64,000 nucleotides of DNA. Origin: Parcubacteria group bacterium (GTDB lineage Bacteria > Patescibacteriota > Minisyncoccia > Moranbacterales > UBA2206). This document shows positions 1-64,000 of this stretch, piece after piece; the first letter of the stretch is position 1, and the number at the start of each line of letters is the position of its first letter. Position numbers and translations under genes: made by a program. The notes below the pieces were generated by a model, which worked only from the letters and a program-made list of their open reading frames with translations, did no database searches and was not told the DNA's origin. Location of the stretch: assembly GCA_041661275.1 (NCBI GenBank), contig JBAZUU010000004.1, positions 71,480 through 135,479 of the forward strand. Direction: 5' to 3'.

Positions 1-1
1 A

Positions 2-1354
2 CCAGATCTCCCCAGCCTTCTTTACCAAGGCATCACTACTATTGTTGGCGGAAATTGCGGCTCTTCACTTTCTCCCTTGGCCGACGCCTCAACTATTGAA
101 TCAATTCAAAAATGGATAGATCTGAAAAAGATTAGCGTGGATTGGCTGCGAGAAAAAGAATTTTTTGCATCTTTATCCAAGCGGAAAATTTCTGTCAATT
201 TTGCGACTCTGGTTGGACATGCAACATTGCGAAGGGGGATATTAAAAAATGAATCAAGAAGCCTCAACCGAAAGGAGCTTAATTTTATAAAAAAATTATT
301 GCTAGATTCAATGAAAGAAGGAGCAATGGGAATGTCAACTGGTCTCGTATATACGCATGCAAGAATGGCGTCAAGAGAAGAGATAATAGAATTGGCGGAA
401 GTGGTGGCGAAATCAGGCGGAGTCTACACAACGCATGTTCGAGGAGAAAAGGAGGAACTAATTTCTGCTATTGAAGAAGCGGTCGAGATCGGAGACGCAG
501 CCCGCGTGAAAGTACATATATCACATCTAAAAGCGATGGGAAAGAAAAACTGGCCCAAAATGATTGATGCTCTCGCTATCATTGATAACGCCAAAAAGAA
601 CGGAATTGATATCACCTTTGATGTTTATCCATATACGGCCACAGGATCGGTTCTCTATACCCTCCTTCCTTCTTGGGTAGCCGAAGGAGGAAAGAGAATA
701 ATGATTCATAGACTAAAAGACCCTGTTACTAGGAAAAAAGTGATAACTGAGATGAAAGACAGTGGATTCGACTATGATCAAGTAGAAATTGCCATTTCTC
801 CGCTTAATAAGACTTTGGCGCGAAGAAAAATAACAGAAATTGCCAAGTCCCAGGAAAAGTCTGCGGAAGAGGCGATCATTGATATTTTGATCGCGTCAGA
901 AGGAAGGGTGATAAGTTCTATGGAAGTTCTCTCCGAAGAAAATGTGAAGAAAGCCATAAAGCATCCACTGTCCATAATCTCTACTAATGGATCCGGATAT
1001 TCCGAAGCTCACAGGGAAACAGGAGAGGTGGTCCATCCAAGATGTTTCGGGGCATTCACCAAGGTACTGGAAGATTATGTGAAAAAACAATCTATATTAA
1101 GCTGGGAAGAAGCAATAAAAAAAATGACGTCAATGCCAGCAGAAAAATTCGGTATCAAAAAACGTGGTATTTTAGCTCCAAAGTATTTTGCTGACATTAA
1201 TATTATTGATCCGGAAAAATTGTCCAGTCCTGCTACCAAGGAAAATCCATACCAGTATTCCAAGGGTATTGACGCTATGCTGGTTAATGGTAAAGTGGTT
1301 ATAAGCGACGGGAAGTATACAGGGAGTAGAGAGGGGAAGATTATAAAACGTTAA
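2..1354 (+). CDS. N-acyl-D-amino-acid deacylase (D-aminoacylase) family amidohydrolase, 5' partial (runs off window start)
   Basis: Frame 2 is open from the window start: PDLPSLLYQGITTIVGGNCGSSLSPLADAS... The GNCG motif and the C-terminal amidohydrolase-type segment (ADINIIDPEKL...LVNGKVVI) fit the D-aminoacylase/Amidohydro_3 family. Confidence 0.55.
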   Translation, partial: PDLPSLLYQGITTIVGGNCGSSLSPLADASTIESIQKWIDLKKISVDWLREKEFFASLSKRKISVNFATLVGHATLRRGILKNESRSLNRKELNFIKKLLLDSMKEGAMGMSTGLVYTHARMASREEIIELAEVVAKSGGVYTTHVRGEKEELISAIEEAVEIGDAARVKVHISHLKAMGKKNWPKMIDALAIIDNAKKNGIDITFDVYPYTATGSVLYTLLPSWVAEGGKRIMIHRLKDPVTRKKVITEMKDSGFDYDQVEIAISPLNKTLARRKITEIAKSQEKSAEEAIIDILIASEGRVISSMEVLSEENVKKAIKHPLSIISTNGSGYSEAHRETGEVVHPRCFGAFTKVLEDYVKKQSILSWEEAIKKMTSMPAEKFGIKKRGILAPKYFADINIIDPEKLSSPATKENPYQYSKGIDAMLVNGKVVISDGKYTGSREGKIIKR

Positions 1355-1372
1355 GAACAGGCTTTAATAATC

Positions 1373-1560
1373 AATAACCAAGAAACAAGATACAAACAAA
1401 TCACAAATCCAAAATAACAAATCACAAATAAATTCAAAATTCAAATATCCTAAATCCAAAACCGTTTTGAATTTTAAAAATTGTAATTTGTAATTTATTT
1501 GGAATTTGGTGCTTGTAATTTGGAATTTGTTTGATTATTGCGTCTTGTATCTTGGTTATT
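1373..1560. repeat. Long imperfect palindrome (~188 bp). Left arm is CAAAT-rich, right arm ATTTG-rich. Related to the element at 63395-63540.
   Basis: Left arm aataaccaagaaacaagatac... and right arm ...gtcttgtatcttggttatt are reverse complements with indels. The centre lies near 1466. The segment caaacaaattccaaattacaa (on rc) is shared with 63430. Confidence 0.6.
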
Positions 1561-1567
1561 TTTTTAT

Positions 1568-2968
1568 ATGAAAATAGAAGATCTAAAAAACAAGAAAATA
1601 ACAGTTATGGGTCTCGGTCTTCATGGAGGCGGTGTGGCGATCGCGAAATTTTTGTGCGCGAATGGCGCCGTAGTTACCGTAACAGACATAAAATCCAAAG
1701 AAGAATTGGCGCCGTCAATTGAAAAACTGAAAAATTGCAAAAATATCACCTTTGTTTTTAATGCTCATCGGCCGGAAGATTTTACCAAGGTCGACATGAT
1801 AATCAAAAATCCGGCTGCACCCTGGACCAATAAATATGTAAAAATGGCGCTCGATGCAGGGATTCCGGTAGAAAGTGATTCCAGTTTGTTTTTCAAGTTT
1901 ACAAAAAACGAAATTATCGGCGTGACCGGAACAAAAGGAAAAACTACTACCGCTACCCTTATTTATGAAATTTTAAAAGCGGCCGGAAAATCGGTAATGA
2001 AAGTTGGCATTGGTCAGGTCAGTGTTCTTGATAAAATACCAGAACTCAAAAAAGATACAATTGTTGTTTTTGAGCTTTCTTCCTGGCGGCTGTCAGCTTT
2101 GGGACGACACAAACTGTCTCCTAAGGTTGCTGTTATCACTAATATATATCCAGACCATTTGAATTACTATAAAACAATGGAGGAATATCTGAATGATAAA
2201 AAATATATTTTTAAAAACCAAACTTCCAGCGATTGGTGCGTCATAAATCAGGATGATGCCAAGCTTGATATTTTGGAACCGGAAATAAAATCGCAAATAA
2301 TAAAATTTTCTAAGCAGAAGATTAATTCGGGGAAAACAGTTTATGCCGCGGATGGCGCTATCTATCTCAATAATGGGATAGATGAGAAAAAAATAATTGA
2401 TGTGGCGGATATAAAAATAAAGGGAGCGCATAATCGAGAGAATATTATGGCGGCTATCGCGGCGGTTTCTATATACAATATCGATCCTAAAATCATAAAA
2501 AAGACGATTGCCGAGTTTACGGGAGTTGCTCATAGATTAGAACTAGTCCGTGAACTTAACGGCGTGAAATATATAAACGATACGGCGGCTACCACTCCAG
2601 AATCAGCGATTTTTGGCCTCAATTCGTATTCTGAACCTATCATTCTCATCTGTGGCGGATCGGATAAAAATCTAGATGTGGCGGAATTCGGCGCAGAAAT
2701 AGTGAGAAAAGCCAAGGGAGTAATTTTTTTGAAAGGCGCGGCGACAGAAAAAATAATCGCGGCTATCAAAAATAATCTGCCCGAACTGGAAAAGTTTAAA
2801 TCATTCTCTATTGTTGACTCTATGGCTAAGGCCGTGGAACTGGCTCGATTAGAAGCTGTTTCTGGCGATATTGTCTTGCTTTCTCCTGGCGCCGCTAGTT
2901 TTGGAATGTTTCAAAATGAGTTTGACAGGGGGGACAAGTTTAAAGAAGCGGTAAAAGCGTTAAAATAA
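1568..2968 (+). CDS. murD: UDP-N-acetylmuramoyl-L-alanine--D-glutamate ligase MurD
   Basis: N-terminal Rossmann segment KKITVMGLGLHGGGVAIAKFL, Mur ligase P-loop GVTGTKGKTTTATL and a C-terminal Mur ligase domain. ATG at 1568 preferred over the upstream extension. Confidence 0.85.
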   Translation: MKIEDLKNKKITVMGLGLHGGGVAIAKFLCANGAVVTVTDIKSKEELAPSIEKLKNCKNITFVFNAHRPEDFTKVDMIIKNPAAPWTNKYVKMALDAGIPVESDSSLFFKFTKNEIIGVTGTKGKTTTATLIYEILKAAGKSVMKVGIGQVSVLDKIPELKKDTIVVFELSSWRLSALGRHKLSPKVAVITNIYPDHLNYYKTMEEYLNDKKYIFKNQTSSDWCVINQDDAKLDILEPEIKSQIIKFSKQKINSGKTVYAADGAIYLNNGIDEKKIIDVADIKIKGAHNRENIMAAIAAVSIYNIDPKIIKKTIAEFTGVAHRLELVRELNGVKYINDTAATTPESAIFGLNSYSEPIILICGGSDKNLDVAEFGAEIVRKAKGVIFLKGAATEKIIAAIKNNLPELEKFKSFSIVDSMAKAVELARLEAVSGDIVLLSPGAASFGMFQNEFDRGDKFKEAVKALK

Positions 2969-2971
2969 AAA

Positions 2972-2996
2972 ATCCCCAGTGATGGGGATTCTTTTA
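2972..2996 (+). terminator. Rho-independent terminator after murD
   Basis: Hairpin aatccccagtgatggggatt followed by cttttat. Confidence 0.6.
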
Positions 2997-3006
2997 TCCG
3001 TTTTGT

Positions 3007-3774
3007 TTAAAAAATCTTTTTTTTGATAACAAACTTATTTTTTAGCATACTCCCAAGAGTCGTTTTTATTGAATCTGTTATGTCGGAAAAATAATATACG
3101 TCATTTGCGTTTAATTTCCTTGGCATATTGGCAACTTCTTTAGCTATTTCACGGGCAGAACTTATCAGGTTTACTTTCGGATCGAGGATATCCAAAATTA
3201 TTTCTTCCAAGTAGGGATAGTGCGTGCAACCCAAAACCAAAACATCGACGCTGTCCTTTATATTGTCGAGATATTCCTTAGCGATCAATTTTGTTGCGGC
3301 ATGCTGGATCAATCCTTCTTCCACTAGCGGAACAAATAGCGGACAGGCCTTTTGTATCACTTCTATTTTGGAATTAACTTTTTTTATTTTGTCTCGATAA
3401 ATATTGCTCCTAATCGTTCCTGTTGTTCCAATTATTCCAACTTTATAATTTTTATTTTTTTCGGCTTCTAGCTTTATTTTTTCGATGACAGGATCGATTA
3501 CGTTATAAAATTTTATTTGGGTATATTTATTTTTTAAATGTTCGCTGGCCAGAGCTGAGGCAGTATTGCAGGCAATGATTATTTCTTTTATGCCTTGCTC
3601 GATAAAAAACCGACTTATTTCGTCGGCGTAACTAATTATCGTATCAGCGCTTTTATTTCCCCATGGATAGCGGGCGGTGTCGCCAAAATACATGACGGGA
3701 AATTTCGGATTTATCTTTTTCAATTCCGAAACAACAGAAAGCCCGCCGATACCGCTGTCAAAAATACCAATCAT
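3007..3774 (-). CDS. murI: Glutamate racemase MurI
   Basis: MIGIFDSGIGGLSVV... signature and both conserved Cys regions (IIACNTAS, VLGCTHYP). The start is trimmed to MIGIF because the longer ORF would overlap the tRNA. Confidence 0.85.
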   Translation of the reverse strand: MIGIFDSGIGGLSVVSELKKINPKFPVMYFGDTARYPWGNKSADTIISYADEISRFFIEQGIKEIIIACNTASALASEHLKNKYTQIKFYNVIDPVIEKIKLEAEKNKNYKVGIIGTTGTIRSNIYRDKIKKVNSKIEVIQKACPLFVPLVEEGLIQHAATKLIAKEYLDNIKDSVDVLVLGCTHYPYLEEIILDILDPKVNLISSAREIAKEVANMPRKLNANDVYYFSDITDSIKTTLGSMLKNKFVIKKKIF

Positions 3775-3795
3775 TTGTTTGAAGATTTTAATTTG

Positions 3796-3869
3796 TGGGC
3801 GTATCTGGACTCGAACCAGAGACCTCGTCATTATCAGTGACGCGCTCTAACCAACTGAGCTATACGCCC
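3796..3869 (-). tRNA. tRNA-Ile (anticodon GAT)
   Basis: rc reads gggcgta/tagctcagttggttagagc/gcgtca-ctgataa-tgacg/aggtc/tctggttcgagtccaga/tacgccc. Cloverleaf is complete. No CCA is encoded. Confidence 0.85.
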
Positions 3870-3874
3870 GAATG

Positions 3875-3947
3875 TGGACTGTGCCGGACTCGAACCGGCC
3901 GCCTCCTGCGTGCAAAGCAGGCGCTCTACCAGATGAGCTAACAGCCC
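3875..3947 (-). tRNA. tRNA-Ala (anticodon TGC) with G3:U70
   Basis: rc reads gggctgt ta gctcatctggtagagc g cctgc tttgcac gcagg aggcg gccggttcgagtccggc acagtcc a. The G3:U70 Ala identity pair is present. Confidence 0.85.
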
Positions 3948-4119
3948 GCAAACTATTTAAAAAACAGGCGAGAGGCCTATAAATAGTGTAATCAGGTAAC
4001 TAGAAATTATTATACATCAAATAATAGCCTTGTCCAGCGAAATTTGACACAATTCACAAAATAATATAATATATAGATACACAAAAAAGCCCAGAGGGGC
4101 TTTTAAAAAAGCTCTAAAT

Positions 4120-4305
4120 ATGAATAAAATCATCCATTTTTTGAAGGACGCCAAGACCGAACTGCAAAAGGTCAATTGGCCGACCAAAAAACAAACTATC
4201 AATTATACAGCGGCTGTCATTGCCATCAGTATTGCTATTGCCTTGTTTTTGGGCGCACTGGACTACATTTTCGAAGCTATTTTAAACAAATTTATATTAA
4301 AATAA
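4120..4305 (+). CDS. secE: Preprotein translocase subunit SecE
   Basis: 61-aa protein with a single C-terminal TM helix immediately upstream of nusG (canonical secE-nusG-rplK-rplA order). Confidence 0.75.
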   Translation: MNKIIHFLKDAKTELQKVNWPTKKQTINYTAAVIAISIAIALFLGALDYIFEAILNKFILK

Positions 4306-4306
4306 T

Positions 4307-4852
4307 ATGGCTAAACAATCCCAACATCACGGGCGAGCGTGGTATGTGCTCCATACATATTCCGGATATGAAGACAATGTGTCACGGAACCTGAAGCAAC
4401 GTATCGAATCGATGGATATGCAAGACCTCATCTTCGATGTAATGGTACCGACGGAAAAGAAAATAAAGATCAAGGCTGGGAAAAGAACAGTTGTTGAAGA
4501 AAAAATTTATCCCGGATATGTCCTGGTTGATATGATCGTCACTGACGCTTCTTGGTATGTAGTACGAAACACTCCAAATGTAACCGGATTTATCGGTCTT
4601 GGAACCACTCCGACGCCGGTTGATCCGCGGGAAATCGAGATGCTCAAAAAACGAATGGGTGTATCCGAACCGAAATATAAGATTGATGTGCAGACAGGTG
4701 ATGCAGTGAAGATCACTGACGGACCATTTAAGGATTTTGACGGAAAAGTTTCAGATGTGGATGAGGAAAAGGGAAGAGTGAAGGTGCTGGTTTCAATATT
4801 TGGAAGAGAGACACCAGTGGAATTAGACTTTTTGCAGATAAATAAAATATAA
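4307..4852 (+). CDS. nusG: Transcription termination/antitermination factor NusG
   Basis: WYVLHTYSGYEDNV NGN domain and C-terminal KOW motif (GDAVKITDGPFKDFDGKV). Confidence 0.9.
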   Translation: MAKQSQHHGRAWYVLHTYSGYEDNVSRNLKQRIESMDMQDLIFDVMVPTEKKIKIKAGKRTVVEEKIYPGYVLVDMIVTDASWYVVRNTPNVTGFIGLGTTPTPVDPREIEMLKKRMGVSEPKYKIDVQTGDAVKITDGPFKDFDGKVSDVDEEKGRVKVLVSIFGRETPVELDFLQINKI

Positions 4853-4858
4853 TTATTT

Positions 4859-4956
4859 CCTACAAAATTACAAAATACATACAAAATTACAAAAGTACAA
4901 AGGCAGATAATATTTCGCAGTTTTGTATTTTTGTAAATTTTTGTATTTTTGTAGGG
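4859..4956. repeat. Imperfect palindrome (acaaaattacaaaa / ttttgtaatttt arms) between nusG and rplK
   Basis: cctacaaaattacaaaatacatacaaaattacaaaagtacaaa ... tttgtatttttgtaaatttttgtatttttgtaggg. The arms are reverse complements. Confidence 0.5.
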
Positions 4957-4964
4957 TTACGAAC

Positions 4965-5387
4965 ATGGCTAAGAAAGTAAAAACTATAATAAAGTTACAA
5001 ATTCCAGCGGGAAAAGCTAATCCGGCGCCTCCAGTGGGACCAGCCTTGGGTCAGCATGGTTTGAATATCCAGGAATTTTGCACCAAATTCAATGAGCAGA
5101 CTCGGGACAAGGGATCTGACATTATTCCGGCTGAAATTACTGTTTTTGAAGACAGAACTTTCACTTTTATCCTGAAAACTCCTCCGGCATCTGATCTTCT
5201 GCGAAAAGCAGCGGGAGTAGAAAAGGGCGCGGGGAATCCTCTAAAAGACAAAGTGGGAAAAATTTCTAAAGATAAACTGCGAGAAATTGCGGAAAAGAAA
5301 TTACCAGACCTCAATGCTAATGATGTAGAAGGAGCGGAGAAGATCATCGCCGGGACAGCAAGAAGTATGGGGATAAAGATTGAGTAG
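4965..5387 (+). CDS. rplK: 50S ribosomal protein L11
   Basis: [39 protein letters not shown] matches the L11 N-terminal domain. Confidence 0.9.
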
Positions 5388-5552
5388 TGTTTGGAAGTTG
5401 GTTTATTGGAAAAAAGAAGATAGTTCAGGAAAACGGAAATAAGAAATAAGATTCCATTTTCTAATTTCTTCTTTCTGGAACCAATTTCTATTTTCTAATT
5501 AACTAATTTCTAAGTGGGAGAGCATTACAGCTCGTATGTACCACGAAAATAT

Positions 5553-6245
5553 ATGAAACATGGTAAAAAGTATCGAGCGGCCTATGAAAAACTGGATCGC
5601 GAAAAAGTTTACAGTTTAGACGAAGCTGTGAAGTTTATGAAGGAAAACAAGATTGCTAAGTTTGATGAATCAGTGGAAGTGCACATCAGAACTAATGTTG
5701 ATACTAAAAAGGGTGACCAGCAAGTGCGCGGAACGGTCAATTTGCCACACGGAACAGGAAAAAACAAGAAGATCGCGGTGATCACCTCAACTGCTGCCAA
5801 AGAGGCGAAAGAAGCCGGAGCGGACATCGTGGGTGGTGAGGAAATGATCGAGAAGATAAAGAGCGGAAAAATGCTGGCAGGGAAAGAAACCTTTGATATT
5901 TTAGTGGCGACTCCCGAGATGATGCCAAAGCTGGCGCAGGTGGCCAAAATTTTGGGACCGAAAGGCCTGATGCCAAATCCAAAAACTGATACAGTAACGA
6001 CCAAGGTCAAGGAGACAGTGGCGGCGCTCAAAAAAGGAAAAGCGGCTTTCAAAAATGATGACTCGGGGAACATTCATCAGATCGTCGGCAAAGTTTCTTT
6101 TGATGATCAAAAATTAGTTGATAATATTAGAACTTTTGTCGAAGCGGTGGAAAAATCAAAACCATCAGGACTGAAAGGAAGACTTATCAGTAATATTACC
6201 GCCTGCTCAACAATGGGAGTGGGATTGAAAATCAGCGTGAAATAA
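5553..6245 (+). CDS. rplA: 50S ribosomal protein L1
   Basis: MKHGKKYRAAYEKLDREKVYSLDEAVKF...VHIRTNVDTKKGDQQVRGTVNLPHGTGK matches L1. The upstream repeat-rich leader could be the L1 autoregulatory site. Confidence 0.9.
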   Translation: MKHGKKYRAAYEKLDREKVYSLDEAVKFMKENKIAKFDESVEVHIRTNVDTKKGDQQVRGTVNLPHGTGKNKKIAVITSTAAKEAKEAGADIVGGEEMIEKIKSGKMLAGKETFDILVATPEMMPKLAQVAKILGPKGLMPNPKTDTVTTKVKETVAALKKGKAAFKNDDSGNIHQIVGKVSFDDQKLVDNIRTFVEAVEKSKPSGLKGRLISNITACSTMGVGLKISVK

Positions 6246-6334
6246 AACTAGATTTGATTTTTTAGCTGAAATATGCTATAATAGATAAAGCGGGTGAAAT
6301 ACCCGTTTTTATTTATTTTTATAAAAGCAATAAT

Positions 6335-6793
6335 ATGGCTATACGTATAGGAACAAATTTACCCAAAGGAACAGTGGCCGATGGCAAATCTTTAGGTTTT
6401 GATCCAAAGCGCAGTAAATTTATACAGGGACTTCTAAAAGATAAAGACGCAAGAGGAGCATTGGATAAACCTCAAGAAAGAAAACTGGTTTATGATGCTT
6501 TTAAAAGGCAGATGGGCAAAACTCCCAGAAATATAACCAACAGAGATGTGCGGGCTGTATTAGGAGCTTTTGGAACAGGAGAAATTGACCTGAAGGAAAG
6601 GCAGGCATTAGGAAAGGCGCTTCTTGGCAATGGATCATTTGTAAAGAAATATGATACTATTTCCAAAGAAAAGAAAGATTTTCTTTTAGGAAAAAGCAAC
6701 CCTGTAGTCGATCCTCGCAATGGAAGCTTGTCGACGACTAAACCCGGAAGTTCTTCAGGGAAAAGCGTCACTAGACATTCAGGTTTATTCTAA
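6335..6793 (+). CDS. Hypothetical protein (152 aa, basic, no recognised domain) occupying the position where rplJ is normally found
   Basis: Clean ORF preceded by a terminator and a TGCTATAAT -10 element. No similarity recognised by eye. Confidence 0.4.
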   Translation: MAIRIGTNLPKGTVADGKSLGFDPKRSKFIQGLLKDKDARGALDKPQERKLVYDAFKRQMGKTPRNITNRDVRAVLGAFGTGEIDLKERQALGKALLGNGSFVKKYDTISKEKKDFLLGKSNPVVDPRNGSLSTTKPGSSSGKSVTRHSGLF

Positions 6794-6886
6794 ATTGTAA
6801 AAGCAAAAAAGCGTTAAGAGCGCTTTTTCTATTGACTACCGGCAATACTTTTGATAGGATAATAAGGTGTTTAAAGGATAAATCAC

Positions 6887-7453
6887 ATGGACAAGAGAAA
6901 AATAGTAATAGGTCTCATAGGAGAGAAGGGTGCTGGAAAAGGCACTGTTTCTGATTATCTCATTGAAAAATATAAAGCCATCCACTACGGAACTTCAAAG
7001 ATACTTCGAAGGACGCTAGAGGACTTGCATCTGCCTGTCACGCGAGACAATTTAGTTAAGTTAGCCCTAGTTCTCAAAGAAGGCTATGGTCCATCGGTCA
7101 TCATTGATTCGCTTATCACAGATATGGAAAAGAATGGGTCGGATATCATCATCGCTGACGGAATCAGGATGCATGGCGATGTGGAACCGTTCAAGAAAAA
7201 ATATGGGCCGGATTTTTATCTGGTATATGTGACGGCTGACACGCGCTTGCGTTATGAGCGGACAAAAGCCAGAAAGCAAAACCACGGCGAAGAAAAGACT
7301 TCGTTCCAGGAATTTTTAGAAGAAGAAGCCAAGCTAACGGAAATCTCCATCCATGAAATAGGCAAGCAGGCTGACTTCAAACTTTCCAACAATGGCGCGC
7401 CGGAAGATCTCATCAAGCAAGTAGAGGAAATGCTTAAAGGCATATTGAAATAG
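6887..7453 (+). CDS. P-loop nucleoside/nucleotide kinase-like protein (CoaE/dNMP-kinase-like), paralog 1
   Basis: Walker A GLIGEKGAGKGT, DGIR motif, LID-like RLRYERTKAR, and a C-terminal SNNGAPEDL that matches the CoaE-type DNNGAPD ending. Confidence 0.6.
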   Translation: MDKRKIVIGLIGEKGAGKGTVSDYLIEKYKAIHYGTSKILRRTLEDLHLPVTRDNLVKLALVLKEGYGPSVIIDSLITDMEKNGSDIIIADGIRMHGDVEPFKKKYGPDFYLVYVTADTRLRYERTKARKQNHGEEKTSFQEFLEEEAKLTEISIHEIGKQADFKLSNNGAPEDLIKQVEEMLKGILK

Positions 7454-7459
7454 ACCTAC

Positions 7460-7491
7460 AATCCCGTCGCTCGCGAGCGACGGGATTTTTT
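7460..7491 (+). terminator. Rho-independent terminator
   Basis: aatcccgtcgctcgcgagcgacgggatttttt: 12-bp GC-rich stem plus T6. Confidence 0.65.
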
Positions 7492-7539
7492 GACCCCGAT
7501 TTTAATAAATAGTACAATAGAAAAACCTAATATAGCCAT

Positions 7540-8109
7540 ATGAAAATAGTCATTGGGACAGCGGGGGAGATAGCCAGTGGGAAAGAAACTGTGGCACGAT
7601 ATATCATCAAAAAATACGGCGGGTCTTTGTATAGATTTTCCGATTCTCTTCGCGAAATCCTGACCAGGATGCATCTGCCTGCCGACAGATCAAATTATCA
7701 CAAGATTTCCATGGCTTTGCGAGAGTATTTTGGTCAGGATGCACTTTCGCGGATTGTCTATAACGACATTAAAAAAAGCAAAAATAAAATAATTATTCTT
7801 GACGGGATTAGAAGGAAATCAGATACTGAATATTTGAAAGATATTAAAGGGTTTAAACTTATCTTCATTGACGCCAAGATAGAAACAAGACTAGTTAGAT
7901 TAAAAGCAAGAAAAGAAAAGCCCGATGATAAGAATAAGAGCATTGCTAAGTTTAAAAAAGAGCATGAGTCAGAAGTGGAAATAAAAATAAGAAAACTCAA
8001 GAAAATAGCTGATTTTGTGGTTGATAATAATGGTGAAAAAACGAAGCTTTTCCAGCAAATTGATCAAATCATTGATAGGATTTCCAAGAAAAAGAGTAAT
8101 TTGGTATAA
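7540..8109 (+). CDS. P-loop kinase-like protein, paralog 2 (degenerate Walker A GEIASGKET)
   Basis: Same architecture as 6887..7453 (MHLPADRSNY ~ LHLPVTRDNL; DGIRRK; RLVRLKARK; DNNGEKT). Tandem duplicate. Confidence 0.55.
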   Translation: MKIVIGTAGEIASGKETVARYIIKKYGGSLYRFSDSLREILTRMHLPADRSNYHKISMALREYFGQDALSRIVYNDIKKSKNKIIILDGIRRKSDTEYLKDIKGFKLIFIDAKIETRLVRLKARKEKPDDKNKSIAKFKKEHESEVEIKIRKLKKIADFVVDNNGEKTKLFQQIDQIIDRISKKKSNLV

Positions 8110-8183
8110 TTAGTTTACATTGCGCAACTGGGGATAATTTCAGTTACGCATTATTTTATCTCTAAACACTAACAACAACAAAA

Positions 8184-8705
8184 ATGGCAAAACCGTCCAA
8201 TGCAAAAAAAACCAGACTGAATTGGGATGAATTATTTATGAACATGGCTGTTCTGGCCGCTGAAAGAACCGCCTGTAAATTTGTGAGAGCGGGAGCAGTG
8301 TACGTTGATCACAATCATCGGGTAATTTCCTTGGGTTACAATGGGCCGACTGAAGGGGACTATCATTGCATCGATGTCGGATGCGCCAAAGTGGACGGAG
8401 ATCCGAAAACCAAAAAACTGAAACGATGTCGCGGAGCGCATGCTGAAATGAATGGCATCGCTAACGCGGTTGACACTACCCGACTCCGTGGCGCCACACT
8501 TTATTCTGCTACTTTTCCGTGTTATGACTGTATGAAAGCGCTTAATAACGCGGGAATAAAAGAAATTGTCTACTACACCGAATATAAAAGGATCCAGACC
8601 GGCGGAGAGAAAAAGGAAGAAGAGAATGAGGCTTGGGAGCTGGCCAAAAAACGAAAAATAAAAGTACGGAAATATAAAGGAGAGCTTAATCAAAAAATAA
8701 GTTAA
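8184..8705 (+). CDS. dCMP deaminase (ComEB/CDA family)
   Basis: HAEMNGIANA zinc-binding motif with PCYDC. dCMP deaminase length and motif spacing. Confidence 0.85.
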   Translation: MAKPSNAKKTRLNWDELFMNMAVLAAERTACKFVRAGAVYVDHNHRVISLGYNGPTEGDYHCIDVGCAKVDGDPKTKKLKRCRGAHAEMNGIANAVDTTRLRGATLYSATFPCYDCMKALNNAGIKEIVYYTEYKRIQTGGEKKEEENEAWELAKKRKIKVRKYKGELNQKIS

Positions 8706-8723
8706 AAAATCTTTTATAAAACT

Positions 8724-9722
8724 ATGGACAAAAAACATCCGGAATATCAATATTTAGACCTGATGCAAGACATTTTGGATAATGGATCGGATAAAAAACT
8801 GTTTTTCACTCCTGAAGTTCTGAAAGATTATGAAGAAAAAGGCCAAGAACCGCCGGTCATTCGAAGCGTCTTTGGGCGGCAGGCCAGATTTGATATGACC
8901 CAGGGCTTTCCCTTACTTACGACAAAAAAAGTTTTTTGGAAAGGAATTCTTCATGAGCTGCTCTGGTTTTTAAGTGGAAGTTCCAACATAAAATATTTAG
9001 TGGATAATAATGTCCATATTTGGGATGAGTGGGCTTATAAGAGATACAGAAAAAGCGCTATTGAAAAAAATGAGCCCTATATGACACAGGAGGAATTTAT
9101 TTCTAAGATAAAAAATGAACCAGCGGACAGCGAATTTGTGACCAATTGGGGCGACTTGATTGTTGTTTATGGAAAAATGTGGCGTCGTTGGCCAGCTAGC
9201 GATGGTCGAGAAATTGACCAATTAGGCTGGGTAATTCAAGGACTCAAGGACAAACCATTTCGAAAATCGTACGTAGTTTCTGGATGGAATCCTGATTTTA
9301 TCTACGCTATGGCCTCAAGGGGTAATGCCAATGAAGTCCCACCGTTTTGTCATACAACTTTTCAATTCGCAGTTACCGAAGGCAATAAGTTAAATCTTGG
9401 TCTATATCAAAGGAGCGCTGATTTATTTTTAGGTGTCCCGTTTAACATTGCCAGTTACGCTCTTCTTCTTCAAATGGTAGCCCAAGTAACTGGCCTTGAA
9501 GTAGGAGAATTTGTGCATACTTTCGGTGATGTGCATTTGTATTCCAATCACTATGATCAAGTAAGAGAGCAACTTTCCAGAGAACCGAAACCATTGCCGA
9601 CGATAAAAATTAAGCCTGATATAAAAAATATTGATGACTTTAAGTTTGAGGACTTTGAATTGATAAATTATGATCCGCATCCAGCCATCAAGGCGGAGTT
9701 GGCGAATATTGGAGGATTCTAA
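8724..9722 (+). CDS. thyA: Thymidylate synthase ThyA (with ~50-aa insertion as in Lactobacillus-type TS)
   Basis: Near-collinear with E. coli ThyA: [12 protein letters not shown], catalytic [41 protein letters not shown]. Confidence 0.9.
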
Positions 9723-9731
9723 TGATATTAT

Positions 9732-10232
9732 ATGAAAGTTATTTTGATGATGGCTATTACCATGGACGGGAAGATCGCGCGAGATAGCGATCATTTTCCT
9801 GATTGGACGAGTAGGGAAGACAAAAAACTTTTTGCGCGTGTTTCCAAGGAATATGGCGTGGTTATGATGGGAGAAAGGACTTTCAAAACTTTTCCGTCAC
9901 CACTTCCAAATCGCCTAAATGTAGTTTTTACACTGGAGAAAAATCCTCCGGAAACAGAGGGTGTGAAGTGGGTTTCTGGCGAGCCGGAAAAAGTTTTGAA
10001 AGAATTGGAACAAATGGGATATAAGTCAGCTATCCTTGGAGGGGGAGCCTATCTCAACACCTTGTTCTTGAAAAAAGGCCTGATTGACGAAATAATTGTG
10101 ACAGTTGAGCCAAAAATATTCGGCGCCGGACTTTCGCTTTTTTCGGAAGAAGTGGGTGTGAATCTGAAATTGATAGAAACGGAAAAGATAAATGAAGATT
10201 CTATCGTACTAAAATATAAAGTTATTAAATAA
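9732..10232 (+). CDS. Dihydrofolate reductase family protein (RibD C-terminal-domain type)
   Basis: MKVILMMAITMDGKIA... and GGGAYLNTLFLKKGLIDEIIVTVEPKIFG match the RibD_C/DHFR-like fold. Located immediately after thyA. Confidence 0.6.
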   Translation: MKVILMMAITMDGKIARDSDHFPDWTSREDKKLFARVSKEYGVVMMGERTFKTFPSPLPNRLNVVFTLEKNPPETEGVKWVSGEPEKVLKELEQMGYKSAILGGGAYLNTLFLKKGLIDEIIVTVEPKIFGAGLSLFSEEVGVNLKLIETEKINEDSIVLKYKVIK

Positions 10233-10238
10233 AAAAAT

Positions 10239-10811
10239 ATGATTTTAGGGATCAAAGAGCTTCACCGGTTGGTTTCCGAACAAAAATTGGTAGAAAATTT
10301 GTGCGAGCGGGAAATGAATAATCCGGAAGGAGCGGGGTTTGATTTGCGACTGGGAGAAGTGTATGAAATGGTAAGTGACCCTTCGACAGGCTCAGGGCAA
10401 GATGGGTTCCTGGGAGTAGAAGAAAGGCAGACGCCGGAAATTAAGCTTGTTGCTAAAGATGATCCGACAAAAGAAGAAGCAGAAAATTTTTTTGTGTTCG
10501 AACCGGGAAAATATTATCTCATAAAAACGATGGAGAAAGTGAATCTGCCAGTAACACTTTCCGGAATAATTTTTCCGCGGACAACTATGTTTCGCTCGGG
10601 GCTGGGACTGTTTAATGGTGTGGTGCAACCCGGTTATCAAGGCGAACTGACTTTTGGCGTTTGCAATCTTGGAAAGAGCAATATAAAAGTTTCTTTTGGC
10701 GCTCGCGTGGTGCATATCACATTCCACGAAGTTTTGGGAGAAGGCAACCAATACCGCGGACAGTGGCAAGGCGGAAGAGTGGCAACGGGAGGGAAAGAAG
10801 TGCAGGTTTAA
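10239..10811 (+). CDS. dcd: dCTP deaminase
   Basis: GAGFDLRLGEVYEM, the dUTPase-fold motif GIIFPRTTMFRSGL, and GYQGELTFGVCNLG. Confidence 0.85.
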   Translation: MILGIKELHRLVSEQKLVENLCEREMNNPEGAGFDLRLGEVYEMVSDPSTGSGQDGFLGVEERQTPEIKLVAKDDPTKEEAENFFVFEPGKYYLIKTMEKVNLPVTLSGIIFPRTTMFRSGLGLFNGVVQPGYQGELTFGVCNLGKSNIKVSFGARVVHITFHEVLGEGNQYRGQWQGGRVATGGKEVQV

Positions 10812-10831
10812 TATTTCTTCATAAATTAATT

Positions 10832-10859
10832 AAGACCCGCCGATGACGGGTCTTTTTTA
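10832..10859. terminator. Bidirectional intrinsic terminator between dcd (+) and the BtpA-like gene (-)
   Basis: agacccgccgatgacgggtct followed by tttttt. An A-run lies on the other side. Confidence 0.6.
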
Positions 10860-10876
10860 ATTTCGTAAATTCTACG

Positions 10877-11575
10877 TTATTTGACAGCGTTGATCAGTTC
10901 TTCCGTAAGAGACGGGTCGAGATTGTAAAAATTCCGGCTAATACTTGTAGCAACCAAAAAGAACTGGCATTCAGGGTAAAGTTTTACATTTTCAACGCTG
11001 ATGCCGCTAGCTATCGCCAATGGAACATTGCCAGCGACTTTCTTCATGCGGCTGATCTTTTCAGGATCGGGCGGGCTTCCTGTTTTCCTCCCACTTGTGG
11101 TTATAACGTCCATGTAGCGTATTGCTAGTTCAGTCGCTCTTTCAACGTTATCGACAAGTGATTGATACTTGAAAGCTACTCCGCCAAAATACATTCCCTT
11201 CCAGCCACTTTTTTTTCTAGCCATTGCTATGAGCTCGGGCTCATTTTGATGTTCAGTTTGTTCGTTGATCATGGCGTTGTCAGTCCAAATGGCGGAGGCG
11301 CTTTCTGGAATAACCTCGAAAACCTCTCTTGGAGCAAGGTCTAAAAAATTCAGACCGATCCACCAGTCAGGAAAAATATTTCGAACGGCCTGATAAATGT
11401 AAAGCAGATCGTTACACAAGATATTGTGGTTGATTAAAAAAATCCCGTCGCAACCAGCTCTCTTAGCGATGGTTGCATTGGCCAAGGCTTGATTAACATT
11501 GCTTACATGAATTACGGGCAATACAACATGCTTTTTGTCGGGAAAATCATTTTTTGGCATCGCTATTACCTCCAT
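10877..11575 (-). CDS. BtpA/SgcQ-family TIM-barrel protein
   Basis: VLPVIHVSNV..., TSGRKTGSPPDPEKI and AIASGISVENVK...FLVATSI are consistent with PF03437 (BtpA). Confidence 0.5.
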   Translation of the reverse strand: MEVIAMPKNDFPDKKHVVLPVIHVSNVNQALANATIAKRAGCDGIFLINHNILCNDLLYIYQAVRNIFPDWWIGLNFLDLAPREVFEVIPESASAIWTDNAMINEQTEHQNEPELIAMARKKSGWKGMYFGGVAFKYQSLVDNVERATELAIRYMDVITTSGRKTGSPPDPEKISRMKKVAGNVPLAIASGISVENVKLYPECQFFLVATSISRNFYNLDPSLTEELINAVK

Positions 11576-11721
11576 AAGGGTTTATAATGAACTTTTTATC
11601 CAAAAGCAACGTTAGCTTGTAGATTATATCAGATTAAAATAGAATATAGTTATTGTCAATGAAACAAGTTGCCAGCCGTCATTTTTTTGGTTAGAATAAG
11701 AAAGTACTAAATATAGCAATT

Positions 11722-13197
11722 ATGGCCAAATATACACCAGTCATTGGAATGGAAGTTCATGTGGAGTTGAAAACTGCTTCCAAGATGTTTTGTGATTCTA
11801 AAAATGGCTTGGGATTGGAAAGGGAACCGAACGTGAACATTTGTCCTGTTTGTACTGGCCAGCCAGGAACATTGCCAGTGCCTAATGCTGAAGCGATAAA
11901 ATTCGTTCAGATGGCCGGGCTGGCTTTGAATTGCGAACTCAATCTCAGTACTAAATTTGATAGAAAAAATTATTTTTATCCAGACCTTCCGAAAGGTTAT
12001 CAGATATCCCAATACGACCAACCACTTTGCGGAAAGGGAAGTCTGAAAATAAACGGGAAAGAAATTGGAATAACCAGGATCCATCTGGAAGAAGATACGG
12101 GAAAGCTTATTCATCCCAAAGGTGTGGATTATACCTTGGTAGATTTTAATCGGGCTGGCGTGCCGCTTATGGAGCTGGTAACTGAACCGGATATTGAATC
12201 GGGGGAAGAAGCCAGGATTTTTTGTCAAAAATTACAACAAATATGTCGATACTTAGGTATTTCTGATGCTGATATGGAAAAAGGAATGATGAGATGCGAA
12301 GCCAACATCTCGGTCTATAGAAAGGGCGAAGATAAACTCTCTGGAACGAAAGTGGAAGTGAAAAACATCAACTCTTTCAAGTTTGTGGAAAAGGCTATTG
12401 CTTATGAAATAGAAAGACAGATCGAAGTTCTGGAATCGGGGAAAAAAGTGGTTCAGGAAACACGCGGCTATGATTCTAATAGGAGCGCGACAGTATCACA
12501 AAGGACAAAAGAATCCGCCCATGACTACCGCTATTTCCCAGAGCCGGACATTCCGCCGCTAAAATTCACTAAGGATTATTTTGATGATTTGAAAAAACAT
12601 CTTCCGGAATTGCCGGAGGCAAAAATAATCCGCATAAAAGAGGAATATAAATTACCCGAAGCTGATGTGGAGATAATTGTTTCTGATAAAGACCTGGCTG
12701 ATTATTTTGAAGATGTAGTCAGTGAACTCAAAGAAAAGATAAGCTGCAAAGAATTCGAGGTTGATGAGAAAAAAGCAATAAAACTGGCGGCTAACTATAT
12801 TATCACTGAACTGCGAAAACACCTGACCGAACATAATCATGGTATAGCCGACATAGAAATCACTCCGGAAAATTATGCGGAACTCATTTGTATTGTGGCC
12901 AGTGGAAAAATAAATTCCAGCGCGGCGCAGACAGTTCTCGCTGAAATGTACAAAACCGGTGGCGATCCGTCACAGATAATAGAGTCAAAAAATTTGGCGC
13001 AGGTGAGTGATGAGGAAGAGCTGGAAAAAATAGTGGAAAGAATAATTTCTGATAATCAGCAGTCCGCGGACGATTATAAGGCGGGAAAAGAAAACGCGTT
13101 GAAATTTTTGATGGGACAGGTAATGAAGGAAACGAAAGGGAAGGCTAACCCGCAGGTTGTCGGAGAAATTTTGAAAAATAAATTGAGTATTAAATAA
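11722..13197 (+). CDS. gatB: Asp/Glu-tRNA(Asn/Gln) amidotransferase subunit B
   Basis: MAKYTPVIGMEVHVELKT..., the ICPVCTGQPGTLPVPN segment and a C-terminal GatB/YqeY domain. Confidence 0.9.
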   Translation: MAKYTPVIGMEVHVELKTASKMFCDSKNGLGLEREPNVNICPVCTGQPGTLPVPNAEAIKFVQMAGLALNCELNLSTKFDRKNYFYPDLPKGYQISQYDQPLCGKGSLKINGKEIGITRIHLEEDTGKLIHPKGVDYTLVDFNRAGVPLMELVTEPDIESGEEARIFCQKLQQICRYLGISDADMEKGMMRCEANISVYRKGEDKLSGTKVEVKNINSFKFVEKAIAYEIERQIEVLESGKKVVQETRGYDSNRSATVSQRTKESAHDYRYFPEPDIPPLKFTKDYFDDLKKHLPELPEAKIIRIKEEYKLPEADVEIIVSDKDLADYFEDVVSELKEKISCKEFEVDEKKAIKLAANYIITELRKHLTEHNHGIADIEITPENYAELICIVASGKINSSAAQTVLAEMYKTGGDPSQIIESKNLAQVSDEEELEKIVERIISDNQQSADDYKAGKENALKFLMGQVMKETKGKANPQVVGEILKNKLSIK

Positions 13198-13255
13198 AAA
13201 GAGGGGGTTCGCCAACGAGCGGACGTTTTGTTAACCTAAACGGAGGGGATGCGTA

Positions 13256-13444
13256 ATGACGGTTTGTCAGAAAAGAGGGGAAGGGACAGGGAGCGAGGGT
13301 GACTGCTTATGTATCAAGTGTGATAGTCACCTTGGTCCAATCCTGTGTGACAAGGGGAGTTGCGGGAAGTGCAGTGTTCACATCATAACCCATGATGAAT
13401 GCGTCATGGCAAGGAGCTCCTGCATTCCCAAGGATCAATACTAG
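13256..13444 (+). CDS. Small Cys-rich protein (62 aa, 11 Cys) in a GC-rich island
   Basis: Strong SD ggagggg 7 nt upstream. Cysteine pattern C-x13-CLC-x2-C-x8-C-x4-C-x2-C. Local GC is clearly above the flanks. Confidence 0.35.
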   Translation: MTVCQKRGEGTGSEGDCLCIKCDSHLGPILCDKGSCGKCSVHIITHDECVMARSSCIPKDQY

Positions 13445-13656
13445 GCGATGTCGTCAAAAAAGTCCCGGGCCAAGCCTCGGGACTAAAATTTATACAGTTG
13501 ACGAGTTTTCTATAGAGTGCTATGATGGTTAAAATATGAAAAGCTACAGGAAGCGAAAGAAATATCCACTAGCGATTAAAACAATTTTTATAGTTTTCCG
13601 ATAAAACCCCGAGAGGGGATTTTTTTTTCGTCCTTTTACAAAAAAAGGGAGGTTTT

Positions 13657-13869
13657 ATGAGAAGAAAGCATATAAGTAATGTCATTGAAAATGGTCACAG
13701 TACACGTTGCCTGATTTGCGGAAAAATAAAGCCGGCAATCATAGTTGAGGTTAGCCTGGAAGATGGAAAAGTGATAAATCTTTGCAATCTGGACGCGTGC
13801 AAAATTTGTTTTTGGAAAAGCTGTTTTTTGCGAAGTCAATTTTGTATCGGCCAGGGTATCAGTGATTAA
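13657..13869 (+). CDS. Small zinc-ribbon-like protein (70 aa)
   Basis: SD aagggagg upstream. Motifs CLICGK ... CNLDACKIC. Confidence 0.35.
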   Translation: MRRKHISNVIENGHSTRCLICGKIKPAIIVEVSLEDGKVINLCNLDACKICFWKSCFLRSQFCIGQGISD

Positions 13870-13917
13870 CCGCAACGCGGTTTGGGCGTATGATAGTCCA
13901 ACCTATCATATTGCCCT

Positions 13918-14925
13918 TTATTTTTTCAAAAATTTATTTATTTCCGATTCTGTCTTTTTATACTCGTCAATCCATTTTATACGCGTATCTTTTCTGAACC
14001 ACGTCATCTGCCGTTTGGCATAGTCTTTTTCAGCTCGGAGTATTTTTTGAAATAGTTCCTCCTTGGTTGCGATCTCACCTCTGAGATACTTAGGAATCAA
14101 AAAGTATCCAAGACCAAAGCTTTCTATTTTTTTCCAGGACAGTTTTTCTTTGGAATGTAAATTTTCCACTTCCCTTATCATTCCTTTCGCGAATCTTTTT
14201 CGAAGACGTTTTTCAATGTTTTGGTGGAGTTTTTCTTTGGGGAGATTGATGCCGATCTGGAGAAAGTTATAATTACGTGGTTTTAATTTAGAACCCTCTC
14301 CTGTCGCGAAGACGCGACATCCTCTCCCGAGGGGAGAGGAGGAATTTCTTCTTCCACCCTCTCCCTTCGGGAGAGGGTCATTCGACGAAGTCGAATGGGG
14401 AGAGGGAACCTTACCTAACGTCTTACAAATTTCTATGGCTCTTATTAACCGTACTTTGTTTTTGGCGTCAATACTTTTGGCTCGCTGGGGATCTAGTTTT
14501 TTTAGCATTGTGAATAATTTTTCCGCCGAATAATTACGTAAATAATTACGTAATTTCCAATCAGGTTTTACTTCCGGGTAGATTACATTATCAACAATGG
14601 CTTTTATCCAAAAGCCAGTGCCTCCACAGATAATGGGCAATTTCCCACGTTTCAGGATATCCTTAATAATCTTTTCGGCATCTTTTTTAAATTTAGCGGC
14701 GTTGTAATTTGTTCGCGGACTGACGATATCAATCATATAATGTTTAGCTAGCTTCTGTTCAGCTTTAGTAATCTTACCTGTTCCAATATCCAGTCCGCGA
14801 TAGATTTGTCTTGAGTCAGCGGAAATAATTTCACCGTTGAATTTTTTGGCAAGTCGAATTGCCACATCCGATTTTCCGGAAGATGTGGAGCCGAGGATGA
14901 CGATTATCTTATTATTTCCTTCCAT
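13918..14925 (-). CDS. miaA: tRNA dimethylallyltransferase MiaA carrying in-frame palindromic insertions
   Basis: IIVILGSTSSGKSDVAIRLAKKFNGEIISADSRQIY P-loop. ~38 aa (PSPHSTSSNDPLPKGEGGRRNSSSPLGRGCRVFATGEG) derive from the palindromic repeat at 14294-14406. Confidence 0.85.
   Translation of the reverse strand: MEGNNKIIVILGSTSSGKSDVAIRLAKKFNGEIISADSRQIYRGLDIGTGKITKAEQKLAKHYMIDIVSPRTNYNAAKFKKDAEKIIKDILKRGKLPIICGGTGFWIKAIVDNVIYPEVKPDWKLRNYLRNYSAEKLFTMLKKLDPQRAKSIDAKNKVRLIRAIEICKTLGKVPSPHSTSSNDPLPKGEGGRRNSSSPLGRGCRVFATGEGSKLKPRNYNFLQIGINLPKEKLHQNIEKRLRKRFAKGMIREVENLHSKEKLSWKKIESFGLGYFLIPKYLRGEIATKEELFQKILRAEKDYAKRQMTWFRKDTRIKWIDEYKKTESEINKFLKK
14294..14406. repeat. Family-B palindromic element (two tandem CCCTCTCC...GGGAGAGG hairpins) inside the miaA CDS
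   Basis: ccctctcctgtcgcgaagacgcgacatcctctcccgaggggagagg + ccaccctctcccttcgggagagggtcattcgacgaagtcgaatggggagaggg. Related copies at 24565-24625 and 54688-54739. Confidence 0.6.
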
Positions 14926-16159
14926 ATCTTATTAACTCTCTTAAGACTTTTTCTCTCCTTTTCTTTTCCGGCAAATCGACCGTTTCTTTCATCTTCCACG
15001 CGGCAGTATCGGGGCGGGGAGAATATTTATTGATATATGCTTCATTGTAGCTGACAGTTTTGAAAACTTTTATTGACTCGGAGAAATCCTTTTTGGCTTC
15101 ACCCGGGAAGCCGACGATTATGTCAGTAGTAAATTCGGCTTCTGGAATTATTTTTTTTATCTTTTTAATGAGATTCAGATAATACTTTTGCGTGTATGGT
15201 CGGTTCATGGCCTTGAGAATCTTGTCGCTTCCAGCCTGGACAGGCAAATGGATCTCTCGGGAAATATTTTTGTTTTTGGCAATAACTTTTATCAGTTCGT
15301 TAGAAAAATCTTTGGGGTGAGAGGTTAAAAACTTGAAGCGAATTTGAGGGTTTGATTTGGCAAGGTAATCCAAGAGTTTCGGAAAGTCTACAGTGACAGA
15401 ATTTTTAATTTTTAATTTTAAATTTTTAATCAATTTTAAATTTCCTAATTTTGAATTTTTAAACTCATAGTTATAACTATTAACGTTCTGTCCGAGAAGA
15501 GTTATTTCTTTGCAGTCATTTTTTGTCAGCGATTTTATTTCTTTGATAATATCTTCTACGGGTCTCGAAATCTCTCTACCTCTGGCGTAGGGGACGACGC
15601 AATAGGAGCAGAAGTTGTTACAGCCGGTCATTATCGGCACGTACACTTTATTGTTGTTAATGTATTTTGGAATAATATCCAAATAAGAACCGTCATTCTG
15701 AGCGGAATGACCCCGCCCTTGGCGGGGGAATGTAGCCGAAGAATCTGCCTTTTGGGTTTTCTGGTTATATTTTTTAGTAGATCCTTCGACTACGTTCCGA
15801 TAAGAATCGGAACTTCGCTCAGGATGACGGACTAAGAGAGGTTTTAATTTTTCCGGAAAATTATTTATATTACAGAATAAATCAACCTTATCTTCTAATC
15901 TTCTTTGCACGTCTTTTCTGTCGGCAAGGCAGCCGGTGAGGATGATAGTAATTTTTGGGTTTGATTTTCGTAGATTATGCACAAGTCCATAAACCCTATT
16001 TTCCGCCGACTGACGCACGCCGCAAGTATTGAAAATCACCAAGTTGGCCTGGTTTATATCTTTGGTTGGTTTAATTCTATGCGTTTCTAGAAACCCAGCA
16101 ATTCGCTCGGAATCGCTTTCATTCATTTGACAGCCGAAAGTTTTGATGTAATATTTCAT
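14912..16159 (-). CDS. miaB: tRNA-i6A37 methylthiotransferase MiaB carrying an in-frame MITE insertion
   Basis: MKYYIKTFGCQMNESDSERIAG MTTase N-terminus and radical SAM GCNNFCSYC. A 47-codon insert (15690-15830) is the family-A repeat. Confidence 0.85.
   Translation of the reverse strand: MKYYIKTFGCQMNESDSERIAGFLETHRIKPTKDINQANLVIFNTCGVRQSAENRVYGLVHNLRKSNPKITIILTGCLADRKDVQRRLEDKVDLFCNINNFPEKLKPLLVRHPERSSDSYRNVVEGSTKKYNQKTQKADSSATFPRQGRGHSAQNDGSYLDIIPKYINNNKVYVPIMTGCNNFCSYCVVPYARGREISRPVEDIIKEIKSLTKNDCKEITLLGQNVNSYNYEFKNSKLGNLKLIKNLKLKIKNSVTVDFPKLLDYLAKSNPQIRFKFLTSHPKDFSNELIKVIAKNKNISREIHLPVQAGSDKILKAMNRPYTQKYYLNLIKKIKKIIPEAEFTTDIIVGFPGEAKKDFSESIKVFKTVSYNEAYINKYSPRPDTAAWKMKETVDLPEKKRREKVLRELIRYGRK
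15690..15830. repeat. Family-A MITE-like nested-hairpin repeat, copy 1 (141 bp, inside miaB CDS, in frame)
   Basis: ccgtcattctgagcggaatga...gaagaatctgcc...agatccttcgactacgttcc...cgctcaggatgacgg. Both the outer and the inner inverted repeats are present. Confidence 0.7.
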
Positions 16160-16224
16160 AGAAGTTCTTGTGGGTAAAGTGGTATCCATTAGGATACTAA
16201 AATATTAACGAATTATCAAGGAGG

Positions 16225-16431
16225 ATGGCCATGGAACGAGGTGAAGAAATCACTCCCAAAGAGAGAGAAATTTGGGAAAGGAGAGGCGTATATTACTTCG
16301 TTTTCCAAACAAGCGACAGGGGTCTCTATATGGAAGGCCCTAATGGATCATCTCGGCCCATTGAGGATGGGATGGCTCACGGAAAAAACGGCTGGACAAG
16401 GCATTCACCGCCGGTTGGGATTTTGGACTGA
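16225..16431 (+). CDS. Hypothetical small protein (68 aa) in a GC-rich island
   Basis: Perfect SD aaggagg 6 nt before the ATG. No homology recognised. Confidence 0.25.
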   Translation: MAMERGEEITPKEREIWERRGVYYFVFQTSDRGLYMEGPNGSSRPIEDGMAHGKNGWTRHSPPVGILD

Positions 16432-16449
16432 AAATCAAGGAGATCTGTT

Positions 16450-16740
16450 ATGACGGTCAAAAGCATAAGAGAGATTTTATCAGAAGGAGGAACATTATTA
16501 CGAGTAGATATCGCAGGTCAAACGACCGCCGAATATGCTACGCATGCACGGCTGGATAGGTCTACTCTTTATCTCACATGTCCGACTCGCGGATTAGGGC
16601 TTAGCGATAATCTGGTTGATATCGCTTATGAGAAAAGGGTGCCTGCCGCAAAGGTTTGGGGTTTACGCTGGGTTTCTGTGCATGTAACAGCGTTTATCTT
16701 GAGGGAAGTTCAGCCAGACTCAGAATTATTTTTTAAGTAA
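16450..16740 (+). CDS. Hypothetical protein (96 aa) in a GC-rich island
   Basis: SD aaggag before the ATG. Followed by the terminator aaaagggctgcgaattgtgcagccct + T-run at ~16775-16808. Confidence 0.35.
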   Translation: MTVKSIREILSEGGTLLRVDIAGQTTAEYATHARLDRSTLYLTCPTRGLGLSDNLVDIAYEKRVPAAKVWGLRWVSVHVTAFILREVQPDSELFFK

Positions 16741-16814
16741 AATAAGTTCTTTGAGTTTTTAAAACAGATAATAAAAAGGGCTGCGAATTGTGCAGCCCTA
16801 GTATTTTTTCTAGG

Positions 16815-18623
16815 TTATTTTTTTTCGTCAATTTCTTTTCTAATTTTTTCCACAAATTCATCTACTTTCAAAACCTCTTGCTCTTTTTGTCCTCGCGTTC
16901 TCACGGCAACTGTGCCATCCTTTTCTTCCTTTTCTCCCACCACAATCATATACGGAATTTTTTGCTTTTCCGCTTCGCGGATGCGTTTGCCGAGAGATTC
17001 GTCATCTTTGTTTATTTCTGCGCGTATATTATTTTCCTTCAGTTCCGCCAGTATCTTTTCGCCATATTTATTAAACTTTTCGGAAACTGGAATGATCATC
17101 ACTTGCACTGGGGATAGCCAAAGCGGAAACGCGCCGGCGTAGTGTTCAATGAGAACACCAATAAATCTTTCAAAAGATCCAAATAGTGCTCGATGTAGCA
17201 TATAAGGTTTTTCTTTTTCTCCTTTCTCATTAATAAAGCTCATAGCAAATTGTTCGGGCATATTAAAGTCGAATTGCAGTGTTGAACATTGCCATTCCCG
17301 TCCGATTGCATCCTTTACCTTAAAATCTAATTTTGGCCCATAAAATACCGCGCCGCCCACATCTTTAGTTATGTTTAATTTCTTTTCTTTTGCAACTTCT
17401 TCTAAAACTTTTTCTGTGAATTTCCACCCATCTTCTGTTCCGGCATATTTTTCATTTTTAGGATCTCGAACTGAAAGATAAACATTAACATCATCTATCG
17501 CGAATCCAAAAGATTTATAAATGAACAAAATAAAATCTACCACTTTTTCAAGTTCCTGTTTGACCTGGTCAACCCGGCAAATTATATGAGCATCATCTTG
17601 GGTAAAGCCTCGCACCCGAGTTAATCCAGAGAGTTCGCCTTTTTTCTCATAGCGATACACTGTGCCACATTCTGCCCAGCGAAAGGGGAGCTCCCGATAA
17701 GAGTGCAGGTTAGAATTAAAAATTTGAATGTGGAAGGGGCAGTTCATTGGTTTTAGGAGAAACTGTTCTGGCGCTTTAGCTTTTTTCCCTTCCTGGCTAT
17801 CTCTCAAAGTCTGACCAACTTCCATTGGAGGATACATGCTTTCGTTATAGAAACCCCAATGGCCAGAAGTTTCCCAAAGAGTCCGGTTTCCGATATGTGG
17901 AGAGCGAACAAGCTCATAACCATTTTTTAAATGCTCGGCATACCAAAAATCTTCAATAACTCGCCAAAGAATAGCGCCCTTTGGATGCCAAAGGGGAAGG
18001 CCAAGTCCAACTACTTCATCAATATGAAATAAATCCAGTTCTTTTCCTAATTTCCTATGATCTCTTTTTTCCGCTTCTTCCAGCATCTTTAGATACGCGT
18101 CCAGTTCTTTTTTATTCTCAAAAGCGACGCCATAGATCCGCTGGAGCATTTTGTTTTTTTCATCACCTCGCCAATAGGCGCCAGAAATCTTGGTGAGTTT
18201 AAAACTTTCTGGATTAATTTTTCCAGTAGATTCCACATGCGGGCCGGCGCAAAGGTCAACGAGATGGCCAGATTTATAAACGGAAACTTTTTTCTCGCCA
18301 GCTTTTTCCAGATCAGAAATAAGTTCAACTTTATAAACTTGGTCAGCTTCTTCGAATTTTTTTATGGCTTCGGCAATGGAAATTTCCGCCCGTTCAAATG
18401 GATGATCGGCTTTGATGATAGCTTTCATCTTTTCTTCCAAAATTTCCAAATCTTCCGGAATCAAAGTTCTTGGCAGATCAAAGTCATAATAGAATCCGTT
18501 TTCAATGGCCGGACCAATGGCCAGTTTCGCTTCGGGAAACATTTCCAAAACCGCCGCGGCCAAGACGTGGGACGCGCTGTGTCGAAGAGTTTCTAAATTG
18601 TTGGGTGTGGTTTTTCTTGACAT
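16815..18623 (-). CDS. thrS: Threonyl-tRNA synthetase
   Basis: LRHSASHVLAAAV editing/second additional domain, class II motifs (FRWAECGTVYRYE..., GFTQDDAHIIC) and a C-terminal anticodon-binding domain. Confidence 0.9.
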   Translation of the reverse strand: MSRKTTPNNLETLRHSASHVLAAAVLEMFPEAKLAIGPAIENGFYYDFDLPRTLIPEDLEILEEKMKAIIKADHPFERAEISIAEAIKKFEEADQVYKVELISDLEKAGEKKVSVYKSGHLVDLCAGPHVESTGKINPESFKLTKISGAYWRGDEKNKMLQRIYGVAFENKKELDAYLKMLEEAEKRDHRKLGKELDLFHIDEVVGLGLPLWHPKGAILWRVIEDFWYAEHLKNGYELVRSPHIGNRTLWETSGHWGFYNESMYPPMEVGQTLRDSQEGKKAKAPEQFLLKPMNCPFHIQIFNSNLHSYRELPFRWAECGTVYRYEKKGELSGLTRVRGFTQDDAHIICRVDQVKQELEKVVDFILFIYKSFGFAIDDVNVYLSVRDPKNEKYAGTEDGWKFTEKVLEEVAKEKKLNITKDVGGAVFYGPKLDFKVKDAIGREWQCSTLQFDFNMPEQFAMSFINEKGEKEKPYMLHRALFGSFERFIGVLIEHYAGAFPLWLSPVQVMIIPVSEKFNKYGEKILAELKENNIRAEINKDDESLGKRIREAEKQKIPYMIVVGEKEEKDGTVAVRTRGQKEQEVLKVDEFVEKIRKEIDEKK

Positions 18624-18734
18624 ATATGCTTTTTTGTTAAATAATTTTAATTAGTTCCAAATATTAAGTTTTTTAAGTGTTTGCGAATCTATTAATGATC
18701 CTAATCTGTAAAGACTATACGAGGAGGAAGGCTT

Positions 18735-19034
18735 ATGTGCGGAGGAGCTGATATTGGTTACGATCTTGATGAGATCCAAGATAGTCAACTGTTTATTCTG
18801 GTCAAATGTCCTAAGTCTGGATGCAAGGGGTTAATTTCTATGACTCCTCGAGAGGTGCGCGTGGATTTTCCGGACTGTCCTGTTGGGGGCAATGTTCAGC
18901 TCAGATTTGATCAGGGGGAAAACATCTGTCCGGAGTGTGGAGATGCAGGTCTGCAGATAGATACGAAAATAATTAACTTTTCATTCTCCGATCAAGACTA
19001 TCGATCTCGCGCTGAACATTACGAATACCCATAA
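18735..19034 (+). CDS. Small zinc-ribbon-like hypothetical protein (99 aa) in a GC-rich island
   Basis: SD gaggagg upstream. Motifs CPKSGC ... CPVGG ... CPECGDAG. Confidence 0.4.
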   Translation: MCGGADIGYDLDEIQDSQLFILVKCPKSGCKGLISMTPREVRVDFPDCPVGGNVQLRFDQGENICPECGDAGLQIDTKIINFSFSDQDYRSRAEHYEYP

Positions 19035-19042
19035 ACGGCAAA

Positions 19043-19111
19043 ACCCCGTCTCAAAAATTTGTCGAGAATAGCAATTCTCAAAAAACAAATTCTTGGGACG
19101 GGGCTCTTTTT
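19043..19111 (+). terminator. Long GC-rich hairpin terminator
   Basis: aaaccccgtctc...(internal gagaatagcaattctc hairpin)...gggacggggctc followed by tttttattt. Confidence 0.5.
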
Positions 19112-19352
19112 ATTTACGTAAATAATTACGTAATTAATTACTTACCTCGTGGTTCCACCCAAATTGCCCGACATATGTCGAACTACTCTTTAAGTTATAT
19201 CGTTAACTTACACCGGAGGTTCGGCGGATGGTTAGGCCGCGTCAACGCCTCATTTAGTTGTCACTATATAACATACATAAAAACTGGAAAAAAGTCAATT
19301 TTCAAAAACAAAATAGTGTGATAAGATAAAGAAAATTACTAACAAAAAACAT

Positions 19353-20138
19353 ATGGAACAAGAAAACTCGTGCTGTCACAATTTCGACAAAAAATACGTC
19401 CTCATTATCCTCGGAATGGTGCTTTTGTCTGGAATTATCATTGCTTCTATTCTTCGCGACTGGTTTGTTAATGATTATCAAAGCCAGGTTTCTGTCACTG
19501 GCCAAGGGAAGGTGTCTTATCAACCAGATGAGGCTAATATAAATTTGGGGATACAAGTCGATAAAGCGCCGACGGCGGAAATTGCCTTGAAACAACTTAA
19601 TGAAAAAATGACCAAGGTCGTGGCGGCAGTAAAAGCGGCAGGAATTCCGGAAGAGGACATAAAAACCCGAGACTATAATTTAAGTCCCAGTTATGACTAT
19701 AATCAGGGAAGAGATTTTGTTTCCGGATATGATGCCCGACAAAGCTTGGCTGTGAAAGTAAAAAATATTGATAAAAATAAAGAATTAGTCAGTCAAGTGG
19801 TCGCGGCGGCCAATGGGGCGGGAGTGAATAATATAAACAGTATCAATTTTGGAGTTTCTGATCTGAATTCTATCAAGCAGCAGGCGCGAGTGAAAGCTAT
19901 CCAGGATGCCAAGAGCAAGGCTGATGAACTTTTCAAAGCGGCTGGAGTGAAGCCGAAAAAAATTACCGGTTGGTATGAGAATGAAGCAGGGGGAATGGGA
20001 GGAGCGCAACCTGTGGCGGAAGGCAGTATGCTATCAGCCGCTAAAAATGACAGAGGAGGAGCCAGTGTCTCTCCGGAAATTCCATCAGGGAATCAGGAGA
20101 TGATAGTGGAAATCGGAGTTAACTATGAAGTGAAGTAG
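19353..20138 (+). CDS. SIMPL-domain (DUF541, YggE-like) periplasmic/membrane-anchored protein
   Basis: N-terminal TM segment. YQPDEANINLGIQVDKAPTAEIALKQLNEKMTKVVAAVKAAGIPEEDIKT is typical of the SIMPL family. Confidence 0.75.
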   Translation: MEQENSCCHNFDKKYVLIILGMVLLSGIIIASILRDWFVNDYQSQVSVTGQGKVSYQPDEANINLGIQVDKAPTAEIALKQLNEKMTKVVAAVKAAGIPEEDIKTRDYNLSPSYDYNQGRDFVSGYDARQSLAVKVKNIDKNKELVSQVVAAANGAGVNNINSINFGVSDLNSIKQQARVKAIQDAKSKADELFKAAGVKPKKITGWYENEAGGMGGAQPVAEGSMLSAAKNDRGGASVSPEIPSGNQEMIVEIGVNYEVK

Positions 20139-20169
20139 TTTTTTCCAATACTCTAAATAAGGATGACCT

Positions 20170-20460
20170 ATGGAGATGATGCAGGCAAAGAGCAATGGTT
20201 TACAAGGTGTTATTTTTCTGAAAATAACAAATCTACAGGTGATAGTTGAGAATTCCCGGTTCTCTGTGGTCTGGAAAGGTTACGGCATCGATTTAGAGAC
20301 CACTCTGGATACATTGGAGAAAATCAAGACACCCGAAAAATTCGGAATGAGGGTCGATGAGGTTGATCGAAGAGTGGGGTATATTACCGCTCAATTGGAA
20401 ATGATGGGCATAATCACTCCGGAACAGGCGGAGGCAATCATGAGCTATGGATGCTACTAG
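20170..20460 (+). CDS. Hypothetical protein (96 aa)
   Basis: Clean ORF with a moderate SD. No recognised domain. Confidence 0.4.
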   Translation: MEMMQAKSNGLQGVIFLKITNLQVIVENSRFSVVWKGYGIDLETTLDTLEKIKTPEKFGMRVDEVDRRVGYITAQLEMMGIITPEQAEAIMSYGCY

Positions 20461-20707
20461 TTCTTTATTTTAAGGGAGGACACCAATATGAAACAATTCG
20501 GGAGCAGGCAGTTGTCTGCTCCTTTTTATTTTCAAATCCACAAATTTATGGTATAATTTAGGTAATTCATCCCCCACCACTTTTTCGCTTTTTTTTATTT
20601 AACTCTTGTCAATCTTATTTAATAAATTAGTAATTTATTAAAATTTTATCACTTTCTTTTCGCGCTTTCGCGCAAGAGAAAAAGTGGTAGGGGATAAAAA
20701 TAAAACA

Positions 20708-21667
20708 ATGAACACAAAAACAACCTTAACGTTAATAATCATTATTATCCTTGTGGCAGGAGTGGTGATGTTGGGCGCGCGGATTTTGAGTGGTTCAGAA
20801 GACAATTGGATCTGTCAAAACGGCGAATGGGTGAAGCACGGCAACCCGTCCTCTTTCAAACCGGCATTGCCTTGTGAAAAAAATAAAAGTATCGATGAAA
20901 GTGTCAACGTTCAGGAAAAAAATAATTCAGAAAATCCAACTTCCGATGCGGCAGGGAATGATGTGAAAGTGACGCAGCCGATGCCAGGCGATACCATCAA
21001 TAGTCCCATAGAAATTATTGGTGAGGCGAAAGGAAATTGGTTTTTTGAAGGGGAACTGCCGGTAAAATTAGTTGATAAAAACGGAAAAGTAATTGCCGAA
21101 ACGCAAGCTAAAGCGCTTGGCGAATGGATGACGACAGATTTTGTTCCTTTTAGAGCGATTTTAGAATTTTCAGCTCCAACATCCGCTACAGCGGATTTAA
21201 TTTTGGCTGCTAATGATCCTTCGGGTCAGGGAAGCGCGAAAGAGATAAGGATACCGGTAACGCTCGGAAAAGTTACCGGCATGAAAATAAAATTATTTTT
21301 CAGCAGCCTCTATTTTGATCCGGAGTCGCAAAATTGTGAAAAAGTTTATGAAGTGGAAAGAGTTGTTCCAAAAACCAAGGCAGTGGCCAAGGCGGCGCTC
21401 GAGGAACTTTTGGGCGGCATAACAGAGGAAGAAAAAGGCGGCGGATATTTTACCAGTATAAGCCTGGGGGTAAAAGTAAATAGTGTTTCTGTAGTGAATG
21501 GCGTAGCCAAAGCCGATTTCAGTTCGGAGCTGGGAAATGGAGTGGGTGGATCATGCCGAACTTCTATAATAGTCGCGCAGATAACTCAAACGTTGAAACA
21601 ATTCCCGACTGTGAAAAACGTAGTAATTTCGATTGATGGGAAGACGGAGGGAATTTTGCAGCCTTGA
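20708..21667 (+). CDS. Membrane-anchored Gmad2 Ig-like + GerMN-domain protein
   Basis: N-terminal TM segment. Gmad2-like block PMPGDTINSPIEIIGEAKGNWFFEGELPVKLVD. C-terminal GerMN block ALEELLGG...GGGYFTSI...VISIDGKTEGILQP. Confidence 0.7.
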   Translation: MNTKTTLTLIIIIILVAGVVMLGARILSGSEDNWICQNGEWVKHGNPSSFKPALPCEKNKSIDESVNVQEKNNSENPTSDAAGNDVKVTQPMPGDTINSPIEIIGEAKGNWFFEGELPVKLVDKNGKVIAETQAKALGEWMTTDFVPFRAILEFSAPTSATADLILAANDPSGQGSAKEIRIPVTLGKVTGMKIKLFFSSLYFDPESQNCEKVYEVERVVPKTKAVAKAALEELLGGITEEEKGGGYFTSISLGVKVNSVSVVNGVAKADFSSELGNGVGGSCRTSIIVAQITQTLKQFPTVKNVVISIDGKTEGILQP

Positions 21668-21845
21668 TCAGGGTGTAAACTTTTGCGTTCGTCTCTGTCG
21701 ATACGCGCTTCGGCGCGATAATATTTTAGAATACTTAATCCCGACAGTATAGCAAGGTTGATCTATATCGGAAAATGCTAAGCGCCTACGAAAGCGTCTC
21801 TCCATAGCCAAACGCAAAAGTTTAAGAAATATAAATAAAAATAAC

Positions 21846-23672
21846 ATGAAAAATCAAAACAGTGCGCTGCCTTCAAATAGAAGGGGATCGGCAGGATTAA
21901 TAATTGTTCTATTCGCGGCAATAATAGTCCTGGCTATTATTGTTTTTGTAATAATAAGAACACTTTTTCCAGCTTTTGATCTAAAAAATCCCCTGGCGCT
22001 TTTTTCTGGTTCTCAAACAAGTCAAAGCGTTGTGTCCGCTCTAAAAATAAAGACCGATGACAGTGTGGCGGAGATAATAACAGGGGATGGAAAAACGAAT
22101 TTGACTCTCGATCCGATTGCTAAAAAAGACTGGCCAAAAGATGCGGTCGGTGGAATGTTCAAGTTGGAGCCAAGTGGAGATTTTCCAAAGCCAATCACTT
22201 TCAAAATGACTCTAAATAAGGCACCGGAAGGATGTTTTGCTATCGGCTATTGGCATGAGGACACAAAAAAATGGGAATTCTTGCCGACAATTGATCTGGG
22301 AAATAATCAATATGCCACAGTTCTGACGCACGCCAGCACTGTTGGTGGGGGATTGGCCAGCGCCTGTCCTTCGAAGTTTCAGGATGCGGAAAATGTATCT
22401 ATGAGCAATGCTATCCGGGCGGAGCTGATGAAAATTCAAATTGACCAACAAACCGGAGAAGCGGCCAAGATAAATGATGCCAGTTGGAAAAAGGCCTGGG
22501 AGAATGCTGATGAGCTGACTAACAAAGTTATCAGTGATTTTTGCAAAGAGAGAAAAGCGGCCAAGAATTTCTGGGATATAAAAAACACACCAGCCACGAT
22601 GGACTTTTTTAATGGCACACAAATGATGCAGTGTCTCGGTTTTGAAACATTGGCTGAAAAATATTCCAAAGCCGTGGACAACGAGTGCGGAGAAAAGAAA
22701 AAAGATAATGTATATGTCATCAAACAAACTGATAATATAAATGCCAATGTTGATATAAATTTGGCGCAGGGATTCTATAAGCAGCAAATGGATCATAAGA
22801 CTATGGCAGTGACCAACGGAAAAACGACCTCATTTGCCAAGCCAGGCGCTTTCGGCTGGCAGACAAGCTGGCAGGTAGATTCTTTCTACACAGCCACCTT
22901 TACCAATGACTCACGTGTTTTCAAGGAAGAAAGTGTCGGAGCTGACTATTATCTCCTTGATATTCCAATGAAGGGTGTGACGGGAAAATCAAATAGTGTT
23001 AACCGCACCACTTTTTCCTTGGAAGGAGTGAATGAAGGACAGACGTTTTCAGTGAAGGTCGTGCCGATTTCTTATACTTCTAGCGCTTCTGGTCCGTCAC
23101 AGACTGCCAGAGGAAAAATTATCGATGACGGCCAATTAGTGTGGAATTATAACCGCAACTTTTCTCCCGGCTGGAGTGACTCGGGTACTACCGGAAAGCC
23201 GATGGAATTTAAAGCTACTTTACTGAAAAATCTGGGGGAGAAAGGAGCAATAATTAAATTTAGTAGTGACTTGGATGATTTAGGAGGAAAACAAGGAGAG
23301 CAACTGAAACAGATAAATGATATGGTGAAAAGCGCTATGCCAGGCGGACAAAGCTTTCATGGTATGACTTTGCCTCCAGGAGTGAACATTTCAGAATCCG
23401 GTGGCGATAAGCCGTGGAGAATAAAATTGGAATCGGATAGTACGAGCTCAGAAGATGGGACGGGAAATCAGACAGATTCTTCCAAAAACAATAATTCTTC
23501 AGTCAATCCCAATGACAAAGATGGTGATGGCGTTCCGGACCTTGCACCTTTGCCTTCGGCAAATGACAAAAATGGCGACGGTATTCCCGATCTGGTTCCG
23601 TTGCCTTCGCCTAATGATCTTAATGGTGATGGTATTCAAGATCTAGTTCCGCTTCCAGGGTATAAGAAATAA
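21846..23672 (+). CDS. Membrane-anchored surface protein with C-terminal thrombospondin-type-3-like Ca-binding repeats
   Basis: N-terminal TM segment and a large extracellular region. The C-terminus carries three repeats: NPNDKDGDGVPDLAPLPS / ANDKNGDGIPDLVPLPS / PNDLNGDGIQDLVPLPG. Confidence 0.6.
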   Translation: MKNQNSALPSNRRGSAGLIIVLFAAIIVLAIIVFVIIRTLFPAFDLKNPLALFSGSQTSQSVVSALKIKTDDSVAEIITGDGKTNLTLDPIAKKDWPKDAVGGMFKLEPSGDFPKPITFKMTLNKAPEGCFAIGYWHEDTKKWEFLPTIDLGNNQYATVLTHASTVGGGLASACPSKFQDAENVSMSNAIRAELMKIQIDQQTGEAAKINDASWKKAWENADELTNKVISDFCKERKAAKNFWDIKNTPATMDFFNGTQMMQCLGFETLAEKYSKAVDNECGEKKKDNVYVIKQTDNINANVDINLAQGFYKQQMDHKTMAVTNGKTTSFAKPGAFGWQTSWQVDSFYTATFTNDSRVFKEESVGADYYLLDIPMKGVTGKSNSVNRTTFSLEGVNEGQTFSVKVVPISYTSSASGPSQTARGKIIDDGQLVWNYNRNFSPGWSDSGTTGKPMEFKATLLKNLGEKGAIIKFSSDLDDLGGKQGEQLKQINDMVKSAMPGGQSFHGMTLPPGVNISESGGDKPWRIKLESDSTSSEDGTGNQTDSSKNNNSSVNPNDKDGDGVPDLAPLPSANDKNGDGIPDLVPLPSPNDLNGDGIQDLVPLPGYKK

Positions 23673-23769
23673 AATATTTATAGTCCCATAAAGCTGGTCG
23701 TAGCAAGCCGATATGGTCGCTGGCCAGCTTTTTTTATATCCTTTATAATTATATGACTCATGCAGTATT

Positions 23770-24333
23770 ATGATAACGACTCTGGAAAAAATTAAATTGG
23801 AAGACAAAGAGATAAACTATAATTTGCGACGCAGTAAACGTGCTCGGCGGATGCGGCTGACTATCAATTGCGACGGATCTCTGACGGCGACTCTTCCCCG
23901 AAGATATTCCACTGATGTGTTGGAGAATTTTATCATAGAAAAGGCCGGATGGATCTTGAAAAAGATCGAATACTTTGAGGGCTTGGAAAATAAGGTTCTT
24001 TGGAAAAATGATCCGGTTGATTATGGAAGATACAAAAATGAAGCTTTAGCGCTGGCTCTCAAGCGTGTATATTATTTTAATCAGATTTATGGTTTTAGTT
24101 ATTCCAAAATTTCCATTCGTAATCAAAAGACCAGGTGGGGAAGTTGTTCGAAGAATGGCAACCTAAGCTTTAATTATAAAATTGTTTTTTTGCCAGAATA
24201 TCTGGCTGACTATGTAATTGTCCATGAGCTTTGTCATTTAGGAGAGTTTAATCATTCATCGCGATTTTGGCAATTGGTGGAAAAGACCATAAAAGATTGT
24301 AAAGCTTTGAGGAAGGAAGTGAGGAAGCTATAA
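23770..24333 (+). CDS. YgjP/DUF45-family (M48-like) metal-dependent hydrolase
   Basis: WGSCSKNGNLSFNYKIVFLP...YVIVHELCHLGEFNHSSRFW contains the HExxH motif in the typical DUF45 context. Confidence 0.7.
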   Translation: MITTLEKIKLEDKEINYNLRRSKRARRMRLTINCDGSLTATLPRRYSTDVLENFIIEKAGWILKKIEYFEGLENKVLWKNDPVDYGRYKNEALALALKRVYYFNQIYGFSYSKISIRNQKTRWGSCSKNGNLSFNYKIVFLPEYLADYVIVHELCHLGEFNHSSRFWQLVEKTIKDCKALRKEVRKL

Positions 24334-27300
24334 AATTGTCACTTTTCCTTCCGGTAGAACGGCTTTGATTTTTTCCTGGATATCATCCAGTTTTTTGATG
24401 CAATAGGGAGTTTCCAGTTTGGAATTATTTATTTCCAAAATTACTTTCATCGCCCCACGATCGCAGGAGTCGAAGAATTGAGAAAGTTTCTTGATCGATT
24501 CTTGGCCGCATTCCGCAGGAAGAGTAATAAATAATTTAGGATTATGGATAGTTTGTCCCTCATCCGCCTGCCGTAAATTTTCAGAAAAATTTTGGCAGGC
24601 CCCTTCTCCCGAAGGGAGAAGGGGTTTTGAAGGAGTATTTCTTTTTTGGGTGGCCATAATTCTTTTCATATTTTCCACTTCTTTTTGGTCGACTATTTTG
24701 GCGTTGTCTACCAGGATCTTGAAATTCCCATCCTTGTCGGAAACGCGGCCACTGGCGATGATGATCTTTTCTTCTTCGAAAACTGAACCAAGACGTTCCA
24801 GGACTTTTGGAAAAACAAGAAGTTCAATGCTGGAATCGACACTCTCAATGGTAACGAAACACATCATTTGCTGGCTTTTGGTATATATTTTTTTTATTTT
24901 GGAAATAATTCCGCCGACACTGACATTTTGGCCGACACTAGACTGATTGATATTTCTGATGTTTGTTGCTACCTTGTTAAAATAGTCCTGATAATCTTTG
25001 ACTGGGTGGTCGCTGATGTAGAGTCCCAAAAGTTCTTTTTCCCAGGTCAATTTTTGTTTGGCGGTTGCTTCTGGAGCGCTGGCCAACGTAATTTGCGGCA
25101 GATTTATTTCCTCTTCTCCAAAAAGGCTGGCTTGCGAACTATTTTTGATACGCTCAAGATTTTTGGAATGAGCCAGGATCATTTCTATCGAAGTTATAAT
25201 TTGATTTCTTTCGCCCAGATCATCAAGCGCGCCGACTTTGGCCAGAGCTTCAATGGATTTTTTATTCAGATCTTTGTGATGGACGCGCTCGATAAGGTCA
25301 GTGATACTTTTAAACTTCCCGTTTCTTTTTCTCTCTTCAACAACTTCATGCGCAATTGTATGCCCGACGTTTTTGACAGCATTGAGTCCAAAGCGGATCC
25401 TTTCTTTTTTATCAGTCGGGTCAATAATAACAGCGAATTCTTCAAAACTTTCATTGATGTTCGGTGGTAGGACTTCAATGCCCATTTCCCGGACCTCGGC
25501 AATTTCAATGGCTACGCGATCGATGTCGTCCTGGTCGGAAGTGAGAAGAGCGGCCATAAATTCCGCCGGATAATGAGCTTTGAGATAGGCGGTTTGATAT
25601 CCGATGAGTGCATAACAGGCAGCGTGCGAACGATTAAAACCGTATCCGGCGAACGGTTCGATAAAAGAAAAAACCTCTTCAGCGATGACACTGGAAATTC
25701 CCTGACGTAAACATCCATCGATAAATTTAGCCCGCTCTTCCTGAATGAGAGCGAAAACTTTTTTGCCCATCGCTTTTCGGAGAACATCCGCTTCACCAAG
25801 GGAAAATCCAGCCATCGATTGCGCTATCTGCATCACTTGTTCCTGATAGACAGCTACGCCGTAGGTTTTTCCCAAGATTGGCTCAAGCAATGGATGAAGA
25901 TATCTTATCTGACGCTCGCCATGTTTTCTGGCGATAAAGTCGGGGATCCAATCCATCGGTCCCGGGCGGTAGAGAGCCACCATAGCAATAATGTCTTCAA
26001 AAACGTTTGGTTTTAATAATTTTAAGTATCTTTTCATACCGGAACTTTCCAACTGAAACACGCCGGTTGTTCGGGCATCTTGCAAAAGCTTGAAGGCTTT
26101 AGGATCATCAGCCGGAATATCATCAATATTGATTTCCACGCCTTTGGTTTTTTTCAAAATTCGCAAAGTATTTTGAATGATGGTCAGGTTTTTCAGTCCC
26201 AAAAAATCCATTTTCAGAAGCCCAATCTTTTCTATAAAACTATATTTTGTGGAAGAGGAATATTGCGTGACAGCTCCTGATTCTTTTCCGATAATTTTTT
26301 GTAAGGGGGTATATTCCACCACTGGCTCGCGGGTGATCACCACGCCACACGCATGCATTGACGCATGGCGAGCCACTCCTTCCAGACGCTTGGCTGAATC
26401 GATCAATTTTTTAGCGTCTTCTCCGGAACCATAAAGGTCAGAAAATTCCTTGACGTTTTTGAGGGCATCTTCAATTCCAGAAAACATCGGAATGAGCTTG
26501 GCCGTTTTGTCGCAAAAATCATAAGGGAGGCCAAGCGCCCGGCCAGCGTCACGGATAGCGGCTCGCGCAGCCATTGTTCCAAAAGTGATGATCTGCGCCA
26601 CGTGATCGTTGCCATATTTTTCCCTGACATAATCCAACACTTCATCCCGGCGATCGTCAGCGAAGTCCATATCAACATCCGGCATAGATATTCTTTCCGG
26701 GTTCAAAAATCTTTCAAAAAGAAGGTCATATTTGACCGGGTCGATGTTGGTGATTCCGATGAGATATGAAACGAAACTTCCTGCGGCTGATCCGCGTCCC
26801 GGTCCCACAACTATTCCCTGATCTTTCGCCCAATTGACGAAATCCTGAACGATCAAAAAGTATGACGCAAATCCGGTTTTTTGGATGATGTCCAGTTCAT
26901 ATTCCATTCTTTTTAAATATTCTTCGCCGGGATTTTCGCCAAATTTTTTATGCAAACCTTCTTCTGTCAGTTTTCTGAGATATGATTCGGCATTGTATCC
27001 ATCCGGCACATCGAAGTGGGGGAGCTGGGTTTCTCCGAGTTTGATTTCCAAATTACATGCCTCGACAATTTTTTGGGTGTTTTCTAATGCTTCCGGAACG
27101 TCCTTAAAATGTTCATACATTTCTTCCGGACTCTTGAGCCAAAGTTCAAAAGCCATCAAATTCATCCGGTTGTCTTCCTGCACTTTGCGGTTAGTTTGGA
27201 TGCAAAGCAAAATATCCTGGATAGAATTATCACCGCTATTCACATAATGGATATCATTAGTAGCGACCAAAGGGATATCCAGTTTTTTGGAAATTTTTTT

Positions 27301-27879
27301 GAGCGCGTCATTGGCAATTTTCTGTCGCGGGAAATTAGGATGATGCTGGATCTCCAGATAAAAATTACCGTGGCCAAAAATTTCGTCGTATTCTTTCGCC
27401 AGCCTTTCCGCTTTTTCCATATCGCCGGAAATGGCCGCGGCCGGCACTTCGCCTTCCGCGCAAGCGCTAAGACCGATGAGACCTTCGGAATGTTTTCTTA
27501 GTAATTCCTTATTGATGCGAGGTTTGTAATAGAATCCTTCCAGATGGGCGATAGAAATCAGTTTCATGAGGTTCTTGTAGCCCTTTTCATTTTTGCAAAG
27601 CAAGATCAGGTGATAGCGAGTTTTGTCTTCCGCAGTATTATTGTGGCTTTTATAGTCTCCGGCAGTGAGATAAAATTCGCAACCGATAATCGGTTTTATC
27701 CCTTTTTCTTTGGCTTTGATAAAAAACTCGATAGCGCCATAAAGAACGCCGTGATCGGTGATAGCGAGCGAATCCATTCCCAGTTCTTTGGCGCGATTAA
27801 GTAGGTCGTCGATTTTGGCAAGACCATCGAGGAGGGAGTAGTGGGAGTGGACGTGGAGATGGGTGAATTTGGGAGGCAT
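24328..27879 (-). CDS. dnaE: DNA polymerase III alpha subunit DnaE
   Basis: N-terminal PHP domain (HLHVHSHYSLLDG), polymerase core, OB fold. 1183 aa. Confidence 0.9.
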   Translation of the reverse strand: MPPKFTHLHVHSHYSLLDGLAKIDDLLNRAKELGMDSLAITDHGVLYGAIEFFIKAKEKGIKPIIGCEFYLTAGDYKSHNNTAEDKTRYHLILLCKNEKGYKNLMKLISIAHLEGFYYKPRINKELLRKHSEGLIGLSACAEGEVPAAAISGDMEKAERLAKEYDEIFGHGNFYLEIQHHPNFPRQKIANDALKKISKKLDIPLVATNDIHYVNSGDNSIQDILLCIQTNRKVQEDNRMNLMAFELWLKSPEEMYEHFKDVPEALENTQKIVEACNLEIKLGETQLPHFDVPDGYNAESYLRKLTEEGLHKKFGENPGEEYLKRMEYELDIIQKTGFASYFLIVQDFVNWAKDQGIVVGPGRGSAAGSFVSYLIGITNIDPVKYDLLFERFLNPERISMPDVDMDFADDRRDEVLDYVREKYGNDHVAQIITFGTMAARAAIRDAGRALGLPYDFCDKTAKLIPMFSGIEDALKNVKEFSDLYGSGEDAKKLIDSAKRLEGVARHASMHACGVVITREPVVEYTPLQKIIGKESGAVTQYSSSTKYSFIEKIGLLKMDFLGLKNLTIIQNTLRILKKTKGVEINIDDIPADDPKAFKLLQDARTTGVFQLESSGMKRYLKLLKPNVFEDIIAMVALYRPGPMDWIPDFIARKHGERQIRYLHPLLEPILGKTYGVAVYQEQVMQIAQSMAGFSLGEADVLRKAMGKKVFALIQEERAKFIDGCLRQGISSVIAEEVFSFIEPFAGYGFNRSHAACYALIGYQTAYLKAHYPAEFMAALLTSDQDDIDRVAIEIAEVREMGIEVLPPNINESFEEFAVIIDPTDKKERIRFGLNAVKNVGHTIAHEVVEERKRNGKFKSITDLIERVHHKDLNKKSIEALAKVGALDDLGERNQIITSIEMILAHSKNLERIKNSSQASLFGEEEINLPQITLASAPEATAKQKLTWEKELLGLYISDHPVKDYQDYFNKVATNIRNINQSSVGQNVSVGGIISKIKKIYTKSQQMMCFVTIESVDSSIELLVFPKVLERLGSVFEEEKIIIASGRVSDKDGNFKILVDNAKIVDQKEVENMKRIMATQKRNTPSKPLLPSGEGACQNFSENLRQADEGQTIHNPKLFITLPAECGQESIKKLSQFFDSCDRGAMKVILEINNSKLETPYCIKKLDDIQEKIKAVLPEGKVTIL
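24565..24625. repeat. Family-B-like palindromic element inside the dnaE CDS (near the C-terminus)
   Basis: ccgcctgccgtaaattttcagaaaaattttggcaggc + cccttctcccgaagggagaagggg, translated in frame as ...KPLLPSGEGACQNFSENLRQADEG... Confidence 0.4.
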
Positions 27880-27903
27880 AATAATTTTATTATTTTGACT
27901 TAT

Positions 27904-28033
27904 CCGTCATTCCGAGCGAGCACGAATGAAATGAAGTGCGAGTCGAGGAATCTGCCAAATGGGTTTACTAGTAATATTATTAAGTAGATCTCTCGACTCG
28001 CTCTCCCTATGGTCGAGCTCGCTCGAGATGACG
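27904..28033. repeat. Family-A MITE-like repeat, copy 2 (diverged)
   Basis: ccgtcattccgagcgagcacgaatgaaatgaagtgcgagtcgaggaatctgccaaat...agatctctcgactcgctc...gctcgagatgacg. Confidence 0.6.
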
Positions 28034-28452
28034 ATAAAATTGGAAATAATAAAAACCACCTGTTAAAGTAGTCTAAAAAAATTTCTCTGAATAATATATT
28101 ACCACCATACTTTTTTTATCCTCATAGCCCAGGTTGCCCTTTGGGATTTGCAGGATAGTTATGGATATATAGTAGCATACAATATTATAACAAAAAAGAC
28201 CCGGGTTTACCGGTCTTCTTTTTTGCTTTTTATTTTTCTCGAGATTTGTTGTTTTTTCTAAATCTATCTCTCATGATAAGATAGATTGAGAAATAATAAC
28301 CAAAGAACTTTACGAACCCCGCACTAATTCCGAGTAAAATATAATAAACATATAATTTTTACCACGGAATCGCCTGCGGCTTAAAATCGGATAACTTCAA
28401 AGTCTATTTCTTGAATTAGTGCGGGGCAGGCACCATATTATTTTACTACTGT

Positions 28453-29157
28453 ATGAAAAAACAGTCAATATCAAAAATACTAAAAACTGAACAAAAATAT
28501 CTGGACAATGGATACGATTTTGTTATTGGCATAGATGAGGCAGGACGGGGGCCGTTGGCGGGGCCAGTAGTGGCTTGCGCGGTTTGTTATAGGAATGGAG
28601 GCTCGGCCTCCATTATGGAGGCCGAGCCTCCAAAGCGATTTGAGTCAATAAAGGATAGTAAAAAGCTTTCTGAAAAGCAGCGGGAAGAATTATATGATTT
28701 TATACACGAGCATTTCCATGTCGGTATTGGAATCTGTGACCACAAAACAATCGATAGGATAAATATTTTGGAAGCGACGTATCTTTCTATGAAAAAAGCG
28801 CTTACCTTCCTAACATCCGATGTTAGGATGAATAAGATGATAGTGTTGGTCGATGGCAATAAAGTTATTCCCAATTGCAGTTATGAACAAAAAGCGATTG
28901 TTAACGGCGACAATATTGTGAAATCAATTTCGGCGGCTTCGATCATTGCCAAAGTGACGCGGGATCGGATGATGAAAAAAATGCACGATAAATATCCGAA
29001 GTATAATTTTGCTTCTCATAAGGGATATGGGACGAAATTGCATATGGAAATGATAAAAAAGCATGGAGCTTGTGAGATACATAGGAAGAGCTTTAGACCC
29101 TGCAATCTTAAGAGAGTCTCTTCTGCCCGTCATTCTGAGCGGAATCGAGTCCGTTAG
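28453..29157 (+). CDS. rnhB: Ribonuclease HII (C-terminus extended by read-through into a MITE copy; internal in-frame palindrome)
   Basis: FVIGIDEAGRGPLAGPVVACAV catalytic motif. An internal NGGSASIMEAEPPK segment is encoded by the perfect palindrome at 28597-28635. The last ~12 aa (ARHSERNRVR) come from the repeat at 29127. Confidence 0.85.
   Translation: MKKQSISKILKTEQKYLDNGYDFVIGIDEAGRGPLAGPVVACAVCYRNGGSASIMEAEPPKRFESIKDSKKLSEKQREELYDFIHEHFHVGIGICDHKTIDRINILEATYLSMKKALTFLTSDVRMNKMIVLVDGNKVIPNCSYEQKAIVNGDNIVKSISAASIIAKVTRDRMMKKMHDKYPKYNFASHKGYGTKLHMEMIKKHGACEIHRKSFRPCNLKRVSSARHSERNRVR
28597..28635. repeat. Perfect 15-bp-stem palindrome inside the rnhB CDS
   Basis: ggaggctcggcctcc attat ggaggccgagcctcc. 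Confidence 0.6.
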
Positions 29158-29263
29158 GACGAGATGAAGTCGAAGAATCTGCCAAATAATATTACTAGTG
29201 GTATTTTTGAGTAGATCCTTCGACTTCGTTCGGATAAAATCCTCACTACGCTCAGGATGACGG
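29127..29263. repeat. Family-A MITE-like repeat, copy 3 (overlaps the 3' end of rnhB)
   Basis: ccgtcattctgagcggaatcgagtccgttaggacgagatgaagtcgaagaatctgccaaat...agatccttcgacttcgttcgg...cgctcaggatgacgg. Confidence 0.7.
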
Positions 29264-29307
29264 ACTGTTTTGTTGATTTTTGCGTTTAATTGGGATAATA
29301 TGTAACT

Positions 29308-30906
29308 ATGAAGGAAGAGATAAAAAAAGTCTTAAAAAAATCTTTAAACGAAACAAAAACCCAAGAAAACTGGGATATTTCTGAAATGCCTGAAATTGAA
29401 GTAGATTATCCTCGTGACGAGCAATTTGGCGATTTTACCACCAATATTGCTATGGTTTTGGCTAAAATTATCAAGAAAAACCCCTTGGAAATAGCGGCGG
29501 CTATAAAAGAAAACATCAAGTCCAATGTAATAAAAAATGTGGATATTGTCGCTCCGGGGTACATCAATGTTACCCTAAAAACGAAGTATTTGCAGAAAAT
29601 AGTGGCTCAAATCGCAGAATATGGCAAGAAATTCGGCGAAAATGACCTCGGAAAGGGTCAAAAGGTGCTTTTGGAGTTCATTTCATCCAATCCAACAGGT
29701 CCAATTCACATCGGAAATGCCCGAGGAGGGCCACTGGGCGACACTTTGGCGCGTGTTTTAGAGAAAACCGGCTATAAAACAGAGAGGGAATTCTATATCA
29801 ATGACTGGGGCAATCAGATCGAAATTCTGGGTCATTCAGTTTTAGGCGACAGTGAAGCGCAATATTCCGGCGACTATATCAAAATTCTTACGGAGAAAAT
29901 GGATAAAAAAATAACCAACCCGTTGGAAATCGGCCATTGGGCGGCGCATAAAATTATTCAAGAATATATCAAACCGACATGCAAAAAAGCGGGAATAAAA
30001 TTCGACAGTTGGTACAGTGAAAAAGATGAGTTGCACGAAAAAGATAAAGTAGGAGAAATAATAAAATTTATTGAAGAAAAGGGATTGACCTATGAAAAAG
30101 AAGGCGCGCTTTGGTATAAATCTATCCAGTTTGGTGATGACAAAGATCGAGTGCTAGTGAAATCCGATGGCAAAAAAACATACATTGCTACCGATTTTGC
30201 TTATCATAAAGAAAAAGCAGATAGGGGATATAATAAACTAATTAATATCCAAGGCGCCGACCATCACAAAGAGGCGGAAGTAGTGAAAAATTTTACGGAA
30301 AAAGTATTAGGTGCAAAAATAAAAGTTGATTATATCCTGACGCAAATTGTCAAAGTGGTTGAAAATGGAGTGGAGGTAAAAATGTCCAAAAGAAAGGGGA
30401 CATATTTTGCCCTTGATGATCTCATCGATGAAGTAGGAAAAGACGCGGTGCGGTTTATCTTCCTTTCCTATTCATCGACCAATCACATCAATTTCGATAT
30501 TAATTTAGCGAAAGTTCAATCAGACAAAAATCCGGTCTATTATGTCCAGTATGCTCACGCCAGAATATCTTCAATCCTCAAAAAGGCCAAGACTCTCAAT
30601 TTCAAATTCGATAAGAAAAATTCTGCCGAGCTTCTGACCCACGAAAAAGAGATAGGCCTCATCCGTGAACTTTCCAAATTTCCAGCGCTTCTCGAAGAAA
30701 TTTCCCAAAGTTATGAAGTGCACAGGCTGCCATTTTACGCTATGAAACTGGCCGATAAGTTCCATTCGTTCTATGGTGCTTGCAAAGTGCTGGACGAAAA
30801 GAATAGTGAACTGACACGCGCTAGACTAAACCTGGTGAATGCTGTTAAGATAGTACTAGCTGAAGTATTGGAGTTGATGGGAGTGGAGGCGCCGGAAAAA
30901 ATGTAG
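29308..30906 (+). CDS. argS: Arginyl-tRNA synthetase
   Basis: Class I motifs: SNPTGPIHIGNARGG (HIGH region) and a KMSK variant (KMSKRKG). C-terminal DALR anticodon-binding domain. Confidence 0.9.
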   Translation: MKEEIKKVLKKSLNETKTQENWDISEMPEIEVDYPRDEQFGDFTTNIAMVLAKIIKKNPLEIAAAIKENIKSNVIKNVDIVAPGYINVTLKTKYLQKIVAQIAEYGKKFGENDLGKGQKVLLEFISSNPTGPIHIGNARGGPLGDTLARVLEKTGYKTEREFYINDWGNQIEILGHSVLGDSEAQYSGDYIKILTEKMDKKITNPLEIGHWAAHKIIQEYIKPTCKKAGIKFDSWYSEKDELHEKDKVGEIIKFIEEKGLTYEKEGALWYKSIQFGDDKDRVLVKSDGKKTYIATDFAYHKEKADRGYNKLINIQGADHHKEAEVVKNFTEKVLGAKIKVDYILTQIVKVVENGVEVKMSKRKGTYFALDDLIDEVGKDAVRFIFLSYSSTNHINFDINLAKVQSDKNPVYYVQYAHARISSILKKAKTLNFKFDKKNSAELLTHEKEIGLIRELSKFPALLEEISQSYEVHRLPFYAMKLADKFHSFYGACKVLDEKNSELTRARLNLVNAVKIVLAEVLELMGVEAPEKM

Positions 30907-31020
30907 CTCTTTACTAATTACTAATTTTGTACGAATATACCAATTACGAATAAAAAATTAGTATATTAGTATGAGAATCGTAATTAGTAAAGATTTATCT
31001 AATTATAAATCACTAAATGT

Positions 31021-32184
31021 ATGAGGATCGGTATCGATGCAAGGACTATACTGAATCCGGAAAAAGGCGAGGCGATCGGGGTAGGGCATTATACCTACCA
31101 GTTGATCCGTCATCTTCTGGAGATCGATTCTGAAAACGAATATGTTTTGTTTTTTGATTTTCGCGTTCGGGAAAAAGACGTCAAAAAATTCACCAAGCTC
31201 AATGTGAAAATAAAATTCTACCCGTTTTCTGATTATAAAAAATATCTGCCCGGAGCCTACAATGAAATTTTGGGCATGGCGACACTCGCGCGAGAAAAAT
31301 TGGATGTTATTCATTCCACTTCTCCATCAAGCCGGATCCCGACCAGCTATCGCGGAAAAACTATCGTTACTGTGCATGATCTGGCTTCATACAAAGTGCC
31401 GGATATCTTTCCGAGCTTCAAAGTAGCAAAATACAAAGCGACAATGAACCTTATGGTATCCAAAGCCGACAAAATTATTGCCGTTTCCAATTCCACCAAA
31501 AAAGATCTGTGTGACATTTTTGGATGCAACGAGGATAAGATAAGAGTCATTTATTCCGGTTTTGATAAGCGCCTACTCGAAGAATCAAAGGTCAGCCGGG
31601 AAAAAGTTTTGGAAAAATATGGGATTAATGACGGCAAAAAATATATTCTGTTTTTGGGAACTCTTGAGCCGGTGAAAAATCTGACGAGACTTTTTGAGGC
31701 TTATAAAATATTTAAAGAGAAATGTGGTAAGGGAAGTGGGAGTTGTGATTATAAATTGGTCATTGCCGGAAAGAAAGGTTGGCTTGGGAAAGAATATCGG
31801 CAAATAGTAAAAGATCTCGGTATCGCCAAAGACGTAATTTTTACCGGTTATATAATCGGCGATGAGCTTGTGCCGCTTTTCAAAAACGCCGATTTTTTCG
31901 TGATGCCTTCACTTTATGAAGGATTTGGCACAACTGTTCTTGAAGCTTTTGCTACCGGCACGCCAGCCATCGTTTCGGGCGTTTCTTCCATTCCGGAACT
32001 AGCCGGAGATGCGGCGGTTCTCGTCAATCCGCTAAACACCCAGGAAATCGCTGATGCTATGGTTAAATTAGCAGGAGATGACAAATTGCGCTATGACCTG
32101 CGACAACTTGGTTTCCATCAGGTGGAAAAATTTGATTGGAAAAAGACGGCGAAAGAAACTCTTGAAGTTTATAAAAATGTATAA
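31021..32184 (+). CDS. Glycosyltransferase family 4 (GT-B fold)
   Basis: MRIGIDARTI... N-terminus and a C-terminal EGFGTTVLEAFATGTPAIVS GT1/GT4 motif. Confidence 0.8.
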   Translation: MRIGIDARTILNPEKGEAIGVGHYTYQLIRHLLEIDSENEYVLFFDFRVREKDVKKFTKLNVKIKFYPFSDYKKYLPGAYNEILGMATLAREKLDVIHSTSPSSRIPTSYRGKTIVTVHDLASYKVPDIFPSFKVAKYKATMNLMVSKADKIIAVSNSTKKDLCDIFGCNEDKIRVIYSGFDKRLLEESKVSREKVLEKYGINDGKKYILFLGTLEPVKNLTRLFEAYKIFKEKCGKGSGSCDYKLVIAGKKGWLGKEYRQIVKDLGIAKDVIFTGYIIGDELVPLFKNADFFVMPSLYEGFGTTVLEAFATGTPAIVSGVSSIPELAGDAAVLVNPLNTQEIADAMVKLAGDDKLRYDLRQLGFHQVEKFDWKKTAKETLEVYKNV

Positions 32185-35110
32185 GAAGATTGATCCTAAA
32201 ATGAATCTTCCAAAGATGGAGGAAGACGTTTTGAAATTTTGGGAGGAAAATAAAATATTTGAAAAGTCTTTAGAGAATAGAAAGGATGCGCCTTTGTATT
32301 CTTTTTATGATGGACCACCATTTGCCACTGGCCTTCCGCATCACGGGCATCTTTTAGCTTCAACCTCAAAAGATGTTGTTCCTCGCTTTTGGACAATGAA
32401 GGGATATAATGTTCCGCGAAGATGGGGATGGGATACCCACGGTTTGCCAATCGAAAATATTGTCGAGAAAAAATTAGGTTATAAGGGCAAGAAAGAAATC
32501 GAGGAAAATATTTCTAAATTTAATGAAGAAGCAAAAAACACAGTTCTTCAATTTGCCGATGAGTGGAAAAAAACTATCCGAAGAATTGGACGTTGGGTGG
32601 ATTTTGATAATTCCTATAAAACCATGGATTCAACTTTTATGGAATCAGTTTGGTGGGGGTTTAAGGAGTTGGATAAAAAAGGACTGGTTTATAAGGATTC
32701 AAGAATTTCGTTATACTGTCCGCATTGTGCTACACCACTTTCTAATTTCGAGATTGCTATGGACAATTCCTACAAGATGGATAAAGATGTTTCGATTTAT
32801 GTGAAAATTGGCTTAAAAGATAATCCAGGAACTTACTTTTTAGTCTGGACAACAACTCCCTGGACACTGTTAGCTAATGTTGCACTCGCTGTTGGAGAAA
32901 AAATAAAATATGTAGAAGTAAGATATGACAAAGAAAAATATATTATAGCCAAAGACCTTATAGATAAAGTAATTCCGGAAGATGATTATGAACTTATCAG
33001 CGAGTTTGATGGAAAGGATCTGATTGGAAAGGAATATGATCCGATTTTTCCTCATAATATCGAAAATGGGTACCGTGTGGTGGCGGGAGATTTTGTGAAT
33101 ATTGAAGATGGAACAGGGATAGTTCATTTAGCGCCAGCTTATGGGGAAGATGACTTTCAAGCGAGAAAGAAAAATAACTTGCCTCTAATTGAAAATGTTG
33201 ACGATGAAGGGCAATTCACGGAAGGGCAGTGGAAAGGAATGAATGTTTGGGATGCTAATTTTAAGGTTGTTGGGTATATCCATGAAAAAGGATTGTTATT
33301 CAAAAAAGAAAACATCACTCACTCTTATCCACATTGCTATCGATGTGACGCGAAATTAATTTATAAGGCTCAACCAGCCTGGTTTATAAAAGTATCAGAG
33401 TTTAAAGATGAGTTGATAAGCGAAAACGAAAATATTAACTGGCATCCAGAACATTTGAAACATGGAAGATTTTTGAACGGCTTGGAAAACGCGCCAGATT
33501 GGAATGTTTCACGCTCCCGATATTGGGGAAACCCGATGCCTATTTGGGAATGTGAAAAATGTAAAGAAATAGAAATTGTTGGATCATACGATGAGCTGGA
33601 AAAACTTTCTGGAAAAAAGCTCGATGATTATCACAGGCCATTTATTGACGAGATAACTTTTGACTGTGAAAAATGCAAAGGCAAGATGAAAAGAGTTTTA
33701 GATGTGTTTGATTGTTGGGTAGAATCAGGATCGATGCCTTTTGCAGAATTTCATTATCCTTTCGAAAACAAAGAGATATTTGAAAAAAGATTTCCGGCAC
33801 AATTTATATCCGAATATATCGCCCAGACGCGAGGCTGGTTTTATACTCTTCACGTTTTGTCGGTCGGACTTTTTGAAAAACCCAGTTTTATAAACGCAGT
33901 AACGACCGGGACGATTGCTGGAAGCGACGGAAAAAAAATGTCAAAGTCGCAAGGAAATTTTACTGATCCTAATGTCCTTCTTGATAAATATGGAGCAGAT
34001 TCTTTCAGATTTTATTTGATGCAATCTTCTCTTATGGAAGGGGAGAATCTAAATTTTCTCGATAAAGATCTGGAAGCTATCTTTAAAGGAATGTTTCGCA
34101 TGATGTGGAATTCATATTCGTTTTTTGTGCTTTATGCCAACGTCGACAAATGGAATCCTGATCCTAAAACCGGGTTTTGGGATGAATCCCAAAACCCGGT
34201 TTTAGGAAGCCGAAATATTTTAGACCGCTGGATAGTTTCTGAATTACAAACGCTCATTAAAGATGTTAATGAAAATATGGAAAATTATGAGTTGACCAGA
34301 GCAGCGAGGCTGTTTCCAAAATTTATCGACAATCTTTCCAATTGGTATATCAGGCGTTCCAGAAGGAGATTTTGGAAGTCGGAGTCCGACTCCGATAAAA
34401 AAGAAGCCTATGAAACTTTGCATTATGTTTTGGTGACGCTTTCAAAACTGATGGCGCCATTCACGCCGTTCATCGCGGAGGAGATATTTCGGAATTTATC
34501 AGACGCAGGGAACAAAAATTTTTGTTCCGTACACCTCCAGGATTTTCCGGTGGCCGATGAAAAATTGATTGATGAAAAATTAAATGAAGAGATGGCAAAA
34601 GTGAGAGACATTATCACACAAGGCTTGCAACTTCGCGCGATGGCGAAAATAAAAGTCAGACAGCCATTGGAAAAATTTTTGATTGCCAATTTGGAGCTTT
34701 CTCATAAAGAACTTTTGGAAATCATCCGTGAAGAAATGAATGTGAAGAAGGTTGAGATGGTGGAAAAAGTCAAAGAAGGGGAAAGCTGGATAATCGGGGA
34801 GATTGGGGAAATTAGCGTTGGTTTAAATATTGAGATCACCGAAGAACTTAGGCTGGAAGGTGTGGCGCGGGAGATAATCCGGCATATTCAGGAGATGCGA
34901 AAAGAGGCCGGGTATGATGTTGACAACCGGATAAAAGTATGCTATGCTGGTTGGTCAGTGGTTTTCGAGAAATTTGGCGATCTGATCGCCAAGGAAACTC
35001 TGGCTGATTCTTTACAAAATAATAAACCGGATCAATCCGATCTGGAAAAGGAATTTAATATTGAGGGGGAAAAAGTTCTTATTTATATAAAACGAACCAA
35101 AAATACATAA
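32177..35110 (+). CDS. ileS: Isoleucyl-tRNA synthetase
   Basis: PPFATGLPHHGHL (HIGH), KMSKSQGN (KMSKS), CP1 editing domain and zinc-finger C-terminus. The ATG overlaps the stop of the GT4 gene (ATGTATAA). Confidence 0.9.
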   Translation: MYKKIDPKMNLPKMEEDVLKFWEENKIFEKSLENRKDAPLYSFYDGPPFATGLPHHGHLLASTSKDVVPRFWTMKGYNVPRRWGWDTHGLPIENIVEKKLGYKGKKEIEENISKFNEEAKNTVLQFADEWKKTIRRIGRWVDFDNSYKTMDSTFMESVWWGFKELDKKGLVYKDSRISLYCPHCATPLSNFEIAMDNSYKMDKDVSIYVKIGLKDNPGTYFLVWTTTPWTLLANVALAVGEKIKYVEVRYDKEKYIIAKDLIDKVIPEDDYELISEFDGKDLIGKEYDPIFPHNIENGYRVVAGDFVNIEDGTGIVHLAPAYGEDDFQARKKNNLPLIENVDDEGQFTEGQWKGMNVWDANFKVVGYIHEKGLLFKKENITHSYPHCYRCDAKLIYKAQPAWFIKVSEFKDELISENENINWHPEHLKHGRFLNGLENAPDWNVSRSRYWGNPMPIWECEKCKEIEIVGSYDELEKLSGKKLDDYHRPFIDEITFDCEKCKGKMKRVLDVFDCWVESGSMPFAEFHYPFENKEIFEKRFPAQFISEYIAQTRGWFYTLHVLSVGLFEKPSFINAVTTGTIAGSDGKKMSKSQGNFTDPNVLLDKYGADSFRFYLMQSSLMEGENLNFLDKDLEAIFKGMFRMMWNSYSFFVLYANVDKWNPDPKTGFWDESQNPVLGSRNILDRWIVSELQTLIKDVNENMENYELTRAARLFPKFIDNLSNWYIRRSRRRFWKSESDSDKKEAYETLHYVLVTLSKLMAPFTPFIAEEIFRNLSDAGNKNFCSVHLQDFPVADEKLIDEKLNEEMAKVRDIITQGLQLRAMAKIKVRQPLEKFLIANLELSHKELLEIIREEMNVKKVEMVEKVKEGESWIIGEIGEISVGLNIEITEELRLEGVAREIIRHIQEMRKEAGYDVDNRIKVCYAGWSVVFEKFGDLIAKETLADSLQNNKPDQSDLEKEFNIEGEKVLIYIKRTKNT

Positions 35111-35120
35111 CCCAACCTCT

Positions 35121-35309
35121 ATGTCCCGAAAGGAGCTATTTATGGCTAAGATACTGGATTTTCCGAAAAAGATGGCTTCCGCCAATTCTTCAGATGTGGA
35201 TAGGGAAGAAACAGGAAAGACTCCTGAGTCCAGCAAGGAGGTGACACCTATTGAAATTGACTGGGAGCATATCAAAAAGAGAATGTTTCTGGATGACATC
35301 GGCGCCTAA
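35121..35309 (+). CDS. Hypothetical small acidic protein (62 aa)
   Basis: ORF directly after ileS with a moderate SD. Confidence 0.3.
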   Translation: MSRKELFMAKILDFPKKMASANSSDVDREETGKTPESSKEVTPIEIDWEHIKKRMFLDDIGA

Positions 35310-35336
35310 TTTTTCCGAATGCGAAAGGGGAGCGTC

Positions 35337-35474
35337 ATGAGACAATTTATTTCTGTGTGTGAATGGATTGACACTGCTCCGGAAGAGGTGTTTGTCGCGT
35401 TTCTTCTGGTTGCGACGTTGGTTATTATAGTCATCAACGATCTCCTCCGAAAAAAGGGGAGATCGGAAGTCTGA
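35337..35474 (+). CDS. Hypothetical small single-TM peptide (45 aa); a paralogous unit follows at ~35613
   Basis: SD aaggggag before the ATG. The upstream context atgcgaaaggggagcg is duplicated ahead of a second hydrophobic peptide ORF (MGLLLLGVWITGLGLAFGL...). Confidence 0.3.
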   Translation: MRQFISVCEWIDTAPEEVFVAFLLVATLVIIVINDLLRKKGRSEV

Positions 35475-36075
35475 CAGGGAGGGAGGGGAATGACAGTACT
35501 ATTAATCGCACTCGGTGTTTTTGTCTGGTTTCTCGTCGTTTCCGTGACGCGCCAAACCTTTAAGAAAAACAAAGAGACGGTGAACGTTTTTCCCGTATGC
35601 GAAAGGGGGCGATATGGGATTATTGCTTCTGGGCGTTTGGATAACAGGGTTGGGTCTTGCGTTTGGCCTTTGCCGATGCATGGCTCTCGTATCAATCCGT
35701 CTGGTTGAGGCCGAGGAACGGAGGCGGGGCGTGATCATTTCTTCTTCAGAAGAGCCTGCCGACTAAAGATTTATTTTTTGGCAGAGTATCTTCAAAAGTC
35801 TCTCGTGGAGAAATTTTCTGCGGGAGCTTTTTTTATTTCCCCTTGACAAAAATATAGGGCGGTTTTGGAAGAAATAAAAAATAGAAAAAAATGCGTGTTC
35901 AAGCTTGATTTTTTCTTTTAGACGTGCTATAATGGATATAGAAAGTTAAAGAAGTTGCTCGCGGGAGCCATAACCCTGTAAAGTTCCGCAACGGAACCAC
36001 GGGGCAAGAAACGGGTGTAGGCCCGTTTTAAGTATTTTCTGGGGGAACAATAACCCAGAGTTAATTATTGCCAAA

Positions 36076-36948
36076 ATGAAAAAAAATAATAGGAAAATAA
36101 AAATACTCAAACTATCAGTGGCAGTTGTCATAATGTTTTCATATTTGTCATATCCTGCCCTGGCTAAAGAAATAAATATTGCTAATGTTTTAGAGTTGGT
36201 GAATGAAGCTCGACAAAAAAATGGCGTAGCCACCTTGGATGAAAATCAAAAATTGGACAAGATCGCGGCGGACAAATTGGAAGACATGGTGAAGAATAAT
36301 TATTTTGCCCACACGTCTCCCAAGGGAGTCAATCCGTGGTTCTGGTATGAAAAAAATAGTTATGACTATAAGTACGCGGGAGAAAATCTGGCTATCAATT
36401 TTATGCGCGCCGAAGATCAGCAGGACGCCTGGATGAAAAGTCCGACTCACCGAAAAAATATTTTGAATCCCAACTATCAGGAAATTGGAGTTGCGGTCGG
36501 AGCGGGGGAGGTCAATGGACAGTTGGGAATAATTGCCGTTCAGGAATTTGGAACCTTGGCCAGCGCCGCCGGAGACGTTTCAAAAGAAGGGGAAAACTTT
36601 TCCGCGCACAAGGATGAGGGATTGGTCAAGGACGGCGTGAAGATAACCCCGCAAGTTTTGTCGGTGAAAGACTTTACCGAAGAGAAATTGAAAAATGAAA
36701 TTCCAGGAACCAAAAGCAATTCCAGTTGGACGAGAAATATATTGGACAAGTTCAACGCCAATAGTCCTGCTATGTATAACTACATGAGCCTTCTCGCCGT
36801 CTTCTTAATGCTTGCTTCAATCGTTCTGGCCTCAGCTTCATTTCTCACAGTAGCCGCGCATGAGATTATGATTTGCGATGAGTTGCGTCGAAAAGTGTAT
36901 GCCGACCACGAAGTATTAATAAAACATGACCGGATTTTGATATCGTAG
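36076..36948 (+). CDS. CAP/SCP/PR-1-domain secreted protein with N-terminal signal/TM and C-terminal TM segment
   Basis: VNEARQKNGVATLDENQKLDKIAADKLEDMVKNNYFAHTSP...GENLAINF...WMKSPTHRKNILNPNYQEIGVAV matches PF00188. Confidence 0.75.
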   Translation: MKKNNRKIKILKLSVAVVIMFSYLSYPALAKEINIANVLELVNEARQKNGVATLDENQKLDKIAADKLEDMVKNNYFAHTSPKGVNPWFWYEKNSYDYKYAGENLAINFMRAEDQQDAWMKSPTHRKNILNPNYQEIGVAVGAGEVNGQLGIIAVQEFGTLASAAGDVSKEGENFSAHKDEGLVKDGVKITPQVLSVKDFTEEKLKNEIPGTKSNSSWTRNILDKFNANSPAMYNYMSLLAVFLMLASIVLASASFLTVAAHEIMICDELRRKVYADHEVLIKHDRILIS

Positions 36949-37283
36949 TATGCGAATGGCCCACTACGAAAGGGCACATGCGAATACATATCGTGATAGG
37001 GGGTTGACTTGTGGAATCTAGCTTATGTTAGATTTCACAATCAAAACAAACACAAAAAAATAACAAAAAAGTCTTCGACGAAAGTTGACAGACTATCTGC
37101 CTCATCGGCAGACTCGCCGGAGAGGCGAGAAAACAAAAAATAAAAGACAAGAGTCCTTGTCTTATCTCAAATGAAATTGAGAACCCTATCAAAACTCCCG
37201 ACTTGTTCGGGATTTTTGATTGGGAAAAATATTATAAAAAACAAACCCCCATTCGCCAAGAAGCGAACGGGGGGGGGGTGGGT

Positions 37284-38075
37284 TCAGAGCGGCTCCAGCA
37301 TCTCCAATAATGCTTGGACTGCCGGTTCGTCCGAGCGCGGAAGGGCAAAGTATATCGCTTCGCCCTTGAATATTTTTACCGCGAGGGAATACGTTACTAC
37401 CTTTCCCTCAAGAAATTTTCTATCCTCCTTATCCCACTGGAGAGGGATAAAGCATTTTTTGATAACCGGGGATTTTTTGTTAAAGGTCCACAGTATCATA
37501 TCCCCAGTATCTTCAAAGAGAATAACTGCGCGTCTTTCGCGGTCGTCGTAGCTATCCTGTGTTTGAGCAAGAATCGGTGTCGCCAGGAAAAGAAAGCAGA
37601 TGAGAACAGTAAGTTTTGTTACAACCCTTTGCGAAAGTCGCAAGACGTTGCAATTCTCTTTTGCTTCCGCTTCCTCCAGAGTACGATTTTCCTCGTCCAT
37701 TTTTCGGCCGAAAGTTTCAAAGTCCTGGAGCTCGTAGATACCTACGGGATCACTTTCTTTTTTTCGGTTACTGAAATAGATCGAAAGGGAAATTGCGGTG
37801 AGAACCATCAGTGTGAGCAGGACATTTGGCAGTATGGATATTAGCTTATTCACTGCCAATTTTAATGCCAAACCGATAGGCTCGAAAGCGTTAATGAAAT
37901 CGCTGACGACCTGTTTTTCAACAGGCATTGTTGATATTTCAGTTCCTGTTGCATGAACCACCCATGGAAGAATTAAAAAAAGCAGGCCAACCAGTGTTAC
38001 AAAAATTATGATTTTCACCCAGTAGGGCACAAAATAACACTTAAGTTCTCCATTCTTGGAAATTAATGTGATCAT
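37284..38075 (-). CDS. Hypothetical membrane protein (263 aa, three or more TM segments)
   Basis: Clean ORF followed on the minus strand by an intrinsic terminator (ccccgttcgc ttcttg gcgaatgggg + U-run) that includes the G10 tract at 37271-37283. Confidence 0.5.
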   Translation of the reverse strand: MITLISKNGELKCYFVPYWVKIIIFVTLVGLLFLILPWVVHATGTEISTMPVEKQVVSDFINAFEPIGLALKLAVNKLISILPNVLLTLMVLTAISLSIYFSNRKKESDPVGIYELQDFETFGRKMDEENRTLEEAEAKENCNVLRLSQRVVTKLTVLICFLFLATPILAQTQDSYDDRERRAVILFEDTGDMILWTFNKKSPVIKKCFIPLQWDKEDRKFLEGKVVTYSLAVKIFKGEAIYFALPRSDEPAVQALLEMLEPL

Positions 38076-38357
38076 TTCATCCCTCCTTTTGATGAAAAGT
38101 AATGATTGGTTTCAAATAATTCATCCCACCCCTCTTTCAATCTTTTTTGCAAAAAAACTGAAAGAGAGGCAGGTTTTGAGTTGTTAACGAACCATGTTCT
38201 TAATATAACACATTAGCACAGTTTATGCTTCCAGTCAACAAGCAGATATAAAACTTGGATTAAACCACAAATCTTGGCTTTGTCTAGCCAAATTGCCAAT
38301 TTAGAGTTTTTTACTATTGTGTGCTATAATAATTAAATAATAAATAACAAATAAAAA

Positions 38358-39404
38358 ATGAAAAAAATCGTAGTGTCTGGTCTTGCTCTGGTGTTTCTTT
38401 TGGGCGCGTCGGGTGCGGCAGCGGGAGTAGAAAAAAATGGAATAGATTTTTCCAGGCCTATCAAAGTTGATGACCTGAAAATCGAAAAGAAGTTGATTCT
38501 TTCCAAAGAGCAACGAGCTTTAGGAGAAAAAGGTTCAAAAGGCAAGCCTACTCCACCGCCGGTGACAGTTGAAGGAGCGACCGGAGTTTTGGGAACGCCT
38601 CTGGCGCTGGGCGCCAAAAAATATGCCATTTTGGTCGGACTGAGCAATTATGCGGGAACCGCTAATGATTTATGCATCGATTCTCTAAAAACAACAGCCA
38701 ACTACCCAAATAGTTTATGCGCTGATGCCGATGCGGCTAATATGGAACTGACACTGAAAGATAAATATGGATATAATGATACAAATTCGACTATCTGGCG
38801 TTTCAGTGATGCTGATGCCAATTTTGCTGCGATCCAATCAGCCAAAGATTATATTTTAGCCAATGCCAAAGCTGGAGACGAAGTAGTTTTCTTTTTCAGC
38901 GGACATTCAGCCACTTCCAACAGAAATCTTTTCAAAAATGGCGACCGGTTGAATGTAGGTCTGGCTCTGTATAATCTGCCATATGATTCGCGAGAAGTCA
39001 TTTGGGACGGCTATCTCCAGAATTGGTTTGGCAGTTTAGCCACTAATCGCATTGTGTTTATTTTTGACACTTGCCATGCCGGTGGGCTGGCCAGTTATCT
39101 GCAAGGAACCGGTCGGGAAGTGGTGATGTCCAGCGCCGAAAATCAGTATTCCTATACATATTATTTGGGAGGGGAAAGCAATATGCTTGGAGAAGGATCG
39201 TTTGCTCACTTTTTTAACGTAGATGGGATGTATAATGGCTTGGCAGATGGTTATAACATGTTTGCGCCTAACGGAATTGACGGTAAAGTTGCGGTGGAAG
39301 AAGCCTATAGCTATGCTAAAAAATTCGTGCCCATCGATACTTCCAATCATCAGATTCCTGCGCTCAATGACAAGTTTACTGATGATTTAATGCTTGGTTA
39401 TTAA
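38358..39404 (+). CDS. Secreted caspase-family (peptidase C14, orthocaspase-like) protein
   Basis: Signal peptide. YAILVGLSNYAG ... GDEVVFFFSGHS (catalytic His) ... IVFIFDTCHAGG (catalytic Cys). Confidence 0.7.
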   Translation: MKKIVVSGLALVFLLGASGAAAGVEKNGIDFSRPIKVDDLKIEKKLILSKEQRALGEKGSKGKPTPPPVTVEGATGVLGTPLALGAKKYAILVGLSNYAGTANDLCIDSLKTTANYPNSLCADADAANMELTLKDKYGYNDTNSTIWRFSDADANFAAIQSAKDYILANAKAGDEVVFFFSGHSATSNRNLFKNGDRLNVGLALYNLPYDSREVIWDGYLQNWFGSLATNRIVFIFDTCHAGGLASYLQGTGREVVMSSAENQYSYTYYLGGESNMLGEGSFAHFFNVDGMYNGLADGYNMFAPNGIDGKVAVEEAYSYAKKFVPIDTSNHQIPALNDKFTDDLMLGY

Positions 39405-39515
39405 GAAAATAAAGTGGGAAGGGATAAAGGTCGAGGGTGTTAGTAACTGTTCAACATCTTTTCTTTGATATATACTTCTTTGCAGAGCTTTGTTAAAACA
39501 AAAAAACACAAAACT

Positions 39516-39851
39516 ATGCAAAGAAAAATGTATCCAAGCGATGTCACTCGCGAGCAATTTGAAAAAATCAGACCGATTCTCGATACGGCCTGCAAGAAAA
39601 CAAGGCCGAGAACCATCGACCAGTATGACGTGTTCTGCGCCCTGCTGTACCTGCTGAAATCCGGCTGCCAATGGCGAATGTTGCCATCGGATTTTCCCAA
39701 ATGGCGCACCGTCCATCATTACTTTTCTCTCTGGAGCCGGAAGGAAAACAAAAACACCCCCAGCGTATTGGAGGAGGTCTTAAAAAAAATTGGTCAGCGA
39801 CGAACGCTTGAGAAATGGGAGATTATGCAAAACGAGCTTGGGTATCGTTGA
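39516..39851 (+). CDS. IS5-family transposase OrfA (DUF4096 N-terminal domain)
   Basis: YDVFCALLYLLKSGCQWRMLPSDFPKWRTVHHYF is the hallmark of IS5/IS427 OrfA. Confidence 0.8.
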   Translation: MQRKMYPSDVTREQFEKIRPILDTACKKTRPRTIDQYDVFCALLYLLKSGCQWRMLPSDFPKWRTVHHYFSLWSRKENKNTPSVLEEVLKKIGQRRTLEKWEIMQNELGYR

Positions 39852-40311
39852 TGCCCAAAGCGTGAAAAATACTGAATCAGCGAGACAGAAAGGCTATGAC
39901 GCAGGCAAAAAAGTATCCGGTATTAAGCGGCATATTGTCGTGGACACCAATGGATTACCGCACGCAGTTACCATTACGACAGCTGATGTGACTGACAGAG
40001 ATGGAGCCATTAAGGCTTTTGAGACAAACAAAAAACACCTGTCGAAGGTGAAGAAAATACTGGCCGACGGCGGTTACACAGGCAAACCGTTTGCCGAAAA
40101 AGTGAAGAAGATTTTGAAAGCGGAAACAGAAATTGCTAAAAGAAATGAATTGCATACATTCAAAGTTATTCCGAAAAGATGGGTGGTGGAAAGAAGTTTC
40201 TCTTGGTTGGAAAAATGTCGGAGATTATGGAAAAATTGCGAAAGAAAACTTAATTCAAGTTTACAAATGATGGTTCTGTGTTTCGTGAGAGTTTTGTTGA
40301 AAAGATGTTGA
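39790..40311 (+). CDS. IS5-family transposase OrfB (DDE domain), expressed by programmed frameshift from OrfA
   Basis: GIVDAQSVKNTESA...GIKRHIVVDTNGLPHAV...ADGGYTG...VVERSFSWLEKCRRL is the DDE_Tnp_1 signature. Confidence 0.8.
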   Translation: MVSDERLRNGRLCKTSLGIVDAQSVKNTESARQKGYDAGKKVSGIKRHIVVDTNGLPHAVTITTADVTDRDGAIKAFETNKKHLSKVKKILADGGYTGKPFAEKVKKILKAETEIAKRNELHTFKVIPKRWVVERSFSWLEKCRRLWKNCERKLNSSLQMMVLCFVRVLLKRC

Positions 40312-40370
40312 ACAGTTACTTAGGCTACCCAAAATGCCTGAACTAATTAATAATTACTAGAATAATATAC

Positions 40371-40871
40371 ATGAAAAAAATACTTATTGGAGGAAGTCTT
40401 GGTATTTTCGCATTTTTTGCCTTCTTTGCAATGCCGGCTTTTGCGGCAGGCAGATTTGACCAATATGGCTATAATGATACTGCCAGAATTTTTAACGGCA
40501 CAGGAGAGTCCTGGTCTTTGGCAAAAGGATTGCCTGCTGATTATCTTGGAGCGTATGCCAAAGATAAACTAGTTATGAAATGGAACGCTGAATGGGATAG
40601 GGGAAATGCAGAGGGCTGGTCCAAGGGACCATACAATGCCTGGGAGAATAATGAATGGAATGGAAAAGTGAAAGGTGGTTCCGGCGCTGTTTGGCATTAT
40701 AAAATAGTCTGGGTCGGCGATTATGTTGCAAATCCAAGCCTGATACCTGATGGAGCATACGGAATATGGGGACAATTCGCGACTATTATGGATCAGGGGC
40801 ATGACCCAAGTTATGGGCCGGGACATTTTTGGTTCGCACATGCCAGTCCAACCGGGTACGGGGCTTACTAA
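40371..40871 (+). CDS. Secreted Trp/Gly-rich hypothetical protein (166 aa)
   Basis: Signal peptide MKKILIGGSLGIFAFFAFFAMPAFA. The upstream region is paralogous to that of 41398. Confidence 0.5.
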   Translation: MKKILIGGSLGIFAFFAFFAMPAFAAGRFDQYGYNDTARIFNGTGESWSLAKGLPADYLGAYAKDKLVMKWNAEWDRGNAEGWSKGPYNAWENNEWNGKVKGGSGAVWHYKIVWVGDYVANPSLIPDGAYGIWGQFATIMDQGHDPSYGPGHFWFAHASPTGYGAY

Positions 40872-41397
40872 GAGTCAGAAACTTTAAAAAACAACCCAGT
40901 ATTTTGAGGGGTTGTTTTTTTATGTCATAATATTTGGCTTTGTCAAGCCAAAATGTGGATAACTTTCCTTGCATTTTTTTTGCCGGCTGATAGAATAAAA
41001 AAGCAGATGAGGGAAAATAAAATATTTTTCAAAAAGGAAAAAAGATAAAAGGAGGGAAAAGGGGTTAAATCGTAAAATACAGTTGAATAATAGATATGGA
41101 TATATTCTTGATGAAAAGGATATTTTTATTTAAGAAGGCCAGCCGGCGTTCATTATTTGTTTAGTGAATAGCGGTTGGCTTTTTTTGTTGTTCTCTACGA
41201 ATTACGAATTTTAAAGAGCAAAATTTAATTCCTCCGATCGGAGGAGCCCAAAGAGGAGGAGGGTTTAAATTTTTTTAAAGCCAACCCCGGTTGAATAGTC
41301 CGCTTCGCGGAATTCAACGGGGCAAGTAATGGTCGAGGGTGTCAGGCCGCCCAGAGCGTCTGGAAATTAATTAGTAATTAACTAGAATAAATAAACT

Positions 41398-42000
41398 ATG
41401 AAAAAAATTATATTAAGCTTAGCGGCCATTGTTGCTGTCGGAGCTGTGGCAGGATATGGATCTTATGCTCTGTGGAGTGATACTGAAACCAGTACTGGAA
41501 ACAGTATTACAGCTGACAAGTTGGATTTGGTATTAGCAAGTGTCCCCCTGACTATTGCTAATGTTCATCCCGGGCAAACAGGAAGCAGTGCTGCTATGAC
41601 AGCTAAAAATGATAGCAATACTGTCAATGGAACCTTGACTTATACAGTCACTGGATTAGTTGATAATGAAAATGGTTGCGTGGAGCCAGAATCTAACCCA
41701 GCAGAAGGAAATGACCTTACTTGTGGTACGCCCGGAGCGGGGCTAGGAGAACTTTCGGGTCACGTAAAGGTAGGTTTTATTGCTGATTTAAACGGAGATG
41801 GCACATATGAAACTACTATTCCCGAGGCGTATCTGAATACTCTTAGCGGTACTACTACCATAGGAACTGTGGCCGCTGGCGTTACTGCCAGTGTTCAAAT
41901 GACATATACCGTAGATAATTCAGTTACTCCTTTTGCAGACAATATCTTTATGACTGACAGCTCTACATTTGATGTTAATTTCAACTTAACTCAGATATAG
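41398..42000 (+). CDS. TasA/camelysin-like protein with SipW-cognate class signal peptide
   Basis: N-terminus ...GYGSYALWSDTETSTGNSITADKLDL matches the TIGR04088 pattern (xYAxFSDxExSxxNxFxAxxLDL). ~200 aa. Immediately upstream of sipW. Confidence 0.6.
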   Translation: MKKIILSLAAIVAVGAVAGYGSYALWSDTETSTGNSITADKLDLVLASVPLTIANVHPGQTGSSAAMTAKNDSNTVNGTLTYTVTGLVDNENGCVEPESNPAEGNDLTCGTPGAGLGELSGHVKVGFIADLNGDGTYETTIPEAYLNTLSGTTTIGTVAAGVTASVQMTYTVDNSVTPFADNIFMTDSSTFDVNFNLTQI

Positions 42001-42097
42001 TCCTGGTTATTTTTGACGCGGGAAGATTTTCTCGCGTCTGCTTGGGAAACTCAATGACGACTGTGGGTCGGTTTGGGTTTTCAAAGCGGACTAAATT

Positions 42098-42625
42098 ATG
42101 AAAAAAGCGTACTATATCACCCAAAACATATTTGTCACTCTGGCCATTGCCATTGTCCTGTTTCTTTTGGCTGCCAGATTTTTGCCAAAATTCCATTACG
42201 GGCTATATATTATCCAGTCCGGATCGATGCAGCCGACTTTGAAAACAGGAAGTATCGTAGTCGACAAAAAGCAGGCGGATTATCAAAAAGGCGAAATCAT
42301 TACTTTTGCCCGAAGCAAAAAAGAGATCATCACCCACAGAATCACAGAAGTGACAGGCGAAGGAGAAAATATATTATACAAAACCAAGGGCGATGCCAAT
42401 AATACGGATGATTTGTTCCTGGCCAGGAAAAATTTGGTTTTGGGAAAAGTAATATTCGCGGTTCCGTATTTCGGATATATTATCGCTTTTGTCAAAACGA
42501 AAACAGGACTGGTTCTGCTAATTATCATTCCAGCCCTTTGGTTTATAGTAGAAGAGGCGTTGAAAGTCAAAAAAACAATCAGAGAGAAAAAAAATAAAAC
42601 TAAAGGTAATGAACAGGAGGAATAA
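42098..42625 (+). CDS. sipW: Signal peptidase I, SipW (archaeal/ER) type
   Basis: IQSGSMQPTL (catalytic Ser), ITHRITEV (catalytic His region), KTKGDANNTDD and the C-terminal TM helix are collinear with B. subtilis SipW. Confidence 0.75.
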   Translation: MKKAYYITQNIFVTLAIAIVLFLLAARFLPKFHYGLYIIQSGSMQPTLKTGSIVVDKKQADYQKGEIITFARSKKEIITHRITEVTGEGENILYKTKGDANNTDDLFLARKNLVLGKVIFAVPYFGYIIAFVKTKTGLVLLIIIPALWFIVEEALKVKKTIREKKNKTKGNEQEE

Positions 42626-44552
42626 AAAAAATAAATATGCGGAATTAATAACGGTTGTTTGCGCGATGTTGTTGGCTGTTGTTTCTCCTGTTTTTGTTTA
42701 TGCTGACTATCAGGATAACGAAACGACTAGTGGCAATTCTTTTTCCGCTTCCAGCTTGAATGCGGAAGTTTCTTCCACTCAATCGGGACTGGAAGTGGCT
42801 TTGACGGCTGCTGGAATGGTTCCGGGAGACAGCGTCAGCCGGGACGCCAATATTGATAATGTCGGAGGTGAAAATTTCAAATATAAAGTGGAATTTGAAA
42901 AAGTGAGCGGAAGCGACGCTCTTTGCGACGCGCTCCAACTGGAAGCAAAACAGGGCGGCGCGACGGTATATAATGACGATCTCCTTGATTTTACTGTGAG
43001 CGGCGGGACTTTGAATTCAGGAAATGATGACGATTGGGATTTTACTGTTACCTTGCCGACAGGGTCGCCCAATAGTTTGGAGGGATTGAGTTGCAATTTT
43101 AAGTTCGTCTTTACCGCCTGGCAGACAGATTTTGCGAATCCAACCGCGGGCTGGGTGGACGAAGAAGAACTCGATGGCAACAATATCACGACTGGTGATT
43201 GGGATCCGGTGATAACGGGCGTAGCAAATACTAATCCGCTGGATACCAAAGGCCAGACCAACGATGAGATGGCTAAAGTTAGTGTTTCCTGGAGCACCAG
43301 CGAAAACACCACTTCCAACGTGGTTTATGACACAGTCACTCGCGCGGATTGCACCGGATACGCGAACCATAATACTCCTGTTGACGCAGTGGCTGACAAT
43401 ACTAACCATGAAGTGACACTTAAAAATCTTTTGGCCGGCACTACATATCATTATCGCGCCGTGAGCCGCGACGTGGGCGGAAATCAGGTTTGCTCCAGTG
43501 AATATTCATTCACCATCCCTGCTTCCACGACAGATATTCCGTCATCAGACATAGTTCTCAATGAATTTGTGCCCCATCCTTCTGGTTCGGAAAGTGGCGA
43601 ATGGGTGGAATTATATAACAAAAGCGGATCGGATGTCGGAGTCAATGGCTGGTATATTTATGATTCTACGGATTCCGGTGGCGTAATGATAAGTTCGGCC
43701 AATACTGATACGGGCGGAACGACTGTTTCAGCCGGTGGTTATCTCGTTGTTTATCTCAATAAATCCTATCTTAATAATAGTGGTGGCGATACCGTGAAAC
43801 TGTATAGCGGCTTATTCGGTGTCGGAACATTGATTGACAGCCACAGCTATACCGGAACAATTCCCGAAGGCAAATCTTTTGCCAGGTTTCCTGATGGTGT
43901 CGGGGTTTGGATAGATCCGGATGTAACGCCTGGAGAAAAAAATGAATTGAAGCCGGAAGAAAAAGAGGCGTTTCTGACGCAAACAGCAAACGCTTGCTTT
44001 GACGGTAAAATGCGAAAAGAAAGCAAGGAAAATATCTGCCAGGGAGAATTTTTGAAATATCTGGGGATGGTAAACAAGAAAAAAGACATTGAAATGACCG
44101 ATGCAATGTGGGAAAAAATGAAAACCGTCAGCCCGGCAGTGGAAACAATGAAGGAAAAAGAAGCTACAGATGTGAAAACAGAACCCGCCTCGACTCGCGA
44201 AGACGCTACGTCGACGCGAGGCGGGAAAACAACGCCGGCAGGTGGAAAAGCGGATATAAAAAAAGAAGAGGTAGCCGCTCCCTTGGAAGAAAAGGATAAA
44301 AAAGTGGAAGATGCGCCTGCTGTTGAGGTTGCTCCGGCGCCGAAAGAGGAAATAAAACCGGAAGAAAAAACTATTCCGGAAGAAAAGAAAGTGGAAGTGA
44401 AGGAAGTGCCAAAGGAAGATCCTAAAGTCGAAGAAAAGCCTAAAGAAGAACCTAAAATCGAGGAAAAACCCAAAGAAGAAGCGCCAAAAGTGGACGCTGT
44501 TGTTTCGGAAGTTTTTGATTATTTTAAAATAAATTATATTAATTTATGTTAG
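42609..44552 (+). CDS. Large SipW-cognate-signal surface protein with Fn3-like and lamin-tail (LTD) domains and a K/E/P-rich repetitive tail
   Basis: N-terminus VYADYQDNETTSGNSFSASSLNAEV. Fn3-like block KVSVSWSTSENTTSNVVYDT...TTYHYRAVSRD. LTD block LNEFVPHPSGSESGEWVELYNKSGSDVGVNGWYIYD...GGYLVVY. Tail PKEEPKIEEKPKEE... Confidence 0.6.
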   Translation: MNRRNKKNKYAELITVVCAMLLAVVSPVFVYADYQDNETTSGNSFSASSLNAEVSSTQSGLEVALTAAGMVPGDSVSRDANIDNVGGENFKYKVEFEKVSGSDALCDALQLEAKQGGATVYNDDLLDFTVSGGTLNSGNDDDWDFTVTLPTGSPNSLEGLSCNFKFVFTAWQTDFANPTAGWVDEEELDGNNITTGDWDPVITGVANTNPLDTKGQTNDEMAKVSVSWSTSENTTSNVVYDTVTRADCTGYANHNTPVDAVADNTNHEVTLKNLLAGTTYHYRAVSRDVGGNQVCSSEYSFTIPASTTDIPSSDIVLNEFVPHPSGSESGEWVELYNKSGSDVGVNGWYIYDSTDSGGVMISSANTDTGGTTVSAGGYLVVYLNKSYLNNSGGDTVKLYSGLFGVGTLIDSHSYTGTIPEGKSFARFPDGVGVWIDPDVTPGEKNELKPEEKEAFLTQTANACFDGKMRKESKENICQGEFLKYLGMVNKKKDIEMTDAMWEKMKTVSPAVETMKEKEATDVKTEPASTREDATSTRGGKTTPAGGKADIKKEEVAAPLEEKDKKVEDAPAVEVAPAPKEEIKPEEKTIPEEKKVEVKEVPKEDPKVEEKPKEEPKIEEKPKEEAPKVDAVVSEVFDYFKINYINLC

Positions 44553-45448
44553 GTAGAAAAATAAAAATCATCACATACGCTTTTTTCTTCTCGATTCTTT
44601 TTGGCTTTGCAGGGGCGGCTCAAGCGGCGGTTTCTCTCGATGTCAGCGGAGTGCATGACCATATGTTCAGTGAAGACAATATATATCCGGGATGGACCGA
44701 TAGCCATACGGTGAATGTCAAGAATACCAGTGATGGTTCTGAAGTGATTGATGTTTACGCCACTTTTGATATTACTGATAATTCCGATCTAACCAAAAAA
44801 ATTCATTTGTATGTCATAAGAGAGGCTGACAATAAATATATGCTGGGCGGAGTCGGTGACAGAATAACTTTGGATGAAGCGGATGGTGACAGGATATTTA
44901 TCGATCGATTGGACGCGGGAGAATCGGAAGATTATAAAATAAAACTTCGTTTCGATTCTGACGCCGGCAATGAATATCAGGAGCTTAGTTCTGATTTTGA
45001 CATAGATTTAGGGTTTGAATCAGATGAAGTTCCGGGCGGAGGAACGCCCTTGCCAAAAGTTGTTTCTGGTGAGAAGCCCCCGGAAGAAGTGGCCGGAGTT
45101 TCTACGCCGGAAGAAGGCGCTGAAAATCAGGGGGCGCAATTGGGAGCAGAAACAACTTGTCAGAGCTGGCCGCAATGGATATGGATAGTCGCCATCTTGG
45201 CTTATGCCTTGATACTTCTGAAATACTTGCAGAATAATTATAAAGCCGAAAAAATGGTTTGGAAATTCGGTCTCGTCTGGACTGTTGCGGCTGTCACTTT
45301 CTGGTATTTTAGGGACAAATGTCGGGAATATCAGTGGTTTTTGTATGGTTCAATAATAATTGCTGTTGCTAGCTATTTTATTTATCTCTGGATGCTGAAA
45401 AAGAAAGTGAAAAGCGGAACTTTGCCGGTTGATCATACGCAGGAATAA
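44546..45448 (+). CDS. Secreted beta-rich protein with C-terminal triple-TM anchor (possible second TasA-like/anchor component)
   Basis: Signal peptide followed by a ~180-aa acidic beta-rich domain, then three TM helices. The start overlaps the end of the preceding gene. Confidence 0.45.
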   Translation: MLGRKIKIITYAFFFSILFGFAGAAQAAVSLDVSGVHDHMFSEDNIYPGWTDSHTVNVKNTSDGSEVIDVYATFDITDNSDLTKKIHLYVIREADNKYMLGGVGDRITLDEADGDRIFIDRLDAGESEDYKIKLRFDSDAGNEYQELSSDFDIDLGFESDEVPGGGTPLPKVVSGEKPPEEVAGVSTPEEGAENQGAQLGAETTCQSWPQWIWIVAILAYALILLKYLQNNYKAEKMVWKFGLVWTVAAVTFWYFRDKCREYQWFLYGSIIIAVASYFIYLWMLKKKVKSGTLPVDHTQE

Positions 45449-45548
45449 AGATTGACTTAAAACTGTATAAGGTATAAAATGCCAATCACTCGAGATTGGC
45501 ATTTTTGATTGGAGTGAACCGTTCTTTGAACACAAAGGGGATATAATC

Positions 45549-45908
45549 ATGAAAATTCTTGTGATCGATGATGAAGAAGGACTTAGTTTCATCATAAGTA
45601 AATTCCTAAAATCGAGGGGCTTTGAAACAGCCCTTGCTACTAATGGACAGGAGGGAATAAAAATCATCGGCTCTAGTGAGATCGACCTAGTGGTTTCCGA
45701 CATCAATATGCCGGGGAAAAGCGGGTTGGATGTATTGGAATACGTTCGGTCTAATCATCCAGGCATACCGGTCATCATGATGACCGGCGAAGCTACCAAA
45801 AAAGAAAGAGAAAGCGCCTTAGCGTTAGGTGCTTTCGGTATCATAAAGAAGCCATTTCTTTTGTCTGATCTTCTGGGCAAAATCAAGGAGGCGCTCGGAA
45901 AGGAGTGA
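45549..45908 (+). CDS. Stand-alone response-regulator receiver (CheY-like)
   Basis: MKILVIDDEEG...DLVVSDINMPGKSGLDVL...GAFGIIKKPF. The phospho-acceptor Asp and a Lys are present. Confidence 0.8.
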   Translation: MKILVIDDEEGLSFIISKFLKSRGFETALATNGQEGIKIIGSSEIDLVVSDINMPGKSGLDVLEYVRSNHPGIPVIMMTGEATKKERESALALGAFGIIKKPFLLSDLLGKIKEALGKE

Positions 45909-46200
45909 CTCTGTTTCTCTAACTGTAAACGCAAAGGAAAGGGAGATGAAAACAACGGGTAGCAGTGATAGTTGGAGCTGGGTATCATTTCTTGTGCTGG
46001 TTTCCCCACTGCTGGGATTCGGACTCTTTCTTCTTTGGGTTTTTGGATGCCATGGAGCGTCCAAAAAAGCCCAAAAAGAAAGGAGGAAAAAAAGTGTGGA
46101 ATACAAAAAGGCGTAGGCAAAAATGCCTGCCTAGAAAGGGAGAAAGATCGAAGGCTTTCCTCCCTTTTCTTTTTGCCTTTTTCTATTATAGAATTGATAT

Positions 46201-46923
46201 ATGGACTATAAATATAACGGCATAATTTTGTCCAAGATCGATATCGCGGAAGTTGATCGGATTTATAATATCTATACACTGGAAGCGGGAAAGATACGGG
46301 TGATTGGAAAGGGAACAAGAAATCCCAATGCTAAACTGGCGGGAAGTATTGAGCCGGTGACTAGCGCCGAAATATATGTTTCCCGTACAAAAGGTCTAGG
46401 GAAAATTACCGGAGCTATTGTCCTTGATAATTTTTCGCGCTTGAAATCCGATTATGAATATCTGAACAAGGTTTTCTATGTTTTTGGGATTTTAGAAAAA
46501 ATAATTACCAACGAAGAAAAAGACGAAAAAGTCTTCGCGCTTCTTTTGACTTATCTAAAAATACTGGAAGAACTGGCAGAAAAAGGCAAGGAAAAAGAGA
46601 AGATAGAGATTGTCACTCTCGGATTTATATTTAAACTGCTTGAAGCTGCCGGTTACGGGCTTAATATGGAAAACTGCGTCAGATGCGGAACCAGACTCAG
46701 ACCAGAAAACAACTTTTTCAGCGCGCCGTCCGGAGGAGTAGTTTGCTCCGGGTGTGCCGATTTTAGCGCGAAGAAAGTAAGAATTGAAAGCGCTACTATA
46801 AAATTGATCCGGATATTTTTGGGGAATAAGTTGGAAAATTTTGCCAAAATATCCGCTTCCAGAGCAGATATAAAAAATACGGAAGCGATAGCGGGGGAGA
46901 TGGTGAGGTGGATAGTGGGATAG
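46201..46923 (+). CDS. recO: DNA repair protein RecO
   Basis: N-terminal OB fold (GIILSKIDIAEVDRIYNIYT) and zinc finger CVRCG...CSGC. Confidence 0.8.
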   Translation: MDYKYNGIILSKIDIAEVDRIYNIYTLEAGKIRVIGKGTRNPNAKLAGSIEPVTSAEIYVSRTKGLGKITGAIVLDNFSRLKSDYEYLNKVFYVFGILEKIITNEEKDEKVFALLLTYLKILEELAEKGKEKEKIEIVTLGFIFKLLEAAGYGLNMENCVRCGTRLRPENNFFSAPSGGVVCSGCADFSAKKVRIESATIKLIRIFLGNKLENFAKISASRADIKNTEAIAGEMVRWIVG

Positions 46924-46942
46924 GAAATTTGAAATTTTTTAG

Positions 46943-47079
46943 CCGTCATCCTGAGCGAAGTCCAATTCTTATTGGACGTAGTCGAAGGATCTGCTTGCTA
47001 ATAGCACGAGTAGTATTAATTAGTAGATTCTTCGACTGCATTCTCCCGCTTCGCGGGATCATTCCGCTCAGAATGACGG
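46943..47079. repeat. Family-A MITE-like repeat, copy 4 (inverted orientation)
   Basis: ccgtcatcctgagcgaagtccaattcttattggacgtagtcgaaggatctgc...agattcttcgactgcattctcccgcttcgcgggatcattccgctcagaatgacgg. Confidence 0.7.
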
Positions 47080-47143
47080 ACGTCTCTGGTTTGATAAAAC
47101 ACTCAAAATCGTCTATTATAAAAGTACTTAATCAAATACAAAA

Positions 47144-49039
47144 ATGTCGCTATCTGATATCAAAAGAAAACTATATCAAAAAGAACAGGAAAAGAACCTG
47201 TCGGAACATGACAAAAGTTCTTACGACCCGCATCACGCAATTTCTGGGCAAACGCAGGATTCTTCCGGCGATCTTTGGGCAAAAAAAGAAATGGGACTTG
47301 GCGTCAAAGAAAAAGTGGCTATCAAAAAAGGCGCTTACGTTTTAGGCGGAATTCTGGCGGTTATTTTTATCATCATGATAGCCTATTTTATCCGGCTGTC
47401 TTCCTTTTCAGCCGATCGAGTGACGGTGTCGATAACCGGAGCGGATCGGACGGACAGCGGTAAATTTCTGACCTATGAGATCAGTTATAAAAATGATAAT
47501 CGGGCAGAATTGAAAAATGCCCAACTGAAAATTACTTATCCGGGAGATTTCAAGCCGGAAGACAATACCAATTTTGTCGAAGAAAGCCCGACCAATGGAA
47601 CATATTCTCTTGGCACAATTGCCGGTCACGGGACGGGAAAAGTAACTTTTAGCGGAAGAATCTATAGCCCAAAAGGCGCTCTGGTTTATCTGAAAGCCCA
47701 ATTGTTATATAACCCGGGAAGCTACAGTTTGCGTTATACCAGTGAAAAACAGTTGGGGATAAATGTTGTCACTTCACCGATAACTCTGGAAGTCGCAGGA
47801 CCACAAACTTTGGCCAGCGGAGACGAGATAGGCTATATGGTCAGTTTCAAAAACGATGGAGAAACGGATCTCAATGATATAAAAATAAAGATCGATTATC
47901 CTGGCAGATTCACTTTTTCCACATCTTCTCCGAAAAGTTTTGAAGGAAATAATATCTGGTATGTCGGATTGCTTTCTCCGGGTCAAACTGGAAAATTAAC
48001 GGTAATTGGAAAACTGGAAGGAAATACCGATGAAGTAAAGAGTCTTAAAGTGTACGTCGGTTCTACGGAAAAAGGGAGCTTTGTCAGTTTCAATGAAGGA
48101 AGCGCTGACACCAGAATTGTCGGCTCGGCCATTGCTATAACGCAGACAGTGAATGACCTGACCAGTCTCAATGCTAACGCGGGCGATCTTTTGCGCTTCG
48201 GCATAGATTATAAAAATACAAGTGAAATAGGGCTCAAAAATCTGATTCTGACAGACAGAATTGACAGTCCGGTTCTGGATTATAGCTCGCTTGAAGCAAG
48301 CGGCGGACATTTTGACGCCAATAGCAAAACTATTACCTGGAAAGCGTCTGATCATCCGGAACTGGCCGGGATCGAACCAGGCGCTGGCGGAAGAGTTGAG
48401 TTTACTGTGAAAGTAAAAGAATCTATTCCGGTGGCGAGTACGAACGATAAAAATTTTGTCATTTCCAGTATCGTGAAGATTGATAGTCCTGACATCCCCA
48501 CGTCTATTTCCACGAATAAAATTATCTCCGGAAATAAAATTGATGTGAAGCTTAATTCCAAGCTGTTTCTAGCTGTCAAAGGATTTCATAAAGACTCTAA
48601 TATTACTAACTCCGGGCCGGTTCCTCCTAAAGTAGGCCAGGAAACAACGTATGCCATCCATTGGATAGCGTCAAATATTAACAATGACGTGAATAACGCC
48701 AGGGTGGAAGCAGTATTGCCCACCTGGGCGACAGCGACAGGAATAGTATATCCGGAAGGCGCGAACATCACATATAACCAGCGAGACAATACTGTCGTTT
48801 GGGAAATAGGCAATATGAGCGCTGGAACTGGCGTGCTGTCAAGTCCCAAAGAAGTTTCTTTCCAGATAAAAATTATGCCTTCGCCCGACCAAAAGGATAA
48901 ATTGATAGACATTCTGAAACCATCAACTTTCAAAGCCAAGGATGCTTTTACGGGAGATGAAATTTCAGCGACGGCTGAAGGAAAAACAACCCATCTTGAG
49001 GAAGACAGTAGCTTGGATTCGAAAGAGAGGGTGGAGTAG
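47144..49039 (+). CDS. Membrane-anchored DUF11/CARDB-like repeat protein (631 aa)
   Basis: N-terminal TM segment. At least four ~110-aa repeats with the YxxSYKNDxxxxLxNxxLxxxYP pattern. Confidence 0.55.
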   Translation: MSLSDIKRKLYQKEQEKNLSEHDKSSYDPHHAISGQTQDSSGDLWAKKEMGLGVKEKVAIKKGAYVLGGILAVIFIIMIAYFIRLSSFSADRVTVSITGADRTDSGKFLTYEISYKNDNRAELKNAQLKITYPGDFKPEDNTNFVEESPTNGTYSLGTIAGHGTGKVTFSGRIYSPKGALVYLKAQLLYNPGSYSLRYTSEKQLGINVVTSPITLEVAGPQTLASGDEIGYMVSFKNDGETDLNDIKIKIDYPGRFTFSTSSPKSFEGNNIWYVGLLSPGQTGKLTVIGKLEGNTDEVKSLKVYVGSTEKGSFVSFNEGSADTRIVGSAIAITQTVNDLTSLNANAGDLLRFGIDYKNTSEIGLKNLILTDRIDSPVLDYSSLEASGGHFDANSKTITWKASDHPELAGIEPGAGGRVEFTVKVKESIPVASTNDKNFVISSIVKIDSPDIPTSISTNKIISGNKIDVKLNSKLFLAVKGFHKDSNITNSGPVPPKVGQETTYAIHWIASNINNDVNNARVEAVLPTWATATGIVYPEGANITYNQRDNTVVWEIGNMSAGTGVLSSPKEVSFQIKIMPSPDQKDKLIDILKPSTFKAKDAFTGDEISATAEGKTTHLEEDSSLDSKERVE

Positions 49040-49201
49040 GGGGTCGGGATAATTTTCATTTTACAAAAAATTAACTCGGGCTCTAAATTTTCTAGCTAAA
49101 ATTTTTGCTACGGTCAACGGCTGAAGCGCAAAAATTTTAGAGAAAATCTGAGCCCTCAAACAGGAATTTTTTATAAAATAAAAAATTATCCCTCTTGATA
49201 T

Positions 49202-50275
49202 ATGAAAGAAGATAAAAGAAAAAAAATAATAAAGACAATGCACGGCGAAATTCAGACGCCGTTTTTTATGCCGGACGCGACGCGCGGGTTTATGCGATCG
49301 ATGGATAAGAATGATCTGGAACAGATTGGTGTCGAGCCGATGGTGGTCAACACGTATCATCTATATCTCCAGCCGGGAATGGAAACTATAAAAAAAGCAA
49401 GCGGAATTCACAAATTTATGAACTGGCCGCATCCGTTGCTTTCTGATTCCGGAGGTTATCAGGTTTTTTCTCTTATTCATAAAAATCCCAAAATGGGGAA
49501 AATTACGGACAAGGAAGTTATTTTTCACTCACCCTTGGACGGTTCTATCCATAAAATTTCTCCAGAATATGCGATTCAAATCCAATTTGATCTCGGAGTG
49601 GATATGATGGTGGTTCTGGATGATCCCCCGCCGAACAGTTATCCGAAAGAAAAAATTGCCAAGGCGGTGGATCGAACAATCGCCTGGGCAAAACGGTGTA
49701 AAGTTGAATATGAAAAGCAACTAGAAAAACGTAAAATTAGTGAAAAAGACCGGCCGCTTATTTTTGGCGTGATCCAGGGCGGGGAGCATCTGGACTTGCG
49801 CAAATATTGTGCCGAAGAACTGGTAAAAATCGGATTTGACGGTTATGGTTTTGGCGCGCGGCATGTTGATTCTGATGGAAAATTTATGGAAGAAGTGGTT
49901 CGGGAAACCGCCAGCTTCATTCCGGAAGATTCCTTGCGGTTCGCGCTTGGCATCGGTACGCCGGAGGATATCATGAAATGCGTGGGATACGGCTGGGATA
50001 TGTTTGATTGTGTCATTCCAACGAGAGAAGGAAGACACGGGAGGCTTTTTATCAGTGACGGAAAAACCATAAATATTAATAACGGGAAATTTAAAGATGA
50101 TTTTTCTCCGGTTGACTCTAAGTGTGATTGTATGTTATGCCAGAACCATACACGCAGCTATCTCCGCCATATGTTCCAGATGAAAGAACCACTAGCGATG
50201 CGACTGGCATCGATTCACAATTTGAAATTTTATATGGATCTTATGGAAAAGATAAGAAGCGATGTGGATAAGTAG
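49202..50275 (+). CDS. tgt: Queuine tRNA-ribosyltransferase (tRNA-guanine transglycosylase)
   Basis: TPFFMPDATRGFM, VVNTYHLYLQPG, the catalytic region MMVVLDD, and the zinc site CDCMLCQNHTRSYLRH. Confidence 0.9.
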   Translation: MKEDKRKKIIKTMHGEIQTPFFMPDATRGFMRSMDKNDLEQIGVEPMVVNTYHLYLQPGMETIKKASGIHKFMNWPHPLLSDSGGYQVFSLIHKNPKMGKITDKEVIFHSPLDGSIHKISPEYAIQIQFDLGVDMMVVLDDPPPNSYPKEKIAKAVDRTIAWAKRCKVEYEKQLEKRKISEKDRPLIFGVIQGGEHLDLRKYCAEELVKIGFDGYGFGARHVDSDGKFMEEVVRETASFIPEDSLRFALGIGTPEDIMKCVGYGWDMFDCVIPTREGRHGRLFISDGKTININNGKFKDDFSPVDSKCDCMLCQNHTRSYLRHMFQMKEPLAMRLASIHNLKFYMDLMEKIRSDVDK

Positions 50276-50395
50276 GATAGAAAAAAAGTATTATTGTTGC
50301 TAATATATAAGCATAATATAAAAAACAAAAAAATGAACCCCGTTAGAACTTTCTGTTTTTGAAATTAAAACGGGGAACATAAAAAAACAAAAAAT

Positions 50396-51097
50396 ATGGA
50401 CAGTTCTAACGGGGTGAACCAAAAAGGAGTGGTGGCCGGACTTATCATAGTTATTGTAATTTTAACCGTGGTTCTAGCCTACGTATTGGTGGTAAAAAAA
50501 GCGGAAGCTCCAAGTGTTTCTCCGGAGGCAGTAGTTCAAACGCAAAAACCGGTGGAAAGTGCAGTCAGTGAAACGCCAAAGCCAATTATTCCTGAAACAC
50601 CGGTAGTAGTTCCGGAAGCAGTTGATAAATATGCCGGATGGCTGACGTATACCAGTGATAAATATAAATATGAAATAAAATATCCGCAGGGAATGACCAT
50701 AACGGAAGCTAAAAAAAGCGATTTGGGGTTATCACCGGATTCGGGGATGACCTTTGATCAGGCTTTCGCGAAAGTTACCGGACAAGTCTGTGTCAGCTTT
50801 AGCCAGAAAAAAGATTCCGTGCTTATTTCAGCGCCAGTGAACAAGGGATACGCTTATGTCATTTGCGGACGCACCGGCATGGGATCGGATACGAAGATAA
50901 AAAAATCTACGGAAAAAATTACCATTGACGGAAAAGAATATACAGTTAATGCCAACGATATGACCGATTCTACCGGCAGAACCATCGAAACCGTGGTCGA
51001 GTTGACTGACGGAACGCAAATATCCTTTTCCGCTTCCAATGAAAGTTATAGGGAAGGGGTCAAAAAAATGGTGGAGTCGTATAAAAAAATAAAATAA
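50396..51097 (+). CDS. Hypothetical membrane-anchored protein (233 aa)
   Basis: N-terminal TM segment, Pro/Glu/Val-rich linker and a C-terminal globular region. No domain recognised. Confidence 0.45.
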   Translation: MDSSNGVNQKGVVAGLIIVIVILTVVLAYVLVVKKAEAPSVSPEAVVQTQKPVESAVSETPKPIIPETPVVVPEAVDKYAGWLTYTSDKYKYEIKYPQGMTITEAKKSDLGLSPDSGMTFDQAFAKVTGQVCVSFSQKKDSVLISAPVNKGYAYVICGRTGMGSDTKIKKSTEKITIDGKEYTVNANDMTDSTGRTIETVVELTDGTQISFSASNESYREGVKKMVESYKKIK

Positions 51098-51172
51098 AAG
51101 TAGTATCAAAAAACAAAAGGAGCAAGGATTTCCCTTGCTCTTTTTATATAAGTGATTTAAATTTAAGTTTAT

Positions 51173-52441
51173 ATGAAACATATCGAACTTCTGGCTCCGG
51201 CAGGAGATTTGGATAAATTAAAATACGCCATAGAATACGGCGCGGATGCTATCTATTTTGGCGTGCCGGATTTTTCACTGCGGGCGCGGATAAATAAATT
51301 CAGCGAAAAAACTTTGAAAGAAGGCGTGGAATACGCGCATGCGAAAAAGAAAAAAGTTTATGTAACGCTAAATATCTATGCCCACAACAGGCATATGCTA
51401 GCAATTGAAAGGCATTTGAAGTTTTTACATCCACTGAAAATTGATGGCGTGATTGTAAGCGATCCGGGAATAATGAGCCTAGTGAAAAAACATTTGCCGC
51501 ACGTGGACATCCATCTTTCTACGCAAGCCAATACTACAAACTGGCAGGCGGTAAAATTTTGGAAAGAGCAGGGAGTAAAAAGGATAATTTTAGCGCGGGA
51601 AGTGACACTTTCTGAAATAAAAGAAATCAGAAAAAAAGTGCCAAATATCGAACTGGAATATTTTGTTCATGGGGCGATGTGTATGAGCTATTCCGGACGA
51701 TGCATTCTTTCCAAATGGATGACAAGCCGCAGTGCGAATCTTGGAGATTGTTCGCAACCTTGCCGGTGGAAATATGGGGCAGTGAACAGTGATCAAGGAT
51801 CAATGAACAAAAAAGAGTTAAGGATAAGAGATGATCAGAAAAGATATGAAATGAATATTGAAGAGGATCAGCACGGGACGTATTTTTTCAATAGCTATGA
51901 CATGAATCTCATAGAACACGTGAAAGATCTGATTGATGTCGGCGTAACCAGTCTCAAAATTGAAGGGCGGGCGAAAAGCGTATATTATGTTGCGGTGGTA
52001 ACGCGAGCGTATAGAAAGGTGATTGACACAGTAGAGACGCAAAATTTTGCGTCTGTACAAAAAATAATTTCCGAGCAAAAAAAGGAACTGGATAAATTGA
52101 CTAACCGCGGATATTCCAAAGGATTTTTGTTAGGCGCTGAACCACCGCATGATTTTTCTGACCGGATGAGAATCGCTGATTTTAGTTTTGTGGGAGAAAT
52201 TATTGGAGATTGGGAAAATGAGGGAAATAAGGGAAATTCGGTCAGGGTGCACAATACTCTATTTAAAAAAGATAAATTGGAGGCAATTACGCCTTCTGGA
52301 AATTTTAGGATAAAAATTAAGGAGGTGTTAAACTTTGAGGGAAAAAAAGTAACCGAGGCGCACGGTGGAACGGACAAAACTTTTTATATAAAATTTAATA
52401 AGCTTTTGGAAAAGGGGAATATTATCAGAAAAATCGGTTAG
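51173..52441 (+). CDS. Peptidase U32 family protein (YhbU/RlhA-like)
   Basis: MKHIELLAPAGDLDKLKYAIEYGADAIYFG...LNIYAHNRHM...FVHGAMCMSYSGRCILS. U32 consensus. Confidence 0.85.
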   Translation: MKHIELLAPAGDLDKLKYAIEYGADAIYFGVPDFSLRARINKFSEKTLKEGVEYAHAKKKKVYVTLNIYAHNRHMLAIERHLKFLHPLKIDGVIVSDPGIMSLVKKHLPHVDIHLSTQANTTNWQAVKFWKEQGVKRIILAREVTLSEIKEIRKKVPNIELEYFVHGAMCMSYSGRCILSKWMTSRSANLGDCSQPCRWKYGAVNSDQGSMNKKELRIRDDQKRYEMNIEEDQHGTYFFNSYDMNLIEHVKDLIDVGVTSLKIEGRAKSVYYVAVVTRAYRKVIDTVETQNFASVQKIISEQKKELDKLTNRGYSKGFLLGAEPPHDFSDRMRIADFSFVGEIIGDWENEGNKGNSVRVHNTLFKKDKLEAITPSGNFRIKIKEVLNFEGKKVTEAHGGTDKTFYIKFNKLLEKGNIIRKIG

Positions 52442-52490
52442 AAAAGTTGTCCACAGTCGGCGTTTTTCAACATTGACAAAAAGTATTTTT

Positions 52491-52860
52491 TCGTGTATAA
52501 ATAAACCAAAAAGCGGTGTCTCTAATCATGGAGGGGTGGAATGCAGACTTCCGGCTTTTCCTAGGGTGTTTTGACCGACATCCAAGATATTCAAACATCA
52601 ACCGACGTAGCTGGTGAGTATAATGCCCAGCGCCCGGCGTTAATATAACGACCGGATCGGACGGAACCCGCTCCACTTTAAAGGGGGCAAAATGAAAGCT
52701 AGAGACCGGCCTTAGCTCTTTCGAGAGACCAAAAGGTCTCTCACGCCCAATCCCCGGGGATAATAATTTCTATTCAGAATAAGCAATCTTACACCTGCAT
52801 CACAAGCTCATTCCCGGGGCTTGTTTTTTTATTTCAAAACATTGACTAAAAGCCGAATCC
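52491..52860 (+). promoter_or_regulatory. Candidate structured RNA / long leader upstream of GlyRS (promoter + GC-rich ~330 nt + weak terminator)
   Basis: ttgaca-17-tataaa promoter at 52491-52519. Multiple GC hairpins follow (gagagaccaaaaggtctctc, tccccgggga). caagctcattcccggggcttg + T7 lies at ~52815-52845. Confidence 0.3.
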
Positions 52861-52894
52861 GCGGTATATTTCATTATATTTAAAGCAAAATATT

Positions 52895-54292
52895 ATGAGT
52901 AAAAAAGATCTAACTATGGAAAAAATTGTGTCGTTGTGCAAGAGAAGAGGGTTTGTCTATCCATCTTCCGAAATTTATGGAGGACTGGCGGCTATTTATG
53001 ATTATGGCCATTACGGAATTCTCCTCAAGAATAATATTGCCAATGCCTGGTGGAAGCATATGGTTCAGTTTCGAGATGATGTTGTCGGTCTAGATTCGGC
53101 TATCTTTATGCATCCGACAACGTGGGTAGCGTCAGGTCATGTCGGAGGGTTCAACGACCCACAAGTGGATTGTCGAAAATGCAAAAACCGTTTTCGCGCC
53201 GACCATATTTTAGAAGAATTTGGAATTAGCGCTGACAAAGCGACATTAGAATTTTTGAATGAACAGTTGGATAAATTACGAGAAGAAAAAAAATTGAAGT
53301 GTCCGGTTTGCGGCTCAACTGACCTGACTCCGGCCAAAACTTTTTCTTTGATGGTGAAATCAAATGTTGGTTCGCCGACAGACGAACTCAAAGAAGAAAA
53401 TGTCGTCTATCTTCGTCCGGAAACGTGCGGTGGAATATATTTGGAATATAAAAATACAGTAGATTCATTGCATATGAAATTGCCGTTCGGAATTGCCCAA
53501 GTAGGAAAAGCTTTTAGAAATGAAATTGTGGCTCGCCAATTTATCCTGCGAACAAGGGAATTTGAGCAGATGGAAATGCAATATTTCTTGCATCCGTCTA
53601 TCATGAAAGAAAAATATGACGAATGGAAAGAAACTCGCTGGGAATGGTATTTGGAATATGGAATTGGAAAAGATGAATTGCGCTGGTATAAGCACGAAAA
53701 ATTAGCTCACTATGCTTCGGAAGCTTATGACATCGAATTTGATTTTAGCTCTCTTGGCGGATTCAAAGAAGTGGAAGGAATTCATGCCAGAGGAGATTGG
53801 GATCTTTCTCAACACTCAAAGTTTTCTGGTGTAGATCTAAGTTATTTTGATGAAAAGACCCAGGAACGATTCACTCCGCACATCATGGAAACTTCCGTTG
53901 GGCTCAACCGCTTGCTATATATGTTCATAGATCATTCCTACACGGAAGAGGAAGTAAACGGAGAAACGAGAGTAGTTTTGAAATTTGATAAGCGCCTGGC
54001 TCCAGTGAAGGTAGCTGTTTTGCCACTTTCTAAAAAAGAAGAATTGCAAAAAGTAGCCAAAGACATCTGGAATGATCTGAAATTATCTTTTATGGCTGAA
54101 TATGATGACACGCAATCTATCGGCAAGCGTTATCGTCGTCAGGACGAGATCGGCACGCCATATTGTGTGACGGTAGATTTTGACACTCTGACTGATAATT
54201 CTGTCACGGTTCGTGATAGAGATAGTATGAAGCAGGAAAGAATAAAGATTAATGAGCTGGAAAAGTATTTAGAAGAGAAACTAGCTGAATAA
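52895..54292 (+). CDS. glyQS: Glycyl-tRNA synthetase, dimeric archaeal/eukaryal-like type
   Basis: Class II motif 1/2/3 arrangement with an anticodon-binding C-terminus. 465 aa. Confidence 0.9.
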   Translation: MSKKDLTMEKIVSLCKRRGFVYPSSEIYGGLAAIYDYGHYGILLKNNIANAWWKHMVQFRDDVVGLDSAIFMHPTTWVASGHVGGFNDPQVDCRKCKNRFRADHILEEFGISADKATLEFLNEQLDKLREEKKLKCPVCGSTDLTPAKTFSLMVKSNVGSPTDELKEENVVYLRPETCGGIYLEYKNTVDSLHMKLPFGIAQVGKAFRNEIVARQFILRTREFEQMEMQYFLHPSIMKEKYDEWKETRWEWYLEYGIGKDELRWYKHEKLAHYASEAYDIEFDFSSLGGFKEVEGIHARGDWDLSQHSKFSGVDLSYFDEKTQERFTPHIMETSVGLNRLLYMFIDHSYTEEEVNGETRVVLKFDKRLAPVKVAVLPLSKKEELQKVAKDIWNDLKLSFMAEYDDTQSIGKRYRRQDEIGTPYCVTVDFDTLTDNSVTVRDRDSMKQERIKINELEKYLEEKLAE

Positions 54293-54382
54293 TTTTTTGA
54301 AAAATTGAATATCTTTTATAGAGACGCCCTGCCATGGCGTCTCTACTTTTCGGCTCTTTAATATTTAGTGTGTGCTTTTTAA

Positions 54383-54525
54383 CCGTCATTCTGAGCGGAA
54401 TCGAGTCCGTTTAGGACGAGATGAAGTCGAAGAATCTACTTTATGGCTAAACCAGGCAATATTATTGAGTAGATCCTTCGACTGCGTTCTTCCGCTAACG
54501 CGGAATCACTTCGCTCAGGATGACG
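54383..54525. repeat. Family-A MITE-like repeat, copy 5
   Basis: ccgtcattctgagcggaatcgagtccgtttaggacgagatgaagtcgaagaatct...agatccttcgactgcgttcttccgctaacgcggaatcacttcgctcaggatgacg. Confidence 0.7.
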
Positions 54526-54687
54526 AGCTTATATGGTCCAGTGTAAAACCTCGTTAAATGGCTTAACAAAAATAATTTTTAAACTTATCCACCACACTAA
54601 TTATTATAGAGCCTACTTTTCTTGCCAATTGAGCCAAAATATAGTAGGCTGAAGTGTGGTATTATTAATATAACCAACAATAATGTG

Positions 54688-54739
54688 CCCTCTCTGTCAC
54701 GATAGGAATCGTGACATCTCTCCCGGAGGGAGAGAGGGA
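54688..54739. repeat. Family-B palindromic element upstream of the NIF3 gene
   Basis: ccctctctgtcacgataggaatcgtgacatctctcccggagggagagaggg. Same architecture as the first hairpin at 14294. Confidence 0.5.
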
Positions 54740-54741
54740 TA

Positions 54742-55704
54742 ATGAAAAACTCTATGACTATTCAAGAAATTTATAAACTGGCCTTAGAAATGGGCATGAA
54801 GAGCGATTTTCGGTCAAAAAAGGAAATTGCCGAATATTTGAAATTGAAAAAGGAAGAATATGACGCTTTGCCGAAAGACGAAAAACAATATTTCGACAAA
54901 GAAAAATTGACTAATCCATATTCTGATACGCGAATTCATTTTGATTCTGGCAAAAAAAATATTAAAAGAATTTTTGCGTCGATTGATGTGACGCCTGGAT
55001 CGATCTATATTGCCGAAGAACTACATGCAGATCTCATCATCAATCATCATCCGGTTGGACTGGCCTTGGCTGGACTTGATGATGTTATGAACTATCAAGT
55101 GGATCAGATGGAAAAAGTTGGTGTGCCAATTGCTATTGCCGAAAAACTAATTCACAAGAGAATTTCCGAGGTGGCACGCGGAATAAACCCCATTAATCAT
55201 TATGAACCGGTAGATGCAGCCAGAGTTATGAAGATTAGTCTTATCAATATTCATACACCAGGAGATAATTTTGCTGCGCAATTTGTTTTAGAAAAAATCA
55301 AAAAAGCCCAACCAAGATATGTGAAAGATATTTTGAAAGCGCTTATGGAAATTCCGGAATATCAAGAAGCAACAAAACAAGGAAGTGGGCCAATGCTTTT
55401 TTCGGGCGCTAAAAATAATCGCTGTGGACGAGTTGTAGTATCAGAATTTGCCGGAGGAACAGACGGGTCAAAAGAAATCTATCAAGCAATGGCCAATGCT
55501 GGTGTGGGAACAATCATTTCCATGCATCAGAGCGAAGATCACCGGAAAGCGGCTGAAGAGGCGCATATCAATGTCGTTGTGTCTGGGCATATTTCATCTG
55601 ATTCTTTGGGCATGAATTTGTTTTTGGATAAATTAGAAAAAAAGGGAATGGAAATCGTGCCGTTTGGAGGACTCATTAGAGTTAGCAGAAATAAGAAAAA
55701 ATAA
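54742..55704 (+). CDS. NIF3-family (YqfO-like) dinuclear-metal-centre protein
   Basis: ADLIINHHP and the C-terminal VVVSGHISSDSLGMN match the NIF3 signatures. Confidence 0.8.
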   Translation: MKNSMTIQEIYKLALEMGMKSDFRSKKEIAEYLKLKKEEYDALPKDEKQYFDKEKLTNPYSDTRIHFDSGKKNIKRIFASIDVTPGSIYIAEELHADLIINHHPVGLALAGLDDVMNYQVDQMEKVGVPIAIAEKLIHKRISEVARGINPINHYEPVDAARVMKISLINIHTPGDNFAAQFVLEKIKKAQPRYVKDILKALMEIPEYQEATKQGSGPMLFSGAKNNRCGRVVVSEFAGGTDGSKEIYQAMANAGVGTIISMHQSEDHRKAAEEAHINVVVSGHISSDSLGMNLFLDKLEKKGMEIVPFGGLIRVSRNKKK

Positions 55705-55706
55705 TT

Positions 55707-56987
55707 ATGAAACATAAAAAAACTACACTCAAAAATGGGCTGCGGCTTATCACTATCCCCATGTCTGGTGGTACACAAACAGTGACAGTGATTGTTATGG
55801 TTGGTGTTGGCTCCCGCTATGAAAAAGATATAGAGGCGGGGATTTCTCATTTCATTGAACATATGTTTTTCAAGGGAACAGAAAAGCGTCCAACCACACT
55901 TGATATTTCAACAGAATTAGATAGCGTTGGTGGAGAATTTAATGCCTTCACCGGAAAAGATAGAACGGCCTACTATGTGAAAGTGGATGCGCGACATTTG
56001 GATCGAGCGCTTGATGTGGTGGCTGATATGTATCTCAATTCCAAATTAGAAGAAAAGGAAATCAACAAGGAGCGCGGCACGATTTTGCAAGAACTTAATA
56101 TGTATGAAGACACACCTACGGCGAACGTCGGTGATACTTTTGAAAATCTGATGTATGGAAAAAATCCGTTGGGGCGGGAGATCATCGGCTATAAATATAC
56201 TTTGCTAAAAATGAAGAGGAAAGACCTCGTGGACTATATGGGTCGTTTCTATATGGCCAATGATACGGTGATAACAATAGCTGGAAAATTTAATGAAAAA
56301 GCGACGATCAAAAAAATTAAGAAATATTTCGGAGAAATGGGCAAGGGAGAAAAACCGCGTATCGTGAAATTTAAAGATACCCAAAAAGAACCGCAAGTAA
56401 AAATAAAATTCAAAAAAACCGACCAGACCCATTTCATTCTGGGCACGAGAGCCTATGATATTTTTTCGCCACATCGATTTGCCCTTTCGCTTCTTTCGAT
56501 AATCCTGGGCGGCAATATGTCGAGTCGTCTTTTTGTCGAAATCAGGGAAAAGCGGGGACTGGCCTATTATGTCCGCTCGACCGTAGAATCTCATCACGAC
56601 ACTGGATATTTGTCAGTACAAGCTGGTGTGGAGCACAAAAATCTTGACCTGGCTATCTCAACGATAGTCAAAGAATTCAAAAAGATGGCCAAATTCGGCG
56701 TCAGTGAAAAAGAGCTGCAAAGAGCCAAGGATTATGTCAAAGGAAAAACGGTCATGGGTATGGAAGAGTCAGATGAAGTGGCAATGTTCTTTGCCGGGCA
56801 AGAAACGATGAAAAAAGAAATAATGACAACAGAAGAGATCTTCAAGCATTTTGACAGGGTGAAAACTTCTGATATTCTTAGGGTAGCGAAAGACATATTT
56901 AAGAATAATAAATATAATCTGGCGGTCATCGGGCCGCATAGTAACGGCGGCAAATTTAAGAAACTTTTAGAAAATAATGTCCAATAG
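55707..56987 (+). CDS. Peptidase M16 (insulinase/pitrilysin) family protein
   Basis: HFIEHMFFKGTEKR inverted zinc motif HxxEH. Confidence 0.8.
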   Translation: MKHKKTTLKNGLRLITIPMSGGTQTVTVIVMVGVGSRYEKDIEAGISHFIEHMFFKGTEKRPTTLDISTELDSVGGEFNAFTGKDRTAYYVKVDARHLDRALDVVADMYLNSKLEEKEINKERGTILQELNMYEDTPTANVGDTFENLMYGKNPLGREIIGYKYTLLKMKRKDLVDYMGRFYMANDTVITIAGKFNEKATIKKIKKYFGEMGKGEKPRIVKFKDTQKEPQVKIKFKKTDQTHFILGTRAYDIFSPHRFALSLLSIILGGNMSSRLFVEIREKRGLAYYVRSTVESHHDTGYLSVQAGVEHKNLDLAISTIVKEFKKMAKFGVSEKELQRAKDYVKGKTVMGMEESDEVAMFFAGQETMKKEIMTTEEIFKHFDRVKTSDILRVAKDIFKNNKYNLAVIGPHSNGGKFKKLLENNVQ

Positions 56988-58011
56988 ATCAATAAACATT
57001 TCTACCGGAATTGTTTTCAGGACTATTCTCATAATCCTGGCTCTTTGGTTTTTATATTTAGTGCGCGAAGTAATCGTGCTTCTTTTTATCTCGGTCATTC
57101 TGGTTTCCGCTATGGAGCCAGCGGTGGACTTTTTGCAAAAGAAAAAAATTCCCCGCTCGGTCACGGTTTTAGGATTATATATAGTCATACTGGCTGTTAT
57201 TAGCGTGGCTGTTTCTTTCCTGGTTCCGCCAATGGTCAAACAATTTCAGGAATTGTCGCAAAACTTCGCGCAGTATTCCCAAAACTTCAAAGACTCGTTA
57301 GGGCCGATCAATAATTTTATTGAGATCAACCATATTAATCTGGGAACTAGCCAGATCCTGGGCGATCTTGGCAGTGGAGTATCCGGCATTACTCAAAATA
57401 TATTTTCCAAAACTCTTGGAATTTTCTCTGGTCTGCTTTCCGTCGTTATTATTTTTTCTCTGGCTTTCTATATGTCAGTGGAAGAAAACGGTATCAAAAA
57501 TTTCATCACTTCCGTTACGCCCAAAAAACATCAGGAATATGCTATTAATATTTCAGAGCGGATAAAAAACAAAATTGGCAAGTGGCTTCTGGGACAACTT
57601 TTTGTGATGTTTGTTATTTTTGTTATGGATTCCATCGGGTTATATTTGGTTGGCGTTCCGTACGCGTTAATTTTAGGAATTTTTGCCGGTCTGATGGAAG
57701 TCATTCCTTATGTCGGGCCGATTATTTCCGGTATTCCCGGTGTCATTTTGGGATTTATGATTTCTCCGACAACTGGCTTTTTAGCATTTTTAGTTTATCT
57801 CATCGCCCAACAAGTCGAAGGTAATGTGGTTATTCCTGTTGTCATGAAAAAAGCGGTGGGTCTGAATCCTATCGCGATAATCCTCGCTCTTCTTATCGGA
57901 GCGAAAATAGCTGGAGTGCTGGGAGTTATCCTTTCTATTCCCATAGCCACCGCCATCGGACTTTTCATCAGAGACATTATGGACAATAAAAACGAAAAAG
58001 AGACAGCGTAG
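56977..58011 (+). CDS. AI-2E family transporter (PerM/YhhT-like)
   Basis: 8-TM topology and the PF01594 motifs (e.g. EVIPYVGPIISGIPGVILG). Confidence 0.8.
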   Translation: MSNRSINISTGIVFRTILIILALWFLYLVREVIVLLFISVILVSAMEPAVDFLQKKKIPRSVTVLGLYIVILAVISVAVSFLVPPMVKQFQELSQNFAQYSQNFKDSLGPINNFIEINHINLGTSQILGDLGSGVSGITQNIFSKTLGIFSGLLSVVIIFSLAFYMSVEENGIKNFITSVTPKKHQEYAINISERIKNKIGKWLLGQLFVMFVIFVMDSIGLYLVGVPYALILGIFAGLMEVIPYVGPIISGIPGVILGFMISPTTGFLAFLVYLIAQQVEGNVVIPVVMKKAVGLNPIAIILALLIGAKIAGVLGVILSIPIATAIGLFIRDIMDNKNEKETA

Positions 58012-58060
58012 GCAGTTTGTGCAGGTTTGATATTCGACTTAGACATTTGATGTCTAAGTT

Positions 58061-58537
58061 TTATTTTATAAAAAGTATTATAATAGCCGCGACGGAAATT
58101 ATGAAGTCATTGGCAAAATTACGAAAGCTCCATTCCCGGAGCTTGGAGTTTTTGGGAATTTTGTTATAGCGATGGGCGAAATAATTAAAATCCCGGAGTT
58201 TTATAAAAACAGGATTTTCGGGAAAAACCTTATAGAGAAAAGTAAAAAGGTCAGGAAGGAGCGAGAAAGTGACTCCCAAAAGAATATTGTTAGAAATTCC
58301 GTCATAATTCATAAAAAGATAAACCAGAGAAGCGGTGATGGCCATAGCGGCCATAAAATCCAGAAGGACTTTCCAGGCAGAACTCCTCATGTTATTTTTC
58401 CGGTCATCCCAATAGTCGCCGTGCCTCAAACTATCCATTGCGTAATGCATAGTTAGCGACAGGATTATTATAAGCCATGGATTTGATACATTTTTTCCGA
58501 TAACTGCTCCGACCAGAGCATGAGTAGGTAGAATCAT
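58061..58537 (-). CDS. Hypothetical membrane protein (possibly YdjM/DUF457-like)
   Basis: MILPTHALVGAVIG N-terminus and 4 predicted TM segments. A MITE copy lies directly upstream of its start. Confidence 0.45.
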   Translation of the reverse strand: MILPTHALVGAVIGKNVSNPWLIIILSLTMHYAMDSLRHGDYWDDRKNNMRSSAWKVLLDFMAAMAITASLVYLFMNYDGISNNILLGVTFSLLPDLFTFLYKVFPENPVFIKLRDFNYFAHRYNKIPKNSKLREWSFRNFANDFIISVAAIIILFIK

Positions 58538-58545
58538 AAAATAGT

Positions 58546-58682
58546 CGTCATTCTGAGCGGAATCGAGTCCGTTTAGGACGAGATGCAGTCGAAGAATCTG
58601 CCAAATATTAGCACTAGTGATAATTTATAGCAGATCCTTCGACTACGTCCAATAAGAATTGGACTTCGCTCAGGATGACGGT
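58546..58682. repeat. Family-A MITE-like repeat, copy 6
   Basis: tcgtcattctgagcggaatcgagtccgtttaggacgagatgcagtcgaagaatctgccaaat...agatccttcgactacgtccaataagaattggacttcgctcaggatgacgg. Confidence 0.7.
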
Positions 58683-58723
58683 GGTGGTTTGAGTTTTTAT
58701 TGTAACTACGATAAACTAATTAT

Positions 58724-59425
58724 ATGCATACTGGTATATTATACATCGTCGCGACACCTATTGGCAACTTGGAGGATATCACATTCAGGGCTGTTTGGAC
58801 TTTAAAAGAGGTCGATTTAATTTTTTGTGAGGATACGCGGGTAACAAAAAGACTTCTAGATAAATATAATATTACTGCTGAAACAAGATCTTTCTATAAA
58901 TCCAGTGGAAGCGGCGCGCGAAAGCCGCAAGCCAATTTTGAATATATCTTGTCGGAGCTCGGCTCCGGTAAAGATGTGGCTTTTGTCACAGATGCCGGAA
59001 CACCAGGAATATCTGATCCGGGGAATACGCTCGCGGAAAAAGTTCTGGCCGAAGGTTTTGCTGTTATGCCAATCCCAGGAGTTTCCGCTCTCACGACTCT
59101 CGTGTCTGTTTCTGGAATTGATCTGACCCAATTTGTATTTTTAGGTTTTCCACCGCATAAAAAAGGCCGGGAAACATATTTCAAAAAATTATTGTCGTAT
59201 GATATTCCGGTGATATATTATGAATCCCCGCATCGATTGATAAAAAATTTAGAATTATTATCTGTCATTGCGAGCGAAGCGAAACAATCTCGTAACATTA
59301 TTTTGGGTCGCGAACTGACAAAAATGTTCGAAGAAGTCATTCGCGGCAGCGCGGAAGATATTTTGAGATATTTTGAGGAAAATAAGGGAAAAGTGAAGGG
59401 AGAGTTTGTAATTATTGTTTATTAA
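58724..59425 (+). CDS. rsmI: 16S rRNA (cytidine1402-2'-O)-methyltransferase RsmI
   Basis: GILYIVATPIGNLEDITFRAVWTLKEVDLIFCEDTR matches the tetrapyrrole-methylase-fold RsmI family. Confidence 0.85.
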   Translation: MHTGILYIVATPIGNLEDITFRAVWTLKEVDLIFCEDTRVTKRLLDKYNITAETRSFYKSSGSGARKPQANFEYILSELGSGKDVAFVTDAGTPGISDPGNTLAEKVLAEGFAVMPIPGVSALTTLVSVSGIDLTQFVFLGFPPHKKGRETYFKKLLSYDIPVIYYESPHRLIKNLELLSVIASEAKQSRNIILGRELTKMFEEVIRGSAEDILRYFEENKGKVKGEFVIIVY

Positions 59426-59427
59426 AT

Positions 59428-60849
59428 ATGGAAAATAAATTTTATATCACCACTCCGATATATTACGTCAATGCCAAGCCACATATCGGGCATGCTTATA
59501 CGACTATTGCGGCGGACGCGATGGCGCGGTTTTATCGTCAACAGCTGGGAGGTAAAAATGTTTTTTTTCTTACTGGAACTGATGAGCATGGACAAAAAAT
59601 CCAGAAAGTTGCAGAGTCTGCGGGAAAAAATCCACAGGAATTTACTGATGAAATCGTTGGCGAATTTAAGGATCTTTGGAAAAAATTGGATATAAAATAT
59701 GATAATTTTATCCGGACAACCGATGAAAAACACAAAAAAGCGGTGCAAAAAGTTTTGCAGACACTTTTTGATAAAGGTGCAATATATAAAGGCGAATACG
59801 AAGGGCTATATTGTGTTGGTTGTGAACAATTTAAAAACGAGTCGGATCTGGTCGATGGAAAATGCCCAGATCATGGAACTGTTCCGGAACTTCTAAAAGA
59901 AGAAAGCTATCTTTTGAAATTGACTGATATCCAGAAGGAGTTAATTCAAAAAATTGAAAGCGACGAGTTCAAAATAACTCCGGAAAAATATAAAAAGGAA
60001 ATTTTATCCTTTCTTAAAAATCAAGAATTGCGCGATGTTTCAGTTTCGCGGAAAAATGTTTCCTGGGGGATTCCACTTCCTTTTGATGAGAATCATACAA
60101 CTTATGTTTGGGTTGATGCATTCTTAAATTATCTGACGGGTCTTGGTTGGGATGGTGATGAAAAGAATATTCCCGAATTTTGGCCAGCAGATGTGCAATT
60201 GATTGGAAAAGACATTCTTCGCGTCCATGCGACAGTTTGGCCGGCGATTCTTTTGCATCTCGGAATAGAATTACCAAAAATTCTGTTTACTCATGGTCAT
60301 ATTTTATCTTCTGGAAAAAAGATGAGTAAAACTTTGGGGAATACAATCTCCATTGACGAAATGTTAGATAAATTTGGGACTGACGGTACCAGATATTTAT
60401 TATTAAGTGCAGGAACCTTTGGAACTGATGTTGATGTGACGATGGAGAGGCTAGCTGAGAAGTATAATTCAGATCTAGCAAATGGAATAGGAAACTTAGT
60501 TAGTAGAATTTTAAAACTTTGTGAGGGATTTAACATTGAAATAAAGAAAAGCGAATATGATCCTCTCGTATGGAACAAGGGATTTATAGAAAGTTTATGG
60601 CTGGATAAAGCGATTGATAGAATCTGGGATCACTTAATAAGGAAAAATAATAAATTTATAGATGACAATAAGCCATGGGAGCTTAAAAAAACCAATGAAA
60701 ATAAATTTAAAGAAGTTATGGAGAAACTTCTTGCCGATCTAGACTTAATTTCTGATTTAATTTCCCCTTTTATGCCTGAAACTTCGGAGAAAATTAAGGA
60801 GGCTTTGAAAAATAAAAAAACAAAGCCGTTGTTTCAAAGGATAAAATAA
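59428..60849 (+). CDS. metG: Methionyl-tRNA synthetase (short form)
   Basis: PIYYVNAKPHIGHAYTT (HIGH), KMSKTLGN (KMSKS) and the zinc knuckle CVGCEQF...CPDHG. Confidence 0.9.
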   Translation: MENKFYITTPIYYVNAKPHIGHAYTTIAADAMARFYRQQLGGKNVFFLTGTDEHGQKIQKVAESAGKNPQEFTDEIVGEFKDLWKKLDIKYDNFIRTTDEKHKKAVQKVLQTLFDKGAIYKGEYEGLYCVGCEQFKNESDLVDGKCPDHGTVPELLKEESYLLKLTDIQKELIQKIESDEFKITPEKYKKEILSFLKNQELRDVSVSRKNVSWGIPLPFDENHTTYVWVDAFLNYLTGLGWDGDEKNIPEFWPADVQLIGKDILRVHATVWPAILLHLGIELPKILFTHGHILSSGKKMSKTLGNTISIDEMLDKFGTDGTRYLLLSAGTFGTDVDVTMERLAEKYNSDLANGIGNLVSRILKLCEGFNIEIKKSEYDPLVWNKGFIESLWLDKAIDRIWDHLIRKNNKFIDDNKPWELKKTNENKFKEVMEKLLADLDLISDLISPFMPETSEKIKEALKNKKTKPLFQRIK

Positions 60850-60851
60850 AA

Positions 60852-61418
60852 ATGGAATACTGCAACCAAAACAAAAAAGCAGGTTATGAATATCTGCTGG
60901 CTTATAAGTTGAGTGTGCCAATTTACGATTTAACAGTTGAATTTACTGAATTGCATATCTCGAGATTTTCCCGAACCAAAGATCAAATGGATCAGGCGGC
61001 AAGGTCGGGAATGCAAAATACCGCAGAAGGAAACAAGCAACAAAGTCTGGCCGGGTATATCAAGCTCACAGGCGTTTCTCGAGGTTCTTTTGAAGAACTT
61101 TTGAAGGATTACCTTTCTTTTGCCAGGCAGAAAAAGATTGAGATTTGGAATAAGGAAAAAGCGAATTTGGAGATCGGGGAAATAGGGGAGATATGGGGAA
61201 TTATTAAAGCGACTCCAACTCTTCCCGATCAACCCAATTTCCCTAATCTCCCGCAAGATCTCACAAAAGCTGTTAATTTGATGATTACCCTCATTAACCA
61301 GGAAAATTATCTTCTTGATAAATTGATTTCATCGCTTAATGAAAAACACATGAGAGAAGGTGGGTTTAATGAAGGCCTCTATAAAAAAAGAGTTGAATAT
61401 AGAAAAATTCATGGATAA
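60852..61418 (+). CDS. Four-helix-bundle (23S rRNA IVS-type, TIGR02436) protein
   Basis: YKLSVPIYDLTVEF...DQMDQAARSGMQNTAEGNKQ...GSFEELLKDYLSF is collinear with the family consensus. Confidence 0.45.
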   Translation: MEYCNQNKKAGYEYLLAYKLSVPIYDLTVEFTELHISRFSRTKDQMDQAARSGMQNTAEGNKQQSLAGYIKLTGVSRGSFEELLKDYLSFARQKKIEIWNKEKANLEIGEIGEIWGIIKATPTLPDQPNFPNLPQDLTKAVNLMITLINQENYLLDKLISSLNEKHMREGGFNEGLYKKRVEYRKIHG

Positions 61419-62229
61419 GTTAAAACTTGTTGACACTCACGCTCATGTGAATTTTTCCGCGTTTAAGGATGACGCGGATGAAATATTAAAGAAATGCTCC
61501 GATGAGAATGTCGGAGTTATTAATATTGGCTCACAATTTTCTACGTCAAAAAGAGCGGTAGAAATGGCGGAAAAATATGAAACTGGCGTTTGGGCCGTTA
61601 TCGGTCTTCATCCGAGTCATCTGGTCGAATATGATTACGAAGAAGAGGGGATAAAATTCAAATCAGTGGTGGAAAAATTTGATGCCCAAAAATATCGGGA
61701 GCTAGCCAAAAGCAAAAAGGTGGTGGCCATTGGCGAGTGCGGACTGGATTATCATTATGGTGAAGAAAACAAGGAAATACAGATGGAAACTTTTCGAGAA
61801 GAAATAAAATTAGCAGTAGAGCTGGATCTGCCGCTAGTTGTCCATTGTCGCAATGCTTACAAGGACGTTTTGGAAATTTTGACGGAAGAAAAGAAAAAAT
61901 ATGGTGAAAAACTGCGGGGCGTGATGCATTCGTATCTCGGAAGATTGAGCTATGCCCACGAATTTAATAAACTTGGATTTCTCATCGCATTTAACGGCGT
62001 CATCACATATGCCCGTGATTATGACAAAGTGATTCGCGAAATAAATCTGGAAAATATACTAGTAGAAACTGATTGTCCATGGCTCACGCCAGTTCCTCAT
62101 CGAGGCGAAAGAAATGAACCAATTTACGTTAAATTTGTTGCCCAAAAGATCGCGGAGATAAAAAATATTGATGTGAGTGAAGCGGAAAATGTCACCACCC
62201 AAAACGCCAAAAAACTTTTCCTGATTTAG
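61411..62229 (+). CDS. tatD: TatD-family metal-dependent hydrolase/DNase
   Basis: VDTHAHVNF, ...AIGECGLDYHY..., VVHCRNA..., ETDCPWLTP. Confidence 0.8.
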   Translation: MDKLKLVDTHAHVNFSAFKDDADEILKKCSDENVGVINIGSQFSTSKRAVEMAEKYETGVWAVIGLHPSHLVEYDYEEEGIKFKSVVEKFDAQKYRELAKSKKVVAIGECGLDYHYGEENKEIQMETFREEIKLAVELDLPLVVHCRNAYKDVLEILTEEKKKYGEKLRGVMHSYLGRLSYAHEFNKLGFLIAFNGVITYARDYDKVIREINLENILVETDCPWLTPVPHRGERNEPIYVKFVAQKIAEIKNIDVSEAENVTTQNAKKLFLI

Positions 62230-62321
62230 TTGCTAAATTTTCAAAAGCAAGCTAGAATAAGGCCAGAAAAACTGGTCTTTTTTGGTGAGTTGATGGTTCT
62301 TTGGAAAACGAAAGGGGAGTT

Positions 62322-62975
62322 ATGTACGCAACAGTAATTTCGATAGGAAGCATGGTATCCATGTGGTTCTATTCCGTTAGGAATTACTGGGAGCGGGTCA
62401 TAATTCCGTTTCTCAGAATAATTCCTGCCGAGATAAAACCAGACCACTTGAGCTGGTCGCGAGTGCCACTGGGATTTCTGGTAACTTTTTTCCTGTTTTT
62501 TTATCCAGTGCGATTGGTAGCTAATATGCTATATATTCTGGCATGGCTAACAGACATCCTGGATGGAGCATTGGCGCGGTACCGGAAACAATTTTCTATT
62601 TGGGGCTGTCGGATCGATCCTATTACCGACAAGGTTTTAAATGACTCAATTTTTATTGGCTATGGATGGTTTTGGCGAAATGATCCTGAGTTTTCTGTAA
62701 TGTTTTGGACAATTGTAGTTATAGTTGTTGCTGATCTCATTACCTTGGTTGGCGCCGGATTAATGTCTTACTTTATCGAAGAACGTGTTCAGGCCAACAT
62801 TTTTGGCAAATGGAAATTTGGCGCTCAATGCACTGGCTGTACAATGCTTATTTTAGAATGGGTTAATTCTGCAAGGCCGGTTTTGGAAGTCGCGGCGGCT
62901 TTGGGAATCTTAAGCGCTGTCAGTTATTGCTATACCGGATGTGTCAAAATTCGAGCCAGAACCGGCAGGTCTTAA
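62322..62975 (+). CDS. CDP-alcohol phosphatidyltransferase family protein
   Basis: DILDGALARYRKQFSIWGCRIDPITDKV matches the D-x2-DG-x2-AR...G-x3-D-x3-D motif. Multi-TM. Confidence 0.7.
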   Translation: MYATVISIGSMVSMWFYSVRNYWERVIIPFLRIIPAEIKPDHLSWSRVPLGFLVTFFLFFYPVRLVANMLYILAWLTDILDGALARYRKQFSIWGCRIDPITDKVLNDSIFIGYGWFWRNDPEFSVMFWTIVVIVVADLITLVGAGLMSYFIEERVQANIFGKWKFGAQCTGCTMLILEWVNSARPVLEVAAALGILSAVSYCYTGCVKIRARTGRS

Positions 62976-63143
62976 AACTTTTTTAAGGGACTCTTTGCGT
63001 TGCAATGCAGTCCCTGTTGTTTTTTCTGAAAAGAATTTTTCAGGGTTGACTTTTTTCCACTTCTCCTCCACAATTAAAGGTGGTTGCACGTATGCGAATC
63101 CCGCCAAGGCGGGACGAAAGCGCACATACAAATTAAATTGATT

Positions 63144-63452
63144 ATGGAAACAGATAAGAAAGATACAAAGAGGGCTCCATGGTGGCAGTCGGGGTTAGTG
63201 CTTTTCACAAAACTTTCCGGATGGATAATCGGGCCGGTACTTCTGGGAGTAATTTTGGGCAAATGGCTGGACAGGAAATATGGCACCGAGCCGTGGTTGT
63301 TTCTGGTCACAGTCGGAGTGGCGTTCTTCCTGTCGATGTTTGGGATAGTCAGAGATAGTTTGAGGGAGATGAAGAGGATAGAGGAAAAGGAAGTTAAAAA
63401 CAAGAAACAAGAAACAAGAAACAATAACCAAACAAATTCCAAATTACAATAA
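63144..63452 (+). CDS. AtpZ/AtpI-like ATP synthase-associated membrane protein
   Basis: APWWQSGLVLFTKLSGWIIGPVLLGVILGKWLDRKYGTEPWLFLVTVGVAFF and its position directly upstream of atpB. The C-terminal 20 aa are encoded by the repeat at 63395. Confidence 0.6.
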   Translation: METDKKDTKRAPWWQSGLVLFTKLSGWIIGPVLLGVILGKWLDRKYGTEPWLFLVTVGVAFFLSMFGIVRDSLREMKRIEEKEVKNKKQETRNNNQTNSKLQ

Positions 63453-63540
63453 TCAAATAATCAAGCAGATTGAGTTTTGAACAATTGGGTATTGAATTTT
63501 ATTTGTATCTTGTTACTTGGTCATTGGTTATTATATTTTT
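63395..63540. repeat. Family-C CAAAT/ATTTG-type imperfect palindrome (related to 1373-1560)
   Basis: aacaagaaacaagaaacaagaaacaataaccaaacaaattccaaattacaataatc...ttgaattttatttgtatcttgttacttggtcattggttatt. Shares caaacaaattccaaattacaa with the rc of the 1500-1530 region. Confidence 0.5.
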
Positions 63541-64000
63541 TATGGCTGAACATATTGAACAACCAAATATTTCCGGAAGCACAGAAATCACTACCGAAAC
63601 AACACTTTTTGCCGAACCTGTGGCGCATATCGGTGGTTTTACCATCACTAATTCTCTGATCAATAGTTGGATGGCCGTCCTGATTTTGGTCATTTTTTTT
63701 ATTCTCGTCGGGAAGAAGATAAAGAAGATCCCTCGCGGAATTCAGAATTTGTTCGAAATAATTTTGGAACAAGCTCTGACACTCGCTGACTCTATAACTT
63801 CCGACCGGAAGAAATCCGAAAAATTGCTGCCTATCACATTGGCGCTTTTTTTATTCATCCTTGTCAACAATTGGTTGGGACTTTTGCCGGGAATGGGAAC
63901 GATCGGATTTGTGGAATCGGAAGGTGGACATAATTTGTTCATCCCGTTTTTCCGTGGCGGAACAGCGGATATAAACACGACGTTAGCTCTGGCGCTCATT
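63541..64000 (+). CDS. atpB: ATP synthase F0 subunit a, 3' partial (runs off window end)
   Basis: MAEHIEQPNISG...LPITLALFLFILVNNWLGLLPGMGTIGF. Typical subunit-a TM helices. No stop before the window end. Confidence 0.8.

Follow-up and report, generated by a model that had tools for sequence, protein, structure and literature searches.

A TasA-superfamily gene cassette of Patescibacteria that probably encodes a membrane-anchored pilus

We describe a gene cassette on the + strand of a 64,000-nt stretch of patescibacterial DNA (hereafter the window), at 41398-45448, whose four genes most likely encode a shaft subunit, a signal peptidase, a tip protein and a membrane anchor. The shaft subunit (P1), the N-terminal module of the tip protein (P3) and the beta-domain of the anchor (P4) are TasA-fold paralogues, and the order of the four genes is conserved across Patescibacteria. 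We consider it probable that the cassette encodes a Sec-dependent pilus of the TasA superfamily, assembled by donor-strand complementation (DSC) and extending from a tip through a shaft to a membrane anchor. A first-pass annotation of this DNA had proposed a fibre locus of the TasA/SipW type whose second substrate is modular and adhesin-like and which also encodes a membrane anchor, and this proposal is supported here by homology and synteny.

Gene order, host and neighbouring elements

NCBI places the host in the Parcubacteria group and its relatives are mostly Ca. Moraniibacteriota, in line with the reduced-genome organism anticipated in the first-pass annotation; the host is an ultrasmall Patescibacterium with a reduced genome and is probably episymbiotic. 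All five open reading frames of the annotated locus were found on the + strand between 41398 and 45908, in the order given, with lengths of 200, 175, 647, 300 and 119 aa. Genes 2 and 3 overlap by 17 nt and genes 3 and 4 by 7 nt, which is consistent with a single operon. A conserved box, ATGGTCGAGGGTGTCAGGC (41329-41347, + strand), lies approximately 50-70 nt 5' of the P1 start codon and occurs only once within the window; only L001 and L022 have its 13-nt core at the corresponding position, and the box may be a candidate promoter or operator element. An Rfam scan of 38000-47500 (E<=1) for a riboswitch or leader RNA 5' of P1 gave only spurious miRNA- and RNAI-type matches, and the GC-rich P1 leader folds only marginally better than its shuffles (z -1.96).

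The order shaft, signal peptidase, tip, anchor is found in the window and in L001, L003, L005, L006, L008, L009, L010, L012-L018 and L022, and L023 contains a reordered minimal form. The synteny survey suggested in the first-pass annotation thus added some 16 loci to that of the window, almost all of them from Patescibacteria and mainly from Moranbacteria/Parcubacteria, with differing flanks.

The fifth gene (45549-45908, + strand) encodes a stand-alone CheY-like receiver of 119 aa that lacks an output domain; PF00072 covers aa 3-112 at 98.6 bits, which exceeds its gathering score. Although the first-pass annotation correctly recognized the domain, its inclusion of the gene in the locus does not hold: the cassette is not consistently accompanied by the receiver, which has a promoter-like site of its own (45452-45480). 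A receiver homologue comes after the anchor gene in L009, L010, L015, L020 and L022, and in L011 it is located at a greater distance downstream. No homologue was detected in L001, L003, L005, L006, L008, L012-L014, L016-L018, L023 or L024; of these, L001 and L012 stop at the anchor gene or shortly after it. We ruled the receiver out of the core cassette since it accompanies the anchor gene only in a related subset of loci that have inherited the synteny of recO, a housekeeping gene, DUF11 and TGT as well, and we regard it as a neighbour of the cassette with a possible role as regulator. A DUF11/CLIPPER protein encoded at 47144-49039 was excluded as a fibre component because it matched no TasA, tip or anchor HMM.

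Three TasA-fold proteins and their signal peptidase

P1 (41398-42000, + strand) is the major, or shaft, subunit of 200 aa and is composed of a signal peptide (aa 1-24), a donor-strand/SipW-cognate segment (aa 25-44) and a jelly-roll body (aa ~48-199), with predicted SipW cleavage at SYA|LW (A24|L25). The SipW-cognate motif read in the first-pass annotation, YALWSDTETSTGNSITADKLDL, is present in its translation; TIGR04088 matches aa 8-39 at 27.4 bits (cutoff 19), and the identical NCBI protein is already named for this signal class. Of the two family checks proposed for P1, TIGR04088 was therefore passed, whereas PF12389 (Peptidase_M73) remained just under its threshold (19.4 vs 22.5 bits) and covered aa 9-63 only; PF12389 is present in many P1 homologues at 28-46% identity. 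A single-sequence phmmer search of the PDB with P1 returned no match, and a family profile was required to reach TasA (5OF1, E 8.6e-6; 8AUR, E 2.8e-5), to which it aligned over the full length, positions 32-205 against chain residues 5-204; AbpX was matched at E 2e-3. The TasA matches, at E values of about 1e-5, bear out the TasA-like assignment, and structure prediction pointed in the same direction: in a Foldseek search, the AF2 model (pLDDT 79.7) matched 8AUR and 5OF1 with prob 1.00 and TM ~0.5 and AbpA (7UEG) with prob 0.98, and the P1 fold superimposes on the TasA/AbpA jelly-roll.

The donor strand of TasA comprises residues 28-38, immediately after the SipW cleavage site (PMC9674648), and in our alignment SYA|LWSDTETSTGNSITADKLDL of P1 lies opposite TWA|AFNDIKSKDATFASGTLDL of TasA. 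All 23 sequences of the P1 family have Ala at -1 and an aromatic residue at +2 (23/23 in each case), the position of the aromatic "clamp" of AbpX (bioRxiv 10.64898/2026.01.04.697558). In the monomer model of P1, residues 26-37 are disordered and unpacked. P1, like P3, carries a conserved equivalent of the TasA donor strand, and strand exchange is putative.

The second gene (42098-42625, + strand) encodes a SipW-type (ER/archaeal-type, Ser-His) signal peptidase I of 175 aa, with one TM helix near each end according to hydropathy (aa 11-29 and 137-155). It scored 109.9 bits against TIGR02228 (cutoff 51.85) and 37.1 bits against the LepB-type model TIGR02227, below the cutoff of 47. Its closest PDB relatives are SEC11A/C (E 2.7e-6), and in the alignment SGSMQPT, ITHRI and KGDANNTDD stand opposite SGSMEPA, IVHRV and KGDNNAVDD, the catalytic Ser/His/Asp motifs of human SEC11A/C; the motifs of the peptidase are kept in six orthologues. 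The TIGR02228 score together with the ER-type alignment at the Ser/His/Asp motifs indicates that the peptidase is not LepB-type, and the SipW-type call that had been made from SGSMQPT is sustained. The first-pass annotation had held that its system would dissolve if the peptidase were LepB-type and the N-terminal motifs failed TIGR04088; overall, this refuting case does not arise, as the peptidase is ER-type and P1 passes that model. The score against the Bacillus SipW equivalog NF046067 (129.2 bits) is under the cutoff of 190, making the protein the same type of enzyme as Bacillus SipW but not its orthologue by the NCBI criterion.

P3 (42609-44552, + strand) had been called a giant adhesin, which at 647 aa it is not. 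Its modules are, in order, a signal/donor motif, a TasA-like jelly-roll, a second donor-like motif, an Fn3-like domain, a lamin-tail domain (LTD) and a K/E/P-rich tail. The N-terminal module (aa 1-205; 42609-43223) has a predicted cleavage site at VYA|DY, a donor-strand-like motif and a jelly-roll ending in FKFVFTAWQ, and it is conserved in ten loci; this jelly-roll domain went unrecognized in the first-pass annotation. The claim that P3 carries a signal related to that of P1 holds in part. The motif YADYQDNETTSGNSFSASSL is present, hhalign links the P1 family to the tip N-module (97.7%, E 2e-12) and pairwise BLAST aligns P3 aa 31-50 with P1 aa 23-44 (38% identity, E 2e-4), but TIGR04088 was not reached: P3 had no match at E<=1, and among nine orthologues three scored 13.8-14.3 bits and six had no match, all below the cutoff. 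The relationship of P3 accordingly rests on the profile-profile comparison and the N-terminal jelly-roll domain. A deep homology search with aa 1-215 returned one weak match.

Directly after the last jelly-roll strand lies the second donor-like motif, AGWVDEEELDGNNITTGDWDPV (aa ~180-201; 43146-43211), and the TasA-family HMM matches P3 a second time at aa 179-256. The motif is kept in ten of the ten jelly-roll-type tip proteins while the next domain varies by locus, which rules it out as the mere first strand of that domain. Among shuffles, 0.25% attained a motif-HMM score of at least 5 bits, and in the L005 orthologue TIGR04088 matches the internal motif below threshold.

The remainder of P3 is modular. 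An Fn3-like domain (aa 221-302; 43269-43514) is supported by PF16656 Pur_ac_phosph_N, a family with an Fn3-like fold (35.7 bits, cutoff 30), but not by PF00041 fn3 itself (19.7 bits, below the cutoff of 25). The predicted lamin-tail domain (aa 311-415; 43539-43853) was found with PF00932 at 53.1 bits (cutoff 34.3); the tip proteins of L001, L005, L006, L008 and L022 also have an LTD, LTD-like sequence is visible by eye directly after the N-module in L014, L016 and L018, and the domain is a candidate adhesive module. The tail (aa 521-630; 44169-44498) is of low complexity and consists of K/E/D/P to 62%, but the "PKEE repeat" reported there amounts to just 2.4 copies of a 10-aa unit (44408-44480); in the other loci, almost every middle/tip protein ends in a comparable charged tail. 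The Pfam and NCBIfam matches of P3 include no family named for TapA, and P3 resembles TapA in having an N-terminal segment similar to the donor strand of the major subunit.

P4 (44546-45448, + strand) has 300 aa and consists of an ordinary Sec signal peptide (AQA|AV), a beta-domain (aa ~28-161) lacking a donor strand, a disordered linker (165-204) and three C-terminal TM helices (210-231, 238-256 and 263-289); the AF2 model and hydropathy agree on these helices, as the first-pass annotation had foreseen in describing a beta-rich protein with a triple-TM anchor. Beyond that description, the beta-domain has the TasA fold. C205 and C259 are conserved, and both are predicted to face outward. In hhalign, the beta-domain aligns to the pilin body only, and the N-termini of P4 orthologues contain no donor motif; a TasA-fold domain without a donor strand is likely to be an acceptor-only base subunit. 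Foldseek with the beta-domain matched FimG, CupB6, PapA and CfaB. No Pfam or NCBIfam model covers the family, which has 1,870 cluster representatives at E<=1e-3, and the 3-TM anchoring module also occurs at the ends of giant adhesins. The combination of a Sec signal, a donor-less pilin-like N-domain and three C-terminal TM helices is that of TafF. A DUF5305/TafG-like peptidase accessory was considered for P4 and rejected, as Pfam and NCBIfam gave no match to such a family.

A proposed assembly pathway and competing readings

From homology and architecture, we infer polymerization, polarity and the roles of tip and anchor as follows. SipW would cleave P1 (SYA|LW) and P3 (VYA|DY) and thereby free N-terminal strands whose +2 residue is aromatic. 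P1 would polymerize head-to-tail, the N-terminal strand of each subunit entering the groove of the next, and the strand of the cell-proximal P1 would enter the acceptor-only domain of P4, which would be kept in the membrane by its 3-TM module with the ~40-residue linker as a spacer. The groove left open on the distal-most P1 would be filled by the N-terminal strand of P3, so that the Fn3-like, LTD and charged-tail modules of P3 would be placed at the tip as an adhesive end. The order of donation would be P3 to P1, along successive P1 subunits, and finally to P4 in the membrane. In a putative episymbiont, such a fibre could attach the cell to a host cell, to surfaces or to its sister cells, and the cassette is a plausible attachment device.

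P3 retains a full jelly-roll with a groove of its own and hence need not be strictly terminal. We speculate, with considerable reservation, that the internal motif (aa ~180-201) folds back as a hairpin and fills this groove in cis, making the tip a self-complemented cap and initiator. If so, the N-terminal strand of the tip would always be free to start a fibre and nothing would add beyond it; together with a donor-less 3-TM anchor, a cis-capped tip would define the two ends of a DSC pilus as well as its polarity without a chaperone. The literature that we consulted describes no such mechanism for the TasA superfamily.

The same genes could instead specify a secreted matrix scaffold like that of Bacillus biofilms, in which P1 would form free extracellular TasA-like fibres, P3 would be a TapA-like nucleator or chaperone giving the first donor strand only, and P4 would stay outside the fibre, capturing subunits transiently as a membrane-bound factor that assists assembly or the peptidase. 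TapA does nucleate TasA through a donated N-terminal strand (PMC9674648; see also PMC10151520), the middle proteins of L009, L010, L015 and L017 have a TapA-like layout with a donor-like motif and no jelly-roll, and the Tafi and AbpX loci contain DUF5305/TafG peptidase accessories built of an extracellular beta-sandwich and TM helices; we nevertheless judge the scaffold unlikely. More doubtful still is the reading of P1, P3 and P4 as monomeric envelope or adhesin proteins that share a SipW-dependent export signal and use the TasA fold only as a scaffold. TIGR04088 defines a class of signal peptides and is silent on polymerization, the TasA monomer is stable and self-complemented (PMC9674648), and no fibre has been reported for any patescibacterial homologue; however, the residues that correspond to the TasA donor strand do not vary within the P1 family, the +2 aromatic included, the donor segment is not packed in the P1 monomer model, and the conserved trio of a small donor-bearing protein, a modular donor-bearing protein and an anchored donor-less protein is hard to explain without strand exchange. 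That P1 is a camelysin-type (Peptidase_M73) secreted metalloprotease encoded with its processing peptidase is very improbable: the name of PF12389, "Camelysin metallo-endopeptidase", is suggestive, but the weak match is sub-threshold and confined to the signal and donor region, the alignment columns invariant in the P1 family include no histidine, and TasA itself is described in the literature as a jelly-roll protein that forms fibres. The anchored DSC pilus is the reading that we prefer.

Relation to known fibres and implications

The cassette is most likely a bacterial counterpart of the Bacillus and archaeal fibres rather than a novel type of machine. Like the tapA-sipW-tasA operon of Bacillus subtilis (PDB 5OF1, 8AUR), it encodes a TasA-fold major subunit with a donor-equivalent segment after the cleavage site, an ER/archaeal-type signal peptidase and, as with TapA, a second substrate with a related donor-like motif. 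Unlike that operon, it runs shaft, peptidase, tip, anchor; its peptidase scores 129 bits on the Bacillus SipW equivalog, under the cutoff of 190; its accessory protein is not TapA but combines a jelly-roll with Fn3-like, LTD and charged-tail modules; P1, at ~12-13% identity to TasA, stops at the last strand and lacks a TasA-like C-terminal tail; and it includes P4, whereas Bacillus has no fourth, membrane-integral TasA-fold protein.

For haloarchaeal Tafi, the order TafC tip, TafE adapter, TafA core and TafF anchor has been proposed; TafF has a Sec signal, a pilin-like N-domain and three C-terminal TM helices, and AlphaFold puts the TafA donor strand in TafF (PMC11821415, PMC12337348), although the tip and anchor roles in Tafi are themselves unproven hypotheses (PMC11821415, limitations section). 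Our cassette shares this parts list and proposed order, namely a tip with a pilin-like N-domain and adhesin, a shaft and a 3-TM anchor, as well as a dedicated signal peptidase I (TafD in Tafi); the resemblance of P4 to TafF is architectural and was assessed from the published description of TafF. It differs in its bacterial host, in substrates that look Sec-dependent and have no twin-arginine motifs, in lacking DUF5305 (TafG), a TafB-type regulator and a separate adapter pilin, in a peptidase with two TM helices instead of the four of TafD, and in LTD/Fn3 instead of laminin-G-like tip domains.

The AbpX/AbpA loci of archaea and Bacillota/Chloroflexota belong to the same TasA superfamily, as the P1-profile match to AbpX and the model match to AbpA indicate. 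They encode a major subunit, a TIGR02228-type SPase I, minor/tip subunits and anchors, often with two-component or c-di-GMP regulators (PMC9245690; bioRxiv 10.64898/2026.01.04.697558); the bacterial AbpX loci are described as having SLH or LPXTG cell-wall anchors and a 10-TM SPase, in contrast to the integral 3-TM anchor and 2-TM SPase here. Chaperone-usher type 1/P pili (FimA/FimG/FimH, PapA) share the logic of donor-strand complementation and a specialized tip adhesin that we propose, but neither a chaperone nor an usher nor an outer membrane is present here, the two sets of proteins have no common evolutionary origin, and the proposed polarity is opposite, with the donor-less subunit at the membrane base here and at the tip there.

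The first-pass annotation considered such a system uncharacterized in these lineages, which holds experimentally; however, TasA homologues in Patescibacteria have been noted (PMC9245690), and a tip-shaft-anchor model with a dedicated signal peptidase has been published for Tafi (PMC11821415, PMC12337348) and AbpX loci (bioRxiv 10.64898/2026.01.04.697558). Patescibacteria are mentioned 0 times in the text of the AbpX preprint (bioRxiv 10.64898/2026.01.04.697558).

To judge by their titles, the studies of attachment in Patescibacteria that our literature search retrieved concern type IV pili. The cassette adds a second, structurally different candidate surface fibre, mainly in Moranbacteria/Parcubacteria; we know of no cultured model for these groups. 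If the pilus with a cis-capped tip is the correct reading, Patescibacteria would also possess a phylum-wide membrane-anchored attachment organelle distinct from their type IV pili. The P4 family gains a concrete proposed role as the membrane base of a TasA-type pilus, and a portable 3-TM anchoring module is identified. Directly testable predictions are the sites of SipW cleavage, the insertion of the P1 strand into P4 and the cis-capping of the tip. Finally, the cassette would extend the Tafi-type tip-shaft-anchor architecture to bacteria in a Sec-dependent version, which supports the notion of DSC fibres as an old solution shared across domains.

The putative shaft protein and its signal peptidase

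All five plus-strand open reading frames named in the first-pass annotation are present, with the motifs it had quoted: a putative shaft protein, P1 (41398-42000, 200 aa), a SipW-type signal peptidase (42098-42625, 175 aa), a 647-aa putative tip protein, P3 (42609-44552), a 300-aa putative anchor, P4 (44546-45448), and a receiver (45549-45908). The peptidase and P3 genes overlap by 17 nt and the P3 and P4 genes by 7 nt, in a window of ~40% GC. The NCBI entry identical to P1, from a 'Parcubacteria group bacterium' MAG, is titled 'SipW-dependent-type signal peptide-containing protein', and the entry identical to P4 'hypothetical protein'. A weak terminator-like hairpin (42058-42070) lies inside the 97-nt gap between the shaft and peptidase genes (42001-42097); if some transcripts ended there, the shaft subunit could be expressed at a higher level than the genes behind it.

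The signal of P1 was recognized by the SipW-cognate model TIGR04088 (27.4 bits; cutoff 19), as had been proposed, and P1 fell narrowly short of Pfam PF12389, the Peptidase_M73/TasA check (19.4 bits; threshold 22.5). A profile of 23 P1 homologues matches B. subtilis TasA from end to end (5OF1, E 8.6e-6; 8AUR, E 2.8e-5) and also AbpX, an archaeal TasA-superfamily pilin (E 2e-3). The AF2 model of P1 is a beta-sandwich (pLDDT 79.7), for which the TasA fibre, the TasA monomer and the bundling pilin AbpA gave the top Foldseek probabilities and TM-scores. In TasA fibres, the donor strand, which is inserted into the groove of the next subunit (donor-strand complementation, DSC), comprises residues 28-38, the mature N-terminus made by SipW (PMC9674648). 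P1 carries such a segment, SYA|LWSDTETSTGNSITADKLDL (predicted cleavage between A24 and L25) aligning with TWA|AFNDIKSKDATFASGTLDL of TasA; the -1 Ala, D28, E30 and N35 are invariant in the P1 family, and position +2 is W or F throughout, matching the aromatic 'clamp' described for AbpX (bioRxiv 10.64898/2026.01.04.697558). In the monomer model, residues 26-37 are the sole internal stretch with a pLDDT below 50. The family also shares an acidic loop, ..ENGC.EPE....G.D.TC.. (P1 aa ~90-111, window 41665-41730), in which E98 is invariant, D106 is nearly so and most closer homologues have the Cys pair; this loop may be disulfide-stapled or, since AbpX relatives are reported to depend on Ca2+, cation-binding.

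The peptidase passed TIGR02228 (109.9 bits; cutoff 51.85), failed the LepB-type model TIGR02227 (37.1 bits; cutoff 47) and did not reach the Bacillus SipW equivalog (129 against 190 bits). Its nearest solved relatives are human SEC11A/C, with whose catalytic Ser/His/Asp motifs its SGSMQPT, ITHRI and KGDANNTDD align, and one TM segment is predicted at each end. On these features, we assign the enzyme to the ER/archaeal (SipW) type, as first annotated. The combination of a LepB-type peptidase with failure of the N-terminal motifs of both P1 and P3 was not what we found.

Putative tip and anchor proteins as paralogues of the shaft

P3 and P4 are paralogues of P1. The P1 family matches the N-terminal ~110 columns of the P3 family (profile-profile 97.7%, E 2e-12) and the beta-domain of the P4 family (94.2%, E 1.2e-7), the latter match being limited to P1 columns 51-209, the jelly-roll body. 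In P3, the lamin-tail domain (LTD, 53.1 bits) and the Fn3-like domain (Pur_ac_phosph_N, 35.7 bits) were borne out, and the N-terminal motif gave zero TIGR04088 matches at E<=1. That N-terminus, VYA|DYQDNETTSGNSFSASSL (predicted cleavage between A32 and D33), is related to the donor segment of P1. The TasA-family HMM matches P3 at two places, aa 14-106 and aa 179-256; the second includes AGWVDEEELDGNNITTGDWDPV, which aligns gap-free with the P1 donor segment and lies ~8 residues past the final jelly-roll strand (FKFVFTAWQ). This internal motif is kept in all ten of the ten jelly-roll-type tip proteins, with a variable domain following it (Fn3-like, LTD or other). A motif HMM gives the P3 site ~5 bits, a level reached by 0.25% of shuffles, and in the L005 orthologue the independent model TIGR04088 selects the internal site, at a sub-threshold score. 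In AbpA, the donor strand lies next to the final jelly-roll strand (BIDG sheet; PMC9245690); a speculative reading is therefore that a hairpin after the last P3 strand could fill the groove in cis.

In the AF2 model of P4, a beta-domain (aa ~30-161, pLDDT ~75-83) is joined through a disordered linker (165-204) to three helices (210-289) that form a three-TM anchor; the Foldseek matches of P4 are the DSC pilins FimG, CupB6, AbpA, PapA and CfaB. The signal peptide of P4 and its orthologues is of the ordinary kind; an (I)DVE-type strand begins only a few residues after it, and the donor motif is absent at the N-termini examined. P4 is therefore a body with a groove and nothing to donate. The conserved cysteines C205 and C259 are both predicted to lie on the outside, which fits an N-out topology and a possible disulfide. 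A word-indexed search recovered only 11 relatives of the anchor; with an exhaustive profile search the yield was 1,870 cluster representatives at E<=1e-3, of which 497 also reached E<=1e-10. The C-terminal module (C..WP.W.W, three TM helices and the second conserved Cys in an outer loop) also occurs without the rest of P4, as the C-terminus of giant multi-domain proteins of 1,200-1,900 aa, among them those of L020 (245-4519) and L024 (1976-7705) and proteins P0113, P0121, P0132 and others. It matches no Pfam or NCBIfam model and looks like a portable membrane-anchoring module.

Conservation and genomic neighbourhood

Conservation was assessed from P1-homologue contexts, a GTDB scan with the anchor profile and an HMM census. 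The order shaft-peptidase-middle/tip-anchor is conserved in the window and in loci L001, L003, L005, L006, L008, L009, L010, L012-L018 and L022 of other genomes, and is minimal and reordered in L023; across most loci the flanks are unrelated. Record titles are nearly all Patescibacteria or Candidatus Moraniibacteriota; two MAGs are labelled Bdellovibrionales and one Saccharibacteria. Middle proteins either have a jelly-roll N-module or are TapA-like, with the donor-like motif leading straight into other domains (L009, L010, L015, L017); a charged low-complexity tail closes almost every one of them. In L005, a RelB/ParE toxin-antitoxin pair lies between the tip and anchor genes (11767-12313), and a GGDEF diguanylate cyclase gene after the anchor (13372-14277) hints at possible c-di-GMP control in some lineages. 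The more distant L007 (8001-16768) has two TasA-like genes, a SipW-type peptidase, a sortase, a VWA/SdrD-like protein of 1,043 aa and a CLIPPER/DUF11 protein that the tip N-module HMM recognizes at its N-terminus (E 2e-25); it is a cell-wall-anchored version of the cassette idea.

The receiver, a canonical stand-alone PF00072 domain as annotated, begins 100 nt beyond the anchor gene, behind its own promoter-like site (45452-45480). Homologues follow the anchor in L009, L010, L015, L020 and L022; in L011 the homologue is found at a greater distance downstream. As in the window, recO and a DUF11 protein gene come next in L009, L011, L015 and L020, and in L022 together with TGT; neither was found after the receiver in L010. 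No receiver homologue was detected in more distant cassettes, and L005 has its GGDEF gene at that place. We regard the receiver as an inherited neighbour in related loci, and possibly a regulator, rather than as a core part of the cassette. The downstream block (46201-50275) encodes RecO, a 631-aa DUF11/CLIPPER surface protein with an N-terminal TM and tRNA-guanine transglycosylase (TGT); it recurs in L009, L011, L015, L020, L022 and L024 (TGT seen in L022 and L024), with very strong conservation of the DUF11/CLIPPER protein (E ~1e-200). In L024, the place of the TasA cassette is taken by a beta-helix adhesin of 1,909 aa that bears the P4-type C-terminal module, suggesting a variable surface-protein slot.

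Upstream, an IS4/IS5-family transposase (39465-40311) occupies two overlapping ORFs (DUF4096, 39465-39851; DDE_Tnp_1, 39790-40311), probably split by a frameshift. It is part of an insert of ~4.4 kb that separates the CAP gene from the cassette and is missing from the otherwise syntenic L001 (ArgRS, GT4, IleRS, CAP, cassette). The secreted CAP/SCP protein (PF00188) precedes the cassette in three loci (window 36076-36948; L001 6675-7466; L008 1134-1934); it is a recurring neighbour and could be part of an extended surface locus. A 348-aa secreted caspase-like protein (Peptidase_C14, 31.8 bits; 38358-39404) has a strong homologue (E 2e-63) just upstream of the L017 cassette (L017 1-1200), a pairing seen in these two loci only. 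The gene next to the cassette on its upstream side (40371-40871) encodes a secreted protein of 166 aa, rich in G, W and Y, that belongs to no Pfam/NCBIfam family and lacks homologues among the fetched loci; the hairpin and T-run after this gene are terminator-like by eye and unlisted in the automated scan. Shaft-gene leaders are long in every locus checked (roughly 200-530 nt), and the three closest loci share a box, ATGGTCGAG(G/A)GTG-TCAGGC, ~50-70 nt upstream of the shaft gene (window 41329-41347; L001 7941-7953; L022 123-135). The P1 ATG lacks an obvious Shine-Dalgarno-like sequence in front of it, and 10 nt separate it from the end of a -10-like TAGAAT, so the P1 mRNA may be nearly leaderless.

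A proposed assembly and its alternatives

We propose that SipW cleavage would free the donor strands, that P1 would polymerise through strand complementation, that the strand of the proximal P1 would dock into membrane-anchored P4, and that P3 would give its strand to the distal P1 and display its Fn3-like, LTD and tail modules. The resulting P3-P1-P4 order equals the tip-core-anchor order of haloarchaeal Tat-fimbriae (Tafi), for which TafC tip, TafE adapter, TafA core and TafF anchor were proposed from AlphaFold, TafF having a pilin-like N-domain, three C-terminal TM helices and a Sec signal (PMC11821415, PMC12337348). Three less likely explanations stand beside this tip-shaft-anchor assembly: the locus might make a free matrix scaffold that P4 helps to assemble, the secreted proteins might be SipW substrates that do not polymerise, or P1 might be a camelysin protease.

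AbpX and Tafi loci that combine a TasA-superfamily subunit and a TIGR02228 peptidase with tips, anchors and regulators have already been described (bioRxiv 10.64898/2026.01.04.697558, PMC11821415, PMC12337348), and PF12389 homologues in Patescibacteria occupy one sentence in Wang et al. 2022 (PMC9245690). Our search of the searchable literature found no treatment of such a system in CPR. New here are the recognition that the patescibacterial cassette is conserved as a unit, an assignment for an unannotated anchor family, the portable three-TM module and the internal donor-like motif, and the cassette yields testable predictions.

Follow-up and report, generated by a model that had tools for sequence, protein, structure and literature searches.

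The gene at 42609–44552 on the plus strand of the window (a 64,000-nucleotide stretch of a Parcubacteria group contig, JBAZUU010000004.1) encodes a secreted modular protein of 647 residues. With a probability of roughly 0.55 we read it as an accessory subunit of a putative TasA-like donor-strand fibre that would depend on SipW in a Parcubacteria (CPR) bacterium. By analogy, it would be a tip or initiator subunit comparable to TapA or TafC. The reading builds on the identities of its domains, on a three-way paralogy in which the donor motif is present or absent, on the operon, on gene fusions and on minimal variants of the protein.

A preliminary description of this DNA presented the protein as a SipW-substrate adhesin. 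Its open reading frame is borne out by the sequence and by public gene calls; the identical protein (P0001) occurs in NCBI, JGI and ENA, and is listed at NCBI as a 'lamin tail domain-containing protein' (Parcubacteria MAG). The peptides it quoted (TTYHYRAVSRD, LNEFVPHPSGSESGEWVELYNKSG, GWYIYD and EEKPKEEPKIEEKPKEE) are all found in the protein. The 17-nt overlap it placed at the boundary with the next gene is wrong, however. As read from the sequence, that overlap (42609–42625) is the 5′ end of the gene, shared with the sipW stop, whereas the 3′ overlap is 7 nt (ATGTTAG, 44546–44552), so the translational coupling proposed for the triple-TM gene was argued from the wrong overlap. That next gene does encode a protein with a signal peptide and three C-terminal hydrophobic segments, as described. 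A promoter and terminator scan of 40800–46300 gave no usable operon boundaries.

Table 1. Features of the locus, in positions of the window; residue numbers are those of the 647-aa protein.
Feature	Positions	Strand	Basis or remarks
200-aa TasA-like protein	41398..42000	+	SipW-type signal peptide, donor motif ALWSDTETSTGNSITADKLDL, jelly-roll core
SipW-type (archaeal/ER-type) signal peptidase I, 175 aa	42098..42625	+	last 17 nt overlap start of 647-aa gene
647-aa secreted modular protein (LTD protein)	42609..44552	+	stop included; public gene call identical
Signal peptide, residues 1–32	42609..42704	+	MNRRNKKNKYAE n-region, hydrophobic core, predicted cleavage between VYA and D; read from sequence
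Donor-strand-type motif, residues 33–51, DYQDNETTSGNSFSASSLN	42705..42761	+	BLASTP, donor-motif HMM, TasA profile alignment
TasA/camelysin-like jelly-roll core, residues 52–180	42762..43148	+	AF2, Foldseek, profile A3 vs PDB
Second donor-like strand, residues 181–205, GWVDEEELDGNNITTGDWDPV	43149..43223	+	BLASTP, donor HMM, AF2
Fn3-like module (purple-acid-phosphatase N-terminal type), residues 206–310	43224..43538	+	PF16656
Lamin tail domain (LTD), residues 311–445	43539..43943	+	PF00932; pLDDT >90
Cys-pair helical module (C463, C477), residues 446–522	43944..44174	+	AF2 and conservation
Disordered E/K/P/A-rich tail, residues 523–630 (~108 aa)	44175..44498	+	composition, pLDDT
Tandem repeat within tail, PKE[ED]PK[VI]EEK	44408..44480	+	period 30 nt, 2.4 copies; TRF score 97, 83% matches
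Hydrophobic/aromatic last 17 residues, VVSEVFDYFKINYINLC	44499..44549	+	sequence
300-aa protein	44546..45448	+	signal peptide, TasA-like core, acidic/Pro-rich linker, three C-terminal TM helices

The N-terminal region resembles TasA

The preliminary domain list, which held for the Fn3-like and lamin tail modules, overlooked both the Cys-pair helical module and the first 205 residues, that is, a SipW-type signal peptide followed by a TasA/camelysin-like domain. The signal peptide is the sole hydrophobic segment of the protein (at residue 8). Its register fits the A27/A28 cleavage site of TasA by way of the invariant D36, which aligns to TasA D31; on sequence, cleavage would be expected between VYA and D. 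A Tat substrate was considered and rejected, since MNRRNKKNKYAE lacks an RRxFLK-type consensus and RRNKK is not followed by a hydrophobic consensus. TIGR04088 (cognate_SipW) did not match the protein at E≤0.1 in NCBIfam; the 200-aa neighbour matches it above the cutoff (E=2.6e-6, 27.4 bits against 19). The region of the predicted cleavage site and donor motif resembles that of this TIGR04088-positive neighbour (BLASTP E=5e-5), a donor-motif HMM from related major subunits finds the motif with 16.7 bits (iE 8.6e-6), and a profile search aligns it to TasA residues 28–54. Its pLDDT is low in both AF2 monomer models.

The TasA/camelysin-like region as a whole spans residues 33–205. Foldseek of the full-length model against the PDB returned generic tandem Ig/Fn3 arrays only (titin, contactins, ciliary proteins) and was uninformative on individual domains, so the N-domain was modelled alone (pLDDT 89.4, pTM 0.83). 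The N-domain model finds its best PDB match in the TasA fibre (8aur_A, E=7.2e-5, TMq 0.58), a moderate likeness (rmsd 11) with other Ig-like folds close behind. The profile of the N-domain family (A3) also finds TasA in the PDB (8aur E=0.0042, 5of1 E=0.007), the next match lying at E=0.89. Against PF12389 (Peptidase_M73) the protein itself stays below GA (13.5 bits vs 22.5, E=0.063, residues 28–87 only); 17 of the 41 members of its N-domain family match, the best at 9.8e-8. Cys106 and Cys162 in the core are invariant in the homologue alignment. By family profile and fold, we assign the N-domain to the TasA/camelysin superfamily as a remote homologue.

Directly behind the core lies a second donor-like strand, in which G181, D184, E186, I193, G196 and W198 are nearly invariant. 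It bears a weak likeness to the start of the 200-aa protein (BLASTP E=0.019), and the donor HMM gives weak but in-register matches in many homologues, with scores of at most 11. Both AF2 monomer models contain a confident and integrated β-strand at 183–195. Profile alignments place the strand only in LTD-bearing proteins, where it is nearly invariant, and not in the major subunits or the anchor protein. It may complete the TasA-like fold in cis. The TasA monomer, too, is complemented by a strand of its own, which gives way upon polymerisation (PMC9674648); a cis strand is thus no proof of a closed groove.

Three paralogous TasA-like domains and a SipW-type peptidase in one operon

The 200-, 647- and 300-aa proteins each carry a TasA-like domain, and the three domains are paralogous. 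The 200-aa protein, which ends right behind its last core strand, is a candidate major fibre subunit. It matches Peptidase_M73 with E=0.001, below GA, and the profile of its family (A5) matches TasA at E=0.012 (5of1) and 0.02 (8aur). The 300-aa protein, a candidate membrane anchor and terminator, has the core but neither the donor motif nor the extra strand. Its homology to the N-domain shows at profile level only; a direct BLASTP comparison of the two was negative. The ectodomain profile of the anchor protein found no solved relative by sequence, its best match (E=0.14) being spurious. By hhalign, A3 matches the major-subunit family over donor motif and core (probability 98.5, E=2e-15) and the anchor family A4 over A3 columns 26–150 only (probability 98.6, E=7e-16); the latter alignment begins past the donor motif and stops before the second strand.

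The sipW product matches TIGR02228 above cutoff (1e-31), NF046067 (SipW) below its equivalog cutoff (1.3e-37) and PF10502 above GA. That the 647-aa protein is a SipW substrate, as the preliminary description had it, finds support in its context: sipW overlaps the gene from upstream and adjoins it in 11 loci, the two occur as fusions, and the signal and donor region resembles that of the 200-aa neighbour. On these sequence grounds we take it to be a probable SipW substrate, which SipW would presumably cleave.

The locus recurs across CPR

The order found here (tasA-like gene, sipW, LTD protein, TM-anchored protein) recurs across CPR loci. A sipW gene lies directly upstream of the LTD protein in 11 of them (L001–L011), TasA-like genes lie upstream in about eight of the 11 (L002–L009, L011; not L001, L010), and a TM-anchored paralogue follows directly downstream in at least nine (L001–L008, L010); it is missing in L009, and none was identified in L011. 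Neighbouring genes overlap in these loci. SipW and the LTD protein are fused in Rosetta-stone proteins P0061 and P0089 (4 members, 6 contigs) and in L002. In L006, L008 and L009 there are minimal proteins with no more than a signal peptide, a donor motif and an LTD, the donor motif standing 20–28 residues before VVLNEF, the position of the second strand in the 647-aa protein, with which it is collinear. The four-gene module turned up in MAGs of the Parcubacteria group (Buchananbacteria and Adlerbacteria among them) and in Saccharibacteria, Berkelbacteria and Shapirobacteria. Literature searches on LTD and Patescibacteria, SipW and Patescibacteria, and TasA and Saccharibacteria returned no description of the operon; PF12389 homologues have been noted in Patescibacteria (PMC9245690).

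Fn3-like, lamin tail and helical modules

Both modules named in the preliminary description are recovered by Pfam. The Fn3-like module matches Pur_ac_phosph_N (PF16656) over residues 221–302 (E=1.3e-8, 35.7 bits, GA 30); classical fn3 (PF00041), a related fold, stays below GA (19.7 bits vs 25), and PF16656 fits better. Within the family this insert is optional: the LTD proteins of L004, L005, L007 and L010 do without it, and in these loci it sits on the downstream anchor protein instead. The lamin tail domain matches PF00932 over residues 311–415 (E=4.9e-14, 53.1 bits, GA 34.3), nearly full-length (model 4–108 of 109), in agreement with the precomputed Pfam assignment of P0001, and is the most conserved part of the LTD-protein family. 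Prokaryotic LTDs have no established function (PMC6085458).

The helical module that follows is modelled with helices at 449–463, 479–484, 498–507 and 510–521. Its block-mean pLDDT is above 90 to about residue 500, then 88, then 62 over residues 501–520. The module is kept in more than half of 72 homologues. Pfam found nothing credible in the C-terminal 206 residues, and nothing for this module. A phmmer search with it returned five representatives at E≤1e-3 among 1.84 billion proteins; P0002 and P0008 already belong to the LTD family, P0115 matches in six short stretches, and no outside context emerged from these relatives.

Proposed assembly and alternative readings

We propose that Sec exports the 647-aa protein and that the SipW encoded upstream would cut it after Ala32, exposing the N-terminal donor strand (residues 33–51). 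The second strand (residues 181–205) would fill the protein's own jelly-roll (residues 52–180) in cis and, with its fold so completed, the protein could donate a strand to the 200-aa subunit and not readily accept one. It would then sit at one end of the fibre as both initiator and tip, as TapA does in Bacillus or TafC in the haloarchaeal tafi, and display there the LTD as distal binding module, along with an Fn3 spacer, the Cys-stapled helices and the acidic, disordered tail. The donor strand left free at the opposite end may be taken up by the 300-aa protein, whose three TM helices would hold the fibre at the membrane, as TafF does.

The word 'adhesin' of the preliminary description is plausible but incomplete, given the TasA-like domain and the conserved fibre-type operon. 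One alternative, in essence the view of that description, is a free-standing, SipW-processed surface or matrix adhesin. Its TasA-like domain would then be just another β-sandwich spacer, its N-terminal motif would serve SipW recognition only, and the LTD alone would bind a host-cell or matrix ligand. We hold this to be unlikely, though it has several points in its favour: the domains are borne out by Pfam, motifs of the TIGR04088 type are defined as part of a signal peptide, the protein greatly exceeds the putative major subunit in size and differs from it, the fibre is a putative one, and L009 and L011 are without a recognised TM-anchored paralogue. An adhesin with neither LPXTG nor a C-terminal TM segment would, however, be shed by the cell if nothing held it, and the minimal proteins of donor motif and LTD likewise need a partner for retention. 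The conserved trio of paralogous cores, in which donor strands are present or absent in a complementary pattern, is also hard to explain in this way. Because of the TasA-like start and the conserved fibre-type operon, a fibre subunit is the likelier reading.

The protein might instead be an internal or decorating subunit, its cis strand displaced as in TasA, that both accepts and donates and is built in at intervals along the fibre, with its LTDs displayed laterally for bundling or multivalent binding. It has the donor motif and the core in full, and the self-complemented TasA monomer opens on assembly (PMC9674648), which would allow this. We nevertheless think it quite improbable, for the extra strand is nearly invariant and specific to LTD-bearing proteins, the minimal variants lack the core and can only donate, and the precedents TapA and TafC are terminal (PMC10151520, PMC11821415).

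Capture of extracellular DNA, with the LTD and/or the Lys-rich tail binding DNA for uptake by a nucleotide-auxotrophic CPR cell, is very unlikely. LTDs do occur in extracellular nucleases and ComEC-like proteins, our matches include LTD proteins with an OB-fold (P0094, P0108) and proteins annotated at JGI as 'predicted extracellular nuclease' (P0100) or 'metal-dependent hydrolase' (P0078, P0081, P0082), and the nuclease ExeM is less active in vitro without its LTD (PMC6085458). The 647-aa protein, by contrast, has no nuclease or OB domain by Pfam, and the ExeM LTD is dispensable in vivo for extracellular DNA degradation (PMC6085458). Charge speaks against the suggestion of the preliminary description that LTDs bind DNA: the net charge is −10 for the LTD (homologue median −16), −7 for the tail and −49 for the mature protein (pI 4.4), and most homologue tails are acidic with little Lys. 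With a protein this acidic, DNA is an unlikely ligand of the LTD.

A camelysin-type (Peptidase_M73) surface metalloprotease, suggested by the weak PF12389 match and the family name 'metallo-endopeptidase', can be dismissed, since the protein has no HExxH motif and TasA, the structurally characterised member of the family, is a fibre subunit and no enzyme (PMC9674648).

Comparison with known systems

A close parallel to the proposed tip subunit is the tafi system of Haloarcula hispanica, which comprises a TafC tip with an extra lectin-like domain, a TafE adapter, the major subunit TafA, the peptidase TafD and the TM anchor TafF (PMC11821415). Both operons follow the same logic, pairing a dedicated signal peptidase with a small major subunit (PMC11821415). 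Both encode a larger subunit in which a donor strand and an additional binding domain accompany a subunit-like domain, the one in tafi being modelled at the tip as initiator, and both encode a paralogue with a C-terminal membrane span, which in tafi accepts the last donor strand. The differences are that the signal peptides here are Sec/SipW-type with no canonical Tat motif, that the distal domain is LTD plus Fn3 where TafC has a laminin-G-like domain, that neither an adapter subunit nor a homologue of TafG (DUF5305) was seen, that the subunits of this CPR bacterium are detectably TasA/PF12389-like where tafi is archaeal, and that no counterpart of the second donor-like strand, the one in cis, has been described. 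The protein may thus work like TafC by analogy; we do not count it as a TafC member, as it has neither the Tat signal nor the laminin-G-like domain.

In B. subtilis tapA-sipW-tasA, too, SipW is encoded between its substrates (PMC10151520, PMC9674648) and TasA-like subunits carry an N-terminal donor strand, although the gene order differs (here tasA-like, sipW, accessory, anchor) and a membrane-anchored TasA paralogue is absent from Bacillus. The N-terminus of TapA acts as donor, its fold is complete and its C-terminal part can be dispensed with (PMC10151520, PMC9674648). The 647-aa protein shares the donor-like N-terminus, the completeness of its own fold and a C-terminal part that is disordered; TapA, however, is a V-set Ig fold without LTD or Fn3, whereas the fold here is a TasA-like jelly-roll. 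Pfam, NCBIfam and PDB searches gave no TapA match, so the resemblance is functional only.

The AbpA/AbpB pili of Pyrobaculum calidifontis likewise combine a TasA-like donor-strand pilin with a larger accessory protein (PMC9245690). Its authors suggested for AbpB that the distal β domains may be adhesins and that the N-terminal part starts the filament (PMC9245690). The ABP locus differs in having no dedicated signal peptidase, and AbpB is TapA-like rather than TasA-like and has no LTD. ExeM also bears PF00932 on an exported protein (PMC6085458), but there is no catalytic domain here and the LTD is appended to a fibre-subunit-like domain; even in ExeM the function of the LTD is unresolved (PMC6085458). 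Engineered chaperone-usher pilins (6fm5 CsuA/B, 6s09 FimA), both among the Foldseek matches of the N-domain, seem comparable in having a donor-type strand covalently behind the pilin core. They are artificial and unrelated in sequence. The 647-aa protein would, as an apparent natural fusion of a subunit with its cargo's donor strand, be a tidy case of how a donor-strand fibre starts or ends.

Type IV pili apart, little seems to be known of how the ultra-small, host-dependent CPR bacteria hold on to their partners. The module would add a second, chaperone-free type of appendage to CPR, would carry the assembly logic of TasA/TapA and tafi into this radiation, and offers a testable context for the prokaryotic LTD. 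More tentatively, there may be a widespread and so far undescribed Sec/SipW-exported TasA-like fibre in CPR/Patescibacteria, anchored by a donor-less paralogue and capped or initiated by a self-complemented LTD subunit with which these episymbionts grip host cells or matrix. This wider proposal is doubtful as yet; were it true, serving as a fibre's adhesive tip would be the first role defined for an LTD in prokaryotes. Should the fibre reading fail, what is left is an ordinary LTD surface protein that is annotated already.

The C-terminal tail

The preliminary description depicted the end of the protein as a low-complexity (PKEE)n tail and its last 120 residues as a Lys/Glu/Pro repeat. The region is indeed of low complexity and disordered, with pLDDT below 50 from residue 524 onward, and Lys, Glu and Pro are abundant over residues 523–630 (E 23%, K 20%, P 13%, A 11%). 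The repeat itself is a short 10-aa unit and not a regular (PKEE)n array, and the hydrophobic last 17 residues fall outside it. The tail sequence is not conserved: homologues share an acidic, disordered tail that cannot be aligned, many nearly without Lys. A cell-wall-spanning stalk, also suggested, is unsupported by any LPXTG or other C-terminal anchor. A sortase-anchored Gram-positive adhesin was rejected likewise, there being no LPxTG-like motif and no hydrophobic segment besides the signal peptide.

The last 17 residues were also considered as a membrane anchor and rejected, as they are too short and too polar for one and only P0008, among about 20 aligned homologues, ends similarly. Their codons lie in the AT-rich stretch where the next gene starts, and their hydrophobic character is probably incidental.

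A TasA-like domain precedes the lamin tail domain

The 647-aa protein is called identically in public assemblies, with the same neighbouring genes (200, 175, 300, 119 and 240 aa), and an identical database entry (P0001) carries the NCBI name 'MAG: lamin tail domain-containing protein [Parcubacteria group bacterium]'. Pfam confirms two modules of the preliminary description, the lamin tail domain (LTD; PF00932, 53.1 bits against a GA of 34.3, E=4.9e-14) at residues 311-415 and an Fn3-like module at residues 221-302, the latter as Pur_ac_phosph_N (PF16656, 35.7 bits against a GA of 30), the classical fn3 model remaining under threshold.

Residues 33-205 are a TasA-like domain, which had been overlooked. 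Its sole direct hint was a sub-threshold Peptidase_M73 match (residues 28-87, E=0.063). Using a profile of 41 homologous N-domains, we found TasA as the two best hits among solved structures (8aur, E=0.0042; 5of1, E=0.007), the third following at E=0.89, and 17 of the 41 members individually match PF12389 (best 9.8e-8). The AlphaFold2 model of residues 28-205 (pLDDT 89.4, pTM 0.83) retrieved the TasA fibre chain 8aur_A first in a Foldseek search of the PDB (E=7.2e-5, TMq 0.58). Cys106 and Cys162 are invariant across the 20 closest homologues. Also overlooked was a confidently predicted helical module (residues 446-522; block-mean pLDDT above 90 to about residue 500) with two conserved cysteines, C463 and C477; its Pfam search gave no match and it has almost no relatives past the few retrieved.

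Features of the fibre operon, its surroundings and related loci (L-numbers)
Feature	Position	Strand	Remarks
CAP/SCP (cysteine-rich secretory protein) domain protein	36076..36948	+	290 aa, E=1.3e-18
Secreted protein, caspase-like Peptidase_C14	38358..39404	+	348 aa, E=1.5e-7
IS4/IS5-family transposase	39465..40311	+	two overlapping ORFs: DUF4096 39465-39851, DDE_Tnp_1 39790-40311
200-aa protein, SipW-type signal peptide	41398..42000	+	TIGR04088 'cognate_SipW'; donor motif and core, no extra strand; ends at core
SipW-type signal peptidase	42098..42625	+	TIGR02228 1e-31, NF046067 1.3e-37
647-aa protein	42609..44552	+	donor motif (residues 33-51), core, extra strand (181-205), then Fn3, LTD, helical module, tail
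30-nt tandem repeat in tail	44408..44480		2.4 copies
300-aa protein	44546..45448	+	core, no donor motif or extra strand; then linker and three TM segments
Response-regulator receiver domain	45549..45908	+	119 aa, stand-alone
Membrane-tethered protein, DUF11 repeats	47144..49039	+	631 aa, PF01345, E=8.9e-15
Minimal LTD protein, L006	1423-1983		186 aa, no jelly-roll core
Minimal LTD protein, L008	7778-8350		190 aa, no jelly-roll core
Minimal LTD protein, L009	9824-10900		358 aa, no jelly-roll core
TM-anchored paralogue with Fn3, L004	8169-9563		
Peptidase-LTD fusion, L002	5901-7775		
Tandem TasA-like genes, L009	4874-9231		Adlerbacteria
Tandem TasA-like genes, L011	3868-8738		Parcubacteria group

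Three paralogous cores and a second donor-like strand

The N-domain profile of the 647-aa family aligns by hhalign with six major-subunit-like proteins (probability 98.5, E=2e-15); the match includes the donor motif and extends through the last core strand, at which the major subunits stop. Against nine ectodomains from the 300-aa family (probability 98.6, E=7e-16) only profile columns 26-150 align, and the match therefore begins past the donor motif and ends before the extra strand. An HMM built from the first 26 mature residues of the major subunits matches almost every LTD-protein N-domain at its N-terminus, with 10-38 bits (16.7 bits in the 647-aa protein) and, more weakly and in the same register, the segment after the core (residues 181-205; best scores 11.3, 8.5, 7.5, 7.2 and 7.0). 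BLASTP of the 647-aa against the 200-aa protein recovers the same two segments (E=5e-5 N-terminal, 0.019 post-core). The post-core segment is nearly invariant in the LTD-protein family (G181, D184, E186, I193, G196, W198), and residues 183-195 form a confident β-strand in both AlphaFold2 models, the N-terminal motif being of low confidence in both.

In two Berkelbacteria loci (L006 and L008) and one from Adlerbacteria (L009) the protein following sipW consists of a signal peptide, donor motif and LTD only. Here the motif lies 20-28 residues before the VVLNEF of the LTD, at the position that the second strand occupies in the long forms, which thus look like a TasA-like subunit joined to the front of a 'donor strand + LTD' cargo. 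Not every member has the Fn3 module: the LTD proteins of L004, L005, L007 and L010 lack it, their downstream anchor proteins having the same Fn3 type, and a second LTD replaces it in three database proteins (P0026-P0028). The purple-acid-phosphatase-type Fn3 lies in the TM-anchored paralogue rather than the LTD protein at L001, L004, L005, L007 and L010, so the module moved between two operon partners. The SipW peptidase domain, donor motif and LTD occur in a single polypeptide in P0061 (PF10502, LTD and PF16656), P0089 (PF00717 and LTD; 4 member sequences, 6 contigs) and the L002 fusion, and such fusions may be self-processing.

Operon organisation and related loci

Context supports the SipW-substrate assignment, a SipW-type peptidase gene lying upstream. 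The 17-nt overlap previously assigned to the downstream gene is in fact at the 5' end: sipW ends ...AAT GAA CAG GAG GAA TAA, with the ATG of the 647-aa gene 17 nt before the stop (42609-42625). The overlap with the next gene is only 7 nt (ATGTTAG).

We scanned GTDB species genomes and obtained 70 loci. By tblastn with the window's proteins, sipW lies directly 5' of the LTD protein in all 11 best loci, and tblastn or ORF reading places TasA-like genes upstream of sipW in 8 of these. The LTD protein is directly followed by a homologue of the 300-aa protein in L001-L008 and L010. In longest-ORF calls, neighbouring genes of these related loci also overlap, the overlaps ranging from a few nt to a few tens of nt. 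The best loci are all from Patescibacteria (Buchananbacteria, Saccharibacteria, Berkelbacteria, Shapirobacteria, Adlerbacteria) except for one MAG labelled 'uncultured Bdellovibrionales', whose contig CAZXUS010000009.1 (L003) carries the full operon, either through a binning error or as a case outside CPR. L009 and L011 have 3 or 4 tandem TasA-like genes before sipW; their very different sizes (299-568 aa) suggest several shaft or adapter subunits.

A proposed initiating or tip subunit

During TasA fibre assembly, each subunit uses its N-terminal strand (residues 28-38) to complete the sheet of the following one, and the TapA N-terminus, which resembles this donor strand, starts the fibre (PMC9674648). 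TapA has an Ig fold that is complete on its own, and its C-terminal part can be dispensed with (PMC10151520). In the tafi of haloarchaea, TafC at the tip contributes the initial donor strand, the shaft is built of TafA, and TafD serves as dedicated peptidase; TafF, a TafA-like domain with a membrane span, receives the final strand and acts as the anchor of the fibre (PMC11821415). By analogy, the four genes of the window correspond one-to-one to this scheme: the 647-aa protein to TapA/TafC, the 200-aa protein to TasA/TafA, SipW to SipW/TafD and the 300-aa protein to TafF. From this correspondence we propose that the 647-aa protein would be the initiating or tip subunit, with the LTD as its putative distal binding module. 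The strand in cis is no proof of a closed groove, since TasA, too, is self-complemented as a monomer (PMC9674648).

Each of the components (LTD, Fn3, TasA-like domain, SipW) belongs to a known type, the protein was already annotated as an LTD protein, and PF12389 homologues in Patescibacteria were noted by an earlier survey (PMC9245690). In the open-access literature we found no account of the operon or the second donor-like strand, nor of TasA-like subunits that carry an LTD.

Tail and charge

For prokaryotic LTDs, a part in membrane association and one in assisting nucleases have both been proposed (PMC6085458, PMC5118699). The DNA binding suggested in the preliminary description is argued against, in its simple form, by net charge: -10 for the LTD (median -16 in 71 homologues), -7 for the tail and -49 for the mature protein (pI 4.4). 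The low-complexity tail is real (residues 523-630; E 23%, K 20%, P 13%, A 11%) and is disordered in AlphaFold2 (pLDDT below 50 from residue 524). Homologue tails are non-alignable and mostly acidic with little Lys, so the conserved feature is an acidic disordered extension and not a PKEE repeat. Its reading as a wall-spanning stalk is unsupported, because the 647-aa protein has neither LPXTG nor a C-terminal TM. The last 17 residues are hydrophobic, and their codons fall in the AT-rich region where the downstream gene starts; a similar ending occurs in one aligned homologue only, and it is probably incidental.

Neighbouring genes

The IS element lies about 1 kb upstream of the operon, adjoined by the caspase-like gene, and its split transposase looks like that of an IS that is frameshifted or uses programmed frameshifting. 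The receiver domain immediately follows the operon, and neither a kinase nor an output domain was seen in its neighbourhood; receiver-domain matches also occur at four LTD-only loci (L013, L045, L053, L061), all of them outside the fibre-operon set L001-L011. The DUF11-repeat protein is another large surface protein near the operon, and a CAP/SCP-domain protein is encoded at 36076-36948.

Follow-up and report, generated by a model that had tools for sequence, protein, structure and literature searches.

A self-contained transcription unit with two putative seven-codon mini-ORFs upstream of glyS in a Patescibacteria genome

The GC-rich stretch between a U32 peptidase gene and the GlyRS gene (glyS) in a genome of the Patescibacteria (candidate phyla radiation) is a self-contained unit in which a sigma-70-type promoter and an intrinsic terminator bound an RNA of ~320 nt, and it is separate from the promoter of glyS. 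Judged from comparison with homologous loci, what is conserved in this element is not a large fold, but two seven-codon mini-ORFs (uORF1 and uORF2), each led by a Shine-Dalgarno (SD) sequence. We established the anatomy of the element, its independent promoter and terminator, the conservation of both mini-ORFs and of a hairpin that sequesters the second SD, and the lack of a match to known RNA families. With a probability of about 0.4, we propose a ribosome-sensing regulatory RNA of the leader-peptide type, arranged in tandem ahead of glyS. All positions refer to the window, that is the whole stretch of 64,000 nucleotides that was analysed, and all features of the element lie on the + strand.

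Results

The element is separated from glyS by a second promoter

The element is flanked by the U32 peptidase gene (51173-52441) upstream and glyS (52895-54292) downstream, and the wider neighbourhood comprises genes for TGT, U32 peptidase, GlyRS, NIF3 and M16 peptidases. The promoter of the unit, P1 (52473-52502), could be read directly from the sequence, with the -35 box TTGACA at 52473-52478, a 17-nt spacer and the -10 box TATAAA at 52496-52501, and the consensus-like TTGACA-17-TATAAA promoter of the original prediction is therefore present at 52473-52501. The -10 region can alternatively be read as an extended -10, TGTATAAAT (TGT-ATAAAT). Transcription from P1 is predicted to start at ~52508-52512. 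The promoter scanner omitted P1 in the window because TATAAA does not have the required T at position 6; it did list P1 in the homologous loci described below (TTGACA-16-TAAAAT in L087, TTGACA-18-AAAAAT in L091 and TTGACA-17-TAAGAT in L095), and the P1 block is alignable across the window, L087 and L091. The GC content over 52500-52799 is 0.49-0.50, compared to 0.32-0.35 in the flanks and ~0.40 in the neighbouring genes, in agreement with the higher GC noticed before.

The unit ends in an intrinsic terminator (52802-52831) with an 8-bp stem ACAAGCUC/GGGCUUGU (stem-loop 52802-52824), a 7-nt loop and T7, which confirms the caagc-loop-gcttg end that had been pointed out. Its distance from GlyRS had been given as about 50 nt, whereas the glyS ATG at 52895 lies 63 nt past the T-run. 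Strong terminators were also found in L087 (2131-2164) and L095 (2245-2280), and one was located by eye in L091 (~2213-2262). Outside the unit, and forming its boundary, lies the promoter of glyS, P2 (52842-52870; TTGACT-17-TATATT), ~25 nt before the glyS ATG. A TTGACT-17 promoter also precedes the T-box leader of glyS in L087, L091 and L095 (found by the scanner) and in L081 and L090 (found by eye). Since the terminator is separated from glyS by this second promoter, and in relatives by a complete T-box leader as well, the element is its own transcription unit and neither the 5' UTR of glyS nor a T-box variant. Of the two options that had been offered, an unusually long leader or an independent ncRNA, the position of P2 speaks for an independent RNA and against a long glyS leader. 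A gene on the minus strand was rejected, because no promoter or terminator was found there and all conserved signals are on the + strand.

The start of GlyRS itself can be read in two ways. In an identical Logan contig GlyRS is called from the second Met (52916; MEKIVSL..., 458 aa) instead of 52895; neither start has an SD, and most relatives are called from the upstream Met. Downstream of glyS, the 449-nt gap before the NIF3 gene (54293-54741) does not contain the 93-aa lipoprotein-like ORF of relatives. Found there instead are a terminator and, at ~54383-54540, a long imperfect inverted repeat, GTCATTCTGAGCGGAATCG ... CGCTCAGGATGAC. A similar word, CGCTCAGAATGACG, is located just upstream of the ORF ending at 58537, which suggests a dispersed repeat. 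Elsewhere, the pair tRNA-Ile(GAU) and tRNA-Ala(UGC) (3795-3947, - strand) corresponds to the usual content of a 16S-23S spacer; no rRNA match was found anywhere in the 64-kb window.

Homologous units are present in close relatives

The GlyRS of the window is 74-75% identical to those of the best species-representative genomes, labelled Uhrbacteria, Nealsonbacteria and the like, and 80-94% identical to many metagenomic proteins, of which the named ones are mostly labelled Moranbacteria. Homologues of the element were sought on contigs that encode close GlyRS relatives, and the resulting comparison rests on four lineages, three of them close. One contig, L089, is identical to the window. Beyond it, three homologues were found in close Moranbacteria-like relatives with 85-92% identical GlyRS. 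In L087 (GlyRS 92% identical), the 710-nt gap from the U32 peptidase gene to glyS contains, in this order, a terminator, P1 (TTGACA-16-TAAAAT), a homologous RNA of ~240 nt, a 12-bp terminator of which the T-run abuts the -35 box of P2 (TTGACT-17-TATAAT), the T-box leader and glyS. The same layout was found in L091-L094 (GlyRS 89%), with an RNA of ~440 nt and loss of the U32 peptidase gene, and a unit of this layout is also present in the sister lineage L095 (GlyRS 85%). In all of L087, L091 and L095, a separate second promoter and a genuine T-box thus lie downstream of the homologous unit.

Some features are restricted to single loci. In L091 a 75-77-aa ORF (1158-1790) replaces the lost U32 peptidase gene, with the element still beside glyS; the element there carries ~240 extra nt with several hairpins and a small ORF (MSSGGTEKK, TAG stop) without an SD. 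L095 has a tandem direct repeat, TTTTTTTCRCTTGCACGRT x2, at ~2143-2187 that is missing from the other homologues.

Other relatives have a different arrangement upstream of glyS. In L081/82 (GlyRS 92%) only the T-box and no element was found, L090 (GlyRS 93%) has a T-box just upstream of which the contig ends, and L083, L084 and L088 (GlyRS 90-91%) have neither element nor T-box in gaps of 35-58 nt. In two close contigs from JGI sample 3300075153 (GlyRS 93-94% identical), the gaps upstream of glyS, known by size alone, are 690-730 nt. In the GlyRS tree, the element-bearing lineages fall at the base of the P0001-P0010 clade, within it and in its sister lineage, which indicates that the unit was ancestral there, was retained, and was lost several times. 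Moreover, changes of the upstream gene have not separated the element from glyS: L091 no longer has the U32 peptidase gene, and the P0003 contig (730-nt gap) has PGK as the upstream gene.

More distant copies were not detected. Searches of the element with blastn and nhmmer against 80 GlyRS loci of species-representative genomes (closest GlyRS 75% identical) gave no homologue, and pattern scans and a GlyRS scan of viral contigs gave nothing relevant. A spurious 89-aa minus-strand ORF called in L092, which was used as a protein proxy for finding more copies, returned only itself.

Two seven-codon mini-ORFs are led by SD sequences

In an alignment of the window with L087 and L091 (mean column identity 63%), the conserved blocks correspond to two mini-ORFs, with a divergent, indel-rich spacer between them. 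The first, uORF1 (52541-52564; ATG CAG ACT TCC GGC TTT TCC TAG), would encode the seven residues MQTSGFS. Its SD (SD1, GGAGGGG, 52530-52536) lies 4 nt ahead of the ATG, and GGAGG is found at the same place in L087, L091 and L095. The layout of GGAGG, 4-6 nt, ATG and in-frame TAG is kept in four of four lineages. The putative peptides of the homologues are MNVCNGC (L087), MNTWPGK (L091) and MSWCYPTGFA (L095), all followed by a TAG stop. The peptide itself is hence not conserved; what is kept is the length class, the SD, the ATG, the TAG and a single GGY codon. In L095, where the end of uORF1 is homologous (GGYUUUKCCUAGG), the ORF is 9 nt longer and in frame, so that the length differences are multiples of three. 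Exactly one GGY glycine codon is present 2-3 codons before the stop in all four related lineages, at a background Gly frequency of 7%. This codon is always GGC or GGU, the pair that matches the GGC specifier of the local T-box, while the commonest Gly codon is GGA. A hairpin follows immediately after the uORF1 stop.

The second mini-ORF, uORF2 (52692-52715; ATG AAA GCT AGA GAC CGG CCT TAG), also has seven codons, would encode M-K-A-R-D-R-P and forms the conserved core of the element. A purine-rich SD (SD2, AGGGGG or AGGAGAG) is followed by 4 nt and the start codon. Its homologues read MKARDPPS with a TGA stop in L087 and TTG-KARDHP with a TAG stop in L091, so that M-K-A-R-D-x-P is common to the window and both homologues, whereas identity in the flanking spacer is only about one half. 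The differences in codons 1-7 are ATG/TTG, GCT/GCC, GAC/GAT, codon 6 and CCT/CCG, and only residue 6 varies. Four of the six variable sites are at third positions, all four synonymous, and TTG in place of ATG is still a start codon; the chance of at least four of six at third positions is p ~0.1 in a simple binomial, with four lineages of which three are close relatives. A start codon followed by the K-A-R-D pattern occurs nowhere else on the two strands of 686 kb (window plus loci). uORF2 is absent from L095, which does have uORF1.

According to the original prediction, no ORF in the region has a convincing SD. This did not hold: GGAGGGG and AGGGGG each precede a seven-codon ORF by 4 nt, and both are conserved in the homologues. 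About 6 of 50 long ORFs in the window carry an SD-like motif at most 20 nt upstream of the start, and most have A/T-rich leaders. As most genes of the genome have no SD, two strong SDs at the correct spacing stand out. A few window ORFs do have very strong SDs, for instance 37284-38075 (- strand) and 54742-55704. When we looked for similar units of SD and mini-ORF elsewhere in the window, only the ends of small real ORFs were found.

Several other readings of the mini-ORFs were dropped. The frames of uORF1 and uORF2 agree in L087 only, and one long ORF with UAG read-through was therefore rejected. In the window, uORF2 is the last ORF before the terminator. A remnant of rpmE (MKAGIHP...) or of the rpmH N-terminus was likewise rejected for uORF2, with no similarity past residue 7 in any frame. 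Finally, a microcin C-type heptapeptide gene (mccA) does not fit, as the peptides end in Pro or Ser and not in Asn, and no MccB (ThiF-like) gene is adjacent.

SD2 is predicted to be sequestered in a shared hairpin

In the window, GCUCC (52670-52674) can pair with GGGGC (52684-52688) in a local hairpin (52670-52688) that sequesters SD2 (AAGGGGG, 52681-52687). SD2 forms the 3' strand of such a hairpin in L087 (GGCUUUC/GAGAGCC) and L091 (GGCUU-UUC/GGAGAGCC) as well, with one compensatory change and two one-sided compatible changes between the window and these two. A consensus fold of the homologues with RNAalifold, which had been proposed along with the original prediction, recovered this shared hairpin and an enclosing helix in which UxUGGC pairs with codons 3-4 of uORF2 (GCCAGA); the resulting two-tier stem would lock SD2 and the first codons of uORF2. 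The covariation term of this fold, on the other hand, was just -0.22 kcal/mol for three sequences, and several of the proposed pairs are broken in one of the three. Between uORF1 and this stem lies a GC-rich spacer with local hairpins (52565-52669), which differs in sequence and in length (~105-125 nt) among the homologues.

Downstream, codons 4-5 of uORF2 (AGAG, 52701-52704) can pair with CUCU directly after the stop (52716-52719) in hairpin H3 (52701-52719), for which equivalents were read from the sequences of L087 (AGAGA/UCUCU) and L091 (CAGAGA/UUUCUG). H3 is mutually exclusive with CUCU-UUCG-AGAG (52716-52727) and with hairpin A (52723-52742; GAGAGACC-AAAA-GGUCUCUC), so that 52701-52742 can be read as a 1:2 / 2:3 / 3:4 set of competing helices. 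Hairpin A has no U-tail and is therefore not a terminator. Hairpin B (52750-52761; AUCC-CCGG-GGAU) is followed by a U-rich stretch. Hairpins A and B are the two that had been named before, and both are present.

The region had also been described as structured, and this part was borne out in terms of its hairpins and less so in terms of its energy. The fold energy exceeds that of shuffled sequences modestly and without preference for the sense strand (z = -2.07 on the + strand and -2.40 on the - strand), and the z-scores of the elements are ~ -2 to -2.7. By thermodynamics alone the description is weakly supported; conservation in relatives indicates more than chance. We also considered a relay model, with SD2 being freed by ribosome stalling on uORF1. 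Masking of uORF1 in silico left the accessibility of SD2 unchanged in all three RNAs, and this model was rejected.

The element matches no known RNA family

With Rfam at gathering thresholds, only two tRNAs were found in the whole window, and ARAGORN likewise reported two tRNAs and no tmRNA. At E<=10, a search of 52350-52950 on both strands gave nothing beyond a chance microRNA match, and the elements of L087 and L091 gave no family match, apart from the downstream T-box and chance microRNA-level matches. The Infernal/Rfam search thus agrees with the view that no known family is represented on either strand. The statement that the region does not show the T-box sequence was also correct: the T-box model RF00230 has no match in 52350-52950 at E<=10, and the window itself has no T-box, while in L087 (29.3 bits) and L091 (30.7 bits) the model picked up a real T-box that lies downstream of the element's homologue. 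The idea of a decayed duplicate T-box was rejected, since five local T-box leaders, combined into an nhmmer profile, did not match any of the four elements at E<=100. The loose resemblance to the RNase P P4 motif that had been seen on the opposite strand was not substantiated by an Rfam match on either strand.

The T-box leaders of glyS in the relatives are very compact (L081 2330-2480, L087 2195-2410, L090 205-365, L091 2290-2450 and L095 2325-2480). Their stem I consists only of UUCCGG/CCGGAA with a 10-nt loop, AGAUUGGCGC, that holds the GGC specifier. They score 29-31 bits compared to the Rfam gathering score of 93, so that standard annotation would miss them.

Discussion

The logic of the element, by analogy, resembles that of known leader-peptide and arrest-peptide switches. 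Three points are inferred here: translation of the mini-ORFs, a change of the fold by ribosome occupancy, and glyS as the target. In such a mechanism, ribosomes would load and pause on the mini-ORFs and melt H3, after which downstream segments (in the window AGAG, CUCU, GAGAGACC and GGUCUCUC) would re-pair. In uORF2, pausing might take place at K-A-R or Pro-stop, and the Gly codon of uORF1 may be a further site. The re-pairing would then set how much of the transcription from P1 ends at the terminator and how much continues into glyS (in relatives, into the T-box-glyS unit). This reading accounts for the conservation of SD-led mini-ORFs, of which uORF2 is conserved at the peptide level, for the sequestration of SD2, for a hairpin (H3) that a translating ribosome must melt, for the place that the unit keeps beside glyS and for a uORF1 codon that follows the T-box specifier although GGA is commonest.

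Several observations argue against it. P2 after the terminator, with its -35 box abutting the T-run in L087, looks like the insulation of an independent gene, and each terminator is strong and complete in itself; in L087, a ribosome on the uORF2 stop codon would only reach the edge of the terminator and not invade it. Masking of uORF1 did not free SD2, and one Gly codon is a weak sensor compared to those of classical attenuators. L095 has uORF1 and no uORF2, and close relatives have the T-box only (L081) or neither element nor T-box (L083, L084 and L088). In addition, the block AUGAAAGCYAGAGAYC could be an RNA motif within the shared stem, and with four lineages, three of them close, codon-level statistics are weak.

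In leader-peptide attenuators of amino-acid and aminoacyl-tRNA synthetase operons (the trpL type, including the pheM leader of E. coli pheST), an SD-led short ORF with a cognate codon near its stop is combined with competing hairpins and an intrinsic terminator. The element shares with them an SD-led short ORF before an aminoacyl-tRNA synthetase gene, competing hairpins, a terminator and a cognate codon few codons before the stop. It differs in having one Gly codon instead of a run, in its second, peptide-conserved mini-ORF and in the lack of sequence homology. Moreover, the terminator of an attenuator lies directly before the regulated gene, whereas here an independent promoter (and in relatives the T-box too) lies between terminator and glyS in every lineage.

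Drug-inducible arrest leaders can be equally short, as in ermDL (minimal MRLR), cat-86 (MVKTD), cmlA (MSTSKNAD) and msrDL (MYLIFM). Like these, the element has ORFs of at most eight codons and, in uORF2, a conserved peptide sequence rather than a conserved length. K-A-R fits the macrolide '+x+' arrest motif, and stalling would free a re-pairing segment by the 1:2, 2:3, 3:4 logic of 52701-52742. Unlike in the erm, cat and msr systems, there is no resistance gene and no downstream ORF with a released ribosome-binding site: the element ends in a terminator, and the neighbours encode U32 peptidase, GlyRS, NIF3 and M16 peptidases. A further parallel is TnaC, a peptide of 24 residues ending in ...D-H-R-P-stop, which stalls at Pro-stop, needs Trp12 and Asp16 and acts on Rho. 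The C-terminus of uORF2 is similar in the window (D-R-P-stop) and in L091 (D-H-P-stop), and termination is slow at x-Pro-stop, so that a ribosome can be kept beside a downstream signal. uORF2 differs from TnaC in its seven codons, in its association with an intrinsic terminator instead of Rho and in the P-P-S-UGA end of L087.

The leader of Salmonella mgtCBR contains two short ORFs, mgtM and mgtP, in ~300 nt contiguous with the operon, and senses ATP and proline-charged tRNA. Two mini-ORFs in one long leader-like RNA, each adjoining alternative stem-loops, are also seen in the element; the mgtCBR leader is contiguous with its operon, shows no homology and belongs to another phylum. The glyQS T-box (RF00230), finally, resembles the element in its position upstream of a GlyRS gene, its terminal intrinsic terminator and a GGC word. 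Membership in this class was rejected, as the covariance model does not match the element, in which both the T-box sequence and the UGGN bulge are missing.

A different explanation, which we consider possible but on balance unlikely, is a stand-alone small gene unconnected with glyS. It could be a dual-function sRNA, a micropeptide gene for MKARDxP and perhaps the uORF1 peptide, or a ribosome-titrating RNA, and its position would be inherited gene order. A strong promoter and terminator of its own right before an independent glyS promoter are what such a gene would have, as is a conserved uORF2 peptide, and the patchy presence among relatives with 89-94% identical GlyRS is expected for an accessory gene. 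However, the neighbours include no export, modification or partner gene, a ribosome-binding site buried in a hairpin is odd for peptide production, and neither the window nor any fetched locus has an antisense match to the conserved block. The persistence of the unit beside glyS through upstream rearrangements also speaks against this explanation.

It is rather improbable that the element is a purely structural ncRNA of an undescribed class, in which the SD-like runs are helix strands, the mini-ORFs are incidental and AUGAAAGCYAGAGAYC is an internal-loop motif that binds protein or RNA. The best-conserved segment is indeed the shared two-tier stem, with conserved unpaired AAC and UGAAA; C/U differences are neutral opposite G too, and both the raised GC content and the z-scores would suit a folded RNA. 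Yet the low covariation term, the pairs broken in one of three sequences and a sense-strand fold energy no better than that of the antisense strand do not favour it. It would also leave unexplained why SD1, AUG and an in-frame UAG are kept in four lineages with a 9-nt in-frame length change, and why Pro7, which follows a variable codon, is retained through a CCU/CCG change.

Decayed leader or gene-start sequence, left as a non-functional remnant between the U32 peptidase gene and glyS, is a very improbable source of the element. The variable length of ~240-440 nt, the poor conservation of much of the spacer and tail and the absence from several close relatives would be in line with decay. Against this, the promoter, both SDs, both mini-ORFs and the terminator were kept where the spacer diverged to ~50% identity, and the element was present before the P0001-P0010 clade split.

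That the element is a divergent member of a known family missed by the models (T-box, RNase P RNA, tmRNA or cobalamin riboswitch) is already largely refuted and hardly credible: by eye, AAGCYAGAGAYC is similar to a B12 box and to AAGCCAGAUGGAAUC of the local T-box, GAUGAAAGCC to RNase P CR-I and CCCGCUCCA to the 3' end of tRNA-Gly, but Rfam at E<=10 gave no family on either strand in the window, L087 and L091, tmRNA was found by neither ARAGORN nor Rfam, the five-leader profile did not match, and relatives have a genuine T-box downstream of the element. The individual words also have other readings. The CR-I/CR-V-like words are in reversed order for RNase P RNA, the B12-box-like word is uORF2 coding sequence, and CCCGCUCCA with a 5' GCGG forms only 4 bp and is the anti-SD strand. 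Words seen by eye in L087 only (a hammerhead CUGAUGA, a K-turn or C-box and the 16S 3'-end-like GAUCCUCCUU) were dropped.

Returning to the leader-peptide-type, ribosome-sensing reading, a more far-reaching form of it would be a new class of ribosome-sensing RNA in candidate-phyla-radiation bacteria. Such an RNA would combine an arrest-type M-K-A-R-D-x-P with a glycine-codon mini-ORF, report translation status and gate transcription into glyS, in tandem with the T-box or replacing it; the signal could be Gly-tRNA supply, release-factor activity or a ribosome-targeting antibiotic. We offer this form tentatively and regard it as quite unlikely.

Our literature search for such an element returned nothing, and we know of no described counterpart to the combination of two heptapeptide ORFs and an own terminator right before a second promoter and T-box in this phylum. 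To our knowledge, gene regulation in candidate-phyla-radiation bacteria is almost unexplored. As their genomes are small and compact, it is improbable that a conserved non-protein unit of 240-440 nt with a strong promoter of its own has no role. For annotation this means that 'no ORF' calls on GC-rich intergenic RNA can overlook functional seven-codon ORFs. If the mini-ORFs are translated, they would be among the shortest conserved peptide-coding features known, and leader-peptide logic and a T-box riboswitch would stand in tandem before one aminoacyl-tRNA synthetase gene.
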